A DNA stretch of 47,383 bases. Origin: a virus. This document shows, piece by piece, positions 1 through 47,383 of this stretch. A model generated the notes under the pieces. That model made no database searches. It saw only the letters and a list, made by a program, of their open reading frames with translations, and was not told where the DNA came from. How positions within the stretch are numbered: position 1 is the stretch's first letter; each line of letters begins with the position of its first letter. Both the position numbers and the translations under genes were made by a program. The DNA lies in IMG/VR virus record IMGVR_UViG_3300010389_000029, positions 1-47,383 of that record; one strand, given 5' to 3'.

Positions 1-99
1 GCCTCAGTTACAGGAGCTGCCTCAGTTACAGGAGCTGCCTCAGTTACAGGAGCTGGTCTCTGAGGAGCTGGTCTCTGAGGAGCTGGTCTCTGAGGAGCT
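1..99. repeat. Tandem repeats: 3 x 18 bp (gcctcagttacaggagct), then 3 x 15 bp (ggtctctgaggagct). In frame on the minus strand as (APVTEA)n and (APQRP)3.
   Basis: Read directly from the sequence. Positions 1..48 are identical to 47336..47383. Confidence 0.95.
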
Positions 100-1811
100 G
101 GCTCCGGGGATATAGGTGGAAAATCCCTTACGGCTTCGACAGGAGGTTCTTGATTGAAACGATCTATAGTCTTGTATATCTCGTCGAGGGTAACAGGGAT
201 GGGATCTGCCATGCCCGAGAGACGAGCCAAGTTCAAATCGATGGATTTAATCTGAGATAAGGCATCCTGTTCAGTCGAATCGTCGATAGGCACACCTCTA
301 CCACGTAATCTCCTCTCCTCGTCGATAGATAACATTAAATCCGCTTTTCGTTGCAACAACCGGTCCAATACCTTTGAAGAAGTATTGTCGAGTTTTCCAA
401 ATTGGAGGACATTCTCAGCGGAACGACTTACGTCCATCGACGAGGGTCTTATCAAATCGATGAGATCCGGCCCTTCAGCATCGACAGTGGACCCTAACCC
501 CTCAGACGAACTAATTGGTGGTCTCTCCAAAGTAATCTTCCTCTCATACCACCTAGAAATTGTCGGGTCGAAAGAATAACTCGGACGACCGAATATAGGA
601 GAAGCGGAGGGAGCTGTCTGGGCTATTTCCTCTACAGACCTTGTCCCGGTGATCCGTTTCGTCTCTTCTATGACGGGTTCCGCAACAGGAGTGGGTATGA
701 ATTCAGTAGATTCCCTTAGAGGAGTAGTAGGAGTAACAAGATCCTCAGGTCGGCTAGATTCACTGACTGCTTTATCAGTTTCTGGGGTAGAACTCCTAAA
801 AGAAGCCGCAGAAAAACCTGCACCCAAAATACCTCCAGCCAACCCAGCAACGCCAGCTCGTTTAGCCACCTCAACCGCAGACATATCAGGGTTTCTTACA
901 TACATTTCAAGCATCGCTTGGGCAGTTTCATCCAAGGCTTCTTCCGAAGCTTCAGATCCAAAACCCTTCAATGTATCTATAACAAACTCTTTGAATTGAC
1001 CAACGGTCTTCCCGTCTTTCGTGATAACTTGAGCTGGCTTTCGGAACGCACCAGCGACTGCTTTTTCAAGACCTGGCGCAAACTTATTAAACCCACCAGT
1101 AATCAATCCAGTAGCTAACCCAGCGACTGTAGCTTCTGCGTGTGCATTCTGACGAACTTCGCTTTCGGAGTAACCTCGATCACGAAGTTCCTGCTCTGCA
1201 TCAGCCAATACTGACCCATAACTTGTAATAGCTGCGGCACCAACGGTAGCAGGTAAACCGCCAATCGGTCCTACGACAAGAGCTGGGCCGATTGAAGGTG
1301 CTGCCTCGGCAACAAGATTGACAACAGATTGAAGTTTTGTGGCAGGTAGTATGTCTCGGATTTCACGAATCTGTTGTGCGGATTCTTCCAACGGCTTCGC
1401 TACAGCCTCTACAGGTTCTTCTACGGATAGCGTAATTAAATCTCCGACACCAGGAGTCCTAGCTAAGAACCCGCCAAAGGCAGAACGTCTTGCCCTATCA
1501 ACAGTTCTTGAGCCTGCGAGTGCTAAATTAGAAGCAAGCATTTTGGACCCAGACTGGAAAGAGGCAGTCGCTTTATCAAGAATAGATAAATCCTCTGCAC
1601 CAGCTTGAGCCGCAACTTGCTGCCGTCCTTCTGGAGTCTGAACTCGCTCCAACTGCCCACGCAATACTTTCTGATAGTCCTGCTTGAACTCAGCGTCCTG
1701 AAGAAAATCTTTCTTCTGGGAACCTATGTAGTTGATTAATTGATCATCGGAAACATCGTTAAACCGAGGTTCCTTGGATCGGAAAAACTCAAGTATTTGC
1801 TGTGTAGCCAT
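1..1811 (-). CDS. N-terminal ~603 codons of a giant internal-virion/ejection-type protein. It is partial at the window edge and continues in frame at 47383..44200 if the molecule is circular.
   Basis: ATG at 1811 lies one nt after the upstream stop (TGAtATG). My manual minus-strand translation is open to position 1 (MATQQILEFFRSKEPRF...PAPQRPAPQRPAPVTEAAPVTEA). It is absent from the ORF track because it has no stop inside the window. It contains Gly/Ala-rich hydrophobic segments. Confidence 0.7.
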   Translation of the reverse strand, partial: MATQQILEFFRSKEPRFNDVSDDQLINYIGSQKKDFLQDAEFKQDYQKVLRGQLERVQTPEGRQQVAAQAGAEDLSILDKATASFQSGSKMLASNLALAGSRTVDRARRSAFGGFLARTPGVGDLITLSVEEPVEAVAKPLEESAQQIREIRDILPATKLQSVVNLVAEAAPSIGPALVVGPIGGLPATVGAAAITSYGSVLADAEQELRDRGYSESEVRQNAHAEATVAGLATGLITGGFNKFAPGLEKAVAGAFRKPAQVITKDGKTVGQFKEFVIDTLKGFGSEASEEALDETAQAMLEMYVRNPDMSAVEVAKRAGVAGLAGGILGAGFSAASFRSSTPETDKAVSESSRPEDLVTPTTPLRESTEFIPTPVAEPVIEETKRITGTRSVEEIAQTAPSASPIFGRPSYSFDPTISRWYERKITLERPPISSSEGLGSTVDAEGPDLIDLIRPSSMDVSRSAENVLQFGKLDNTSSKVLDRLLQRKADLMLSIDEERRLRGRGVPIDDSTEQDALSQIKSIDLNLARLSGMADPIPVTLDEIYKTIDRFNQEPPVEAVRDFPPISPEPAPQRPAPQRPAPQRPAPVTEAAPVTEAAPVTE

Positions 1812-1812
1812 A

Positions 1813-2811
1813 TCATTTCACGAAGGCAGCGTTGGTCCGTAAGAACTCTTCCCAAGTAGGATCCGATGTTGTGGGCGTAGGAGATTGATCGCTTGGGCCA
1901 GGTATAATACTGCTCCACCCTTTAGCCCGCGCTAAAGCAGAAAGCATCTCCAAATTATCGTAAAGCAACGCAAGGGATTCAGGGTCTTCTCCAGAAGACT
2001 TTGCCCTGGACACCGCGACATTAGCATCCATCAACCTATCGGCCAATTGAACCTGAGTAAATCCATCAGCCTCCTCTTTCTTGACGGGCTTGTAAGTAAA
2101 CTGATTACCTCCACCAAGATTGATAGTGACCGACTCAGCTCCTGCCTCCGCAGCCTTCGACATAACCTGCTCTGCTTTCTTTTCGGCTATCTCCTGCTCT
2201 TCCATGCTGGTTATACGATCCAACATCCGCTTCATACCAGCATAGGTAGTTGGTATCTGATCTTGCGGGATATAAGTGGAAAGTTCCTCCCTCATATTAC
2301 CCATCTCTACAAGACGCTTTCCTTGTTCACCAGCGAGCAGGTTGTCTCGGAATTTAAACAACTCCTCCTGCCCTTCTTGGCTCATTCCTTCTGGAGGTTG
2401 AAAACTACGGAGAGCATTCAACTTACCAGATTCCAAGTCAGACTGCATCTGTCTAGTAGCAAATCGATACCCTTGGTTGTCGTTTATTTGCTGGTCTATC
2501 TTAGCTCGTTGACTCGCTTTATCCAAAAGCAAGTCTTGCTCACGAAGGGTCATTTGCCGCTCGCGCAACGAATAATCCAAAGCCTGATTCGCAGCCCGAA
2601 GCTTAAGTTCCTCCTGTGCCAAACGAGTAGACGCAGGAGTAGCAGCTTTGGTAATGCCTTGCAGAATAGTGCGCCCAAGACTAGGGACTGATTCCCCAGG
2701 CCCAAGCTTACCCTGTCGGGCGCGTTCCATCAGGGAACGACGTTCTGCACCGGCTTCCATGCCAACGCCCATGCTTTCAAAAAAGCCTAAAAATGGATTG
2801 TCTTCTGCCAT
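1813..2811 (-). CDS. Virion-associated protein, coiled-coil rich (internal virion protein candidate)
   Basis: 332-aa ORF packed tightly between neighbouring genes. Q/E/L-rich heptad-like sequence. Sits directly upstream of the giant protein. Confidence 0.6.
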   Translation of the reverse strand: MAEDNPFLGFFESMGVGMEAGAERRSLMERARQGKLGPGESVPSLGRTILQGITKAATPASTRLAQEELKLRAANQALDYSLRERQMTLREQDLLLDKASQRAKIDQQINDNQGYRFATRQMQSDLESGKLNALRSFQPPEGMSQEGQEELFKFRDNLLAGEQGKRLVEMGNMREELSTYIPQDQIPTTYAGMKRMLDRITSMEEQEIAEKKAEQVMSKAAEAGAESVTINLGGGNQFTYKPVKKEEADGFTQVQLADRLMDANVAVSRAKSSGEDPESLALLYDNLEMLSALARAKGWSSIIPGPSDQSPTPTTSDPTWEEFLRTNAAFVK

Positions 2812-2818
2812 AACTTTA

Positions 2819-3631
2819 TTACATGAATGCTTTACCTAAGTTAGCGAGGAATCGTCTTCCGTAACCAGGTTGGCTTTGACTGGAACCCGGATACTGATAG
2901 CTATCTGGCGTAACCCTAAAATCAGAAGTCGAGAAAGGTTGTGGCCCAGCTCCAACTGCTCCAGCAGATCCTCCTGCCGCAGCTCCTAACGCACCAGCTC
3001 CCGGGATCAAGGCTCCTAACGCAGCACCTCCAATTTTTGCTACTGCTCCTCCTACAGCTCTAGTCACAGGATCAGGTTGTGCGGCAATTCTAGCAGCTTC
3101 CATGTCTCGCTCGAATCGTTGATTCCTCTCTCCTTGAGCAAAAGTTAGTCGGGCTTGAGGCGACAGGAACATAGAACCTACGCTAGACCTTGGAGCCATC
3201 GAAGCATACTGCGACAAAGCCTGTGCGGACTGTCCCATGGCCGTGTCGATACGTTGCAAGCTCGTCAGACCTAAGTCGCGCAACTCAAGGTTACGCGCAA
3301 ACTGACTGCCACCAAAACCCCCCTGCACAGATCTCGCCGCCGCACGATCCGTGATCGCACGTTGCACATCCGCAGGTAACTCGCCGCGCAAACCAGCTTG
3401 TAGATTGGAGACCTGTTGCTGAATGATGTCGCGTGTGCCTGGGGCTATCTTTTCAAGGACTGCGAGCGTCGTGTCAGTGTCTGCCTCAGCTATGTTTCGT
3501 GAGATGCGTTGCGCTTGAGGTAACTGCTCCTGTATGCTGTCAAAAGCTTTCTGAACTTCGACATCTGGGTCGATTTCCTTGAACTCAGGGACTTTAACTT
3601 TGGACCCAAAAATAGACTTTAGGATGGACAT
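2819..3631 (-). CDS. Virion-associated protein with a Gly/Ala-rich C-terminus (internal virion protein candidate)
   Basis: 270-aa ORF with GGAGGA 8 nt upstream of the ATG at 3631. C-terminal GGAALGALIPGAGALGAAAGG tract. Confidence 0.6.
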   Translation of the reverse strand: MSILKSIFGSKVKVPEFKEIDPDVEVQKAFDSIQEQLPQAQRISRNIAEADTDTTLAVLEKIAPGTRDIIQQQVSNLQAGLRGELPADVQRAITDRAAARSVQGGFGGSQFARNLELRDLGLTSLQRIDTAMGQSAQALSQYASMAPRSSVGSMFLSPQARLTFAQGERNQRFERDMEAARIAAQPDPVTRAVGGAVAKIGGAALGALIPGAGALGAAAGGSAGAVGAGPQPFSTSDFRVTPDSYQYPGSSQSQPGYGRRFLANLGKAFM

Positions 3632-3654
3632 TTTACTTTTCCTCCATAACAGGG

Positions 3655-3682
3655 TTGACTAAACCCAAAAGTTGGGTAAGTT
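3655..3682 (+). promoter_or_regulatory. Sigma70-like promoter for the HNH gene: TTGACT -16 nt- TAAGTT, with ATG 8 nt after the -10
   Basis: ttgact at 3655..3660, taagtt at 3677..3682, ATG at 3691. No Shine-Dalgarno in between. Confidence 0.4.
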
Positions 3683-3690
3683 GGTTTCAT

Positions 3691-4338
3691 ATGAAAACGC
3701 TTGACGATGTTATTAACGATCCGGTAACCCGGTTTTATTACAACCATAATTTTTGGAAGCACGTTGATGTTCCGTTTAAGGAAGATCCCAATATTTGTTG
3801 GGAATGGGAATCTGTAACCCAAAACAAGGGCTACGGATACTGGGGGCAACACAAGTTTTTGGCGCACAGGATTGCCTTCACCTTGTATCACAACAGACCT
3901 ATTGAGAAAGGAAAAGTGCTTATGCACATTTGTGATAACCCGAGATGCTGCAACCCACATCATCTCCAAGAAGGAACGCAAGCAGAGAACCTGCACGATG
4001 CGGCTTCTAAAGGACGACTTAAAGGACCAGTCAAGCACCTTATCCACCCTGACATACTCCATAAAGCAGCGACTTACCAAATTAACCTTACCCAAGCCGC
4101 CAATGATCTTGGTTGCACTAGAAGATACCTTCTGCATAAGTGCATTAAGTATAGAAACAAACACGGAATACCCCACAGAAGATCCATCAATAAACCCCTT
4201 ACGGAATCTGAAAAAGATTTTATCAGAGAAAATTTCCCAGCTCTTAAAGGAGCGGAAATAGGTAGACGACTCGGACAAGACAGGGCAGTCATCAACAAAT
4301 GGATTAAGCGTATGGGTCTGCGTGATCATTCTAAATAA
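3691..4338 (+). CDS. Free-standing HNH homing endonuclease (HNH_3-type) with C-terminal HTH-like segments
   Basis: Motif HICDNPRCCNPHHLQEGTQAENLHD. The track ORF 3655..4338 starts at TTG and the first ATG is at 3691. It is the only plus-strand gene inside the minus-strand tail operon, and its 3' end overlaps the 3' end of 4331..5335 by 8 nt. Confidence 0.8.
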   Translation: MKTLDDVINDPVTRFYYNHNFWKHVDVPFKEDPNICWEWESVTQNKGYGYWGQHKFLAHRIAFTLYHNRPIEKGKVLMHICDNPRCCNPHHLQEGTQAENLHDAASKGRLKGPVKHLIHPDILHKAATYQINLTQAANDLGCTRRYLLHKCIKYRNKHGIPHRRSINKPLTESEKDFIRENFPALKGAEIGRRLGQDRAVINKWIKRMGLRDHSK

Positions 4339-5335
4339 TTTCAGGCATGCCACCGGCACCCCAGCTTTCAGATTGAATATTCATTGGTTCTACGTTGGAT
4401 TTCCCCTGGTAATGTGTCAGCTCAACCTCCAACAAGCGGATAGCTTCCCCAAAGTATCTGGCTGCTTCACCCACGTTCTGTTGCTCCTCCAGCTGCACTG
4501 CCTTGGCAGCGTTCTTCAGTGCAGGTAAATTGCCCAACACAAACCAATCCGTGTCGCGCCTTACATCGATATGATCCAACTTCACGACGGCTCGCACGAC
4601 TCGCTTGTTAGTAAGGGGATCTCCCGATCCGCACACATACTGAGGGGCATCCCCAAGTCCTGGGATGATGCTTCGTCGATAGTCTGGAAGGGTTTCGTCC
4701 CATTCGTAATAGCCGATCGGCACGACGACTGACTCTCCAGTAACCTTTGACAAATGAACCGGGCCATTCGTAACCGGTTTCTGGACTCCAGTAATTGTAG
4801 TAAATATGTTGCTCGACCCTGTCGGGGTCGTGCTGATGGTAATATATTCCCCGTCAACCCAAGTTCCGTTGTCGAGTGTTCTAATCCAATTCCCGTTTTC
4901 ATCATAACCCTGAACAAGGAGCTTGGCCGATGCACTCTCGGACACTTCGCTGTAAACCCGCAAAGTCGAGGAGAAATCCGTCATGTCAAGGAACACAGGA
5001 GATCTACCACGATCCATTAGTTGCAACTCACTGGAGTTGCCGGTTGTCCTGATGCCAAACCCTGTCTGTAAATACTCAAACCAATTATTCCGAAGTGTGA
5101 TCGGTTGATGGTTAACTGCCAAAGCCTCAATCGAGGCAACCTGCCTCGGCCAAGTCAGGCACCCTTCCGAACTCACACATATCTGATACGTCTGAAAGGT
5201 TCCCCAATACAAACCCTGCATCATGAGACGCTGGTGTGCTTCGTTCACGATCTGCACCAACCTTGTGTCCTCTGGATCAAACCCGAGGAAATCCGGTATG
5301 CGCGATTGCTTTACTTGGCCTAAAGTCAGTTTCAT
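4331..5335 (-). CDS. Virion structural protein (tail or adaptor candidate)
   Basis: 334-aa ORF. Its ATG overlaps the upstream stop (ATGA). Position within the tail gene block. Confidence 0.6.
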   Translation of the reverse strand: MKLTLGQVKQSRIPDFLGFDPEDTRLVQIVNEAHQRLMMQGLYWGTFQTYQICVSSEGCLTWPRQVASIEALAVNHQPITLRNNWFEYLQTGFGIRTTGNSSELQLMDRGRSPVFLDMTDFSSTLRVYSEVSESASAKLLVQGYDENGNWIRTLDNGTWVDGEYITISTTPTGSSNIFTTITGVQKPVTNGPVHLSKVTGESVVVPIGYYEWDETLPDYRRSIIPGLGDAPQYVCGSGDPLTNKRVVRAVVKLDHIDVRRDTDWFVLGNLPALKNAAKAVQLEEQQNVGEAARYFGEAIRLLEVELTHYQGKSNVEPMNIQSESWGAGGMPEII

Positions 5336-6072
5336 CCTACGTAGTATTGTCTAGCGGTTCGTTTGATGAAGTAAACACCATAGTAAGGAGGCATGTTGTT
5401 GTGTGCCTGACCGGTAGTTCCCGTCATTGATGTTGTTATTACTCCTGCTTTATTAAAGTTGTTGTAACTAGCGTTATTGGTGTGACCACTATTTTCATGC
5501 ACTGTACCGTCCGCTAAACCCGAAGGATCTGAAGTAGACGCCGGTCCTGCTTGAGCACGATAGTAAGCTTCTCCCAAGTGCCCGTGATCCGGTAGTTGGT
5601 CTGAGGTCAATGTAACAGTTTCAGAACCACCGGTGGTGCCAGAATCTACCTCCGTCCCAGAAGGCAATGTACCTGCCCCCAACGGAAACTTGCCTGACAG
5701 ATCCGTGTCGATTTCCCAGAAAGGACCGCTGGAAGACCTCACTGCTCCAGCCGTTCCACCATCCAAAGTGGCTACACTATCCGCAGAACCCTTGTATATC
5801 TGTAGTTTAGTGTCCCCGGCAGGGATATTGTGCGGCCATACCCATGCACCGTTGTAAAAAATATACTGACGGACAGGTGCGCCAGAGGATGTCTTGATCC
5901 ACAACTTGTCGCGGTCATCAGCCCCAGGCGCAGTTTCTGAAATAATATACTTCAGGGATCCGTCCAGAACGGTGCCTGTCATTTGCGACACCAAGTCAAC
6001 AGCGTGTTCTTGCAAGTCTTCGTAACAAGACTTACTCAACGTCCCCATGGTTAAGGAAATATTCGTGCTCAT
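5332..6072 (-). CDS. Tail fibre protein with a phage tail-collar-type C-terminal domain
   Basis: C-terminal GSETVTLTSDQLPDHGH...GQAHNNMPPYYGVYFIKRT resembles the tail collar domain. Start overlaps the upstream stop. Confidence 0.7.
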   Translation of the reverse strand: MSTNISLTMGTLSKSCYEDLQEHAVDLVSQMTGTVLDGSLKYIISETAPGADDRDKLWIKTSSGAPVRQYIFYNGAWVWPHNIPAGDTKLQIYKGSADSVATLDGGTAGAVRSSSGPFWEIDTDLSGKFPLGAGTLPSGTEVDSGTTGGSETVTLTSDQLPDHGHLGEAYYRAQAGPASTSDPSGLADGTVHENSGHTNNASYNNFNKAGVITTSMTGTTGQAHNNMPPYYGVYFIKRTARQYYVG

Positions 6073-7871
6073 AATGTAATCTCAGGGTATTCCGTTAACG
6101 GACACCCCGAATCTGTTGTCTGTGTTCCTGTCGGTCTGTCAGGGTAGATGTCTTCGCTAATTACCTCTGCGAAAAACCTCATCGAGTCTACCTGCGCGTA
6201 ACCTACGCCCTTTAAACGAAACTGAAAAGTATTCCCTAAGTTGCCAGGAGTCTTGGTATCAGTCTTGGCAGACGTATTGGGAGGGTTGCCGAAGCTACGT
6301 CGTGGACGATACGACGGTCTGTTCTCCGTCAGACTAATGCAGTTGGCGAAGTCACTGTTGCAGAACTTCGTTTTTGCATTCTCACTCCAAGTCGCCCATT
6401 GATTCCAAACCAAGGATTCATCCGGTCTGGTGTAAAGAGTGAAGTCAACTTGTCCCCGCACATTGTTCAGCCAAGCCTCAAACCGATCCAAGCGTTTCAT
6501 CTCATACGGGGAATCAAAGCTTGTGCTTCGGGTTTCGATATACCATTCGATTGGCAGCTCATCAGTGCCGTTGTAGTCAGTAGTCGAATTCGGATCCAGT
6601 TCCCACAGCTCAATGTCAGTGCCGTTTACCGCAAAGGCAAAGCACCGGTCTCTCTGACCAAACTGACCTCGGACTAAATGCAGAAAATCAAGCCCAGTCC
6701 ATATGCCGTCATACGCCAAGGGAGACTTTACCCGTAAGCCGCTGATCGGATTAAAGTCCATGCTTGCAATGGCCTTGTGGATTACACCACGACTGGACTT
6801 ACGCGAAACACAGGTATGCAGGAGACGGTTGTCAAACTCTACCGCACTGGAGTGCTTGAGCAAAGTAGGTGACTCGTTCTGCAACGCACGGTTGATTTCG
6901 TTACTTAAAGGCGTTACCCCAGGCGATCCAAAATCCCTACGGGCGTATATAAGTGACCGTATTCCGTCTCGGGATCTGAAATACAAGTCGCCATTCACGT
7001 TCAGAGGTGTGAACGGACCAACCGCACCACTCGGGGCTACCAGTCTCTGGACCGGATAGGACAGGTTCTTCCACTGAGTTCTGTCTGTAGGAACACTCGT
7101 CGCAAAAGCACTGTTGCCGGTAAACACGATCAGCTCCCCATCCCCAAGAGCCGTATCCAACGATCCCATAACCTGCATGGCTGTTATGCCACCGGCGTTG
7201 GATGGAGTCGAAAACGCACCACCTTCGTTCAGGTAATCGTTCTCGGTAAACTTTAAAACCGCATCCCTGCGGTTCAAGTCAGGGTTACCGCTGGAAGAAC
7301 CAACCAAGTCACCCGCTGCATACTCAGAAAATCTTCCTACCCACAAACGACCGTTGCCATAAGTGGATACCGCTCCAGTCGGAACCTCATCACTTAAGGC
7401 CGCAGACCGTCGTGCCTCCGCACGATTGTATATGATCGGCGCACTCTGCCCGTCCTGAATAATCATCCAGTCTTCGGCTTGCTGGAAAGTGACCACATCC
7501 TGATAAGTGCTGTTCCTGCCATCCGTAGGCGTGATGTCGGTGACCTTATAGGATTGGATGGGGTTGATCGCAAACAGTCGTCCACCAATAGAACACACAA
7601 TCTCAGACTGATCACCTACGGACCTAAAATACCCTGCCCCTTGGAAATGGGCCGTCGCAAGTTGGAAGTTATTCCGGTCATCCTCGGACGCAAAGGTAAG
7701 CGTTCGCTTGCGAAGCCCAGGTCGAGGACCAACCGCACCACCACGAACAACACAATTAGCCGCCCAAGAAAGCTGGTTGGGCTGAAGCAACTTCGGTCGA
7801 AGATTGCTGTCAACCCCTCCTTCAAAGGACACATAAGCATCCCCCTGTAATTTGGACTTGGACTGGGCCAT
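6069..7871 (-). CDS. Large tail protein (nozzle/tubular-type candidate)
   Basis: 600-aa ORF. TAATG overlap with the upstream gene. Position between two fibre genes. Confidence 0.55.
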   Translation of the reverse strand: MAQSKSKLQGDAYVSFEGGVDSNLRPKLLQPNQLSWAANCVVRGGAVGPRPGLRKRTLTFASEDDRNNFQLATAHFQGAGYFRSVGDQSEIVCSIGGRLFAINPIQSYKVTDITPTDGRNSTYQDVVTFQQAEDWMIIQDGQSAPIIYNRAEARRSAALSDEVPTGAVSTYGNGRLWVGRFSEYAAGDLVGSSSGNPDLNRRDAVLKFTENDYLNEGGAFSTPSNAGGITAMQVMGSLDTALGDGELIVFTGNSAFATSVPTDRTQWKNLSYPVQRLVAPSGAVGPFTPLNVNGDLYFRSRDGIRSLIYARRDFGSPGVTPLSNEINRALQNESPTLLKHSSAVEFDNRLLHTCVSRKSSRGVIHKAIASMDFNPISGLRVKSPLAYDGIWTGLDFLHLVRGQFGQRDRCFAFAVNGTDIELWELDPNSTTDYNGTDELPIEWYIETRSTSFDSPYEMKRLDRFEAWLNNVRGQVDFTLYTRPDESLVWNQWATWSENAKTKFCNSDFANCISLTENRPSYRPRRSFGNPPNTSAKTDTKTPGNLGNTFQFRLKGVGYAQVDSMRFFAEVISEDIYPDRPTGTQTTDSGCPLTEYPEITL

Positions 7872-9043
7872 TAGGCTAGGCTCTTAGCGGTTTGATACCA
7901 AACATAAGTGGAACCGTCGAATATAGCTTTTAGGGTTACGGACTCGTAGTATTTACTCCCGCTTCCACCTAAAGTATCAGGCACATCGGCAGAACTCCCC
8001 GGACCATGGACTATGAATCCCGCAGAGTCTGTTCCCAAAAAAGTTATCGTGTTAAAGTTATTGTTTACGATAGTCAAATACTTTGAAGCGGATGCAGATG
8101 CATAACTATTCGCAGGCGGTAAAGTGAGGCTCACAAGAGCTACAGCCCCAGTTAGTAAAACAGTAACGCCAGGATTATCATCATCAGGAACATCCGTTAA
8201 AGTTAACGTGGAAGCCTTAGCAACACGAACAAGCTTATCTCCAGGCACAATAGTCGTGGACGTGTGAGGTACCCAAGCAGCGGTAGTCCCGTTGGACTGA
8301 AGTATCGTATCAGGACCACCAATAGGCAACCGGTTAGCTTGACCGCTAGTCCCGCCAACAAGCAAGTCGCCCCGAGTTGTCATGGGACTCAAGGCATCAA
8401 ACCCAGCCAACGCAGTAGACTCCCCTGTCCCTCCATTGGCTATAGGAACCTGACCTGTGATACTGGTGTTGGTGCCACCGAGATCAACCGCACGGTAGAT
8501 CAAACCCAGAGTCTCTCCTGAGTCTGCATGCAGAATCTGGTTGTCAGGTCCAGCCCCAAGGGGCGCGTTCGCTGACCCAGTGTGACCACTCAAGTCTCCT
8601 TTCAGAGAGTTAATCGCCACAGTAGGGTTAGGGTAAGTGCCACTCAGATCACCGCCAGCACTTCCCGACAAAGATCCAGCCGGTCCTTGAACTCCACCAG
8701 CACATACTTTACTGGTCGCTGAAATCGTCGTGGACGGTGCTGCGTTTGCTGGGTATGCACCGGAAGCCGTATCTTCCAGATTACGCAACACAACAGTCGT
8801 CCCATCAGTGATAGTGACCACGGCCATATAGCCAGCAGTCTGAACATACAGAGTCTGACCAACACTCATCCAGTCGGTGTTCCCAACCGACACAGACACA
8901 GTGGCCAACTCAGCTGGCATTAGGAAGGATCCTGTTACCGTAGTGTAAGCGTTCTGGCCATTAGTGCCATTGGTGCCGTTTGTTCCATCAGCACCCCTCG
9001 GGCCAGGGGCTATAACGATGTTTGTTTGTTCTGGGCAGCTCAT
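7871..9043 (-). CDS. Tail fibre with a short collagen-like G-X-Y tract
   Basis: N-terminal GPRGADGTNGTNGTNGQN (six G-X-Y triplets). The rest is Gly/Thr/Ser-rich and fibre-like. Confidence 0.65.
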   Translation of the reverse strand: MSCPEQTNIVIAPGPRGADGTNGTNGTNGQNAYTTVTGSFLMPAELATVSVSVGNTDWMSVGQTLYVQTAGYMAVVTITDGTTVVLRNLEDTASGAYPANAAPSTTISATSKVCAGGVQGPAGSLSGSAGGDLSGTYPNPTVAINSLKGDLSGHTGSANAPLGAGPDNQILHADSGETLGLIYRAVDLGGTNTSITGQVPIANGGTGESTALAGFDALSPMTTRGDLLVGGTSGQANRLPIGGPDTILQSNGTTAAWVPHTSTTIVPGDKLVRVAKASTLTLTDVPDDDNPGVTVLLTGAVALVSLTLPPANSYASASASKYLTIVNNNFNTITFLGTDSAGFIVHGPGSSADVPDTLGGSGSKYYESVTLKAIFDGSTYVWYQTAKSLA

Positions 9044-9046
9044 ATC

Positions 9047-9400
9047 TTATGCACTCAAAGCGTCTTCATCCGCACGAACCCAAACTCCACCCGTAGTGTA
9101 GTCGCTTGGCCGCACGTAGTTCACCCCGTCATCCGCATTGGTGCCGGTGTTGTCCCACCTCCAATGCGTCAGGTTCTTGCCGTCAGGCGCGTCAGTCCCG
9201 AACACAGTGGCAATCTTGTTGGTTGACGCAGTCGCAATGGCTCGTAATGCAACAATCGTATCCACCGCATAAAAGCCCTGCACGTCAGAAGCAGACCCAC
9301 CAATCACACTAGTGATGTAAGCATCCAGCGTCGTGGTGGTAATCGCCGTGCCATCAGCACAGTTACAACAGTCATTCGGATTGGGCAATGCACTAGCCAT
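9047..9400 (-). CDS. Small fibre/tailspike N-terminal-like protein, first gene of the virion operon
   Basis: 117-aa ORF. The segment AVDTIVALRAI...THWRWD resembles N-terminal modules of tailspike proteins. Confidence 0.5.
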   Translation of the reverse strand: MASALPNPNDCCNCADGTAITTTTLDAYITSVIGGSASDVQGFYAVDTIVALRAIATASTNKIATVFGTDAPDGKNLTHWRWDNTGTNADDGVNYVRPSDYTTGGVWVRADEDALSA

Positions 9401-9436
9401 ACCAAACGGAGGCTACCCAACTAATTTTGCCTTGAC

Positions 9437-9485
9437 AATAAAAATCCCGCCCCAACCAGAGTATCCAACAGCCGGTTGAGACGGG
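9437..9485 (-). terminator. Strong intrinsic terminator in the leader of the virion operon
   Basis: Minus-strand RNA reads CCCGUCUCAACC, a 16-nt loop, GGUUGGGGCGGG, then AUUUUUAUU. Two of the 12 pairs are G.U, so the stem is complete only in the minus-strand transcript. It lies 36 nt upstream of the ATG at 9400. Confidence 0.7.
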
Positions 9486-9561
9486 AATTTTCGAGTCGTT
9501 CCAAACTCTCAATGAAGCCAGTTCTACCCCAAACCCACTCGGATCCGGGACTGACGAGCAA

Positions 9562-9596
9562 AAGTTACCACTGAGGCCCAGTATCGTCAAACAAAT
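9562..9596 (-). promoter_or_regulatory. Promoter with the recurring motif ATTTGTTTGACG -17 nt- TAACTT
   Basis: Plus-strand cgtcaa at 9585..9590 and aagtta at 9562..9567. It shares the ATTTGTTTGAC motif seen at 13822, 31256, 15525, 37589 and 39671. Confidence 0.5.
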
Positions 9597-9728
9597 TTCC
9601 GCTTGGCGGGACGAAATTGACGTATGGCATCAGTGAAAACAACATGGCTTGACAGTCACGGTTCGCAAGTCGTGCATTGTAGAGAAGTAACCACTGAATC
9701 AGAATGACCACAACTAGAAAGTAGGTTC

Positions 9729-9923
9729 TCACATATCGTAGACTGTTCCACCGGCTTCTGCCCACGCATTCTTTGCTCCCGACACCCCTTCTTCCTGCAA
9801 ACGAGCGAATAGAGCCATGGCGTGGACTGAAACGCTATTGAAGGCATCGGGGGCAATGCGGTAGTCGTTGTAAACGTCGCCATCTTTGGACACGGTCCAT
9901 GGACCCCGCAGTGGTTGATCCAT
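9729..9923 (-). CDS. Small hypothetical protein (64 aa). The frame stays open upstream to a single in-frame TGA at 9990..9992.
   Basis: Track ORF. Upstream in the same frame lies a 22-codon ORF (10058..9993) ending in that TGA. Confidence 0.5.
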   Translation of the reverse strand: MDQPLRGPWTVSKDGDVYNDYRIAPDAFNSVSVHAMALFARLQEEGVSGAKNAWAEAGGTVYDM

Positions 9924-10087
9924 GATCCATTGACCATCGCCTTTGTCGCGGTAGATCGCTATGATCTCAGTGTTTGCTTCGGGGTGATGTCATGTGGCTT
10001 GGACGTATTCGTCCCCTATTTCAAGTAGTGACTTGGGTGTTGTTTTGTCGTCTTTCATGTTATCGAATAGTTTGTGATGGATTTATG

Positions 10088-10252
10088 CTATCGCATCCAT
10101 GTGCCTTCCTTGATAGCTGCCTTGCGGATGACACTGTATGCGTTCAAACATTCCCTACAATGATATTGTCTGCCGTCCTTGGCCCGCTTGTTGTTGGCAA
10201 ACTGGGCGACTGGTTTGGTCTGGTCGCAGCCTCCGCAGTGTTTGGTTTTCAT
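10088..10252 (-). CDS. Small zinc-ribbon protein (54 aa)
   Basis: Manual translation: MKTKHCGGCDQTKPVAQFANNKRAKDGRQYHCRECLNAYSVIRKAAIKEGTWMR. ATGA overlap with the upstream ORF. Too short for the track cutoff. Confidence 0.55.
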   Translation of the reverse strand: MKTKHCGGCDQTKPVAQFANNKRAKDGRQYHCRECLNAYSVIRKAAIKEGTWMR

Positions 10253-10425
10253 GATAACGTCACAGTCAGGTCAGGTTCTAATGTGATGCACTCGAAATGC
10301 AGTGCTCCGTATCGCTCTCTTGCTATTTCTTCAGCAAGCCTTGCCATTGCTTGTTCAGTTATTTCAACTTCATGAACGGTTGTCTCTCCGTTCTCATATG
10401 TCAAAACTCTGGCTTTAATCTTCAT
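10249..10425 (-). CDS. Small hypothetical protein (58 aa)
   Basis: Manual translation: MKIKARVLTYENGETTVHEVEITEQAMARLAEEIARERYGALHFECITLEPDLTVTLS. ATGA overlaps at both ends. Confidence 0.55.
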   Translation of the reverse strand: MKIKARVLTYENGETTVHEVEITEQAMARLAEEIARERYGALHFECITLEPDLTVTLS

Positions 10426-10682
10426 GCTTTCCCCTCCATGATTTCTTTGGCAACTATCTTCATGGCTAAATACTCAGCGGAACCCACCCCGTACCCTCCT
10501 GTGTCTATTTCGTCCGCTCTCCTGTTTACCTCTGCCATGAACTGTTCCAGGTCGACGTAGGGTCCAATATGGTGATGGTGGTTTTTTAGGTCGGATGCTC
10601 CGCAGTCCTCGTTGCGGTCAAAGCAGTCAACAGCATCAAACGCCAGCCACACCGTCATTGGTGGTTTGTTATCACAGCTCAT
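10422..10682 (-). CDS. Small hypothetical protein, paralogue-like of 10672..10959
   Basis: Probable start MSCDNKPPMTVW at 10682. It shares a 16-nt identical 5' segment with the next gene. Confidence 0.55.
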   Translation of the reverse strand: MSCDNKPPMTVWLAFDAVDCFDRNEDCGASDLKNHHHHIGPYVDLEQFMAEVNRRADEIDTGGYGVGSAEYLAMKIVAKEIMEGKA

Positions 10683-10959
10683 TTTTGCCTCCATTCAGCT
10701 CTGTGAGTATGTCTTTAATAGCTCTGCCAAGTTCCATTAAATACTTCTCTGGTGACTCATACCCTCTCATTCCTGCTTTGGCGCGTTTAAGAAGTTCCTC
10801 ATTGAGCCAGTCTTTGAGAATGTATGGGCCAACATCCGATTCCCGCCTTCGCAAACCGAATGCCTGCCCGAAACGATTGTCCATGTGGCTGCCGTCCATG
10901 TGTACGTTTGATATGTTCTCTCGAAAGTAAAGTGTCCTTGGTGGTTTGTTATCGCTCAT
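10672..10959 (-). CDS. Small hypothetical protein
   Basis: Probable start MSDNKPPRTLYF at 10959, with ATGA overlap onto the Lar-like gene. Confidence 0.55.
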   Translation of the reverse strand: MSDNKPPRTLYFRENISNVHMDGSHMDNRFGQAFGLRRRESDVGPYILKDWLNEELLKRAKAGMRGYESPEKYLMELGRAIKDILTELNGGKNEL

Positions 10960-11282
10960 GCTCCAATCTCCTTTCTGAGTTTGGTGGCGCATATTCGTAA
11001 ATCAAGCGGGTCTGTTTTGCCTGCGAAGTATCCTTCCACCAACCTTAGCAGCTCCATTACCTCAGAGCGGCGCGGGATGGAGTTCCACTTAGTCCCACGC
11101 TCATCATCTGACCATGGGCCATCTGCGTCACAGTTGTTGCACCGGACATATTGTCCCATCTCGTCTAAATTGTATCCATCTCGCAGCTCAGCATAAGTGC
11201 TGCCGCAAAACGGACACGGTTTCAGCTTCGGCTGATAAAACTCCTTTGGCAAATCGCACGATGGCGGTCGGTTGGTGGTCAT
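10956..11282 (-). CDS. Lar-family restriction alleviation-like zinc protein
   Basis: KPCPFCGSTYAEL...YVRCNNCDADGPW matches the Lar-type CPFCG...C..C...GP pattern. Confidence 0.6.
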   Translation of the reverse strand: MTTNRPPSCDLPKEFYQPKLKPCPFCGSTYAELRDGYNLDEMGQYVRCNNCDADGPWSDDERGTKWNSIPRRSEVMELLRLVEGYFAGKTDPLDLRICATKLRKEIGA

Positions 11283-11653
11283 GATTCCACCTCCTTGCAG
11301 ACTCGGACCTTGCTGCAGGTGTAGCCTTTTTGTTGCATGTAGCTGGATTCAGAAATATTAACAAGACAGATATTAAGGTCTGCGCCAATACAGCTTAATA
11401 AATATTCACCCTCATCATAAGCCTTGGCCTTTGCTTGCAACTCCACCAGCTCCTCGGCGGTCGGGATTGTGAGCCATTGGCCGACGGCCCCGTAATCCTG
11501 TTCCCAATCATGCAATGACGTTGCCACGACACCGTCATGCCCATAGAGATGCCCGTTGCCCGGGTCCATTACGAATATATGCTCCCACTCATACACGTCT
11601 GACTCGAGCCAGTAATACGGTCCCGGCTTTGTTGGTAGTTGATTAGCCTCCAT
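11279..11653 (-). CDS. Hypothetical protein
   Basis: Likely start MEANQLPTKPGPYYW at 11653. The track ORF extends to 11740 from an upstream start inside the previous gene. Confidence 0.5.
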   Translation of the reverse strand: MEANQLPTKPGPYYWLESDVYEWEHIFVMDPGNGHLYGHDGVVATSLHDWEQDYGAVGQWLTIPTAEELVELQAKAKAYDEGEYLLSCIGADLNICLVNISESSYMQQKGYTCSKVRVCKEVES

Positions 11654-12791
11654 ACAAACCTTCCCCCTTCCTGTGCGTTCCGAAGGTAGAGTGTGCCGCA
11701 TACGCCGCCGGGACATACTTCGCCACACCCGCACCCACACACTCAGCTACCTCGCCGTTCAGGTATTTGTTCAAGGTCACCCCGCACACTTCGTTCAGAG
11801 GCAGTGGTTGCCTTCCATCATGGGTATTGGACTTGTGGACCTGCACCTGCACATAGCGGTTCATACCTCCATGGAGATACGGACCCTGCAACCAGCCATA
11901 CAGATTAAGCCCACGCATGTGGATGTTGTTTCCAGCCGCGAAGATCGCAGTCTGTGGCCGCTGCGCGTTGTGTGGACCCTCCATCTGAAGATCCAAGAAC
12001 TTCGGATCTGCCAGATACACATTGGCCATTGGTGCCTGCTTGATGATGCCCGTCTGGATAGGTGGCCCGTGCTTGATACCTACCTGTGCACCTTGGTGCT
12101 GTTGGATGTTGCAGTCCCGAATCCAAAACCTGTCCTGATTGTCTGCCAGATATATCGGCAACGTCCCGTTGTGCGCCACGATCAGGCAGTTCTCAATAGA
12201 CTGCTCGAAAGGTCTGACGTGGAACTGATCGTCCACATACGTGGTAGGTTCCACGTAGATCCCAATCGGTGCATTGGTTTTAAACCCGTAGGCTATACCC
12301 GCAGAGTTTGTCCAGTTGTCATGGAGGGTCGGGCCTTCATCACAGTGGAACCGCAGGGTGCTGCCCCACCTCGTGGGTGACCACAGTCTGAACCTACCGG
12401 GGAGTCGTTTTGTGCTCCTAAAGTTATACTCCGGTGCCGTCGCCACAATCGTGATCACAGGCATGGACACAGACCCAAACCACCCGTAACCCGACGGCGA
12501 TTTCCCCTGCTTGCTCGTCCAGTAGGCCTCTCCCTCCAAAAAGTCTTTCCGCTGCTCCGCTTGGCCTTCCTTCACGATGCGAGACCAACTGCCGTCTGGA
12601 TCTTTGGGGTCCAGTTCATAGTGATAGCGCATCAGGCCCGTAGGTGCTGTTCTCGGTATCTGAAGCTGATCAACCTGAGCCTGCAAAGTCTGCAAGCTCG
12701 CCGTATGTGATTGTCGTAGCTTTGAGACTTGCTCCGGTAGCGAAAGCAAATCCTCAAATGTTTTTAGTAGTGTTTGTAGTGTCTCGTTCAT
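11643..12791 (-). CDS. Hypothetical protein with an N-terminal coiled coil and a repetitive beta-rich body (possible beta-helix carbohydrate-active protein)
   Basis: 382-aa ORF with AAGGAAGA 8 nt upstream of the ATG. Immediately downstream of the fucose-synthase-like gene. The fold assignment is only an impression from sequence texture. Confidence 0.55.
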   Translation of the reverse strand: MNETLQTLLKTFEDLLSLPEQVSKLRQSHTASLQTLQAQVDQLQIPRTAPTGLMRYHYELDPKDPDGSWSRIVKEGQAEQRKDFLEGEAYWTSKQGKSPSGYGWFGSVSMPVITIVATAPEYNFRSTKRLPGRFRLWSPTRWGSTLRFHCDEGPTLHDNWTNSAGIAYGFKTNAPIGIYVEPTTYVDDQFHVRPFEQSIENCLIVAHNGTLPIYLADNQDRFWIRDCNIQQHQGAQVGIKHGPPIQTGIIKQAPMANVYLADPKFLDLQMEGPHNAQRPQTAIFAAGNNIHMRGLNLYGWLQGPYLHGGMNRYVQVQVHKSNTHDGRQPLPLNEVCGVTLNKYLNGEVAECVGAGVAKYVPAAYAAHSTFGTHRKGEGLYGG

Positions 12792-12933
12792 ATACAGGTC
12801 TTCCTTTTATGTCTATGCTGATAGGCATTCCTCGTTTCATCCAAAAACGGTCAAATGCTCTCGTCCATTCTTCCAAGTTAAAGTTGGGTGGTTTCACATC
12901 CCAATCGATTTGCGGTAGTGGTTCACTGTCCAT
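12754..12933 (-). CDS. Possible small overlapping gene (59 aa)
   Basis: Internal ATG of track ORF 12754..13122, preceded by AGGGA. It overlaps the fcl-like 3' end by 39 nt and the next gene by 38 nt. Confidence 0.3.
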   Translation of the reverse strand: MDSEPLPQIDWDVKPPNFNLEEWTRAFDRFWMKRGMPISIDIKGRPVYERDTTNTTKNI

Positions 12934-13790
12934 TCTAATCCCTTTCGTAGTGGTGTTCGTTGCCATGTTTCCGGTCCTCCCATAACCTTGACCGGTGTGC
13001 CAACAGGCTTGTCCGATTGCCATCGGATCTTGCCCGTAAATTCCGTGATCTCTGCCAAAGTGTTGACCAAGTCCCCAATCGACGTAGCATGCCCACTTCC
13101 AACGTTGCGAAGTGAAAACCACTCAGGTTCCTCCATCAGCTGGGTAGCCGCTTCTGCCAAGTCGTCCACATACAAGAACTCACGCTTGGCGTCTCCATTA
13201 CCCCATACCTCAACCTCACCGTCCTTCGGTGCCTCCACAAACTTCCGAACCAATGCCGCAACCACATGGGAGTTTCGTGGATGGTAGTTGTCCCCAGGGC
13301 CATACAGATTGCACGGCATCACTGCCCGAAAGTCACAGCCATACTGGTCGTGATAATACGTAGCCAACCTGCAAGCTGTCGCTTTTGCCAGGCCATAAGC
13401 CTCGTTGCTCGGTTCAATCGGGCCTGTCAATAAGTCTGAAGGGATTGCCCCATCAGCCTTCGATACCGGATACGCACACGATGAACCAAAATACATCAGG
13501 CGTGGAACGTCGGTGAGGCAAGCAGAACGCATGACATTCATGGCCATGGCCATGTTCTCAGTGAAGAACTCAGTTGGGCGATCCAGATTGGCCTGAATGC
13601 CTCCTACCAACCCAGCTGCCATGTAGACCCTTTGGGGATTGTGCTGGGTGAAGTAGCGATAGACCTGCCTACTATCAAGTAGTCCTAGTTCTTCGCGGCT
13701 TGGGAGAAGTAGCTCCGTGTTTTGTTGCTTGAGGCGTCGTGTCAATGCACTGCCGACCATGCCCGTGGATCCTAAGATAAGTGTTCGCAT
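12894..13790 (-). CDS. fcl: GDP-L-fucose synthase-like NAD(P)-dependent epimerase/reductase
   Basis: MRTLILGSTGMVGSAL Rossmann motif, catalytic YGLAK, and overall Fcl/WcaG-like length and order. The track starts at TTG 13799 and the first ATG is at 13790. Confidence 0.8.
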   Translation of the reverse strand: MRTLILGSTGMVGSALTRRLKQQNTELLLPSREELGLLDSRQVYRYFTQHNPQRVYMAAGLVGGIQANLDRPTEFFTENMAMAMNVMRSACLTDVPRLMYFGSSCAYPVSKADGAIPSDLLTGPIEPSNEAYGLAKATACRLATYYHDQYGCDFRAVMPCNLYGPGDNYHPRNSHVVAALVRKFVEAPKDGEVEVWGNGDAKREFLYVDDLAEAATQLMEEPEWFSLRNVGSGHATSIGDLVNTLAEITEFTGKIRWQSDKPVGTPVKVMGGPETWQRTPLRKGLEWTVNHYRKSIGM

Positions 13791-13797
13791 TGGGGAC

Positions 13798-13835
13798 AAT
13801 AGACCACGGGTCTGGTATTTTTGTCAAACAAATAT
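13798..13835 (-). promoter_or_regulatory. Promoter ATTTGTTTGACA -18 nt- TCTATT, with the fcl ATG 7 nt after the -10 (leaderless-type)
   Basis: Plus-strand tgtcaa at 13822..13827 and aataga at 13798..13803. No Shine-Dalgarno. It shares a 15-nt identical core (ATTTGTTTGACAAA) with the integrase promoter. Confidence 0.55.
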
Positions 13836-13991
13836 ATTGAAAATAGGAAAAAATCTCACGGGGGGTGTATTAATATTGATACCATCGAAAGGGGGGCGGG
13901 TGGCCAAGCTCAGAGGAGAAAAATAATTTTACCTCCCCCCCCTCCCCCTTGCTTTTCTTTTCAAAAGATTTAGAGCCTTGGGTGTAAATGT

Positions 13992-14477
13992 TTAACCTTC
14001 AAGAACTTGCGTGTCTTGGTCTTTTACACTAGGCGTTGATAGGACGTTAGAAATGTGCGTCACATTTAGTGTTTTGGGAGAATCCTGATTGCCCATGCCT
14101 AAAATCTTTTGCACCTTCTCAACTATTTGTAAGCCCTTGAGTTGCAAATCACTACGTTGAATCATGCTTGGAATGTCGTCAGGAATTGGGGTAGTTTGCA
14201 GACGTTTTAGAACATTGCCAGCGTCTGAAAACATCTTGAGTGCGTAGGAATCGAGACGAGAAGATAAGCAGGCGGTCTCGTCGGTCAAGACCTCTTTAGT
14301 CTGGCTTAAAGCTTGGTTGAAAGCCGGATCACGACGGGATAGAGATAGAAGCTTGCTACGAACTGAACTGGGATTCACATCGAAGTATCTGGCGATTTCG
14401 GCTTGTTTTAAACCTTTGTTGACTAATTCCAGCAAGATATTGGGTTCAATCTTTTTCTGATTATTCGTCGTCCTCAT
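13992..14477 (-). CDS. HTH DNA-binding protein (regulator or small-terminase-like; undecided)
   Basis: N-terminal LLELVNKGLKQAEIARYFDVNPSSVRSKL helix-turn-helix. 161 aa. Confidence 0.6.
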   Translation of the reverse strand: MRTTNNQKKIEPNILLELVNKGLKQAEIARYFDVNPSSVRSKLLSLSRRDPAFNQALSQTKEVLTDETACLSSRLDSYALKMFSDAGNVLKRLQTTPIPDDIPSMIQRSDLQLKGLQIVEKVQKILGMGNQDSPKTLNVTHISNVLSTPSVKDQDTQVLEG

Positions 14478-14483
14478 ATTTTA

Positions 14484-14513
14484 GCCTTACCATAGAATGT
14501 TAGGCTCGTCTAA
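14484..14513 (-). promoter_or_regulatory. Candidate promoter TTAGAC -18 nt- TAAGGC, 6 nt before the ATG at 14477
   Basis: Read directly. The AAGG could alternatively act as a Shine-Dalgarno. Confidence 0.3.
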
Positions 14514-14525
14514 CTTTTTGGCGAA

Positions 14526-14556
14526 CAAAAAGGCCGGACCTGCTTAGAGATCCGGC
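14526..14556 (-). terminator. Intrinsic terminator (GCCGGA, 12-nt loop, UCCGGC, then CUUUUUGUU)
   Basis: Read directly on the minus strand, downstream of the 225-aa gene and the micro-ORF. Confidence 0.5.
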
Positions 14557-14562
14557 TTGTGA

Positions 14563-14640
14563 TTAGAGAAACGCCGCCAGTATCCAGACGGCAACAAATG
14601 CGAGCGCAAACAATACGCAACAAATAACATCACCTATCAT
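14563..14640 (-). CDS. Possible 25-aa hydrophobic micro-protein
   Basis: MIGDVICCVLFALAFVAVWILAAFL. Its ATG overlaps the stop of the 225-aa gene (ATGA). Confidence 0.3.
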   Translation of the reverse strand: MIGDVICCVLFALAFVAVWILAAFL

Positions 14641-15314
14641 AGCGCAATCGCCCTTGTAGCGGATTTGAGTTGATAACCATGAACAGGTATCGAAACAGAC
14701 CTTGCTGGTTTACTTGTGCCGCAACACAATTGACAATCGGAGCAAGTTACGCCTTTGGAAGATGGGCAATCAACCAAACCAGCTGGGACAGGCATGGACG
14801 GATTGCGGGTAACAAACGCCCGAAATCCTAAGCTTTTAGCTTGCGCATAGTTTTCCGGCTCACATGAGACCATAAAGTAACGAGCGTATTCCTTCGCTTT
14901 TTCAAACGGCATCAGATGCCAGTCATGGAAGTACCCCGTCCAACCGCTTGCATTGTCTGCAATTAATTTGACTAGTGACAAGGGAATCAGACTAGGATTG
15001 CCATAGGCACCAAAGCGGACAAATTTGTTTTTGACCAGTCGGACAATGTCCGCCTTGTTTTTAGCGTATGGTTTTTTACCTGCCCAGGCGGCACGTTGGA
15101 TAGCATCAACGTAGTAGGAACCTACGTAACAACCGTTATTTGACGCCAACGGACAACCCTTGCATTGGGTTTTTGAGTCGTTGCCATTGCGTCTCGATTC
15201 GGTAACGGTTTCAGATCTGGGCACAATCCAGATCTGAATCGCTTTTCCGATTTTCCGATTTCCGCTTTTCTCTGTGGCAATGACCTGAATGGAATTTGTT
15301 TCGTGAAGGATCAT
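14637..15314 (-). CDS. Cys-rich hypothetical protein (225 aa)
   Basis: Track ORF. Cysteine clusters CKGCPLASNNGC and CPSSKGVTCSDCQLCC. I recognise no family with confidence. Confidence 0.6.
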   Translation of the reverse strand: MILHETNSIQVIATEKSGNRKIGKAIQIWIVPRSETVTESRRNGNDSKTQCKGCPLASNNGCYVGSYYVDAIQRAAWAGKKPYAKNKADIVRLVKNKFVRFGAYGNPSLIPLSLVKLIADNASGWTGYFHDWHLMPFEKAKEYARYFMVSCEPENYAQAKSLGFRAFVTRNPSMPVPAGLVDCPSSKGVTCSDCQLCCGTSKPARSVSIPVHGYQLKSATRAIAL

Positions 15315-15451
15315 GCTTCACCTCCTGCCAGTAAAGTCTTTACTTGGTTAATCTTATTCAAAAGCCGGTCGTCGAATACACCGGATTCTGCTTGTTGCCG
15401 CTCCTGTGCCTCTAATTGGGCAAGTAACTCTAATAGTTCGTTATGTGTCAT
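15311..15451 (-). CDS. Small helical hypothetical protein (46 aa)
   Basis: MTHNELLELLAQLEAQERQQAESGVFDDRLLNKINQVKTLLAGGEA. ATGA overlap with the 225-aa gene. Confidence 0.45.
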   Translation of the reverse strand: MTHNELLELLAQLEAQERQQAESGVFDDRLLNKINQVKTLLAGGEA

Positions 15452-15501
15452 TTAGGTTTTTAGATTTACGAGGGCAAACTTTATGCCCTCAATTCGGGAT
15501 A

Positions 15502-15535
15502 AACCTACGCCACCAGGTCAACATTGTCAAACAAT
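15502..15535 (-). promoter_or_regulatory. Promoter ATTGTTTGACA -17 nt- TAGGTT for the 15451 -> 14563 operon. A 7-bp hairpin (15470..15490) lies in its leader.
   Basis: Plus-strand tgtcaa at 15525..15530 and aaccta at 15502..15507. GAGGGCA/TGCCCTC palindrome downstream. Confidence 0.45.
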
Positions 15536-15662
15536 TATTTTTCTCCCATCTCCAACAACCCCAGGCTTTTACGTCACATAGCACAAATAACCAGTAGCAG
15601 CAGCGTTACATCATGAGGGGCAGGGAGTTATACATAATGCGCTAAAAAAACAAAAAAACATG

Positions 15663-15691
15663 TTGACGAGCAGCGGAAACGGTGAGATCTT
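15663..15691 (+). promoter_or_regulatory. Candidate promoter of the plus-strand module (TTGACG after an A-rich UP-like tract; weak -10 GATCTT)
   Basis: ttgacg at 15663..15668, preceded by aaaaaaacaaaaaaaca. Confidence 0.3.
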
Positions 15692-15732
15692 GAAAACGTC
15701 GAACATTTAACCCCTTAGAAACAAAAACCGAA

Positions 15733-16071
15733 ATGAAACGAACCACAACAGAACTAGCCGAGAATGTTTACGCAGCACTCAGCATGCATAAACTGAGTCC
15801 CACCATCAAGCAACCAACCCGCGAGGAGGCTATTGAGGCTATCGCCGGTTGCCTCAACAAAAAAAATGGGGCATGGCTCAAGACCTCGCCAAAAACCGAA
15901 TCCAGCCGACTGCTCTGGAAGTTGGTCAAATTCCATCGCTCCTCGGGTAGCCTGTGGGGCTACCCGTGGTTTGCCAATGTAGACCAGCGGGACCGGCTGG
16001 ATACTCTCGCAATCGTGATGCTCAAGGGACACTCACGGGCAGCAGAGGCATGGCGCAAAGCATTGACCTAG
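15733..16071 (+). CDS. Hypothetical protein (112 aa)
   Basis: Track ORF. Its start context aacaaaaaccgaaATGaaa is repeated at 16092. Confidence 0.6.
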   Translation: MKRTTTELAENVYAALSMHKLSPTIKQPTREEAIEAIAGCLNKKNGAWLKTSPKTESSRLLWKLVKFHRSSGSLWGYPWFANVDQRDRLDTLAIVMLKGHSRAAEAWRKALT

Positions 16072-16091
16072 AACCCAAAACAAAAACCGAA

Positions 16092-16283
16092 ATGAAATAC
16101 CTATACACAGTCCGATACAATAAATATCTCCCAGGCTATAATGCCGACACGGAGCAATCCGTATCCATCATCGACCGAAATGGTGAACTGGGCGAACGTG
16201 CCGTCTGCAACCGAGTGGAGCGGGAGCATGGCTTCCGACCTGATCGGATCACCCGCATAGAGTGCATGTGCTACGCAAATTAA
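16092..16283 (+). CDS. Hypothetical protein (63 aa)
   Basis: Internal ATG of track ORF 15954..16283 with the same aacaaaaaccgaaATGaaa context as the previous gene. Confidence 0.5.
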   Translation: MKYLYTVRYNKYLPGYNADTEQSVSIIDRNGELGERAVCNRVEREHGFRPDRITRIECMCYAN

Positions 16284-16293
16284 GGAGAATCAC

Positions 16294-16617
16294 ATGACGC
16301 TACAAAACTACAAATATTGGTTAAACGCCATGCGAGAAGCTGCAATCCAACTCCAGCAGCACGAGTTGATGATAAATCGAATACAAACCAATCGAGAAGA
16401 GTTGGCCAAAGCTAAGAAAACAAAAACGGGGAGCTGGAGATTTCGTATTCGTTGCGGTTCAAAGTACTGGCATCAGATCGCTAGAATGATGCTCAATGAA
16501 TTAGCAGAACGAGAGGCAGTGAAGTTTGTTGATATACAGGCAACGATAGAACTGCCTGAACGTGGCAGGACATTTACTAAACGCAGAGGAGAGAACAACC
16601 TATGGGCTAACGGGTGA
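16294..16617 (+). CDS. Hypothetical protein (107 aa)
   Basis: Track ORF. AAGGAGA lies 6 nt upstream of the ATG. Confidence 0.6.
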   Translation: MTLQNYKYWLNAMREAAIQLQQHELMINRIQTNREELAKAKKTKTGSWRFRIRCGSKYWHQIARMMLNELAEREAVKFVDIQATIELPERGRTFTKRRGENNLWANG

Positions 16618-16624
16618 ACCAAAC

Positions 16625-16646
16625 AACCCACGCAAGTGGGTTTTCC
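16625..16646 (+). terminator. Hairpin AACCCAC-gcaa-GTGGGTT followed by a short T-run (weak terminator or processing site)
   Basis: Read directly. Confidence 0.35.
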
Positions 16647-16684
16647 TATCAGGGGTCAATGAAGTCCCTTGATTACGAAAACCT

Positions 16685-16861
16685 ATGACAAAAAACACAT
16701 ATAAAGTGGGAGACACAGTCCTGCTGACCGACACCGACGAGATCGGTGAGGTCGCGAAAATAATAAAAACCGACCTGCTCACATGCGAACTGCAGTTTCA
16801 GGACGGTGAGGCAGGATGGTATGCCCACCACGAGTTTGAACCATTTGAGGAGGAAGCATGA
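16685..16861 (+). CDS. Small hypothetical protein (58 aa)
   Basis: MTKNTYKVGDTVLLTDTDEIGEVAKIIKTDLLTCELQFQDGEAGWYAHHEFEPFEEEA. ATGA overlap with the ASCH gene. Confidence 0.5.
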   Translation: MTKNTYKVGDTVLLTDTDEIGEVAKIIKTDLLTCELQFQDGEAGWYAHHEFEPFEEEA

Positions 16862-17229
16862 AACCAGCAGTCAACATCCGAAACGAACCTGGGAGTCCAT
16901 ATGCGGACTGGATCGTGGACGGACTGAAGTCCATCGAAACACGGGAAAAACCAACTTTGAATCGTCTAATTGGACGAAGAGTCAAGGTCATCCGCACTGG
17001 TGCGGGGAAAGCCCAGGTCATTGGCGAAATTACGATAACGGGCAGCAAACAGTATCTCACCAAGTCGCAGTTTATGGACGATAAAGGCAAACACATGGTG
17101 TCCGATACCAGTAGGTTCGCGATCAGAAGCACCAAAGTAGGATATACGCTATCTGATCCAGAGAGATACGAGCACGAGTATGATGCACCAACACCAAGAG
17201 GCATCGTTTACAGTAAGGCAATAGCATGA
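16858..17229 (+). CDS. ASCH (PUA-like) domain protein
   Basis: Size and the pattern PYADWIVDGLKSIETRE...VIGEITI are typical of ASCH proteins. Confidence 0.55.
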   Translation: MKPAVNIRNEPGSPYADWIVDGLKSIETREKPTLNRLIGRRVKVIRTGAGKAQVIGEITITGSKQYLTKSQFMDDKGKHMVSDTSRFAIRSTKVGYTLSDPERYEHEYDAPTPRGIVYSKAIA

Positions 17230-17402
17230 AAACACGATTGAAACACCCCGGCTGGAAACCACTGCCAGAACAAACCGAGTGGAACCAAGCAACCCAAGCG
17301 GGTCCGCTCTGGGACCGTTACTGCAACTACGTGGACGCCATGGAGGAAATCGGCGCACCCCACGACAAAATAAAAACCTTCGACCAATGGATAAACTCAT
17401 GA
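17226..17402 (+). CDS. Small hypothetical protein (58 aa)
   Basis: MKTRLKHPGWKPLPEQTEWNQATQAGPLWDRYCNYVDAMEEIGAPHDKIKTFDQWINS. ATGA overlaps at both ends. Confidence 0.5.
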   Translation: MKTRLKHPGWKPLPEQTEWNQATQAGPLWDRYCNYVDAMEEIGAPHDKIKTFDQWINS

Positions 17403-17587
17403 ACAAAACAGAAAGACAAGCGGTATCAGCCGCATACGCACTCGCCCTGATGGGATCTCAAATGAACTCCGTCAAGGAGTTGAAACAGGTAGCAGCAGCA
17501 ATTGCCCACAACTTGGAACCCCACATGGATTCCAACTTGGCAGAAGCAGCATACAATCAGTTTACCGGCAAATCAGATGAAAAGTAA
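17399..17587 (+). CDS. Small hypothetical protein (62 aa)
   Basis: Internal ATG (MNKTERQAV...) of track ORF 17279..17587, coupled to the previous ORF. Confidence 0.5.
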   Translation: MNKTERQAVSAAYALALMGSQMNSVKELKQVAAAIAHNLEPHMDSNLAEAAYNQFTGKSDEK

Positions 17588-18026
17588 GGGGGACAAAATT
17601 GGCTCCAGATTTGTCCAATTGACAATTGGACTGATATGTGCCTCCCCAACGGCCAAAGCCGGGATCGTCGCACTGACGATCCTGGCCGAGGCCCGAGGTG
17701 AGGGACCGGATGGAATGACCGCAGTAGCAGCATGCATATACCAGCGATCCCTTAACCGAAAAATAACACCGGATCAGGTTTGTCTTCAGCCTAAGCAGTT
17801 CTCCTGTTGGAACGGCAAGAGCGAAGCGGATCTGGAGCACCTGCTAAAACTGCCCCAAGCCAAAACCGCACTCTGGCTCGAAGCAAACCTACACAGGCTA
17901 AACCGAGCCAAAATAGGCTACGCTGACCATTACCACGCTGACTACGTCAATCCCTACTGGGCAGACAAAACCAAAAAAACCTTTACCATAGGCAAACACA
18001 TCTTCTACCGTCTAAATACCCAATGA
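17577..18026 (+). CDS. SleB/Hydrolase_2-type cell wall hydrolase (endolysin) with a signal-anchor-like N-terminus
   Basis: LAEARGEGPDGMTAVAACIYQR...ADHYHADYVNPYWA matches the SleB-type hydrolase pattern. Probable start MKSKGDKIGSRFVQLTIGLICASPTAKAGIVALTIL. Confidence 0.75.
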   Translation: MKSKGDKIGSRFVQLTIGLICASPTAKAGIVALTILAEARGEGPDGMTAVAACIYQRSLNRKITPDQVCLQPKQFSCWNGKSEADLEHLLKLPQAKTALWLEANLHRLNRAKIGYADHYHADYVNPYWADKTKKTFTIGKHIFYRLNTQ

Positions 18027-18031
18027 CATGT

Positions 18032-18135
18032 AGCGTCTGGGGGAGTGCCGGTCACATGACTACGACTCACGCCGAGGTTTTTTCTAGCATTAGGTTCTCC
18101 TCCGCGAATGGCTTTGCAACCCATCCCCAGACGCT
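18032..18135. other. Element bracketed by an 11-bp perfect inverted repeat (agcgtctgggg / ccccagacgct) with an 82-nt interior containing a T6 run
   Basis: Read directly. It is intergenic, between the endolysin and the RHH gene. Confidence 0.6.
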
Positions 18136-18170
18136 TGCCTTCCCAAAATATTTATGTTAAACAAACCCAC

Positions 18171-18359
18171 ATGGGACGTTTAAAAAAAGAAATTACCCGA
18201 AGTGCACGAATCGGACTCCGAATCACCGAAAATCAGAAAACCTTATGGCAAGAAGCAGCAGATCAAGAAGATTTGACCCTAAGCAAGTGGATCGCAAAGA
18301 CATGCGATCAGTTTATGTCGCCAGTCCATACACAATCGGACCCTGTGCGCGTAATGTAA
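18171..18359 (+). CDS. Ribbon-helix-helix (CopG/Arc-like) DNA-binding protein
   Basis: MGRLKKEITRSARIGLRITENQKTLWQEAADQEDLTLSKWI fits a beta-strand plus two-helix RHH layout. Internal ATG of track ORF 18108..18359. Confidence 0.5.
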   Translation: MGRLKKEITRSARIGLRITENQKTLWQEAADQEDLTLSKWIAKTCDQFMSPVHTQSDPVRVM

Positions 18360-18625
18360 GCACGCAACTCGACGCATTTCATAGGCTCATGGACATGGGC
18401 CTACTCCCTTTCGCACCTCTCCTGACCCATTACGCCGAAATCCACCGCCAAAGACCTTGGGAGGACTGGATTCACAACTACTGCCTGCCATGGGTCAGAA
18501 AATGTGACATGGTCCTCCGACTGGAGGGACTCTCCATCGGAGGTGACCTGGAGGTGCAGCAAGCCCACCGACTCAACATACCCGTTTATTTCGGCTGGCA
18601 GGATTTGGAAGATGGTTTAGGGTAG
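18302..18625 (+). CDS. DUF1937 / nucleoside 2-deoxyribosyltransferase-like protein
   Basis: N-terminus MRSVYVASPY and length are typical of that family. It overlaps the RHH gene by 58 nt in another frame. Confidence 0.45.
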   Translation: MRSVYVASPYTIGPCARNVSTQLDAFHRLMDMGLLPFAPLLTHYAEIHRQRPWEDWIHNYCLPWVRKCDMVLRLEGLSIGGDLEVQQAHRLNIPVYFGWQDLEDGLG

Positions 18626-18721
18626 GATCTACATGCCCCGTTCCTGAGCCTGCGTGATGCCTGTGGCTTAGTTTATAATCGTAGCAGGTAGACAACAGCG
18701 GACAGAATAGATCCTACCCTA
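18618..18721. other. Element bracketed by a 14-bp perfect inverted repeat (tagggtaggatcta / tagatcctacccta) with a 76-nt interior, between convergent genes
   Basis: Read directly. An inner CCTGC/GCAGG stem is present. The stop codon of 18302..18625 lies in the left arm. Confidence 0.6.
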
Positions 18722-18731
18722 TACGGTCATC

Positions 18732-18932
18732 CTACACAAACCTCCTCTGCTGCCTCATAGCCTGTATGTAAAACCACTGATCTATGACCTCCTCCTCCAT
18801 GCGGTCGAGGAGATCCGGTTTCTCCCACAGGTTACCCCCGTGCTCCTTCTGACCTGCAACATATTTCAAGGTCGCCTTGTCCATGAATGCCTTCACGGCA
18901 TCCTCCATCGATTGTTTTTGTTCGTTCGTCAT
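18732..18932 (-). CDS. Small hypothetical protein (66 aa)
   Basis: Internal ATG (MTNEQKQSMEDAV...) preceded by AGGAG. The track ORF extends to 18965. Confidence 0.55.
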   Translation of the reverse strand: MTNEQKQSMEDAVKAFMDKATLKYVAGQKEHGGNLWEKPDLLDRMEEEVIDQWFYIQAMRQQRRFV

Positions 18933-18984
18933 ATCGCTCCTAAATGCCAGAAATAGGCTTCTCATGACACTTGTACACTTGTCG

Positions 18985-19085
18985 CCTATTTTGTTTAGTA
19001 CTATTATTTTTTTTATTTTTCATTTTTCACTGATCAAAAATGGCCCTTTTTTGATCAGTTAATTTTCTATTTTTTATTTTTTCAG
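18985..19085. other. AT-rich tract containing an 11-bp perfect hairpin (ctgatcaaaaa-tggccct-tttttgatcag, 19030..19058) with two GATC sites. Candidate DNA unwinding element.
   Basis: Read directly. Confidence 0.55.
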
Positions 19086-19106
19086 ACTCCGAGGAGTATA
19101 AGAGGT

Positions 19107-19285
19107 TAGTGTCATAAGTGTCATGCATGGGTTAACCCCTTCACCCTGCACCACTTAAGGCATGACACTTCTTTCCCCCCAAGTGTCATAAGTGTCATCA
19201 GAATAAGCCCCGCTAATGACCCCTCATAAGCAAAAGCATGACACTTATGACACTTACATGACACTTGTTTTTGCCCAAGTGTCAT
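19107..19285. repeat. Iteron/operator cluster of 9-mers: AAGTGTCAT at 19116, 19181, 19190 and 19277, plus variant TAGTGTCAT at 19107. The inverse ATGACACTT is at 19162, 19238, 19247 and 19258, with a tenth copy at 18964.
   Basis: Read directly. Two inverted pairs share a 10-nt spacer (19162..19189 and 19258..19285). Confidence 0.85.
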
Positions 19286-19309
19286 GCTTTGTGGCACAAA
19301 GTGAACCCC

Positions 19310-21391
19310 TCAGAACGGATCCTTTCCACCCCAACTCATAGGCTCGATCTTCCAGTTTCGGCACGACATGCTCCGCTCTTGGGACACTCTATAAGTCCCA
19401 TCATCCATCGTCGCCAACTTCCCAAGCATTCTCCCGAGGGCCATAGGTGACCGGATCCAGTTGATGGAGGCATATTGCTTGAGGGTTTCGTATATATAAG
19501 CAGCGGATCCTTCCAAAGGTTCTGTGTTTCCAATGAAATACAAATCCAAAATCCCTTCCAATTGCCCCTCCAACGACTCACCATGCACTAGGCGGTTGAC
19601 CTTCGGGTGGACGTAACCTTTCACGCCGTAACGGCAATCGACCAAGTCAGGGTCAGTCTCAAACTCATCCACCCAAGCACAGAAATCATCCAAGTCAGGC
19701 TCGATCAAGTCCCAAACCTCCAGGCCAGGTTCAAAGGTCCAGCCAGGTGTCCCGCACCAGAACAGCATCAGCTTGTCCTTGTTGTCATCATCCACCGAAG
19801 GCAAAGTCCTTATGCTGGAGGGGGTTGTGTTTACACTACCAGTGAACCTCCAGATTGGTTTCAGTGTTACCGGTTCCCCGTATTTAGCGTGCAATGGCAC
19901 TGAGACATTAGCCACGATTTCTTTAATCGATCCAGTCAGTCGATGCCGTGCTTTCCAATCATCGAGGATAGTAGCGTCACTAATAGTCAGGTGTTCAGCT
20001 CTCCACAGGTCAGAATTAAAGGTCGTTAGCCCTTTGATCCAAGCCTGTGGATCTGCTTCACGACCACCGATACACGCAGTTATAATCTTCTGGCCCAAGG
20101 TCTTACCCAACCCAGTGCCTCCTACAAAGAAAATTGCTTGCCCTGGGACGTTCTTCGTGGGATCGGCCAACGACTTCCGGGCTTGTTTCAACCACGGGAT
20201 GAAATACTCCATTTGTTCTGCGCCCAACAGGTTGCTGAAGAACTGTTCTGGCACGGTGCCTGTTCTGGCAGTTCCTTTGCGGAGGGTGTAGCCCTCGGTT
20301 ACAAGAACCTGAAGCGGACCTTCTTCGCGATAGCCAATGGGCCTTCCACATAAAGGACCGGCATAGGATACCATGCGATTCTGTTCCACTGTGGCTTGGG
20401 AGTTACTGATCTGGGCGGCGGTTGCGCCGAAGAACACCAGTTGGTTGCGCCAAGACTCCAAGGTCAACTTGGTGAAGCGACCGGAGCCATTCAGATCGAC
20501 ATACCACTTGGCTCCGTCGGTATAGGAACGACGAACGACCAACTCGGCTTCCTCACTGACCACGTCGCCACGTTCCACGGCTCTCTTGGCACTGGATATA
20601 CCGTCACGGAGAATCCCTGCCTTGATCTTCAGCAGGGACCGGACTTTGTCCTGTAGCATCGCTGCGCTGGGCGACGAGGCGAATCGCCCGAGGCACTTGC
20701 AGAGTTTCCCGAAGACCTCTGGGGAGGTGACGTCCAGTTGTTCGTGTTGGGCAGTCAACAACCTATCGAGCATGGTGACCTCGTCGGAGTCGGGTTCGAT
20801 GCGGGGTAGATTAAACCACTCGGATGCGAACCTACCTCCGAGTTCCTCGCGCATGTCATCTGCGCCTTTGGGTCCGTTCCATGGCATACGAACCAACTGG
20901 AACGGAGGCAACTTGCCTACCATACGAGCCGTTGCGGTGTAGAAGTCTGGATTGAGCAGGGTGTCACTGTCCCCGATCCACTCGATCTTCTGGGGTTGGA
21001 AGTAAGCCAAGGCTTCAGCGAGTTCTGGATGGACGGATCCTCCCTCCTGCCAGCCATAGAAGCCTGAAATACCCAAGGTCGGGAAACCTGCTTCAGTTAG
21101 AGCGATCGCTTTGAATTCACCTTCCACGATGCCCAAGGTTTGAACTCCGCGCTCGATGCCGACAGGTATGTATATGTGAACCCCTGATCCTTGGGCTTGG
21201 CTGTATTTCATATCCCCGGAGGGAGACTTGAGTCTGAGCCGGTGGAAACCGGACTCTGATCCATCGAGGTTATGGTAGGGTATCAGTATACCGGCTACGG
21301 ACTGGCCGATGAGTTTCTTCGCTTCATCGGGTGCTATTTCTCGAACACCATTTGCCGCCAGAACGGCTTCACTTATGCCTGGTCTTTTCAT
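19310..21391 (-). CDS. Bifunctional DNA primase/helicase (Toprim-like N-terminus plus P-loop NTPase C-terminus)
   Basis: IVEGEFKAIAL and WIGDSDT Toprim-type acidic motifs. Walker A FFVGGTGLGKT. The ATG at 21391 overlaps the upstream stop (ATGA); the track start at 21478 is probably too far upstream. Confidence 0.8.
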   Translation of the reverse strand: MKRPGISEAVLAANGVREIAPDEAKKLIGQSVAGILIPYHNLDGSESGFHRLRLKSPSGDMKYSQAQGSGVHIYIPVGIERGVQTLGIVEGEFKAIALTEAGFPTLGISGFYGWQEGGSVHPELAEALAYFQPQKIEWIGDSDTLLNPDFYTATARMVGKLPPFQLVRMPWNGPKGADDMREELGGRFASEWFNLPRIEPDSDEVTMLDRLLTAQHEQLDVTSPEVFGKLCKCLGRFASSPSAAMLQDKVRSLLKIKAGILRDGISSAKRAVERGDVVSEEAELVVRRSYTDGAKWYVDLNGSGRFTKLTLESWRNQLVFFGATAAQISNSQATVEQNRMVSYAGPLCGRPIGYREEGPLQVLVTEGYTLRKGTARTGTVPEQFFSNLLGAEQMEYFIPWLKQARKSLADPTKNVPGQAIFFVGGTGLGKTLGQKIITACIGGREADPQAWIKGLTTFNSDLWRAEHLTISDATILDDWKARHRLTGSIKEIVANVSVPLHAKYGEPVTLKPIWRFTGSVNTTPSSIRTLPSVDDDNKDKLMLFWCGTPGWTFEPGLEVWDLIEPDLDDFCAWVDEFETDPDLVDCRYGVKGYVHPKVNRLVHGESLEGQLEGILDLYFIGNTEPLEGSAAYIYETLKQYASINWIRSPMALGRMLGKLATMDDGTYRVSQERSMSCRNWKIEPMSWGGKDPF

Positions 21392-21957
21392 GCTGGCACC
21401 TCCTCCAGCTGCTGGATATTGGCGTTTTTCTTGGCGGCGCGATATTTGCGAGTCTGCTTGTTTTGACATTCGCAGCAATTAGATCGGGTTCCGAGTGTCT
21501 TACTGCGGTCCTTGTGGAATTGACCCAGTGGCTTGACTGTATCGCAGTCAGGACAGCGTTTGAACCCCACAGGTGTTGGTTCTAAATACAAATCACCTAA
21601 CTTGGATACACCATGCCCTGCGTTGCAACTGTGGCAAATGAAGCACATTGTGCCATCCAGGTTGTGCTGGAGTGAAATAGTTGATCCCCTTCTATTATCA
21701 GCTCCCGCTTTCCACCGCATTTGTTGTCCGCATGACGGGCATTTTCCTAATTCACCATGTTCGTTCAGACAGGGCCGGAGCATCGTTTCGCACTCCTCCC
21801 AAGACGGGACAACCTTGCCCCTCCGTTGCGCCACGTCCCGCATTCGGTTGAACCGATAATGCTTTTCGCAGTACCATGTCGAGCCAAGTCCATTTGCTTT
21901 GTTGATTCCGTCGTCATCACAACCTTTGCGGCTGCATATTCTGTGTGTAGTTTTCAT
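21388..21957 (-). CDS. Cys-rich zinc-finger / HNH-like nuclease candidate
   Basis: SLQHNLDGTMCFICHSCNAGH and several CxxC pairs. Translationally coupled to the primase gene. Confidence 0.5.
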   Translation of the reverse strand: MKTTHRICSRKGCDDDGINKANGLGSTWYCEKHYRFNRMRDVAQRRGKVVPSWEECETMLRPCLNEHGELGKCPSCGQQMRWKAGADNRRGSTISLQHNLDGTMCFICHSCNAGHGVSKLGDLYLEPTPVGFKRCPDCDTVKPLGQFHKDRSKTLGTRSNCCECQNKQTRKYRAAKKNANIQQLEEVPA

Positions 21958-21972
21958 GATCTTTCGTAAGTA

Positions 21973-22052
21973 GAGCGCGGACCCTTTGTTTCTACAGGTA
22001 GTTCAGCGACCTTGTGGTGAGTTCTCCTCACCTACCATTCGGATCCGCGCTC
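21973..22052. other. Structured intergenic element: 9-bp outer stem (gagcgcgga / tccgcgctc) enclosing the hairpin GGTGAG-ttctc-CTCACC
   Basis: Read directly, between the RuvC-like and HNH/Zn genes. Confidence 0.5.
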
Positions 22053-22057
22053 AAAAG

Positions 22058-22516
22058 TTATTTACTGAGTCTGGCAAGGTCCATCGCCCTGCCAAGTGGA
22101 TGATTTTGAAAAGCCCACTCCAATAGTAGCCATGCATCGCAGGTTGCTTTCGTAACTCGGCCCAATTTACCGAATCGACGCTTGGCCACTTTGAACAGAG
22201 CTGACTTTCGTTTTTGATAGTTTCGTTCGTAGATCTTCAGTGGGAACTGCCACGTCCTTGGTTCCACGTAGGTCACTGGAACTTCCAAAGTGGCCAGGAT
22301 CCCTTCCCATTGGCCGAGGTTACGACCAAACTCAAACACGCATGCGTGTGTAAGGGTCGCGGTCCCTCTGACCTTTTCGCAGAATGCGTGTGTCAATGGA
22401 TATTGCTCCAGTTCCGCTGACATCTGCTCCACTGACCGGAATGGTATCGGTCGGACCATGTTCACGGATGCGACGACACACCCACCGGACTTGCCTGGAT
22501 CAATTGCTACTATCAT
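22058..22516 (-). CDS. RuvC-like Holliday junction resolvase
   Basis: N-terminal MIVAIDPGKSGG and a ~150-aa length are typical of phage RuvC-type resolvases. Confidence 0.7.
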   Translation of the reverse strand: MIVAIDPGKSGGCVVASVNMVRPIPFRSVEQMSAELEQYPLTHAFCEKVRGTATLTHACVFEFGRNLGQWEGILATLEVPVTYVEPRTWQFPLKIYERNYQKRKSALFKVAKRRFGKLGRVTKATCDAWLLLEWAFQNHPLGRAMDLARLSK

Positions 22517-22712
22517 CGATCAAAGGCCAGAGAGCCTGCTTGTCCACGTCCTCAAGTTTATCCGCGAAGAAATGGGCGGCTTGTTTGGTTTCGTCCTTCG
22601 TAGCCCCGCATTGATCTAGCAGGGCCAGCGCGAGGTTGATCATCTCGGTGTTATCCATTTGAGCTACGGCGTGACCGTAGATTACAGGATCTGTTTGTTC
22701 GGTGTATGTCAT
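22500..22712 (-). CDS. Small hypothetical protein (70 aa)
   Basis: Internal ATG (MTYTEQTDPV...) overlapping the upstream stop (ATGA). Confidence 0.5.
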   Translation of the reverse strand: MTYTEQTDPVIYGHAVAQMDNTEMINLALALLDQCGATKDETKQAAHFFADKLEDVDKQALWPLIDDSSN

Positions 22713-23065
22713 ATTTTGTTTTTGTAGAATTGCAGTTGTTTTTTTGCCTTTTGCAATAGGATCGGGTAGTCGAAATTGTTTGGGAACTGTTTGGTCTTTT
22801 TTTCCCATTCGTCCACCCGTTTTCTCCATTTACCAATCTGTTCGAGAAGATGATTGTTGACCACTTTTTTGATAGACGTTGGTCTGCTGTCAAATAGATC
22901 ATCCTCATTCTCACGCTCATTGCTGTATTGCCCTTTATCCCACGTTGGATCGACGGGTATGTAAAAGTCCGTCAAATCCTCAAATGTTTCTTGCGGCCAG
23001 AAGTCTTTCAACTCAGGCCCGAATTTCCATATACATTTCCCACATTGAACTCTTCGATTTATCAT
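22709..23065 (-). CDS. Hypothetical protein (118 aa)
   Basis: Internal ATG (MINRRVQCGKCIW...) overlapping the stop of the DUF3310-like gene (TAATG). Confidence 0.5.
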   Translation of the reverse strand: MINRRVQCGKCIWKFGPELKDFWPQETFEDLTDFYIPVDPTWDKGQYSNERENEDDLFDSRPTSIKKVVNNHLLEQIGKWRKRVDEWEKKTKQFPNNFDYPILLQKAKKQLQFYKNKI

Positions 23066-23265
23066 TACTTTCGTCTTTCTATTTCTCGTTGGATATACCA
23101 CTTTGCTTTTTCTAGGTCTTCTATTGCATTGTTCTTCAGGTCGGCACGCCAAAGATATTTGATGGCGTTTCCGATACAAAATCCCATATGTTCTGTTATT
23201 TGAATGCACTCGATCCCGCTGGGGTGTTCGGTGTAATGTTTTGGGTGATTTACTGGATCATTCAT
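23065..23265 (-). CDS. DUF3310-family phage protein
   Basis: HPKHYTEHPSGIECIQITEHMGFCIGNAIKYLWRADLKNNAIEDLEKAKWY matches the DUF3310 pattern. Confidence 0.7.
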   Translation of the reverse strand: MNDPVNHPKHYTEHPSGIECIQITEHMGFCIGNAIKYLWRADLKNNAIEDLEKAKWYIQREIERRK

Positions 23266-23348
23266 AATAAAAGAATCTGCCTACTGATTCATGCGGGTAT
23301 AAAGTTGACCCTGTCCGTAGATCTCCTACGGCACCACAACGGCAGAAT

Positions 23349-25154
23349 TTATTTGTCATACACTGATGCTATGTGTGCGTCAACGCCCAAAGGCATGTCG
23401 GGTAGGGCTGGGTGACGTTTGCTCATTTCCTCTGTGACAAATTCCAAGGCGTCTTTGGCTTGGTCCTCTGGCACTTCGCAGATTAACTCATCGTGGACGT
23501 GCCATGCTGTTCGGATACCGCCTCGGTCGATTCGTAGCATGGCGGCGGCGAACACATCTCGGGCAGTGGCCTGAACGACGTTCTCAAACAACTTGGACCC
23601 CCAGAACCATTCACGAATATTCTTCCCCCGTTGGACACAGGCGTTTAGACCTGTCTTGCCGTTGACTGTTTGTTTGGCAACGTCGAAATATCGAAGCTTG
23701 CGTCCGGTTGGCAGGGTGACGACTAGCGAACCTTCCCCTGCGCTTTTCTGTAAGCTCTTTTCTAGTTTGTCCTTTACGCTATTTTTGAACCCGTGATCCA
23801 GCATGTTCCACATGGATACGAGCTTGGTGTTTGCGGATCGGTAATCGGATACGATTTTGCGGGACTCATCCTCTGCCAGGTCCATCCCAAACATCTTGGC
23901 GTAATCACGAAACCGGACATGCGACATACCATATCCCAAACCAAGCACGGCGATCTTGCTCCGTTGCCGCAGGTCGTTATCGACTTCCTTCAATGGACGA
24001 GGGTCTTTGTAACCGAGAGCTTTTCTGGCATATGCTTCGTATATATCCATGCCTTTTCCAACAAGCTCAAGGAACTCTGTATCACCGGCTATGGCTGCGG
24101 CGCATCGAGGTTCGATGTTGGATAGATCCGCAATGATAAACTTATGCCCGTCCCGAGGAACGAACAGATCTCGGACGGAAGCCCCAAACAACTCCCCTTT
24201 GGTGAGGTTCTGCATGTTGATCCCAGCGTCACCGGCCCAGCGACCTGTTACCCTGGCTCCGCAGTATTTCATGGAGAAGTGCAGTACGCCGCCTGTGTCC
24301 AACCGGTTCTGGATCGTTTGGAGGGTAGATAAGTGTTTGTTCAGGCGGCGTAGCTGCACAAACGCTTCCATGTAGGGAAATCTGTCAGCATTCTGTTGGC
24401 TCCACAGTGCCCACACTGGGTCATCGGCACTGGTGGTTTTAGGAAGGTTACCTGCACCATCAGCACATAGCTGGGTGCGAAGGGCTGCTTGGCTGAGAGC
24501 TGGTTTATCTGCTCTCCAAGGTATTTGATCGAGCAACTGGATCTGATGTGTCTGGACGGTTGCCAGGTAATCCTCCAGCAGTCTGGTGTTGATCTGCACT
24601 CCGTAGTCACCTTGTTCTACGGTCAACCCGGCCAAGTCCCATTCGTCCTGGGGGAGTTTATTATGAAACTTTGTGTATAACTCGTAGCACAATTCTGAGT
24701 CTGTCAGGGCGTAGTCACACAGGATCTGGTATCGTTCCGGTGTCAGCTGATCGAAGTGTTTCCCTGACATTTGTGTGCGGACGGTTTTGTCCGGTGTTTT
24801 ACCGAGGAGCACTTTGGCTGCGTTACCGAGATCCCTACTTACTTGTAGGTAAGCTGGTATGGCCGTTGTATCCCGCCATTTGGAAGGTCTCACGTCGTCG
24901 GGTATAACTCCCTGATCCCACAGACGATTGAGCACCCACCGGTCGAACTGCATGTTATGGGCGACCCAAGTCGCCCCTCGGAGTTGTTTCCAAGGGGCGT
25001 CTTGGGGTTTGCCAACGAAACGGACATCTGGTCCTACGATGCTGACCATACCGCAGTAGTAGTCTGGGTGACGGGTGTATGCCTCGGCCCCGAGTTCTTT
25101 CACTGAGACATTTTTATCGTAGTATGTCTCCGTATCGATGGCGTATGTTTTCAT
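23349..25154 (-). CDS. Family A DNA polymerase with a 3'-5' exonuclease domain
   Basis: Exo I AIDTETYY. Motif A IIADLSNIEPR. Motif B RQRSKIAVLGLGYG. Motif C VHDELICEV. Probable start MKTYAIDTE at 25154. Confidence 0.9.
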   Translation of the reverse strand: MKTYAIDTETYYDKNVSVKELGAEAYTRHPDYYCGMVSIVGPDVRFVGKPQDAPWKQLRGATWVAHNMQFDRWVLNRLWDQGVIPDDVRPSKWRDTTAIPAYLQVSRDLGNAAKVLLGKTPDKTVRTQMSGKHFDQLTPERYQILCDYALTDSELCYELYTKFHNKLPQDEWDLAGLTVEQGDYGVQINTRLLEDYLATVQTHQIQLLDQIPWRADKPALSQAALRTQLCADGAGNLPKTTSADDPVWALWSQQNADRFPYMEAFVQLRRLNKHLSTLQTIQNRLDTGGVLHFSMKYCGARVTGRWAGDAGINMQNLTKGELFGASVRDLFVPRDGHKFIIADLSNIEPRCAAAIAGDTEFLELVGKGMDIYEAYARKALGYKDPRPLKEVDNDLRQRSKIAVLGLGYGMSHVRFRDYAKMFGMDLAEDESRKIVSDYRSANTKLVSMWNMLDHGFKNSVKDKLEKSLQKSAGEGSLVVTLPTGRKLRYFDVAKQTVNGKTGLNACVQRGKNIREWFWGSKLFENVVQATARDVFAAAMLRIDRGGIRTAWHVHDELICEVPEDQAKDALEFVTEEMSKRHPALPDMPLGVDAHIASVYDK

Positions 25155-25807
25155 CAGATAACCTCGTTTTCGATCCACTCACGGATTTTGGCATCGGTGG
25201 CTCCCTGATTGGTCACAACAGGAACATACCATTTGTTTTTCCCGTTGTCCTTCTGCTCGGAAGACAAGGCCCATGTCAGTGCATACGGAATACCACCGGC
25301 GTTTTTACCGTTGGTTGCGGTGAAGATCCGTTTGGCGTTGTTGTATGCCGTGGATTTGAATGTGTAGACGCATTTGACGTAGCCTTGTCCGTTGAACTCG
25401 TAGTGGGCGTGTTCCAAGTCGATTGGAACCAGCAGAACGAGGTCACATCGTGGGCTAAACCTTGCCCCATTGCCGTTCTCCCATTTCAAAACAGCTCCGT
25501 CGGCGCGAGCATCCTTCTCGGAGTTCCAGCGTCGTGGCATGTCGTCGCTGCCATACTCAACATCCTCCTCATAGTATTTGTGCATACTAAGCACATACAC
25601 TGTGTGCGTCTCAAACTTCTTACCAATCTGAACCTGGCGATCGTATACGAAGGATCCATTTTCGAATTCCTCCATATTACTGACTGCCTGAACCAATGAC
25701 AAACGTGGGATGGATACGTCCTCTTTACCCCAGTCTCCAGTCATGTAGCCTTTGGTGTCGGATTGTGTTGCGAGTTCTGTGTTCTTATTAGATAGATCTA
25801 ATTCCAT
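25154..25807 (-). CDS. Hypothetical protein, possible ssDNA-binding protein by position (DUF2815-like slot)
   Basis: 217-aa ORF between the PD-(D/E)XK nuclease and the DNA polymerase, as in the known nuclease-SSB-PolA phage module. The sequence itself is not diagnostic to me. Confidence 0.4.
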   Translation of the reverse strand: MELDLSNKNTELATQSDTKGYMTGDWGKEDVSIPRLSLVQAVSNMEEFENGSFVYDRQVQIGKKFETHTVYVLSMHKYYEEDVEYGSDDMPRRWNSEKDARADGAVLKWENGNGARFSPRCDLVLLVPIDLEHAHYEFNGQGYVKCVYTFKSTAYNNAKRIFTATNGKNAGGIPYALTWALSSEQKDNGKNKWYVPVVTNQGATDAKIREWIENEVI

Positions 25808-26052
25808 GATGTATTACTTTCTTCTTGTTGTTTTTGTTGTATAGCCTCGGCCATTATTGAGGCTACAAAATCTACGCATTCGGCATGCTGAGTTACCGGT
25901 ATATCGATTGCGACGAGTAGCGGGACCAATAGTTCGTGGAATAATTCCCTGACTTCTTCAACAGTGTCTGGCTGCTCAAACTGACTAAGTTCCTCGTTGA
26001 TCCAAGTTGTGCTGCTTTGCAGGACCACCAACTGCCCTTTGGTAAGTATCAT
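25798..26052 (-). CDS. Small acidic hypothetical protein (84 aa)
   Basis: Track ORF. ATGA overlap with the nuclease gene. Confidence 0.5.
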   Translation of the reverse strand: MILTKGQLVVLQSSTTWINEELSQFEQPDTVEEVRELFHELLVPLLVAIDIPVTQHAECVDFVASIMAEAIQQKQQEESNTSWN

Positions 26053-27098
26053 TTCCGTTTAGCGATGACTTCGGTTGGTTCAGACTGCTCGATGGCAGTG
26101 GCGCAGGAATCAAGGAACTCATCCCAGTGACGGGTTTTCTTGCCCTTGGGGGCAGTGTCCTTGATGAGGTTACCAAGTGATGTCAAACTGAGGGTGAGGC
26201 ACTTGTCGAAGTCCTTTGGTCTGACCCCCTGTCCCGCTGCCTTTTCCCTGATCAGATCAATATCCACCACTTGCTTTCGACCTGCCCGTTGTTGCAGGTA
26301 GTAGTTACCCACTTGATAGCCCTCTTCCAACAGCTGCTTGGCACTGGATGCAACAGCCTTGTCCCATTCATCCAGGAACTTTTTCACGATGGGCCGCAGG
26401 TCGAGAGCCTTTTCCAGATCCATTGGCTGCGACAGATCCCAGTCAGGTCGGATCGTTGGTAACAGGTCCGCTTGGTGTTTGGCCGCAGCGAATTTGCTGT
26501 AGGCTTCTTGGCAGGTTCCGATGTGACTGCAATACTGGCAGTTTGTCGATGCTTTACGTTGGCCGGTCCCAGCTCGTTCCTGAACCATCTTGGTTCGGTT
26601 ACGAATGGTCGATACATTGGCGCGGGTGTAGGTATGGCGGGTGACCTCGTCCCGACGAGGTGCGATCATCGCCACGACAATGGTGTCCACTTGGGGGAAC
26701 TTGTCGAAGAGCTTCAGGGTGTAGTCTTGGAACTGAATGTTTACGTTTGGGTCATCCACCTTGTGGAATCCGAACTTGTAATCAATCAACAAACCTACCT
26801 TGTCGTTCAGGGCAAAGTGATCGACCATCCCGGCGTATTCCCCGGCGATTTTCAGGATCAGTTCCTTGTGGACAGTTGGTTCTGCGTCACCGAACACATC
26901 GGTCATCAGGTCGGTCCTTGCCTGACAGGCACGCTCATACATCCACATTTCGTCCTCCTCGATCTTGGACAGGTTGCCGGTTTCCATGGCTTCATGGAGT
27001 CGGCTTCCTGCCTCGGTAACTGGATGGACTTCGGTTTGTTCTGGCTGCTCGAAATCAGAGCAGATCTCAATATATTTTAGGCTGCTTGGTCTTATCAT
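26049..27098 (-). CDS. Cas4/RecB-like PD-(D/E)XK exonuclease (DUF2800-like) with a four-Cys cluster
   Basis: GLLIDYKFG core. N-terminal Cys (EICSDF) plus C-terminal CQYCSHIGTC, the spacing seen in Fe-S nucleases. Confidence 0.7.
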   Translation of the reverse strand: MIRPSSLKYIEICSDFEQPEQTEVHPVTEAGSRLHEAMETGNLSKIEEDEMWMYERACQARTDLMTDVFGDAEPTVHKELILKIAGEYAGMVDHFALNDKVGLLIDYKFGFHKVDDPNVNIQFQDYTLKLFDKFPQVDTIVVAMIAPRRDEVTRHTYTRANVSTIRNRTKMVQERAGTGQRKASTNCQYCSHIGTCQEAYSKFAAAKHQADLLPTIRPDWDLSQPMDLEKALDLRPIVKKFLDEWDKAVASSAKQLLEEGYQVGNYYLQQRAGRKQVVDIDLIREKAAGQGVRPKDFDKCLTLSLTSLGNLIKDTAPKGKKTRHWDEFLDSCATAIEQSEPTEVIAKRK

Positions 27099-27228
27099 TA
27101 CGTTTTATCAATTTTAGTTTTATGCATTGTTCTGTTGTTTTCTGGAAGGCGGTGACGTAGTCCCATCCCTTCGGGAAATACTTGGCGATGTCTGCCCATC
27201 TGTAGGGCGGTTTTCCTATTGTAGCCAT
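27067..27228 (-). CDS. Small hypothetical protein (53 aa)
   Basis: Internal ATG (MATIGKPPYRWADIAKYF...) of the track ORF. It overlaps the nuclease start by 32 nt. Confidence 0.4.
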   Translation of the reverse strand: MATIGKPPYRWADIAKYFPKGWDYVTAFQKTTEQCIKLKLIKRNDKTKQPKIY

Positions 27229-27286
27229 GATAGATCGTTGGTTTCGCTCATGACCGCTGTCTGCGGCCAATGTATTTTGTTTTGGA

Positions 27287-28267
27287 TCATAAATCTTCTA
27301 TGGGTTCTCCATCATAATCTGTGAATGTATCTTTCTCGGTAGATCTAAAACTACCGCTATTCCTGTATAACTCGCGTTCTTTTTCGAGGTTAAAATAAGG
27401 ATTTATGGGATAAAAACTTTTGGTTTCGTGGAGGTGTTTTAGTTCTATTTCCTCCATTTTTTTAAATATCTTCTCGCCCTTAGCCTGGTCGTCGTAGTCA
27501 ACGGTTTTATATCGGCGCAAAGGAATAAACTCGTTCAAGAAAGGGTTCCATGTTGAGTTTGACATGTTGTAGTGGTAGAACTTGTCTTCATACACGACAC
27601 AATTTTTGTCATACCACATCTTGTCTTTATATCCTGCGATTTCTAATCGCACACCAAGGTTACAGTCTTCTATACCTCTTCTAGCACAGAATTCGTCATA
27701 GCCTCCTATTTTGTTGAGATACTCGACAGGTAGTCCTGAGTTACTGCCAAAGACCCAGCCTCCTGTTATAGGGATAGGATTATTGTCTGGTTGGTGAGAA
27801 ACTCTTACGTCTTGGTCTCCACAAATTCGATGGTCTACCTCCCCGTTAGGTAATACTTTGAGATCACGAACCATTTTAAATTGACCAGCCAAGATCTTAC
27901 CATCTTTGGCCGCGATCTCATGATACTCTCTCCAATTGTTGTGGACGGCGGACAGATCATCCAAAAAAACAATGTATGGTTTTGTTGCTACTATTATTGC
28001 CGTATTTCTTGCGGCACTTGTGTCTGCAAAATCACGCTTAGTCTTCCGATGGATACCTCTCCAAATTGAAGGTTTAGGGGGTAGATGGATTAGATCGAAT
28101 CTGCCGTTTAGAAGGGTTGCCACTTCTGTTTTTCGGTTGGGATAATAATCTAGCCAATGATCGATGAGTATAACCTCGTCTCCTTGTTTTAACTGAGGGG
28201 AAATGCTATCGAAAAATAAATCCAAACGAGGATCCAATCGCGCTGTGATGTATGCTATGGAAATCAT
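27287..28267 (-). CDS. GT-A fold glycosyltransferase (GT2-like)
   Basis: Starts MISIAYITARLD. AARNTAI and FLDDL (DxD-type) motifs. Noticeably AT-rich. Confidence 0.65.
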   Translation of the reverse strand: MISIAYITARLDPRLDLFFDSISPQLKQGDEVILIDHWLDYYPNRKTEVATLLNGRFDLIHLPPKPSIWRGIHRKTKRDFADTSAARNTAIIVATKPYIVFLDDLSAVHNNWREYHEIAAKDGKILAGQFKMVRDLKVLPNGEVDHRICGDQDVRVSHQPDNNPIPITGGWVFGSNSGLPVEYLNKIGGYDEFCARRGIEDCNLGVRLEIAGYKDKMWYDKNCVVYEDKFYHYNMSNSTWNPFLNEFIPLRRYKTVDYDDQAKGEKIFKKMEEIELKHLHETKSFYPINPYFNLEKERELYRNSGSFRSTEKDTFTDYDGEPIEDL

Positions 28268-28875
28268 AGTGCCAGTTCCGTGTCTGCCTGACCAGCTATG
28301 CTTGGTAGCACTGTGTATGCGTTAAGGTGCTTGTAACTCTGTCGTAGCATCTGGACATCAATGCGTCCTTGAACCATTCGGTTTGTCTCTAATAATATAT
28401 CGAGTGCGCGGCGTTTAATCATATACCAGTGGAGGCAAAGTGCTCCACCCTTGTATAGATTGTCGGTGATCTTTTCCAAATCAAGACCCAGGGTACAGCA
28501 GTTGCCGAATTGAACTATATCCCAATCGCCGGGTAAGTCCTCCATGACATCATGGTAAATCTTGCTCCAGTTTTCTTTGAACCTGAAATCATCTTCGATA
28601 ATTGTCCACATGGAGTCGTTTTGGTTTCGCTCTGATGCCATTTTAAGACTTGCCCACAAACCCCAATGTGTAAGGTGTTGTCCTATAGCTTTGCCCCTGA
28701 GTTCCTCTGGATCTCCATAGTAGGTTACGTCCTTAAACTCTCGTATTTTTAGACCCCGCCCGTTGAAGCCAAAGTAATAACTCCACGAAGGCACATTATT
28801 CTCGCGGAGATGTTCTTCTAGTAAGGTCAGCTTTTCCTGTTTCTGTCCCCAAAAGGACACAATGATAGGTATCAT
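28264..28875 (-). CDS. Glycosyltransferase family 25-like
   Basis: IGQHLTHWGLW, TIIEDDFRF, WDIVQFG and WYMIKRRAL follow the GT25 (LgtB/Lic2B, collagen galactosyltransferase) pattern. Confidence 0.65.
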   Translation of the reverse strand: MIPIIVSFWGQKQEKLTLLEEHLRENNVPSWSYYFGFNGRGLKIREFKDVTYYGDPEELRGKAIGQHLTHWGLWASLKMASERNQNDSMWTIIEDDFRFKENWSKIYHDVMEDLPGDWDIVQFGNCCTLGLDLEKITDNLYKGGALCLHWYMIKRRALDILLETNRMVQGRIDVQMLRQSYKHLNAYTVLPSIAGQADTELAL

Positions 28876-30140
28876 ATCCTAAAATCTTCGTCTGTTAGTG
28901 ACCCCAAGTTGGCAAACTTGCGGTTCAGGTTCTGTTCTATTTCTTCTTCCACGGTTTCCGCTACGAGCGGAACCACAAATCTACAAGGCGACTTCGATCC
29001 GTCCCTGAAGGTCCGTCCCGTTGCCTGTCGAAACAACGTCGCGCTATCCGTCAGGTTCAGGATCGCGGTCCTTGGGGCGTTGCCGACGGTGTCCTGGAGG
29101 TTTAGCCCAACTCCACCTGACTGTAGCTGGACGATCAGTCCATCCAACTTACCGGCTTGGAACTTGTCCACGACGTCCTGTCGTTTTTGTCCTGTGACAC
29201 GACCGTCCACAATCCCAAACGTAGGCCCATGTAGTTTCTGTAATGTGTCCACTGTATCTGTGAAGTTCACGAAGTGAAGCACTTTTTGTCCTGCTTCCAA
29301 AAATTCTTCTGCCAGCTCATAGAGTTGCTGGATTTTCTCATGCTCGATGATCTGACGGCATCGGAGTCTGGCTACGATGGCATGCTCTGTTTCCTGCATA
29401 TACGTAGCGAGCAGTTCGGTATATGCTTGGTTGATCGCTTTGCAGTTGTCTCCATTGATCATTCTGGTCTGGAGTTTGAACTCAGGTAAATCCCCTACCT
29501 CAGATATACTGGTGCGATCTGTCCTGTCGGAGATCTGGAGTCTTAGTTCACCCATAAATTGTTCCCCTCCGACATACTCCATACCTCCAAATCGGCCAGG
29601 CCTACAACCTCCAACTGACAGACACCAATTCCACCACTTGGTTCGGTGGACGAGTTTCAACGCATGCCCGATAGCCTTGAACTGCGTTGTGTCCTCAAAT
29701 GGCGTGGCACTGAGCATCAGCACCGAGTAACCGGCATCTACGCAGTCTGTCAGGAGTTTGGAGTTCTGTGACTTCGGGCTACGGCACGCATGCACTTCGT
29801 CGAAGATCCACAACGTCCCTCGCGGGACAGTGAACTTGAACTGCTTACGTTTGTCACCGTGCTTGGTAATACCTTTGGCGGTTCCACGAATGCATTTCTG
29901 GTAGGACTCGCATATCTGGATTTGAACTCCCAATTTACGAGCCACATCCTGCCACTGAGCCTTTGTCACGGCGGGACACACGATTGCGACTGGACGTTGC
30001 TGTCGTTGGGCGATGAACAAAGCCTTCCACGTCTTGCCTGTTCCCATGTCTGACATGTCCAGTGCGGCCTGGTATTTATCGAGCGACTGGGACAGTTTCC
30101 CGATTCCAGATTCCTGATAGGGTCGTGGTTCGTATGTCAT
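28872..30140 (-). CDS. SNF2/DEAD-like superfamily 2 helicase
   Basis: Walker A DMGTGKT, FDEVH box, LSATP motif III, and a C-terminal helicase domain (LIVQLQSGGVGLNLQ). Confidence 0.8.
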   Translation of the reverse strand: MTYEPRPYQESGIGKLSQSLDKYQAALDMSDMGTGKTWKALFIAQRQQRPVAIVCPAVTKAQWQDVARKLGVQIQICESYQKCIRGTAKGITKHGDKRKQFKFTVPRGTLWIFDEVHACRSPKSQNSKLLTDCVDAGYSVLMLSATPFEDTTQFKAIGHALKLVHRTKWWNWCLSVGGCRPGRFGGMEYVGGEQFMGELRLQISDRTDRTSISEVGDLPEFKLQTRMINGDNCKAINQAYTELLATYMQETEHAIVARLRCRQIIEHEKIQQLYELAEEFLEAGQKVLHFVNFTDTVDTLQKLHGPTFGIVDGRVTGQKRQDVVDKFQAGKLDGLIVQLQSGGVGLNLQDTVGNAPRTAILNLTDSATLFRQATGRTFRDGSKSPCRFVVPLVAETVEEEIEQNLNRKFANLGSLTDEDFRI

Positions 30141-31225
30141 AGCAGCTTCAGGAATTCTTCGGTTTTGTCCTGTGTCATCAGACCCATGTAATGTTTGCGT
30201 AGCACTCCTGGAGTATTGCCCAGTTGAATAGCCACTTCGTCCATGGACCTGTATACATTAATCATGTGGCTGGCGGCAGTGTGTCTGAGGCAGTCCTTTT
30301 CCAGCCTGACTCCCGCTTTTGTAGCGATCCTTTGCAGGTCTGACTGGGGATATTTAGGGCATAAATGCAGCGCATTTGTTTTCTTCAAAGCCTCGGCTGC
30401 ATTGCCTAAAAGGTGTGTGATCCTTCGGCTACGGGTTTTGGTGACATTACCATCCAATGTAACAGTGCCGTTATCGAGGTCTATGTTACTCCATTTTAAA
30501 CGCATGACTTCGTTTGGTCTGACCCCTGCAAACAAACTCAGGATCAAATAGCACCTGAGTATTGGTTTGTTTTCGGATTCAACAAGAAGCTTTTGAACAT
30601 CTTCGTTACTCAGAACGTATGGAGTTTTCTGATCGATCTTAGGTAGATCCAATCGCTTGGCTGGGTTAAAGTCCACATGTCCCAGACGCTTCGCCCAACT
30701 GAAGAATGAGCTGGCATTACTGATGTATTTAATGTAGCTCCGAGGGGCTTTGCCCATAGACTTGGCCCATTGGTCGATGTCGGTTGGCCGCACCAATCGG
30801 ACAGGGGTGTCCCTCCCGAGTTTGTCCCATAGACTGTTTAGGGTCTCCAGACTCTGAATGGAGCTGGGTCGAAGCTTGTGTGATCGTTTGAGATCTATGA
30901 ACTCAGAAAACAGCTCCCCGACGGATACTGCTTTACTGTTGTGTTTCTTGAAGAATTCCCAGACGGACAGGATGTCTGTGTTAAAGTCCTCCATTTCCAA
31001 GAGGATCTGCATCACAATGGATCTTTCCTTGGGCTTTAGGACTTCAAACGCATTGCCCAGTTGGATGAACTGGACTCTGACATCCTTTTGAAATTGGTAA
31101 GCTTCGGATACGTCCCTGAACTTCCTGCATCTTTGCTTGCCTCCTGCGTAGTATGAGACTCTGAAGGTACGTCGGCCTTTGGCGTCTGTTTCTGGACGAG
31201 GTATTGCTGACGGTAGGTTTTGCAT
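30137..31225 (-). CDS. int: Tyrosine recombinase (phage integrase)
   Basis: GVRPNEVMRLKW (Arg), LRHTAASHM (H-x-x-R region) and GVLRKHYMG (Tyr). Confidence 0.85.
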   Translation of the reverse strand: MQNLPSAIPRPETDAKGRRTFRVSYYAGGKQRCRKFRDVSEAYQFQKDVRVQFIQLGNAFEVLKPKERSIVMQILLEMEDFNTDILSVWEFFKKHNSKAVSVGELFSEFIDLKRSHKLRPSSIQSLETLNSLWDKLGRDTPVRLVRPTDIDQWAKSMGKAPRSYIKYISNASSFFSWAKRLGHVDFNPAKRLDLPKIDQKTPYVLSNEDVQKLLVESENKPILRCYLILSLFAGVRPNEVMRLKWSNIDLDNGTVTLDGNVTKTRSRRITHLLGNAAEALKKTNALHLCPKYPQSDLQRIATKAGVRLEKDCLRHTAASHMINVYRSMDEVAIQLGNTPGVLRKHYMGLMTQDKTEEFLKLL

Positions 31226-31231
31226 ACCGTC

Positions 31232-31267
31232 AACGTAGTTTCACTCAGATATATTTGTCAAACAAAT
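31232..31267 (-). promoter_or_regulatory. Promoter ATTTGTTTGACA -18 nt- TACGTT, with the integrase ATG 6 nt after the -10 (leaderless-type)
   Basis: Plus-strand tgtcaa at 31256..31261 and aacgta at 31232..31237. No Shine-Dalgarno. The -35 overlaps the stop codon of the lipoprotein gene. Confidence 0.55.
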
Positions 31268-31707
31268 TTACCAAGTATTTTTTGGATCATTTCTTGGGAT
31301 CCATTTGTGCGTTGTTCGCGCACGACAGTTTCTTTAGCGGCTTGGGCCTTGGCTGCATCAAGCTGCTTGAGCTCTCTTTTGAAGGTCTGGGCAGCGGACA
31401 CACCGCTGACTGCTGCTTTCTTCCATTGTCTTCCGCGCAGATGTGCTCCTATACCCAGTGCTGCGATCAGAGCGTTGGCTGCTAACCCTGCCCATGGAAA
31501 CGGAGCAACATCCCCGGCTACCTGTATGCCTCCCCTGATCGAAGGGTTCAACACCCAGCCGTTTGTCGAGACGACAGGGTAGTTGCCGCTGGGTGTAGCG
31601 ACGATGTTGGTCGTCACGACCGGATCGTATATAGCATTGCCAAGCGAGTCGAGCTGCTTGCACCCAGTCACTAGGACGATTAAGACTGCAACAGATAGCG
31701 GTTTCAT
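31258..31707 (-). CDS. Lipoprotein with an internal transmembrane segment and a C-terminal coiled coil (spanin-like or exclusion protein candidate)
   Basis: MKPLSVAVLIVLVTGC lipobox. Hydrophobic PWAGLAANALIAALGIGAHL. The ATG at 31707 overlaps the upstream stop (ATGA); the track start at 31800 is probably too far upstream. Confidence 0.6.
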   Translation of the reverse strand: MKPLSVAVLIVLVTGCKQLDSLGNAIYDPVVTTNIVATPSGNYPVVSTNGWVLNPSIRGGIQVAGDVAPFPWAGLAANALIAALGIGAHLRGRQWKKAAVSGVSAAQTFKRELKQLDAAKAQAAKETVVREQRTNGSQEMIQKILGKFV

Positions 31708-31853
31708 TTTGCGAGTAGCTGTCGGATTTTGAGACTGATGTAGATCAAGGATGCCACGCTGATCGCGAGCTGCAAAACTATATCGATGTTGACAGCCCAA
31801 TTCAGCAAACCAGCCACGGCTGCAAATCCCACCTTCAGATCATCAACGTTCAC
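31704..31853 (-). CDS. Possible 49-aa membrane protein (holin-like candidate), GTG start
   Basis: VNVDDLKVGFAAVAGLLNWAVNIDIVLQLAISVASLIYISLKIRQLLAK. GTGA and ATGA overlaps with its neighbours. Confidence 0.4.
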   Translation of the reverse strand: MNVDDLKVGFAAVAGLLNWAVNIDIVLQLAISVASLIYISLKIRQLLAK

Positions 31854-31948
31854 TTTTTGCCCTTGCGTTTTTGTTTGGCGCGAGCTTTCTTTGCAGCAGC
31901 TTTCCCTGCTTTCGTATACGGATAATGTTTAGAACCAACTTTAGGCAT
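31850..31948 (-). CDS. Possible 32-aa highly basic peptide
   Basis: MPKVGSKHYPYTKAGKAAAKKARAKQKRKGKK. It starts 5 nt after the upstream stop. Confidence 0.35.
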   Translation of the reverse strand: MPKVGSKHYPYTKAGKAAAKKARAKQKRKGKK

Positions 31949-31953
31949 AATCT

Positions 31954-32226
31954 TTACCATTTGACTTTGTCCGCCCAATAGGCAGCACTCATTTTTCCCT
32001 TTGAGATATTCTTCGCGTGACGCGCCTTGAAAGACTTTCGTCTGGCTTTTTCGCTGGCAGTCTTTGGCGACTTCCCAGCTCCCGACACACCCTGCTGACC
32101 GAAGCGAATGAGTTTGACTTGCTCACCCGACTTAGCCAGCACAGCGTGTGACTTGGTCGGGTGAGATGGAGTTCGTTTGGGCTTGTTATAACCCTGAAAC
32201 TTTTCGCCGGATCGCTCGACAGTCAT
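31954..32226 (-). CDS. Conserved small basic phage protein (resembles the DUF5872-type family)
   Basis: GYNKPKRTPSHPTKSHAVLAK...KLIRFGQQGV...KSFKARHAKNISKGKMSAAYWADKVKW. Confidence 0.55.
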   Translation of the reverse strand: MTVERSGEKFQGYNKPKRTPSHPTKSHAVLAKSGEQVKLIRFGQQGVSGAGKSPKTASEKARRKSFKARHAKNISKGKMSAAYWADKVKW

Positions 32227-32229
32227 ATG

Positions 32230-32568
32230 CTATTCGGCAGGTGCAGGCTCATCGGCAGGTGCTGGCTCATCCGCAGGTGCTGGCTCATCCGCAGGCACAA
32301 CAGCAGCGTCAAAGCCAGCCAGAATGTCATCGACCGAATCCATTGTGATTTGGTTGGCAGCATTGTATGCAGCCACCGCACTGGATACCTGCATAAGCAT
32401 GACTTCCGTATTGGCACGGTTAACTGGTTCACTCAATTCCTCCCGAGCTGCCAGCAGAGACTTAGCTTTGCCGAGCAGTTGAAGGATGGTGGATTTGCCG
32501 TTGTCGGCTGCAAGCTGTGCGTCAATGCCAGCTATCTGGCTTCGTAGATAATTGATTTTTGGGTCCAT
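32230..32568 (-). CDS. Hypothetical virion-module protein with a C-terminal (ADEPAP)3 repeat
   Basis: Track ORF. The C-terminus is encoded by the tandem repeat at 32234..32296. Confidence 0.55.
   Translation of the reverse strand: MDPKINYLRSQIAGIDAQLAADNGKSTILQLLGKAKSLLAAREELSEPVNRANTEVMLMQVSSAVAAYNAANQITMDSVDDILAGFDAAVVPADEPAPADEPAPADEPAPAE
32234..32296. repeat. Tandem 18-bp repeat, 3.5 copies (tcggcaggtgc[a/t]ggctca)
   Basis: Read directly. About 12 of 18 positions match the 18-bp unit at the window ends. Confidence 0.9.
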
Positions 32569-32574
32569 AATTGT

Positions 32575-34440
32575 TTATTGAATTTGATACCAACCACCCA
32601 AACGGATGCTTGTGGTGTTTGTGAAATTCGTGTCATCTAAAACAGCAACGCCAGCAGCTCCCCAATCCTGAAGTCTTACATCCGTGGATGAATCAGTTGT
32701 CCGGCCTTCAATACCTGAAGTGAGTCCTGCCATGTTGGCTGCGTAAACGGCTCGAATACTGCCGTTTTGGTTTGATACACTACCTGCGGTAAACGGCAGG
32801 CCTGTGATAACAGCAGTACCCGTATCACTTCCTTTCGAGGTGAGTGTCAAGTTGCAACTAATGTGGCAGAGGTTGCCTATGCGTGTGTAAAAGCCAGAGG
32901 CGATTGACGTTGCCACCCCCGTGCTACCTCCTCCGAAGCTCACCGAAGGACTCCACGTTCCGGTTTCATACACTGGTTGTTCACGCCCAGTAAGGCTGAC
33001 ACTGGTTCCGGTCCCGACAAAGGCATTGTCGCTCAGGTCATACAGTTTGCTAGTGCTGGAATCAAACCGCTCAGCACGGAAGTCGGCGAGTGTGCCCAGC
33101 TGGGTTACTTTCAAGTTTCGCAAATACAAAACATCGTCGCCTCCAGAATCTTGGAACGTTTTGACTCCTCCATCCATTGGATAAATCAGAAGCGAGGCAT
33201 TTGACGCGACAGCCTCTGAATCCACTCTAACCCACGAATCCAAAGTGGGCGTATCGCTCACAACAAAAAGGTCATCATCACCTAAAACACCAATCCGAAA
33301 TCCGTCCACATTGCTCTGACCCGATGGGATATACACATCTGCCGTTAGCCTGTATCGTTTTCCAGCGGTCATGCCAACGTTTTTGAGTATGCTATGAGTG
33401 CTGTTGGTTGTGTCGGTTATTGTTACTCTTAGGTTATCGTCTTCACCACCAATGGCATCAATATTCCCGGCGCTAGTCACACGGGTGTCAGACCATCCAT
33501 CAACGCCAGCGGAAAAGTCACTGGTGTAAACTGCCCCATGCGCCCCACCAAATTCATCGGCAAATCCCAAATCATTTCCGCGAGCAAGCTCGGCCACTTC
33601 AGAAGCCGTGAGAGAACGATTGAAAATTTTGCAGCCTCGGATGTGACCTTTTGAATAGGTGGTGGACTGGAGACCAAATCGCACAGGCTGCGAGGTATTG
33701 GACATGCCGAGGTAGGTGCCAGAATACACCCCCGCATCAAGACTGAGTGGCTGTCCGTTTAGATACAAAACCACACCGTCCATTGACGATGAAAATGAGT
33801 TTGACGAATTCGGCCCCGCACCCTGATAAACCCACGCCAGATGTATCCAACTGCCTTGATAGGATGTTAGCGTGGCGGTAGACTCTCGGTAGGCGTAATT
33901 CCCCGCAGTATCTTGAACGTACAAGCGCAATTTATCAGTTGCCGCGACTGACACAACCCACTCTCTCAAAGAAGCGGTTGTCCCTATTTTTGAGATGGGC
34001 GTAAAATTGGTGGCGTCCTCCATGTTTACCCAAGCACTAACAGAAAAAGGCAAATCATCAGTGCCATCCGTAAACGACAATTTGTCATCATCAGCCACCT
34101 GCACATAATCATTGCTACCGTCGAAATACAAAGCAGGTGCCGTGACCTTCAATGCATTCGCCTGTGCGTCCTCGTCGGTGGAGTTGACTTCCAAATTTGT
34201 TCGCGCACCATCTGCTGTAGTGGATCCGGTTCCACCTTTGGCTACCTCAACAGCACCACCACTAAGAGGGGCCAAGTTATAGGTTCCCGGTGCTGCCACG
34301 AAAGCGTCGGCGGTGTCCTGTCGGAAATTGTCGCGGGTGATTTTCTCAGTGCCATTGCTGGTGCCGTCAATTGCCAAGTAGGAATCGGAAGCTACCGAAG
34401 TTGCCGTATTCGTGAGATCTTTAATGCGTTTAGTTGCCAT
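32575..34440 (-). CDS. Tail fibre/spike protein with a concanavalin/LamG-like lectin domain
   Basis: LRLYVQDTAGNYAYRESTATLTSYQGSWIHLAWVY...VLYLNGQPL is LamG-like. 621 aa. Confidence 0.65.
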   Translation of the reverse strand: MATKRIKDLTNTATSVASDSYLAIDGTSNGTEKITRDNFRQDTADAFVAAPGTYNLAPLSGGAVEVAKGGTGSTTADGARTNLEVNSTDEDAQANALKVTAPALYFDGSNDYVQVADDDKLSFTDGTDDLPFSVSAWVNMEDATNFTPISKIGTTASLREWVVSVAATDKLRLYVQDTAGNYAYRESTATLTSYQGSWIHLAWVYQGAGPNSSNSFSSSMDGVVLYLNGQPLSLDAGVYSGTYLGMSNTSQPVRFGLQSTTYSKGHIRGCKIFNRSLTASEVAELARGNDLGFADEFGGAHGAVYTSDFSAGVDGWSDTRVTSAGNIDAIGGEDDNLRVTITDTTNSTHSILKNVGMTAGKRYRLTADVYIPSGQSNVDGFRIGVLGDDDLFVVSDTPTLDSWVRVDSEAVASNASLLIYPMDGGVKTFQDSGGDDVLYLRNLKVTQLGTLADFRAERFDSSTSKLYDLSDNAFVGTGTSVSLTGREQPVYETGTWSPSVSFGGGSTGVATSIASGFYTRIGNLCHISCNLTLTSKGSDTGTAVITGLPFTAGSVSNQNGSIRAVYAANMAGLTSGIEGRTTDSSTDVRLQDWGAAGVAVLDDTNFTNTTSIRLGGWYQIQ

Positions 34441-34499
34441 ATCAGTGTGCTGGGATTAAAAAGATTCCCTGTAAAATTCCCTAAGTCGCCAAGCTATTC

Positions 34500-34655
34500 T
34501 TAGGAAGTGGTATCTAAAAAAATTATTTCGTTGCCTAAGTCATCAATGATTTGGTTAGCCAGCTCATCCACCCAGTCTACTTCACCTGGTGTGGGTTCTG
34601 GCCCTCCAAATCTGGCGGTCTTACTTGCCAGTGATAATTTAAGGGATAGTTCCAT
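34500..34655 (-). CDS. Possible small structural-module protein (51 aa)
   Basis: MELSLKLSLASKTARFGGPEPTPGEVDWVDELANQIIDDLGNEIIFLDTTS. TAATG overlap with the upstream gene. Confidence 0.45.
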   Translation of the reverse strand: MELSLKLSLASKTARFGGPEPTPGEVDWVDELANQIIDDLGNEIIFLDTTS

Positions 34656-34972
34656 TAACTGGTGGATTTGTAAGCCAAAATAGACCCGCTGGTCAATTGG
34701 ATGGAGGTGATATGTCCCATCATCAGAAACCCGGCAGGTATCGTGATGCTAGTGGCACTAATATTTTCCCCAGTTACAGATGCAATGACTGTTTCCTCAC
34801 AGGCTTGTATAGCACAGAATGTCCCTGCGTGAGCAGATGTATCTGAATAAAAATTAAAACCGTGCTTGCCCATGGACTGCTCCTGGTTCATCGCCATCTT
34901 TTTGGTGGTAATGAGTTCAGGATCTTCCCTTGTTACTAGGTTATCTCCGAATATATTGCTGGGGATTGACAT
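34655..34972 (-). CDS. Small head-associated protein (decoration or connector candidate)
   Basis: 105-aa ORF immediately after the capsid gene terminator. Confidence 0.5.
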   Translation of the reverse strand: MSIPSNIFGDNLVTREDPELITTKKMAMNQEQSMGKHGFNFYSDTSAHAGTFCAIQACEETVIASVTGENISATSITIPAGFLMMGHITSIQLTSGSILAYKSTS

Positions 34973-35008
34973 AAAGATAAAGAGGGTGGGGACTCAAAGC
35001 CCCCACCC
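34973..35008 (-). terminator. Intrinsic terminator after the capsid gene (GGGUGGGG, 9-nt loop, CCCCACCC, then UCUUUAUCUUUAU)
   Basis: Read directly. Confidence 0.65.
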
Positions 35009-35016
35009 GTTAGTTG

Positions 35017-36225
35017 TTATGAGCAGGTAACAGTTGTCAGAGTATTCAACTGACAACGTTTGTAGAGGATCATCAGACCAGCAGAACGATTCGCACCAGG
35101 TTTGGCCGCTCCAGCCATCTCTGCAATGTGCCGTCCGTTCTTGTGGAATGGGTCGTATCCAGAACCATCAGAAGCACAAGCTTCAGGTCCGGTGATAAAC
35201 TTCCAGTCACCCATGTAACTCTGAGGTTCCCATCGTGTGCTTCCAACTTGATTGTCGGGGCGCACCCAATCCCAAGACATAACATCAGGACTCATCACAA
35301 AGGCTGCTTCATAAGGAGCAGTGGATGGATCGAGGTAGTTTGGATTGATGTCTTGGTAGACTCCCTTGGTTCCGCTGACGTTGGAGAAGGTGTTCACACG
35401 GGTGTAAGCACCAGCTGCGTAGCTGAAACGAGGAGGCAATGGGTTGATTACGTGACGGAATCCCTTGATGGCAGTGTCGGCTCCGAGACGTCGGAACAGT
35501 TCACTGTTCATGGATCCCTGACGCAAGTCGTCACGGAAATCAGCGTTATTGAGGATGATAGCCTGACTGGCTTCCATACCCAGATACAGTGTGAACAACG
35601 GACCACCATTGGCCAAGCTCACGAATCCATTGGAGTCGGGGTTGGTGGCGCGTTTGTGGATCAGGTGGATGTAAGCCTTGTCCAAGGCTTCCTGAGTCAG
35701 GTCACTGGTGGCTTGAGCCAAAGTCAGAGACGCTCCCGCTGCACTGATAGGGAAGGCCGAGGTCATAACTGCTTTCGGAACCTTGGTGTAGTATTCCTTC
35801 ATCAGTTTGTTGTCATACTCGGTCTGAACCAGCTTCGTCAGCTCTTCCACATAACCGTTGAGGAACTGAGGTGCAAGATGATCAAAGTTCAGATCATCCT
35901 TACACAGCAGGGGACCACGCATTTGAAAATGAGTCGGTGAATACGACAACTCTTCAAAGCCTACAGTGTAGTCTTGGAAGTTATAACCACAGGCACCGGT
36001 ATTGGAACCGTTGGCCAAAGTGTAGCTGTCCCAAGCCCGCTCGTCCGCAGTAGGATAAGCGTTGCCCATTTCAAACACGGTTTTGGTCAGACCAACGTGT
36101 TTCGGAAATTCCCCTTTAGGGATGAGGTTGCCCCAGATGGAGCTAAAAGATGCACGACGGTAGATCTCTTCACCGAGATGCTCACTCGCCACTTTAAATG
36201 CGTCGTAAATATTGCCGCATGCCAT
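35017..36225 (-). CDS. Major capsid protein
   Basis: 402-aa ORF directly after the scaffold-like gene. It has its own promoter-like site and is bracketed by terminators. Assigned by size and position. Confidence 0.65.
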   Translation of the reverse strand: MACGNIYDAFKVASEHLGEEIYRRASFSSIWGNLIPKGEFPKHVGLTKTVFEMGNAYPTADERAWDSYTLANGSNTGACGYNFQDYTVGFEELSYSPTHFQMRGPLLCKDDLNFDHLAPQFLNGYVEELTKLVQTEYDNKLMKEYYTKVPKAVMTSAFPISAAGASLTLAQATSDLTQEALDKAYIHLIHKRATNPDSNGFVSLANGGPLFTLYLGMEASQAIILNNADFRDDLRQGSMNSELFRRLGADTAIKGFRHVINPLPPRFSYAAGAYTRVNTFSNVSGTKGVYQDINPNYLDPSTAPYEAAFVMSPDVMSWDWVRPDNQVGSTRWEPQSYMGDWKFITGPEACASDGSGYDPFHKNGRHIAEMAGAAKPGANRSAGLMILYKRCQLNTLTTVTCS

Positions 36226-36358
36226 AATAATATCCTTCGTTTTAAGGAGTTATACAATTGTTTTGCCGCCATGTGAAACATGGAAGCCCTCGAATTGCTG
36301 GCGGCGACCCTAGCATTTACGCCTATCAGGGAGACGAAACCCTAATACGTCTGACGAA

Positions 36359-36394
36359 AAACTACCGTAGGTGTCTCTACATAGTCAACAAAAA
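36359..36394 (-). promoter_or_regulatory. Promoter TTTTTGTTGACT -18 nt- TAGTTT, followed by a ~125-nt structured leader for the capsid gene
   Basis: Plus-strand agtcaa at 36383..36388 and aaacta at 36359..36364. The leader contains GCCGCC...GGCGGC and AGGG...CCCT stems. Confidence 0.45.
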
Positions 36395-36416
36395 AACCCC
36401 TACCCGAAGGTAGGGG
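36390..36416 (-). terminator. Intrinsic terminator after the scaffold gene (CCCCUACC-uucg-GGUAGGGG, then U7)
   Basis: Perfect 8-bp GC-rich stem, tetraloop and T7 run on the minus strand. Confidence 0.8.
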
Positions 36417-36428
36417 CTTGGATGCCTG

Positions 36429-37514
36429 TTACTGGAAGTTTGCCAAGACAGTATTGGCAAAATACCCAGGCTCTACCCTTTGGGATCCTCCACCCTCGTT
36501 GGAGGCAAACGAGCCACCTGGTTCTGCACTCTCGTAGGCTGCGAGTTTCTCTTTCAGAGACTGTCGCTCTGCCTCGGACTTGGCCAAGGCTTCAAGCGTC
36601 AGCTTCTGAGTTGTTATGGCAGTTTTTCCAACTGCCCCATAGAACGCATGCTTGACTGCATCGGACTCATCAAACGGTTCAAACAACTGCTGCTTGACGT
36701 ATGCCAAACGCTCGGAGACCTGCTTGTTGTGGGTATCGTCACCGTCTTTGAGAGCAAACAACTCAGGCATTTCCTCTTGGGCAGCTTGTAGTCCCAAGTG
36801 GTAAAGTTGCTCCGTCTGCTTGCGCTCGGTTTGTTTGCGGACCTCGACTTCTTGCTGCTTGGATTGCTTCCACTCATCCAGCCGTCCCTCGGCCATGGTT
36901 GTAATCTCATCTACCTGCTGTTGGGCAGAATCAACCTTATCGACCAACTGCCACACACGGGATGCAACAGACGGAGATGCGTCCTCAAGCAATTCTTGAA
37001 GAGCCTTGTCCCTTGCCTCCGGGTTCATGCCAAGGATCCGGTCGAAACCAGTCTGTTCTGGAAGAAGCCTCCGGATGCTCTTGACCGCATTGTCAATTGT
37101 GGCCTTTACATTATCCCGTGCTCTCTTGACTTCAGGACTACGAAGAATATCCAGCTCGGCCAGTTGATTGACCAATTCCTCCCGCTCGACTTTGAGGCGA
37201 TCAAACTCCTCAACGTCGAATGACTGCTTCGCAGCTGCAAGATCAGCCTTTAGCTGATCCAACTGAGATACTAGATCGGTGCGTGTAGCCTCCGATTCTT
37301 TGTAGCGTTTCTCGATGTCCTTTTTGGATTCCCGAAGAGCTTTCCAATTGGTCTTTTGCTCATCGCTAAAGCCCTTCAGATCGTCTTCTGCCGTAGGTTC
37401 CGATTCCTGCTCTACAGGTTTGGGTTCCTGTTTTACCGGCTCCTTTGCAGGAGCATCGGTGGTCATGCTCTCCATGACGGATTTCGTAAACGAATTTTGT
37501 TCCTCGTCACTCAT
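36429..37514 (-). CDS. Scaffolding protein
   Basis: 361 aa, very acidic, coiled-coil rich, located upstream of the capsid gene. AGGTGA Shine-Dalgarno. Confidence 0.65.
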   Translation of the reverse strand: MSDEEQNSFTKSVMESMTTDAPAKEPVKQEPKPVEQESEPTAEDDLKGFSDEQKTNWKALRESKKDIEKRYKESEATRTDLVSQLDQLKADLAAAKQSFDVEEFDRLKVEREELVNQLAELDILRSPEVKRARDNVKATIDNAVKSIRRLLPEQTGFDRILGMNPEARDKALQELLEDASPSVASRVWQLVDKVDSAQQQVDEITTMAEGRLDEWKQSKQQEVEVRKQTERKQTEQLYHLGLQAAQEEMPELFALKDGDDTHNKQVSERLAYVKQQLFEPFDESDAVKHAFYGAVGKTAITTQKLTLEALAKSEAERQSLKEKLAAYESAEPGGSFASNEGGGSQRVEPGYFANTVLANFQ

Positions 37515-37588
37515 TTATCTCACCTTTCTTCAAACGTCGCTTCTACATCTACGGCATCCTCTGCCAAGAATTGAAGCGACAACAGTTT

Positions 37589-37602
37589 ATGCAAACAAAT
37601 AT
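37589..37602 (-). promoter_or_regulatory. Copy of the promoter motif (ATATTTGTTTGCAT) upstream of the scaffold gene
   Basis: Read directly. No good -10 identified. Confidence 0.3.
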
Positions 37603-37613
37603 AATACCCGTCC

Positions 37614-39032
37614 TCAAGACTTGCTAGTCTTAGTTGCTCGCTTTCGCTTGCGTTTAGCGGGAGCTGGATAAGCTGCTTTGGTGTTTCTTTTCTCAGCAGC
37701 TCCAGGATAGCCGTCATCGGCATGGTCTGGAATAATTGTTTTGTCGCCAACGTCAGCTCCGGTGATTGTCTCCAATCGGGCGACGGGACGTAGTCGATTT
37801 GTTGCTTCGGCTGAAGCTCTATCTTTTTTGTCTTTCTCTTCAGGTTTAACATAAACTTTCATTAACGCCAACAGGTCTTCGTGGGGTATCTTAATCCAGC
37901 CACTCTGGAAGTCATTAACACCGAACACAACTGTGTGCTCTTGATTGATCTCATCATACAAACTCCCTCCTGGAAATATGACCAACGGGAACTCAAGAAC
38001 TCTGTGGTTGTTCTTCGACCCCGTCAGGATTGGTATCGTCGTGGATCTGGTTATCCGAAACGGAGGTTTGGCCTCAAAGGCATAAGCCCCCATGTAATAT
38101 CTGTTTCGACTTCTCCACCAAGGAAGCGAGCTGTGGTAAAAGGCAAAATATTCATCCCCCACACGGACAGGATTACTTCCACCTCTTCGACGACCATAGA
38201 CCCAGAGATCTTTAGGTAGATCCGTTACATATTCCTCCTGCGGACTGGCCGCAGAGTCACATCGAACTACGGTGTGAGGTTCTATGTTATAGATCATGTG
38301 CAGTTCCCCTTCGTGCATGAACCAAGTCCAGTTCTTCTCGTCACCCGTGTTGGACATGATGTCAATGCCATTGCCTCCATACTTAGGGTGATTGATCCCC
38401 AGTATCCTCCAGTTTTTATCCATGACAACCATGGCAAGATGTGCCTTGGTTAATCCTTGAATAAAGTTGGTGCATGTCAGGACCAGCTTGTTGCCTGTAT
38501 CTAAGATACGTGGATCCTCCCATTGCTCGCGCTTTGACTTGCCAAGAGGAAAATTAAGAGGCTTGACAGATCCCGGAACAACTTCTGTGTCATTTAGTAG
38601 GTATCTATCCAAAGTACTAAACGAATCATACGGAGGCTTCTTGTGATGGTTGATCTGGCAGTTCCTTACAATCAACCACCTTTGCCCTTCGAACTCGGTT
38701 ATCGTTGGATTAAACAGAAGTCTGTTATCCTTGCCGTAGGGTAGGTCAAATAGACCACACCGGAAATTTGTCTGCTCTTGGAACGGCGGTATATCGCGGT
38801 TGAAATGCTCCATGATCTGGTCGATACTCTCGTTATTTCTCGACATGACTTCCCTGAAGTATGTGACCGTGTCTTGGGCTGAGTTAGACAGATTGTTTAG
38901 CTCATCGATCTTTGTGTTCAAGTCTTCCTGAAAGGTTTTCAGTTTGCTTTCAAGATCGAAGTATTGCTGGGCAGTTGGACTTAGCATGGACTTTATTTTT
39001 TGGACTATCCTAGTTTTCGATAAACCCCACAT
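37614..39032 (-). CDS. GH130/DUF377-like beta-propeller glycan phosphorylase/transferase-like protein with an N-terminal coiled coil and a basic tail
   Basis: WEDPRILD, EKNWTWF and VIFPGGSLYDE...VVFGVNDFQSGWIKI resemble GH130-type motifs. The start could instead be the ATG at 38987. Confidence 0.45.
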   Translation of the reverse strand: MWGLSKTRIVQKIKSMLSPTAQQYFDLESKLKTFQEDLNTKIDELNNLSNSAQDTVTYFREVMSRNNESIDQIMEHFNRDIPPFQEQTNFRCGLFDLPYGKDNRLLFNPTITEFEGQRWLIVRNCQINHHKKPPYDSFSTLDRYLLNDTEVVPGSVKPLNFPLGKSKREQWEDPRILDTGNKLVLTCTNFIQGLTKAHLAMVVMDKNWRILGINHPKYGGNGIDIMSNTGDEKNWTWFMHEGELHMIYNIEPHTVVRCDSAASPQEEYVTDLPKDLWVYGRRRGGSNPVRVGDEYFAFYHSSLPWWRSRNRYYMGAYAFEAKPPFRITRSTTIPILTGSKNNHRVLEFPLVIFPGGSLYDEINQEHTVVFGVNDFQSGWIKIPHEDLLALMKVYVKPEEKDKKDRASAEATNRLRPVARLETITGADVGDKTIIPDHADDGYPGAAEKRNTKAAYPAPAKRKRKRATKTSKS

Positions 39033-39616
39033 ACGTTTGTAGTTTTGATCTCATCTATTTTTATGCATTTAAGTTCCAGAAGTCGCTGGGCGGTTTTAGT
39101 AGATACCCAGTCCTCGTCATCAAAATAAATAATCCCCTTCGCAACAACACGGTCCACCCACATAGTGACATCCCTAGTAGAGTCCCACTGACTGTGGTTT
39201 CCGTCGATGTGCAAAATGTCTACGTTACCGTCAATCTCATAGAATGACTGGACCGTGGACATCTTCATCAGTTTGACGTAGGTGGATATTTCCAATGACT
39301 CGCATGTAGAGACGCATTCATGTCGTATGGCATCGTAATCCACAGATTTCCACCATTGAGCGTTGTCGCCATCATTATTTGCTGTGGCGGCTATGGCACT
39401 CCAAGTATCCACCCCGTAAACCACGCTTTTTGGATTACCTAATTTGGCCAAAGCAAGGCCGAAGGCTATCAGACTTCTACCAGCAAAAACCCCAAGCTCA
39501 ACGCATCTGGTAGCCCTTTGCTTAACGACTGAATCAAATATATGGTTGGCCTTTGCAGGATCACACCATCCGTTCATTTTAGGGACGGCCTCAAGTAGTT
39601 TTGTCTTATAATCCAT
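39005..39616 (-). CDS. Class I SAM-dependent methyltransferase (TylF/CmcI-like sugar O-methyltransferase type)
   Basis: CVELGVFAGRSL SAM-binding loop and ILHIDGNHSQWDST motif. The start MDYKTKLL at 39616 directly abuts the terminator U-tract. Confidence 0.65.
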   Translation of the reverse strand: MDYKTKLLEAVPKMNGWCDPAKANHIFDSVVKQRATRCVELGVFAGRSLIAFGLALAKLGNPKSVVYGVDTWSAIAATANNDGDNAQWWKSVDYDAIRHECVSTCESLEISTYVKLMKMSTVQSFYEIDGNVDILHIDGNHSQWDSTRDVTMWVDRVVAKGIIYFDDEDWVSTKTAQRLLELKCIKIDEIKTTNVCGVYRKLG

Positions 39617-39646
39617 AAAAAAGAGGAGGCATACCAATGCCTCCTC
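39617..39646 (-). terminator. Intrinsic terminator after the portal gene (GAGGAGGCA-uuggua-UGCCUCCUC, then U6)
   Basis: Perfect 9-bp stem. The U-tract ends at the methyltransferase ATG. Confidence 0.8.
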
Positions 39647-39670
39647 CACTCAGCGTATTGAGTTATGTAT

Positions 39671-39680
39671 TGTCAAACAT
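39671..39680 (-). promoter_or_regulatory. Copy of the TGTTTGACAA motif between the portal stop and the terminator
   Basis: Read directly. No convincing -10, so its function is unclear. Confidence 0.3.
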
Positions 39681-41897
39681 TTATTTGTTCTGATTCCTGA
39701 TGGTGTTCGCTGTCATAGCGTCTTGCAGTCTCATCTGGTGCTCAGTCCGCATACGACTCAGTTCCATTTCGTTCTGTGCGCGTTGCTGCTGGATAGCCAT
39801 CTTCTGCTGGGCCTCTGCCTGTTTGATCTGAACCTTCGGATCCATTCCCTGCTGAACTTGCTGGGCCTGTTGCTGATCCTGTTGCATAGCTTGGAAGTTC
39901 TCAACCAAACCACCAAGTTCTTGCATTTGCTGTTGAAGTATTTCAAACCGTTGTGCGAGTTGCTGGAATTCATTCTGGCGTAACGGGTCGTTCTGCAACC
40001 TAGCCAAGTGTAGGCCGGTATGCTGCAAAGCAGCCATCGCATACACAAGGATCTCATCAGGATTTCCACCCTGCTGCAAGGATGCAAGTCCCTCGGCTAC
40101 GGATGTCATATGCACACCCGCATGGACTACATCGTTCTGGGTGTCTGTGAGGATAACTTCGTTTCCAACCCGCATGCTGCCGTTCTCCTGCGTGGCATCC
40201 CATTCATGATCCTTGAGCGTTGTGGCCATGCGATTACGTGGATTATAGCGATCTACCATGCTGAAACCAGCGGTCGATGCGATAAAGTCATCCATCAGGT
40301 TAACACGACCACCTTCTGGAAGTGAACCCGCGATAGATCCCAACAAAGACTGCAAGGTCTGCGTTCTGAGGAAGTGACTTCCCTGCCCGATGGTTCGTGT
40401 AGCACGAATAGTGCATGCCGCAAATATGTTGTCCGGTATACCCTGGGCGGCGAGTTTTTGCCTGAATATACGGGCAGCTTTGGCCGTCTCGCTTTGGCTG
40501 TTCAGCTTTCCGGTCAGAGCACGTCGGAACCTCTCCGCATACCAATTGTCCAATTGCTCATAGTAGCGTTGGATGCCGGTCTTCGTCAGAACAGACTGTT
40601 GATTGACGTTGGCCGCTACCTCAAATGCAGTCCTTGGATTACCGCTAGGCTGTGCGACCTGCGGCCTGAACTGAGATAGATTGGACTGCAACTCCAGATC
40701 CATGGTTCGGGAAACACTCATCGCAGCTTCCATCGAGGAACCAATCTGGTTGAAGTTCATCGGCTCAAAGTTCGATTTCCAGACCGTAAACGGTCCCATC
40801 TGAACCATGCTGTCCGGTGTGGCAGATCCAGTCTGCTGGTTTCTGATATGCAGACTGGCCATGACAAAGGCATTATCGGCCAATGAATTGGTCAGTCGCT
40901 CTTTGGTATACAGAAACGGATACATGCGAACCCCAATGCCCTTGATGGAGTGATACGTTCCATCACCCCTGTCGAGCATGAATGGGCATACGATCTGATT
41001 CCAGTTCTTGTATTTACGAACCTTCTTATACAGGAACCCAAAGTCATGATCCAAGTTCACCCAGATCTCCGTAATACCTCCCTCTGGATTATCCTTGTTT
41101 GGGAATTCACGGAACAACAGCCGTGCTACATTTATCACTTGATCAGGGCTTGTGTATTCAAGGTCATTGTTTCGGATCGCTTGCTGCTGACGTTCCCAGT
41201 CTTTAGGGTAAATGGCAAACTCATCGGTTGCCCGTAAGATGGATTGCCGAACAGCGTCCACGTCCCAACCAACTTTGGATGCTGCCTCCGGGTTGTTGAT
41301 GTATTTGTAAAGTTCAGCTGGGGTAAATACCTCGCGCACAACACACTTTGTCCATCGGTTCAAGTCAGATGGTTCGTTGTTGGCAAGGAGAACCCTGTCG
41401 TGTTTCTTCGGGTAGGTTACCCAGTCGTCTTCCCGCTCCCAGATCACAGGACCGGATCCATACAGGACCATGTCATGTTGACTGAGTTGTATGCCGTAAT
41501 CCAAACACGGATCCTGTTTCTGTAGAGCATCAAACTCTTTAGTCAGGATCTTGCCCCACTCATGATCCATGTCTGGGTTACCGGATTCGCAGGTAATCGT
41601 AGCGTAAGACGGAACCTCTGCGAACAAGTCATAATACGCAGTCAGAGAAGTTTGAAGGAACGACAACGCCTGACCACTATTGAAGTTGGACCGATACTTC
41701 TGGCCAGCCTTGGCAAGGGAATGGGAGGAGTAGGGAGGGTTTCCGTCAACCAAACCCTTTACCCTGGCGTTTCGCTCAAGGCGTTTGTCGTTCTGGTCGA
41801 TGATGTCTTCCGCGATTTGACGCGCCACAATCGGGTCCGTCACTCTAGTGGAAGGGACCGATCCGTTCTCATTTAAATTCAGTAAATCTTCGTTCAT
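39681..41897 (-). CDS. Portal protein
   Basis: 738 aa from MNEDLLNLNENG (GGGAGGA Shine-Dalgarno, ATGA overlap with the upstream gene). Position downstream of TerL. Q-rich C-terminal tail. Confidence 0.65.
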   Translation of the reverse strand: MNEDLLNLNENGSVPSTRVTDPIVARQIAEDIIDQNDKRLERNARVKGLVDGNPPYSSHSLAKAGQKYRSNFNSGQALSFLQTSLTAYYDLFAEVPSYATITCESGNPDMDHEWGKILTKEFDALQKQDPCLDYGIQLSQHDMVLYGSGPVIWEREDDWVTYPKKHDRVLLANNEPSDLNRWTKCVVREVFTPAELYKYINNPEAASKVGWDVDAVRQSILRATDEFAIYPKDWERQQQAIRNNDLEYTSPDQVINVARLLFREFPNKDNPEGGITEIWVNLDHDFGFLYKKVRKYKNWNQIVCPFMLDRGDGTYHSIKGIGVRMYPFLYTKERLTNSLADNAFVMASLHIRNQQTGSATPDSMVQMGPFTVWKSNFEPMNFNQIGSSMEAAMSVSRTMDLELQSNLSQFRPQVAQPSGNPRTAFEVAANVNQQSVLTKTGIQRYYEQLDNWYAERFRRALTGKLNSQSETAKAARIFRQKLAAQGIPDNIFAACTIRATRTIGQGSHFLRTQTLQSLLGSIAGSLPEGGRVNLMDDFIASTAGFSMVDRYNPRNRMATTLKDHEWDATQENGSMRVGNEVILTDTQNDVVHAGVHMTSVAEGLASLQQGGNPDEILVYAMAALQHTGLHLARLQNDPLRQNEFQQLAQRFEILQQQMQELGGLVENFQAMQQDQQQAQQVQQGMDPKVQIKQAEAQQKMAIQQQRAQNEMELSRMRTEHQMRLQDAMTANTIRNQNK

Positions 41898-42370
41898 GTA
41901 ATATCCTCCCACTTGTTTAATGGACACTTCTCCGATGCGACCTGCAACTTTAACCCAGTGCAACCGCATGAACCGCATCTACCCATACCAAAAGATGCCT
42001 CCCCATTCCAGAGAGAACATCCCTCACATATTTCTCGTCTGGAAAGAAGCTGTTCCTCAGTCACCAACTTAAACCCGGACATAGTGAAGTTCTTCAGGGC
42101 TGCTCCAGCACGGATTAGAAGTTCTGCCTTGGTAGGTGGGCTGTAGTCAAAGCATCGTATAGCCGCATCCGTTGGATTAAGGCTCTTGCATATCTGATCC
42201 ATGACAAGTATATGCAGGTCTTTCGGTGGAGTCTTCTTGCTGGCGAAGTATGATTGGCGAATAGCCTCAACGGTTCGCTGCAAAGTTGTGTCTCTGAACT
42301 CAACACCGTCCTCGTCTGTATACCTCCACCCACCGGGAGGAGTCATCGAACTGTCTGATATAGCTTGCAT
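41894..42370 (-). CDS. Cys-rich hypothetical protein between terminase and portal
   Basis: CEGCSLWNG...CGSCGCTGLKLQVASEKCPLNKW zinc-binding-like motif. Confidence 0.55.
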   Translation of the reverse strand: MQAISDSSMTPPGGWRYTDEDGVEFRDTTLQRTVEAIRQSYFASKKTPPKDLHILVMDQICKSLNPTDAAIRCFDYSPPTKAELLIRAGAALKNFTMSGFKLVTEEQLLSRREICEGCSLWNGEASFGMGRCGSCGCTGLKLQVASEKCPLNKWEDIT

Positions 42371-42373
42371 AGT

Positions 42374-44203
42374 CTAAAGTGGAGCATCCAAGTGATCGAA
42401 CTCATCCCCAATGTCATCGTAAATTTCGTATACGGCCTCAAGAACGTCGTCCTTGTCCTGCTCACTAACATGATCCGCTATGTATACACCAATCCCAGAG
42501 CGTTTTGCAACCTCGGTCAGAATCACCGTGCAGTCCGCAATGTCAGGGGACATGCCATACACTGACTTCATGTCACGCTTTGTTTGCAGTTTGAGTTTAC
42601 GACGTTCGTCGTCAAACTCACGCGAACAGAATTCCTTGGCCGTCCACGGGTCAATGCCCCTTAGCTGACCGGCCTGTAAATACTCACGGGCAGTAAACCA
42701 AAGCTCAGTCACCCTACGATCATATACCTCTCTGGCAGGTCTCATGTCCTCGCTCGATACAGGTAAATCACTGGGTGCGCCACCGAACTCAACGCGAATA
42801 ATTCTAGGAGACCACTGCTTGGCCAGGATGTCTGCCAAACCACCACCTTCACCACTTGCATCTATCCCAAAATCCTCTGGTCGGCACCCACGCTCTTCAC
42901 ACTTGGACTGGATCATCTCAGCCAATTGAAAGTGGACAGGCTCGCTGGAAGACGCATCTATCTCAAGCTCCTCAAACAACTCCAGCTCAATACCAGGCTT
43001 ACCACTGTCAGTGATACCACAAACCGCAAACCTTAAAACAGCACGGTCACCGCCACCGAATGCAGGGTCACACGCACCGATGACTTTGATCTCACGACGA
43101 AACATATAGCCCAAGTGCGCTTGCATCTTGGCCAGTAAGGTTTCGTTGAAGACCGTCTTCAGCACACCACTCGGTGCCCAGAACCCACGGTAGAACTTCC
43201 AGAACAACGGAGACTCAGGCCCATACTTTCTACGAGCACCCTCAAGCTGATGCTCCGTCATCAAATACTTGTAGGTCGTTTTACCGAGGATAATATTGGG
43301 AGACTTCTCCGCATCAAACCGAAGACAATATCCCGGATGACCGTTTAACTGAACACCAGTTTCCCAATCCTCTGTTTCAACACCCACAGAAGCCCACCCT
43401 TCTTTTGGTTCGCTGAACTTCCCGTGAGGGTCGTAGTGACTGTTTGGGTTTCCGATGACGAGCATCTGGAATTTTTCACAACCTGCATAAAGGTTCGCGG
43501 TCGCATCAAAAATGGCTTGGGGAGTGTCCGTAGCTTCATCGATTACTATCAGCACCCTGCTTGTATGGATCCCTTGAATGTGACCCACGGCAGCGGCTGT
43601 GTTGCCGTCCTTTACGGCTAGACCAAATATTGCGTTCTTTTCGTCGCCCTTGACCGCTTGCCACACAGTCTTGGAATCAACCATGTTCCCCGGTGGATTC
43701 CATTCCATGGACGTATAGAGTTTCTGGATCTCGCTCCACATACGCTTGCGAAGCATCCCCTTGGTAGTGGAAGTAAGCACTGCGGCACTGACATCCGGTT
43801 GGCAAATCCACCAAACCGTGGCGTAGAGTGCTCCAGCAAAAGTCTTACCTGATGCCGCACATCCAGTCCAACTGACGAAGTCATTATCACAAAGTGACTG
43901 AATCGCTTTCTCAAGCCACATGTTCCATTCGATCTTCGGCCACAGGATCGAGACGATGTTCCTGAAGTTATCGAAGCGAGTGCATCGTGCTTTCTGAAGA
44001 CCTTTATACGCCACGAACGACAACAGCTCATAGTGGAGCTGTGTCAGTCCTTGGATCTTGTCGTAGCCGTATGTGCGAAGTTCGTAGTCCTTGGACTCAT
44101 CCAGTCGCTTTATCAAGTCCCCCATGGCAGTGCTGTTGGCTATCTGCCTCTTTCTGGCATCCAGCTTCTCCTGCGCCGCCTTTTTGGAGAGTGCTTTGCT
44201 CAT
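42374..44203 (-). CDS. terL: Terminase large subunit
   Basis: Walker A WTGCAASGKTF. 609 aa with a nuclease-like C-terminal half. Its ATG overlaps the stop of the giant gene (ATGA). Confidence 0.8.
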   Translation of the reverse strand: MSKALSKKAAQEKLDARKRQIANSTAMGDLIKRLDESKDYELRTYGYDKIQGLTQLHYELLSFVAYKGLQKARCTRFDNFRNIVSILWPKIEWNMWLEKAIQSLCDNDFVSWTGCAASGKTFAGALYATVWWICQPDVSAAVLTSTTKGMLRKRMWSEIQKLYTSMEWNPPGNMVDSKTVWQAVKGDEKNAIFGLAVKDGNTAAAVGHIQGIHTSRVLIVIDEATDTPQAIFDATANLYAGCEKFQMLVIGNPNSHYDPHGKFSEPKEGWASVGVETEDWETGVQLNGHPGYCLRFDAEKSPNIILGKTTYKYLMTEHQLEGARRKYGPESPLFWKFYRGFWAPSGVLKTVFNETLLAKMQAHLGYMFRREIKVIGACDPAFGGGDRAVLRFAVCGITDSGKPGIELELFEELEIDASSSEPVHFQLAEMIQSKCEERGCRPEDFGIDASGEGGGLADILAKQWSPRIIRVEFGGAPSDLPVSSEDMRPAREVYDRRVTELWFTAREYLQAGQLRGIDPWTAKEFCSREFDDERRKLKLQTKRDMKSVYGMSPDIADCTVILTEVAKRSGIGVYIADHVSEQDKDDVLEAVYEIYDDIGDEFDHLDAPL

Positions 44204-47200
44204 CGAAGAAGTTCTCTGGATGTCTCACGAAGATCCTTATACAGACTTGATCTTCGATCACCTGCCTCTACCTTAAACAAATTTCGCTCAGTATCTCGCA
44301 GGTATTTTTTATCCACTCCTAGTCGGAGCATAGCTTGTATGAATTTGGAATAGTCATCTTTAACTCGGTTGACAAGTTCCTCTTCCTTTGCCTGAACCTC
44401 AAGTCTCTCAGCCTCGGACAGACCTTCTTCTTTCCGTTCACTAGTAAACTTGGCAGCTTGGGCATAATCTCTATTGAAAGTAATCATCCTGAATCTGGCT
44501 GCTTCCGGTATGTTGTAAGTAGTCGGGCGTAAACTAAACAGCCTCATTGATTCTTCGGCCATACTGTAAACTCGCCCATAAGAACTATCCGATTCCTCAT
44601 ACGCCTTAGCCATTCGTTCAAATTTCTTAACAAACCCAGGCATAAAAGCATTTTTTGCTATGTGAGACACAGACGAAGGAACTCGTTCCAGTAGATCCAG
44701 ACTTTCGTTGTAGATTTCTCCACCACCTTGCTTTCGGTTATAGACCACTTCCCCTATAGAAGAAGGCAGGACCGAACCCCCAAACCAAGTATTTACGAGC
44801 GTAGCGAAAGCCTCTTTAGTTGCATCGTTAACATCCTCACCCTTGAAGGCAGCAACTAATGGTGCCGTGATAACAGCTTGTGGAACCTGATACGATAAAT
44901 TAGCATAAGTGAACTCTTTACCCTCTTTGAAATTAAGCATACCCAGTTGCTGTGGTCTATCCCACGGAGCAACAAGCCACAGCAGATCTTTCTGCTGTTC
45001 CTCTGACAAGTCGTCAGAGTCCGTCATGAAATTACGAACGGCATCGATAATGCCTTCCATGCCTATCGCAGACAGGCTAAGTGTTCCTAAAGAAAACACC
45101 ATTCGTTTATACCCTTTACCCTTAATAACTGGATTATCCGAAGCGATCTCTTTTTTGGCGATGAGGATGCTGTTTGCTACATTACGATGCATTTCATATA
45201 TAAACGAAATATATGTAGGAATGACACCGATCAAATTAAGTTGCTTCAATCCTTTAGGGACTCTGCTGTAGACAGGCGTAGTAGCACGGGCAATATCCCC
45301 CGCTGTTTTGAAAATGTCCCGCATGGATTTGTCGGGATATGCATTGGCATAATCCAAAGCTTCTTGGAAGAAAGCATTAACCTTCATTGCATTATCAGGC
45401 CATGAATAGATGTCACCTGCTTTCCCAAACACTTTAGTCCTGACCCAATCAGGGATTGCTTTAAATGCGGCTCTCTGAAGCTTGGAAAGCTTGGTGATCT
45501 GTTCTTCCGAAACCCAACCGGCTACGATGTCCCTTACAATAACATTTTCATCAAGTGCTCCGTATTGACTGGTTAGAGTTTCAGCTAGGATCGGTTTGTT
45601 CAGGTATTTATTCCAGTTTTTAGCAAACTCTCTTCCACTCTGCGACACTATGTCCTCAAGTTCTTTCGGACTCGGTGTTGCTGTGTCCTTCCTTGTTTTA
45701 TCTCCCTTGAACTTCCTCCATACGTTTGTAGCCAAACCTCCAGCGGCTTTATCGGTCAGTCCAGGACGACGACCTATGCGCCCATTAGCAAACTCAACCA
45801 TGGCCGCGCCTAAAAGGTTCACTGTCCATGAGTCTTGGATATTCAAAATAACCTGACTGAACTTACCAAAGGATGTCAGTTTAGCTATGGCGTTGAAAGT
45901 CGCCTTCAACGTAGAATAACCACCCCCCTTTCCCCCGTAAAACTCAGACACAGCTTCAGCCACTTCCTTGGAAGCATAAAGCGGAGCAAGGCTTGGGTAT
46001 TTCCTTGCGAGAGTAGAGTCCTTTGTCCCGTCTGTCTCAAAGACAGTATAGATCTTGTTCCCTTCTGGCTTCGTGGAAAACACCCCAGCCTCAAGTCCAA
46101 GTTCTGCAATTGAGTCCTGAGCCTCATACGCTACAACTATATCTGCTACACGATGAGTTGATTTGACTATGTTCTGGAGAGGATCTCGGATCTCTCCCAT
46201 CAAGTCACGAATCTCTTTAGGGATGTCTTTTCGTTTTATAAACGAAGACAATGGGATTCCCCCTACGTTTGTTTTCCCCATTAACCACTCCTGTGTGTTG
46301 GAGGGTTGGTTTAGGATCTTATCAACGATGCGCTCGGCCTCTACTCTGGATTCCGTTTCTTGATCAGAACGGTCGTGTTTGCGTTTCAGCTCACGGGTTA
46401 TGTAGTCGATAGCGGTCTCTTTAACCTTTGCAGGAACTGAATTAGCCCAGTCATACACAGGATCAAACACTTTGTAAGACCTAAGCATGTAAGAGCCTAT
46501 ATTTTGCTTAATACTTTTGGCCAAGTTCCCTTCCAGAAAACCGAAATCCAAAATGCGTGTGCTCAGTGTGTCAATCAAGGAACGGGCTTTAGTCAGTTCC
46601 TCTATCATGGATGGCGTCAATAAGTCCATCTGGTCTCTTCGACCAGATAGAAATCTATTTGCCTGGGCCAAAATCAAATCCTCGTCGGTTCCTTTTCTCT
46701 TGGCTTCGGCTTTAATCAGCTTATTGAGTGTATCAGCATACCGCTTGGATAGTTTTACGAAAGAATCGCGACGCGCCTTTGACTCTGCACGAATAGATAC
46801 AAACTCTGAGGGAGCTGTAGTTCCATCCGTGATATACTGTCTGAACTTCTTAATGAACCTCCCAGGCCATGAGGCAACCAATTCGTCAGGATTAAAACGG
46901 AGACGCTTCCCATCTTTAATAAAGGACGAAGGAGACATCGGACCCCCAACTATACCCATAGATACAATCGAATCGGACTCAGGTTTTATATCCTTCTCCA
47001 TTTTCGATTCTGGAGTTTGGTTCAGAGACGTGTTGGATATGTTGGCCACTACCTGCTTTGCCGCATCCAAAGCCTGAGTTTGCTTGACCTCAAGCTCCTT
47101 GCGCTTCAACTCAAGTCCTCGTTGCTGGGACTTCAGACGAGCTTGATACTCACGCATTGAGGCTGGAGTTTCTTTAGCTGAAGGAAACGTGCTCTGGAGA

Positions 47201-47383
47201 GACTCCAACTGAGTCGTAAGAGCATCGACCTGTTTGTTTAGATTTGAAACTTCATCTGTAAGGGTATTCGCAGTCTCAATAGTAGACACCTGCTCGGCAG
47301 TCATAGCCTCCGTCACTTCAAATCTTGGAGGAGCTGCCTCAGTTACAGGAGCTGCCTCAGTTACAGGAGCTGCCTCAGTTACA
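44200..47383 (-). CDS. C-terminal ~1,060 codons of the giant internal-virion/ejection-type protein. The frame is open to the right edge of the window.
   Basis: The track ORF 44200..47316 begins at an internal GTG. Upstream codons (…APVTEAAPVTEAAPPRFEVTEAMTAEQ) stay in frame to 47383 and join 1..1811 in frame. Confidence 0.7.
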   Translation of the reverse strand, partial: VTEAAPVTEAAPVTEAAPPRFEVTEAMTAEQVSTIETANTLTDEVSNLNKQVDALTTQLESLQSTFPSAKETPASMREYQARLKSQQRGLELKRKELEVKQTQALDAAKQVVANISNTSLNQTPESKMEKDIKPESDSIVSMGIVGGPMSPSSFIKDGKRLRFNPDELVASWPGRFIKKFRQYITDGTTAPSEFVSIRAESKARRDSFVKLSKRYADTLNKLIKAEAKRKGTDEDLILAQANRFLSGRRDQMDLLTPSMIEELTKARSLIDTLSTRILDFGFLEGNLAKSIKQNIGSYMLRSYKVFDPVYDWANSVPAKVKETAIDYITRELKRKHDRSDQETESRVEAERIVDKILNQPSNTQEWLMGKTNVGGIPLSSFIKRKDIPKEIRDLMGEIRDPLQNIVKSTHRVADIVVAYEAQDSIAELGLEAGVFSTKPEGNKIYTVFETDGTKDSTLARKYPSLAPLYASKEVAEAVSEFYGGKGGGYSTLKATFNAIAKLTSFGKFSQVILNIQDSWTVNLLGAAMVEFANGRIGRRPGLTDKAAGGLATNVWRKFKGDKTRKDTATPSPKELEDIVSQSGREFAKNWNKYLNKPILAETLTSQYGALDENVIVRDIVAGWVSEEQITKLSKLQRAAFKAIPDWVRTKVFGKAGDIYSWPDNAMKVNAFFQEALDYANAYPDKSMRDIFKTAGDIARATTPVYSRVPKGLKQLNLIGVIPTYISFIYEMHRNVANSILIAKKEIASDNPVIKGKGYKRMVFSLGTLSLSAIGMEGIIDAVRNFMTDSDDLSEEQQKDLLWLVAPWDRPQQLGMLNFKEGKEFTYANLSYQVPQAVITAPLVAAFKGEDVNDATKEAFATLVNTWFGGSVLPSSIGEVVYNRKQGGGEIYNESLDLLERVPSSVSHIAKNAFMPGFVKKFERMAKAYEESDSSYGRVYSMAEESMRLFSLRPTTYNIPEAARFRMITFNRDYAQAAKFTSERKEEGLSEAERLEVQAKEEELVNRVKDDYSKFIQAMLRLGVDKKYLRDTERNLFKVEAGDRRSSLYKDLRETSRELLR
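47330..47383. repeat. Tandem 18-bp repeat copies identical to those at 1..54
   Basis: Read directly. Confidence 0.95.

Follow-up and report, generated by a model that had tools for sequence, protein, structure and literature searches.

The stretch of DNA analysed here, referred to throughout as the window, is a 47.4-kb phage-like contig (47,383 nt) in which nearly all genes lie on the minus strand, grouped into replication, early-type and virion blocks (Table 1). It begins and ends inside an 18-nt tandem repeat, GCCTCAGTTACAGGAGCT (positions 1..101 and 47329..47383), with 48 nt common to both ends, and when the ends are joined as a circle a single 1664-aa virion-protein ORF is closed across the junction (44200..1811, minus strand), so that the window looks like a circularly permuted complete genome that was cut inside the repeat. 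Among cultured phages no match was found by blastn, and the large terminase is at most 29% identical to that of any sequenced phage (tblastn range 25-29%). A search for the host by two genome scans yielded matches only to a Pyrinomonadaceae MAG (39%) and, in part, to a Caulobacterales MAG, and no host was assigned; a scan for tRNA and tmRNA genes found none. In the convergent intergenic gap that follows the primase-like gene there are nine exact copies of AAGTGTCAT (18964..19285, in both orientations; 0.58 expected by chance), and all copies are restricted to this gap. The array is iteron-like and may serve as a replication origin or bind a regulator.

Table 1. Gene blocks of the window and features at the boundary between its early-type and virion genes (positions are those of the window)
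Feature	Position	Strand	Remarks
Replication block	31225 to 19310	minus	Integrase, helicase, exonuclease, family-A DNA polymerase, primase-like gene
Short block with endolysin		plus	
Block of small early-type genes	15314 to 9565	minus	
Conserved ~109-aa gene	9729..10058	minus	Upstream of the boundary in classes A-D; in-frame stop at 9992..9990 in the window
Small 55-aa ORF	9565..9732	minus	GTG (9732) overlaps upstream TGA stop; TAA at 9565; N-terminal hydrophobic helix; conserved C-terminal VPPSGNLFDDTGPQW
Promoter-like site P1 (initial annotation)	9562..9590	minus	TTGACG (9590..9585), 17-nt spacer, TAACTT (9567..9562); TGG just upstream (TGn extension)
Hairpin H1	9528..9549	minus	CCCGGAUCC/GGGUUUGGG; includes the G-run of the initial annotation
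Hairpin H2	9493..9508	minus	GAGUU-UGGAAC-GACUC; loop conserved; class A2 stem ACGUU/GACGU
Intrinsic-terminator-type hairpin	9437..9486	minus	12-bp core stem (9485..9474 with 9457..9446), extending to 15 pairs, then A and UUUUUAUU at 9445..9437
Loop core GUUGGAUAC	9461..9469	minus	Invariant in every hairpin-carrying lineage
Candidate P2, -35 (TTGTCA)	9433..9438	minus	Overlaps end of terminator T-tract; invariant in classes A, B, C, D and L061; TTGCAA in L062
Candidate P2, -10 (TAGCCT)	9410..9415	minus	17 nt after -35, 9 nt before ATG; predicted start G9403, 3-nt leader
First tail/virion gene (gp117)	9047..9400	minus	117 aa; ATG start, no Shine-Dalgarno; weak PF27114 (Phage_tail_beta) match in a homologue
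Virion block	from ATG 9400	minus	Tail-fibre-like genes, giant virion protein, large terminase, further structural genes

The interval ahead of the virion genes, described in the initial annotation as about 330 nt of non-coding sequence, is 328 nt long and holds a conserved 55-aa ORF, leaving a true intergenic gap of 164 nt. The frame of this ORF is kept in ten distinct class-A relatives (the classes are defined below), and its homologue has been called as a 57-aa gene in L013. Over its first 44 codons, seven class-A1 sequences show 23 synonymous as against 14 non-synonymous variants, while the last 12 codons are invariant in that class. We regard it as a conserved gene for a predicted membrane protein. 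The gene before it encodes a protein of ~109 aa with 21 homologues of 64-112 aa (18 of them of 108-109 aa). The in-frame stop codon that interrupts it is unique to the window, as 12 of the 12 relatives examined encode Trp at that place; either the gene has been hit by a nonsense mutation or the window contig has a sequencing error at this point. No Pfam or PHROG match was found for the ~109-aa protein; its AF2 model (pLDDT 88), a beta sheet with one long helix, gave no fold match in the PDB, and with neither family nor fold to point that way the protein was rejected as a candidate regulator. The only candidate for a transcription regulator seen in the early block is a 161-aa protein (13992..14477, minus strand), which has a weak, below-threshold match to helix-turn-helix proteins (Sigma70_r4_2, E = 8e-4; PHROG HTH DNA-binding protein).

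In the gap itself lies a hairpin with the arms CCCGUCUCAACC/GGUUGGGGCGGG, a 16-nt loop and a tail (AUUUUUAUU) that ends at 9437, 36 nt before the ATG at 9400; all of these, and the P1 hexamers, lie on the minus strand where the initial annotation had put them. As RNA, the tail 3' of the stem reads A-UUUUU-A-UU (9445..9437), and in relatives UUUUUU(A/G)UU. The claim of a strong terminator hairpin specific to the minus strand was borne out by folding, which gave -27.2 kcal/mol for the minus-strand RNA versus -15.0 kcal/mol for the plus-strand RNA; when both strands were scanned, no other hairpin with a T-tract in the whole window was as strong. (A separate terminator scan missed it only because loops were limited to 3-8 nt.) In Rfam there was no match in the window at gathering thresholds, and a permissive search of 9350..9800 gave only chance-level matches (E >= 0.36).

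By way of homologues of the 117-aa first virion protein, ~60 relative loci were fetched, and the hairpin proved to be kept, with compensatory changes, in ~40 metagenomic relatives. MAFFT, applied to all hairpin classes, did not keep the structures in register, and a covariance model was used in its place; built from class A, this model detects classes B and C. In the alignment of nine distinct sequences 100% of 93 cells are paired and four pairs are changed on both sides (controls in which the partner was slid by 1-3 columns gave 33-60% pairing and no double changes), counts that lean towards structure because the alignment was fitted to the model, and with which independent folds agree. Conservation of the stem, on which the initial annotation had made its case depend, thus held. 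Within class A there are also one-sided changes that preserve pairing, U.G becoming U-A in L001 and C-G in L013, and G.U becoming A-U in L020. The versions found in relatives have different stems (-22 to -32 kcal/mol), each with a U-tract. At the sequence level the element has what characterizes an intrinsic terminator, namely a stable GC-rich hairpin on the transcribed strand, a U-tract directly 3' of it and compensatory change: it is a real, conserved, strand-specific structure of the intrinsic-terminator type at the boundary between early-type and virion genes, and transcripts would be expected to end there.

The relatives can be grouped by what stands at this boundary. Class A (the window, L001, L020-L029 and L043, with L013-L018 as subtype A2) has the small membrane ORF, a spacer of ~163 nt and the hairpin. 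In classes B and C the same upstream gene (~106 aa) is followed by an unrelated ORF of 62 aa and then by a hairpin whose stem differs (CCCAGUCCCC/GGGGGCUGGG or CCCAGCCCC/GGGGGCUGGG). This 62-aa ORF (L012, ~2748..2936; also L031, L033, L034, L038 and L046), which replaces the 55-aa membrane ORF, encodes two CxxC motifs of the CxxCxGxG zinc-ribbon type and an arginine-rich tail; its Pfam matches, to DnaJ_CXXCXGXG and Anti-TRAP, are weak and below threshold. The hairpin is absent from class D and from L061. In L006-L011 and L063 there is neither the hairpin nor the element P2 described below, and the gene comes directly after an unrelated upstream gene, from which it follows that it can also be expressed from upstream. 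Finally, L062, at 27% protein identity, has another hairpin (CCCCCAGAG.../...CUCUGGGGG) with a T-tract.

Directly after the hairpin comes a candidate promoter, P2, which is kept in seven lineages (A1, A2, B, C, D, L061 and L062). Its -10 hexamer varies among them (TAGCCT, TACCCT, TAATCT and, in L062, where the pair is TTGCAA/TAAGAT, TAAGAT); the spacer is fixed at 17 nt (16 in L062) and variable in sequence between lineages; the distance from the -10 to the ATG is 8-9 nt (6 in L061), again with variable sequence; and the seventh nucleotide after the -10 is a purine in all seven. Taken together, the invariant hexamers, the spacer (constant in length, free in sequence) and the short, fixed distance to the ATG make up what we take to be the footprint of a sigma-70-type promoter. 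Since class D and L061 have P2 without the hairpin, its conservation is independent of the terminator. Judged by the E. coli consensus, P2 matches at 8/12 positions (TTGTCA 5/6; TAGCCT 3/6, with T1, A2 and T6 kept) and falls below the threshold of the promoter scan. By the same yardstick P1 also scores 8/12 and was not flagged, so that the case for P2 is a comparative one and not one of consensus strength.

The geometry of P2 predicts a leader of 0-3 nt. All lineages start the gene with ATG, and none has a Shine-Dalgarno sequence before it (such sequences are rare in this phage generally). When the window was scanned for a -35 of at least 5/6 with a -10 of the form TAnnnT, followed at 5-9 nt by an ATG that opens an ORF, the coding strand gave only gp117 and the integrase gene. 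The integrase ATG (31225) is preceded by TTGACA-N18-TACGTT-N6 (31261..31223, minus strand), the same leaderless-type geometry as at gp117. P2 seems to us a better candidate than P1 for the virion promoter; its activity, its start site at G9403 and leaderless translation from it are predictions from this arrangement.

We draw attention here to class D, in which a perfect 13-bp inverted repeat, CAATGCACTAGCC/GGCTAGTGCATTG, surrounds the ATG (L019, 2984..3021; identical in L047-L057; -23.6 kcal/mol, z = -4.95), with its 5' arm overlapping the -10-like TAGCCT. In readthrough RNA this repeat would hide the start codon, whereas RNA initiated at P2 would not contain the 5' arm; the repeat may be an alternative means of insulating the virion genes. 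Related lineages arrange the boundary in three ways: terminator then promoter, promoter together with a hairpin predicted to mask the start codon, or neither. One class-D contig (Ga0208013_1000116, 60,072 bp; L054 and L055) has the gp117 homologue twice, ~48.6 kb apart, which suggests that it is a concatemeric or circular assembly of a ~48.6-kb class-D genome.

The reading that we favour, and think probable though well short of assured, is that the terminator and the downstream promoter P2 form an ordinary module boundary, the less common twist being a virion transcript that is nearly leaderless. The hairpin and U-tract would act as a Rho-independent terminator that ends the minus-strand early operon, which begins at about position 15.5 kb and takes in the small genes and, last, the 55-aa ORF. 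P2, of the sigma-70 type, would follow directly after the terminator and share its T-tract, and transcription from it would start ~3 nt before the gp117 ATG, giving an essentially leaderless mRNA. In this arrangement the terminator would insulate the virion genes from early transcription, and antitermination would not be required. The initial annotation had concluded that expression of all virion genes depends on reading through the hairpin; with P2 lying downstream of it, neither obligatory readthrough nor a new antiterminator is needed. Several observations tell against the terminator with P2: the invariance of the loop core GUUGGAUAC is not accounted for, the match of P2 to consensus is weak, some relatives do without both elements, P1 is kept between A1 and A2, and there appears to be readthrough at two hairpins further into the virion genes.

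These hairpins belong to the part of the virion block in which the gene organization loosens. The gene string downstream of the boundary had been described as tight as far as ~31258, and this is true to ~39681 but not beyond, where there are further clean sites of hairpin plus T-tract beside intergenic gaps, all on the minus strand: 39621 (39646..39614), 36393 (36418..36360) and 34981 (35006..34972). At 39621 and 34981 the next ATG follows within ~10 nt, which implies that some readthrough of such signals must occur in this phage, and on that account the idea of processive antitermination stays alive at low probability. The site at 36393 is followed by TTGACT-N18-TAGTTT.

The boundary hairpin might instead be leaky, so that the virion genes are expressed chiefly through passive, partial readthrough of early-operon transcription, with TTGTCA...TAGCCT serving as a regulator-binding or translation-related element instead of a promoter. 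The relatives that have neither hairpin nor P2, and so express the gene from upstream, would fit such a scheme, as would the weakness of the P2 -10 hexamer; moreover, as most genes of the window have no Shine-Dalgarno sequence, it is usual here for internal initiation to do without. We nevertheless consider it unlikely, since the combination of invariant hexamers with a free spacer of fixed length, an ATG at a short, fixed distance and a purine where transcription should begin is characteristic of promoters, and a stem of -27 kcal/mol followed by a U-tract is not likely to be very leaky.

The initial annotation had itself proposed a layout like that of lambda PR'/6S/tR', in which P1 (9590..9562) makes a leader of ~115 nt ending at the hairpin and the virion genes need a readthrough driven by a factor or by RNA. 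There is some substance to this. P1 (TTGACG-N17-TAACTT) has a TGn extension, and its hexamers and spacing are kept in class A2 as TTGACA-N17-TAGGTT; the small ORF's final 12 codons, with the 75-nt leader after them, are nearly invariant in A1, and when the window is compared with L001, a block at 9584..9345 is 90-100% identical while its flanks are 47-82% identical. Within the leader, the window and L013 (A1 versus A2) differ in both partners of two pairs of hairpin H2, covariation which suggests that the region matters as RNA, and the terminator-like sites in the virion string that leave no room for a downstream promoter speak for some capacity for readthrough. Yet the conserved C-terminus of the 55-aa ORF, the identity of the leader and the covariation of H2 are equally to be expected of a conserved protein end followed by a structured 3' UTR.

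More particularly, P1 lies in the last 10 codons and the stop codon of the 55-aa ORF, its -35 being codons for F-D and its -10 the stop codon with three bases (W-stop), and as codons of a conserved protein the hexamers need no further explanation for their conservation. Counterparts of P1 were found in class A only, and none in classes B, C and D, so that as a general promoter it fails. In classes B and C the hairpin comes directly after the unrelated 62-aa ORF, the stop codon of which is 0-16 nt before it, too close for a lambda-like promoter and leader to fit in between, and the 520 nt upstream contain no promoter-like site; P2, downstream, is conserved much more widely than P1. Nor was any pause-like TAnnnT, of the sigma-dependent kind, seen in the first 25 nt after the predicted P1 start at ~9555. 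The initial annotation had recognized no Q-like or N-like antiterminator, and Pfam and PHROG searches of the ORFs from 9565 to 15314 agree, finding no antiterminator family (Q-like, N-like or other); nor has the conserved upstream ~109-aa protein a fold match in the PDB. It had further suggested an attenuator-like alternative fold in which an upstream G-run competes for the 5' arm of the terminator, but the G-run (9536..9527) pairs with CCCGGAUCC (9549..9541) within H1, and even when the terminator 3' arm was forbidden in folding, at a loss of 25 kcal/mol, the G-run was not predicted to pair with the 5' arm; no other antiterminator fold was predicted either. We therefore judge the lambda-like layout to be distinctly improbable. 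A short transcript from P1, specific to class A, is conceivable.

This leaves the loop core. Across lineages A, B and C the stems and flanks vary while GUUGGAUAC stays invariant, and recognition of it at the RNA level is possible. It was tried, and rejected, as a phased DNA activator site for P2, as its distance to the -35 varies (17, 20, 22 or 24 nt). A search of the window for complementary partners or extra copies of the loop motif gave GTTGGATAC three times on the minus strand, two of the three inside genes, and no informative complement, and a pattern scan of IMG/VR for loop, T-tract and TTGTCAA returned only the contig already known. The H2 loop, UUGGAAC, resembles the loop core. On these grounds one might suppose that an RNA-binding factor of phage or host binds GUUGGAUAC and the similar class-A H2 loop and modulates termination, RNA stability or processing. 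To the credit of this supposition, the loop core withstands double changes in the stem and unrelated flanks, its variable distance to the -35 argues against a phased DNA site, and H2 joins its similar loop to a covarying stem; but it is the least probable of the readings considered here, as the independent hairpin lineages number only two to three and shared descent may account for part of the invariance, no RNA-binding candidate is common to all classes except the ~109-aa protein without a known fold, class D and L061 do without the hairpin, and no Rfam family matches. It is just as doubtful that, on top of P2, the hairpin serves as an RNA switch, the factor bound to its loop and to that of H2 governing the amount of early transcription that reaches the virion genes, or processing or stabilizing the early transcript.

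To return to the terminator followed by P2, its main consequence is that the virion genes are predicted to start from a conserved promoter giving nearly leaderless mRNA, and that a new mechanism of antitermination need not be postulated. For an uncultured estuarine/marine phage lineage without a cultured relative, the boundary between early and late genes has now been placed, which should aid annotation and future transcript mapping.

How does this boundary compare with better-known ones? Lambda-type Q control has two defining features that can be tested for, a Q-family protein and a promoter that is conserved together with the terminator (PMC9388147, PMC6606751). Neither of the two is seen at the present boundary, and no Q-binding element or sigma-dependent pause element was identified there. 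As in lambda PR'/6S/tR'/Q, there is a terminator between early-right genes and a long late string, and in class A a promoter-like site ~115 nt before the end of the terminator; unlike lambda late control, no Q-family protein was found and the terminator is followed by a conserved promoter-like element. The upstream promoter-like site, unlike PR', falls within coding sequence, and sister lineages that have the hairpin lack it.

In the nut site at which lambda N acts, boxB is a hairpin whose conserved loop binds an arginine-rich peptide; it has boxA as partner, a 5-bp stem and a GNRA-like pentaloop, and no U-tract. The present hairpin resembles it in combining an invariant loop with a variable stem, and directly upstream of it classes B and C have a gene for a zinc-ribbon peptide rich in arginine. 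It differs in a stem of 10-15 pairs, a loop of 16 nt (in the window) and a U-tract, and where those classes have the arginine-rich peptide the window has a membrane peptide; the boxA-boxB pattern of lambda N/nut is not that of the window hairpin.

Leaderless transcripts are familiar from lambda cI, expressed from PRM, and from the middle and late genes of Thermus phages. The gp117 boundary is like these in that the -10 ends 6-9 nt before an ATG start with no Shine-Dalgarno sequence, and unlike them in that the leaderless transcript would head a virion gene string and is predicted from sequence conservation. Operon boundaries at which a promoter follows an intrinsic terminator are a general arrangement in bacteria and phages. 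Here, too, a GC-rich stem and U-tract end a block of genes, hexamers spaced by 17 nt follow directly, and the T-tract abuts the -35; what sets the present boundary apart from an ordinary one is the GC-rich -10 (TAGCCT/TACCCT), the predicted start 0-3 nt before the ATG and the invariant 9-nt loop core.

Follow-up and report, generated by a model that had tools for sequence, protein, structure and literature searches.

The closest known relatives of the arrangement analysed here are the replication origins of the staphylococcal islands (SaPIs) and the alpha/crr system of P4. In SaPIs, the Rep protein binds 6–12 iterons located immediately downstream of rep via its C-terminal winged-helix domain, the origin comprises an AT-rich region flanked on both sides by two or more iterons in opposite directions, and the initiator is an SF3/D5-type helicase, which is fused to a primase in SaPI5 (PMC9371898; PMC7581432). 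In SCCmec, the gene of the D5-type helicase Cch2 is followed by an intergenic region with direct repeats, to which the helicase binds (PMC7581432). The pRN1 protein ORF904 consists of primase, SF3 helicase and winged helix, and the pRN1 origin is likewise found 3' of the gene. P4 alpha carries a Toprim-type primase, and its C-terminal DNA-binding domain recognises short repeats. In the P4 record, alpha occupies positions 4636–6969 on the - strand and crr positions 4291–4590, and the sequence directly 3' of alpha holds ten 8-mers ("type 1" repeats), which occur in both orientations. Staphylococcal islands, P4, SCCmec and pRN1 already exemplify the design of an initiator-helicase that reads iterons 3' of its own gene.

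Here, we analysed a circular viral genome of 47,383 nucleotides (the window), which belongs to a tailed phage that probably infects Verrucomicrobiota. Directly 3' of its primase-helicase gene, a short 9-mer is repeated in both orientations beside an AT-rich tract. The earlier note had taken these iterons and the putative unwinding element as an origin, and comparison makes this the best-supported reading: judged from the sequences, the region 18964–19285 is likely to be the replication origin of the phage and to be recognised by its own primase-helicase. Three observations support this interpretation, i.e. the layout is kept at the same place in relatives, the repeat word co-varies with the predicted C-terminal winged helix of the primase-helicase, and the protein belongs to the self-loading SF3 primase-helicases, known representatives of which bind to iterons just past the 3' end of the gene encoding them. 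The elements of the locus and its downstream neighbour are as follows.

19162–19285, no strand: outer iteron array of two like-built units, each made of tandem copies and an inverted pair spaced by 10 nt
19258–19266 (-)/19277–19285 (+), plus 19238–19246 (-) and 19247–19255 (-): outer unit 1
19162–19170 (-)/19181–19189 (+), plus 19190–19198 (+): outer unit 2
19107–19124, + strand: inner iteron pair on the gene side, tandem TAGTGTCAT-AAGTGTCAT, abutting the AT-rich tract
19083–19106, - strand: semi-conserved box reading CCTCTTATACTCCTCGGAGTCTG on the - strand, placed between A-tract and inner iteron pair (alignment of 7 loci)
18981–19090, no strand: AT-rich tract, proposed DNA unwinding element, 75% AT overall
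19029–19059, no strand: perfect hairpin/palindrome with its centre at 19044, two GATC sites, a stem of 12 bp and a loop of 7 nt
18964–18980, - strand: far-side iterons, exact ATGACACTT at 18964–18972 and degenerate TGTACACTT at 18972–18980, which keeps the ACACTT half
18732–18932, - strand: small downstream ORF of 66 aa from the ATG at 18932 with RBS GGAG, a neighbour outside the origin and without family match in Pfam, PHROGs or NCBIfam

Nine exact copies of AAGTGTCAT or its inverse ATGACACTT and one variant are confined to the 322 nt from 18964 to 19285. No exact copy exists elsewhere on either strand of the 47,383 bases of the circular genome, for which ~0.36 occurrences on both strands would be expected by chance (2 x 47383 / 4^9), and the 7-mer core AGTGTCA is present 10 times in the array vs three times in the rest of the genome. 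The copies reported in the earlier note were all recovered: on the + strand, AAGTGTCAT starts at 19116, 19181, 19190 and 19277, the variant TAGTGTCAT at 19107, and ATGACACTT at 18964, 19162, 19238, 19247 and 19258. This includes the direct pairs (19107/19116 and 19181/19190) and the triple (19238/19247/19258, with spacings of 9 and 11 nt). The spacers of the two inverted pairs, which had been described as identical, agree in length (10 nt) but differ in sequence. In addition, an eleventh, degenerate copy (18972–18980, 6/9 match) adjoins the lone copy at 18964. The two outer units are spaced by 96 nt (repeat family D3), and the same grammar is present in the relatives L001, L002, L003, L004, L005 and L010. 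Copies are unevenly distributed about the AT-rich tract, with nine on the gene side vs one exact and one degenerate copy on the far side; the inner pair and the far-side pair are oppositely oriented and equally distant from the hairpin centre. The stop codon of the primase-helicase gene is at 19310–19312, as had been stated, and the first iteron copy begins 25 nt past it, the repeat locus filling the entire gap between two co-oriented genes.

The AT-rich tract of ~100 nt that had been claimed is real, as 18987–19086 represents the most AT-rich 100 nt of the genome (81% vs 70% for the next). AT content reaches 84% at 18985–19028 and 81% at 19060–19090 beside the hairpin, and the tract is strongly strand-asymmetric, i.e. 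T-rich on the + strand and A-rich on the coding strand of the helicase. All close relatives have an A-rich tract at the corresponding position, and positions 19000–19099 differ by a single nucleotide between the window and L001. The hairpin, previously given as 11 bp at 19030–19058, is in fact one of 12 bp at 19029–19059, while its two GATC sites stand. Its centre coincides with the dyad between the iteron pairs on its flanks, and it folds as DNA with -9.7 kcal/mol (z = -5.6), which none of 200 shuffled sequences equalled. We rejected the hairpin and the GATC sites as family-wide features, since they are found in the closest relative L001 only and the hairpin is absent from L002–L005 and L010. 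The hairpin was also dismissed as terminator of the primase-helicase operon, given that it has its T-run on the opposite (+) strand; no intrinsic terminator was predicted on the - strand of the gap. The box at 19083–19106 contains a -10-like TATACT, which together with ATGACA at a distance of 18 nt resembles a sigma-70-like -35/-10 promoter that overlaps the inner iteron pair and is directed at the small gene. However, TATACT is not kept in L004, L005 or L010, and the number of promoter-like matches (4 vs 2.1 +/- 1.5 expected) is not significant. No Rfam match to a structured RNA was obtained in the window. GC skew, proposed in the earlier note as a check, had no inflection at 19 kb, the outcome that the note had named as counting against an origin: the cumulative curve is monotonic, with detrended extremes at 13.5 and 41.7 kb. 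The lack of an inflection does not decide the matter, since almost all genes share one strand and transcription-strand bias dominates, rendering GC skew uninformative here.

The protein encoded next to the repeats provides the following features.

19310–21391, - strand: primase-helicase gene, 693 aa from the ATG at 21391
19313–19612, - strand: C-terminal 100 residues (594–693), predicted winged-helix domain and proposed iteron reader
19334–19393, - strand: wing and two residues after it (667–686), of which 675, 676, 681, 685 and 686 differ from L001 (M675K, S676T, K681S, M685S and S686E, window residue first)

Translation probably starts at the ATG at 21391. In the predicted model, a DnaG-type Toprim primase at the N-terminus precedes a D5-type SF3 helicase with the Walker A motif GGTGLGKT, and a winged helix forms the C-terminus. 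Searching with the AF2 model (pLDDT 87), Foldseek returned the NrS-1 helicase (3e-13), SaPI PriRep1 with dsDNA (7pds, 1.7e-7) and the SaPI5 protein (7ola, 1e-5), as well as vaccinia D5, the RNA-polymerase domain of DnaG (5guj, 2.8e-7) and Cch (5dgk). Searches of Pfam, PHROGs and NCBIfam yielded sub-threshold hits only (DUF5906 with 21.6 bits vs a cut-off of 27.6; phrog_849), and a phmmer search of the PDB, including 7pds and 7ola, gave no match. There are 27 homologues, and relatives are annotated as DUF3854, DUF5906 or VirE_N. For the C-terminal domain, a topology of two helices, one strand, two helices and two strands is predicted, and nearly all of its top fold matches are winged-helix DNA binders (PadR/LmrR, CtsR-DNA, ORC1-DNA, Cdt1, RepE), albeit weak ones (E 0.1–1, TM 0.4–0.5). 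The winged-helix assignment is thus a prediction from topology and weak fold matches, in which we propose residues 649–661 as recognition helix and 667–684 as beta-hairpin wing. Neither the C-terminal domain of P4 alpha nor that of SaPI Rep was among the top 50 matches when this domain alone was used as query, the winged-helix matches obtained being generic ones.

How does the locus compare with the systems introduced above? As in SaPIs, the iterons directly follow the helicase ORF, which also applies to six close and most of the distant relatives examined. Moreover, the inner pair opposes the far-side pair, with its degenerate second copy, across a tract of 75–84% AT, and the protein appears to be an SF3/D5-type helicase with a C-terminal winged helix, given its matches to 7pds, 7ola, D5 and NrS-1 and the weak winged-helix matches. 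In contrast to SaPIs, where about half of the iterons are found on each side, the AT tract is not central, with nine copies on the gene side. The iterons measure 9 bp vs 5–6 bp in SaPIs and are arranged in repeated units 96 nt apart, the primase domain resembles DnaG/Toprim, and the element, a tailed phage of 47 kb that encodes a DNA polymerase A, is not a satellite. SaPI initiators bind their cognate iterons specifically and melt the origin without ATP; for the window protein, the observation that bears on specific recognition is the co-variation of repeat word and C-terminal domain. Sequence similarity to the SaPI proteins is not detectable (phmmer vs PDB), identities in fold alignments being 10–14%. 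With P4 alpha, the protein shares the union of primase, SF3 helicase and C-terminal DNA-binding domain in one polypeptide, as judged by the AF2 model and fold search, and the repeats share the position directly 3' of the gene. However, significant sequence similarity is lacking (BLASTP E > 4; hhalign probability 12%), and no match to the P4 family of NCBIfam was obtained for the window protein; one very distant homologue, P0027, bears that name. Furthermore, P4 needs two cis elements, ori and crr, which carry the same repeats and are 4.5 kb apart, whereas the window has a single cluster including the AT tract. Unlike the window, pRN1 uses a stem-loop of 100 nt and no iterons, and it has a primase of the archaeo-eukaryotic prim-pol type; the hairpin in the window is short and not conserved in the family. 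SCCmec Cch2 resembles the present case in that repeats at a putative origin are placed downstream of and adjacent to the helicase gene, and Cch itself was matched by Foldseek, but there are only three iterons of 5 nt, the primase is a separate protein pair, and the element is not a phage. Iteron plasmid origins (RepA/RepE/pi) have direct iterons of 17–22 bp, in contrast to the 9-bp repeats in both orientations found here, and no Pfam, PHROG or NCBIfam match to a Rep_3-type (WH1-WH2) initiator was obtained among the ORFs scanned. Finally, origins of the lambda type harbor iterons and AT tract inside the O gene, whereas the present cluster is outside the gene, 3' of its stop.

Closely related loci are informative on the pairing of repeats and protein. 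L001 is 96% identical to the window at the nucleotide level over positions 17393–23085, and the primase-helicases are 98% identical. All ten copies of the repeat have changed in concert in L001 to AAGTGTCAC, i.e. T to C plus a flanking base, among them the lone exact copy on the far side, which has switched to GTGACACTT though the AT tract in between is unchanged. Differences between the window and L001 amount to 21 in 104 iteron positions vs 18 in 273 positions elsewhere (Fisher P = 2.5e-4). In the primase-helicase, 11 of the 693 residues are altered, and five of these 11 fall within the last 19 residues (hypergeometric P = 3.7e-6), in or just after the predicted wing. At the nucleotide level, 15 differences are found in 19300–19399 vs 0–7 in the majority of the remaining 100-nt bins, with a maximum of 14. 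In our search for co-varying binders, which spans ~18 kb of the L001 genome, the region of the ribbon-helix-helix (RHH) ORF (18171–18359) had at most 2 nucleotide differences, the helix-turn-helix (HTH) motif of the protein encoded at 13992–14477 (residues 15–54) was identical, and the 189-aa upstream protein differed in one residue. Neither the RHH ORF nor the HTH protein thus explains the word switch in L001. Instead of selection, gene conversion or recombination patches might underlie the concerted change; whichever the cause, the tail of the primase-helicase forms one linked module with the sites.

The layout itself is conserved more widely. All six close relatives (L001–L005 and L010; 56–98% protein identity) possess a gap of 290–450 bp directly after the primase-helicase stop, in which 8–13 copies of a short word in both orientations are followed by an A-rich tract and one more copy. 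Conservation of the 9-mer, which the earlier note wished to see checked, thus holds for layout and place in six of six cases but not for the word, as each relative has its own. Among fourteen full-length relatives at ~30% identity, mostly from Verrucomicrobiota genomes, six (L014, L016, L023, L007, L009, L015) exhibit a minimal form, which consists of a tandem 9-mer pair, a spacer of 90–102 bp and an inverted pair, 35–100 nt after the stop, the spacer being richer in AT than the locus (0.52–0.62 vs 0.34–0.48). Three further loci have one pair and a lone inverted copy, with a spacer that is not AT-enriched in L019, and the inverted arrangement is absent from the remaining five, two of which have a single tandem pair only. 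Exact-8-mer counts in these distant loci were not above those of control windows. Across relatives, the word tracks the C-terminal domain: the helix PMALGRMLGKLA occurs with AAGTG-, PxGLGxxLxxLS pairs with GTCCCTCC or GTTCCCC, and PxHLGHQLAKLA pairs with TGCGG-, while the other half of the word varies together with the residues of the wing. In L005, a second cluster was considered as a P4-style combination of ori and crr but discarded as a fold-back assembly artefact, as its inverted arms are 100% and 98% identical and include the 3' end of the gene. Beyond these relatives, megablast with 17500–21500 detected no similarity to known phages, and tblastn with the primase-helicase found nothing in the phage collection, placing the phage in a lineage without relative among 50,697 deposited phage genomes. 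In the IMG/VR viral contigs, a single-protein scan revealed no close relatives and a profile scan only N-terminal partial matches.

By analogy with SaPI Rep/PriRep and P4 alpha, we infer how the origin may operate. The C-terminal winged helix would bind the 9-bp iterons, the recognition helix presumably reading the conserved half AAGTG and the beta-hairpin wing the variable half TCAT. Protomers on the opposed pairs at 19107–19124 and 18964–18980 would form SF3 hexamers that flank the AT tract, giving a double hexamer, and the outer units at 19162–19285 may raise the local concentration or help cooperative loading. The AT-rich tract would then melt, possibly with extrusion of the central palindrome, and the helicase rings could load on the single strands without a separate loader. 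Primers made by the fused Toprim primase would be extended by DNA polymerase A (23349–25178).

Other explanations of the repeats have to be weighed against an origin. RHH operators typically consist of contiguous short repeats in both orientations, and the earlier note had offered the alternative that the sites are operators of the RHH or HTH protein controlling the small gene at 18932. Such operators, bound by these or another regulator and acting on the promoter of this gene or on operon read-through, would fit with the promoter-like sequence at the inner iteron pair and with the far-side copy ~32 nt upstream of the ATG at 18932. This alternative fares badly, since both candidate regulators are unchanged in L001, in which all ten sites have changed, and since the repeats always follow the primase-helicase, while the gene downstream varies, being a dNMP kinase gene in L002 and L003 and another gene in L005. 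The RHH ORF overlaps a DUF7768 gene with no gene called at that position in a relative, and the promoter-like box is neither conserved nor significant. We regard operators as highly improbable. A variant in which an origin doubles as regulator, its protein-DNA complex also regulating or terminating transcription into the downstream gene, is compatible with our preferred reading and agrees with a locus that occupies the full gap and has no predicted - strand terminator, with the T-run of the hairpin on the + strand and with the overlap of promoter-like site and iterons; given that the box is not conserved across the family, we consider such a dual role unlikely, though not far-fetched.

Binding by the primase-helicase could also serve a purpose other than initiation. 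In P4, the ten 8-mers directly 3' of alpha constitute crr and not ori, which is annotated ~4.5 kb away, and the outer units, being absent from the minimal design in distant relatives, may be accessory. Accordingly, the repeats might act as a crr-like cis enhancer or in copy control by handcuffing, with initiation elsewhere. Yet the closed genome contains no second cluster of the 9-mer or its 7-mer core, and the AT maximum of the genome is within the locus, flanked by inverted iteron pairs as in a complete origin layout of the SaPI type, which makes a crr-like element with a remote origin rather improbable. Clustered short repeats in both orientations are also known from sites of terminase small subunits and from centromeres of the parC/parS type. 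A packaging (pac/cos) site or partition centromere is the least credible explanation and hardly worth entertaining: the large terminase gene (42374–44203) is 23 kb distant, no ParA, ParB or ParM-like match was found in 35 ORFs scanned genome-wide (11 of them within 13.9–23.3 kb), the phage encodes an integrase, and the sites co-vary with the tail of the primase-helicase.

Taking the locus as an origin, we put forward a more speculative idea, which may well prove wrong. The window and L001 might represent a natural specificity switch, in which five substitutions retuned recognition from AAGTGTCAT to AAGTGTCAC and eleven sites followed; helix and wing would then form a modular, readable half-site code, and the outer array would be a crr-like loading enhancer. 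If true, two mutually non-cross-reacting replicons would exist in otherwise near-identical phages of Verrucomicrobiota. The pair with its matched changes offers a ready-made experiment on how a winged-helix initiator changes its specificity and bears on how related replicons could avoid cross-talk. To our knowledge, almost nothing is known about phage replication in Verrucomicrobiota. The likely origin described here would broaden a known design to include large tailed phages as well as integrated elements from another phylum, and it provides a concrete candidate origin and initiator for an uncultivated phage lineage.

All ten copies of the 9-mer that the earlier note had listed next to the primase-helicase gene (nine exact, one variant) are found in place, and an eleventh, degenerate copy adjoins the lone copy at 18964. 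When the whole window was searched, no further exact copy was detected in the rest of it, with ~0.36 expected by chance per genome (2 x 47383 / 4^9). The 7-mer core AGTGTCA occurs 10 times at the locus versus 3 times elsewhere in the window.

Features of the locus and its flanks
19116, 19181, 19190, 19277 (+): iteron AAGTGTCAT, exact copies
19107: variant iteron TAGTGTCAT
18964, 19162, 19238, 19247, 19258: reverse complement ATGACACTT
18972-18980: eleventh, degenerate iteron TGTACACTT
19029-19059: hairpin, 12 bp stem, 7-nt loop, two GATC sites
19310-21391 (-): primase-helicase gene, 693 aa
ATG at 18932 (-): small ORF, 66 aa

The AT-rich tract was confirmed as well: AT content around the hairpin is 81-84%, and the genome's most AT-rich 100-nt window lies inside the tract (81% versus 70% for the runner-up). 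The hairpin carries both GATC sites as described, but its stem measures 12 bp instead of 11 bp; as single-stranded DNA it folds with -9.7 kcal/mol (z = -5.6). Across the whole window, GATC is observed 281 times versus ~184 expected from base composition, and a DNA methyltransferase-like gene is present at 39005-39649.

Almost all genes of the window are on the minus strand. The locus fills the gap directly after the primase-helicase stop, up to the start of the small ORF. A replication module precedes the primase-helicase gene on the minus strand and encodes a Holliday-junction resolvase, DNA polymerase A (23349-25178), a DUF2800-type exonuclease, an SNF2-type helicase and an integrase; the iterons lie 23 kb from the large terminase gene. 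Since the first 48 bases of the window equal its last 48, the record represents a closed genome of ~47.3 kb. Cumulative GC skew, suggested previously as a check, displays no inflection at 19 kb; because nearly all genes are on one strand, skew cannot settle the origin position. Two perfect tandem arrays meet at the circular junction (18 nt x 3.1 at 1-55; 15 nt x 3.6 at 48-101), and these junction arrays (1-101 and 47329-47383) are located just upstream of a 1038-aa ORF (44200-47316, minus strand). The DUF7768 gene (+) and the small ORF (-) converge, and the 25-nt inverted repeat that separates them (18607-18631/18708-18732; 84% complementary, 76-nt spacer) may act as a bidirectional terminator or as a different kind of site.

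No relative of this phage, by DNA or by primase-helicase protein, was found in a set of 50,697 deposited phage genomes, and sequence-library searches with the protein yielded sub-threshold matches only. There are 27 metagenomic homologues, some with DUF3854 (Toprim-like), DUF5906 (D5-type helicase) or VirE_N. An AlphaFold2 model built from 19 sequences (pLDDT 87) matched the NrS-1 helicase region (E = 3e-13), SaPI PriRep1 bound to dsDNA (7pds, 1.7e-7) and the SaPI5 primase-helicase (7ola), and further vaccinia D5, MPXV E5, ASFV PrimPol and SCCmec Cch, while its N-terminus matched the DnaG RNA-polymerase (Toprim) domain (5guj, 2.8e-7). Over its C-terminal 100 residues the protein is predicted to follow the winged-helix order helix-helix-strand-helix-helix-strand-strand. 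Modelled alone, this C-terminal domain matched almost solely winged-helix DNA binders (PadR/LmrR, CtsR with DNA, ORC1 with DNA, Cdt1, RepE), and as the fold scores are weak (E 0.1-1, TM 0.4-0.5), the winged-helix class is likely, short of proof.

Co-variation links this predicted domain to the repeats. L001, the nearest relative, belongs to the same phage lineage (96% nucleotide identity over window 17393-23085), and the differences per 100 nt between both peak at 19100-19399. All ten copies switched together in L001, from (C)ATGACACTT to (G)GTGACACTT, including the far-side copy, though the AT tract in between has a single difference. Within 11-nt iteron masks 21 of 104 positions differ, versus 18 of 273 outside (Fisher P = 2.5e-4). 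The two primase-helicases differ in 11 of 693 residues, five of which (675, 676, 681, 685, 686) are located in the wing, i.e. the beta-hairpin of the predicted winged helix, and just past it (P = 3.7e-6). Across the family, one half of the iteron word varies with the proposed DNA-reading (recognition) helix and the other half with the wing residues.

Proposed recognition helix and corresponding iteron half
PMALGRMLGKLA: AAGTG
PxGLGxxLxxLS: GTCCCTCC / GTTCCCC
PxHLGHQLAKLA: TGCGG

Near-identical phages are also mosaic around the polymerase (window 22058-25178 versus 5495-8327 of a further locus, L006): DNA polymerase A reaches just 87.5% identity, with 12 gaps, against 98-100% for its neighbours, and in L006 the window's resolvase gene (22058-22516) gives way to an HNH_3 gene and an unrelated gene of 145 aa.

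Genomic context was recovered for six relatives with proteins 56-98% identical (L001-L005, L010). Each possesses a 290-450 bp non-coding gap directly after the primase-helicase stop, and the gaps share one grammar: units composed of an inverted pair ~18-20 nt apart and tandem copies 9-12 nt apart recur about every 66-98 nt, after which come a final tandem pair, an A-rich tract and one far-side copy. Conservation of the 9-mer, which the earlier note wished to see examined, applies to layout and position, but not to the word itself, which differs between relatives.

Repeat word in the window and its close relatives
Window: AAGTGTCAT
L001: AAGTGTCAC
L002: AAGTGACGC
L003: mix of AAGTGTCAT/C and AAGTGACGC
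L010: GGGGGAACT
L004: GGAGGGACC
L005: GGAGGGACT

Among these relatives the hairpin with its GATC sites is kept in L001 only, and we therefore regard it as a clade-specific embellishment and no core part. In the L003 origin (6087-6250), AAGTGTCAT/C iterons and AAGTGACGCG iterons share one architecture, and L002 holds two AAGTGTCAT copies as well (6151-6159, 6343-6351); such mixing may mean that the origin is hybrid or in transition. The motif AGTGTACAAG, which lies beyond the AT tract as seen from the primase-helicase gene, is kept in four phages whatever their iteron word (window 18970-18980, L001 ~6420, L002 ~6325, L003 ~6330); it retains the AAGTG half and may be either a degenerate iteron copy or a site in its own right. 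Across seven loci with different iterons (window, L001-L005, L010), a semi-conserved box, CTTATACTC...GAGTC, aligns in the stretch that separates the A-tract from the last iteron pair (window 19083-19106, minus strand); it could be a priming site, a loading site or a promoter remnant. A second, inverted iteron region in L005 (6000-7034 versus 7538-8573) was considered as a P4-style ori plus crr and rejected: it is almost certainly an assembly artefact, because the 100%/98% identical fold-back spans the primase-helicase gene's 3' end.

Fourteen distant loci at ~30% identity were examined, with L007 and L009. Six (L014, L016, L023, L007, L009, L015) exhibit a minimal form 35-100 nt past the primase-helicase stop, in which a spacer of 90-102 bp, AT-richer than its locus, separates a tandem 9-mer pair from an inverted tandem pair. 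Three (L019, L049, L061) have one pair plus a lone inverted copy, the L019 spacer being devoid of AT enrichment. No inverted arrangement was seen in the other five, two of which (L013, L044) have a single tandem pair only. Raw 8-mer counts in distant loci are no higher than in control windows; the recurring feature is the geometry. In L007 (2658-2996) and L009 (5274-5633), iteron pairs fall within small called ORFs (112 and 119 aa) overlapping the primase stop; either these ORFs are spurious or the origin there lies within a gene.

In SaPIs, Rep and PriRep bind 6-12 short iterons directly downstream of rep via a C-terminal winged helix, and the origins contain an AT-rich region with at least two iterons per side in opposite directions (PMC9371898; PMC7581432). 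The window likewise has iterons directly downstream of the helicase gene, a predicted C-terminal winged helix and an AT-rich region with at least two opposed iterons per side (one far-side copy degenerate). However, its iterons are 9 bp instead of 5-6 bp and strongly one-sided (about 9 to 2), its primase domain is DnaG-like, and the protein has no detectable sequence homology to SaPI Rep/PriRep. The P4 record shows ten 8-mers, annotated crr, directly 3' of the alpha primase gene and in both orientations, as in the window, but ori is 4.5 kb from crr, whereas the window has a single cluster; nor is a sequence relation to alpha detectable. A site 3' of the initiator's own gene is also shared with pRN1 and SCCmec Cch2. 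On these grounds we file the locus as working like a SaPI/P4-type origin, the protein being a sequence member of neither family.

The P4 case raises the alternative that the locus is a crr-like enhancer with initiation elsewhere. We judge this improbable: the window contains no second cluster and the genome's AT maximum lies within the locus. Still less probable is an operator array of the RHH or HTH protein, the rival binders proposed earlier, as this reading failed the co-variation and linkage tests. The RHH ORF region has at most two nt differences from L001, where the sites changed, residues 15-54 of the HTH protein are identical there, and the 189-aa protein encoded just upstream differs in one residue and shows no co-variation with the repeats. 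The gene that follows the repeats also varies, L002 and L003 encoding a dNMP kinase there and L005 yet another protein. It is doubtful that the RHH ORF (18108-18359) is a real gene; it overlaps the DUF7768 gene (18245-18625) by 115 nt, and the 96%-identical relative has no gene call at its position. An added transcriptional role of the same protein-DNA complex, compatible with an origin, is conceivable if rather unlikely: a promoter-like ATGACA-18 nt-TATACT overlaps the inner iteron pair, but this box is not conserved in L004, L005 and L010. A packaging site or centromere is very unlikely indeed.

Taken together, anatomy, gene linkage, co-variation and fold class support the reading as a replication origin, which we consider probable with good confidence, most likely a self-loading initiator-helicase origin. 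By analogy with known systems, the winged-helix domains would bind the iterons, and the oppositely oriented pairs 19107-19124 and 18964-18980, which lie at equal distances from the hairpin centre (19044), would place hexamers at both flanks of the AT tract. The tract would melt, SF3 rings would load onto single strands, and the fused Toprim primase would begin synthesis for the phage polymerase. The outer units (19162-19285) probably help recruitment.

A scan of species-representative genomes returned 93 relatives of the primase-helicase, and the full-length ones are almost all from Verrucomicrobiota (Opitutaceae, Pedosphaera, Limisphaerales, Prosthecobacter; MAGs and genomes), which suggests the host phylum; the phage lineage probably infects Verrucomicrobiota. 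The gene of L009, a distant relative assembled from a sequencing run, adjoins an integrase and an HTH_17 gene, which suggests that integrative elements share the module. The origin type is already known; the lineage carrying it is uncultivated. Of most interest beyond the origin itself is the apparent natural specificity switch that separates two near-identical phages, which makes the initiator's DNA-recognition rules directly testable.
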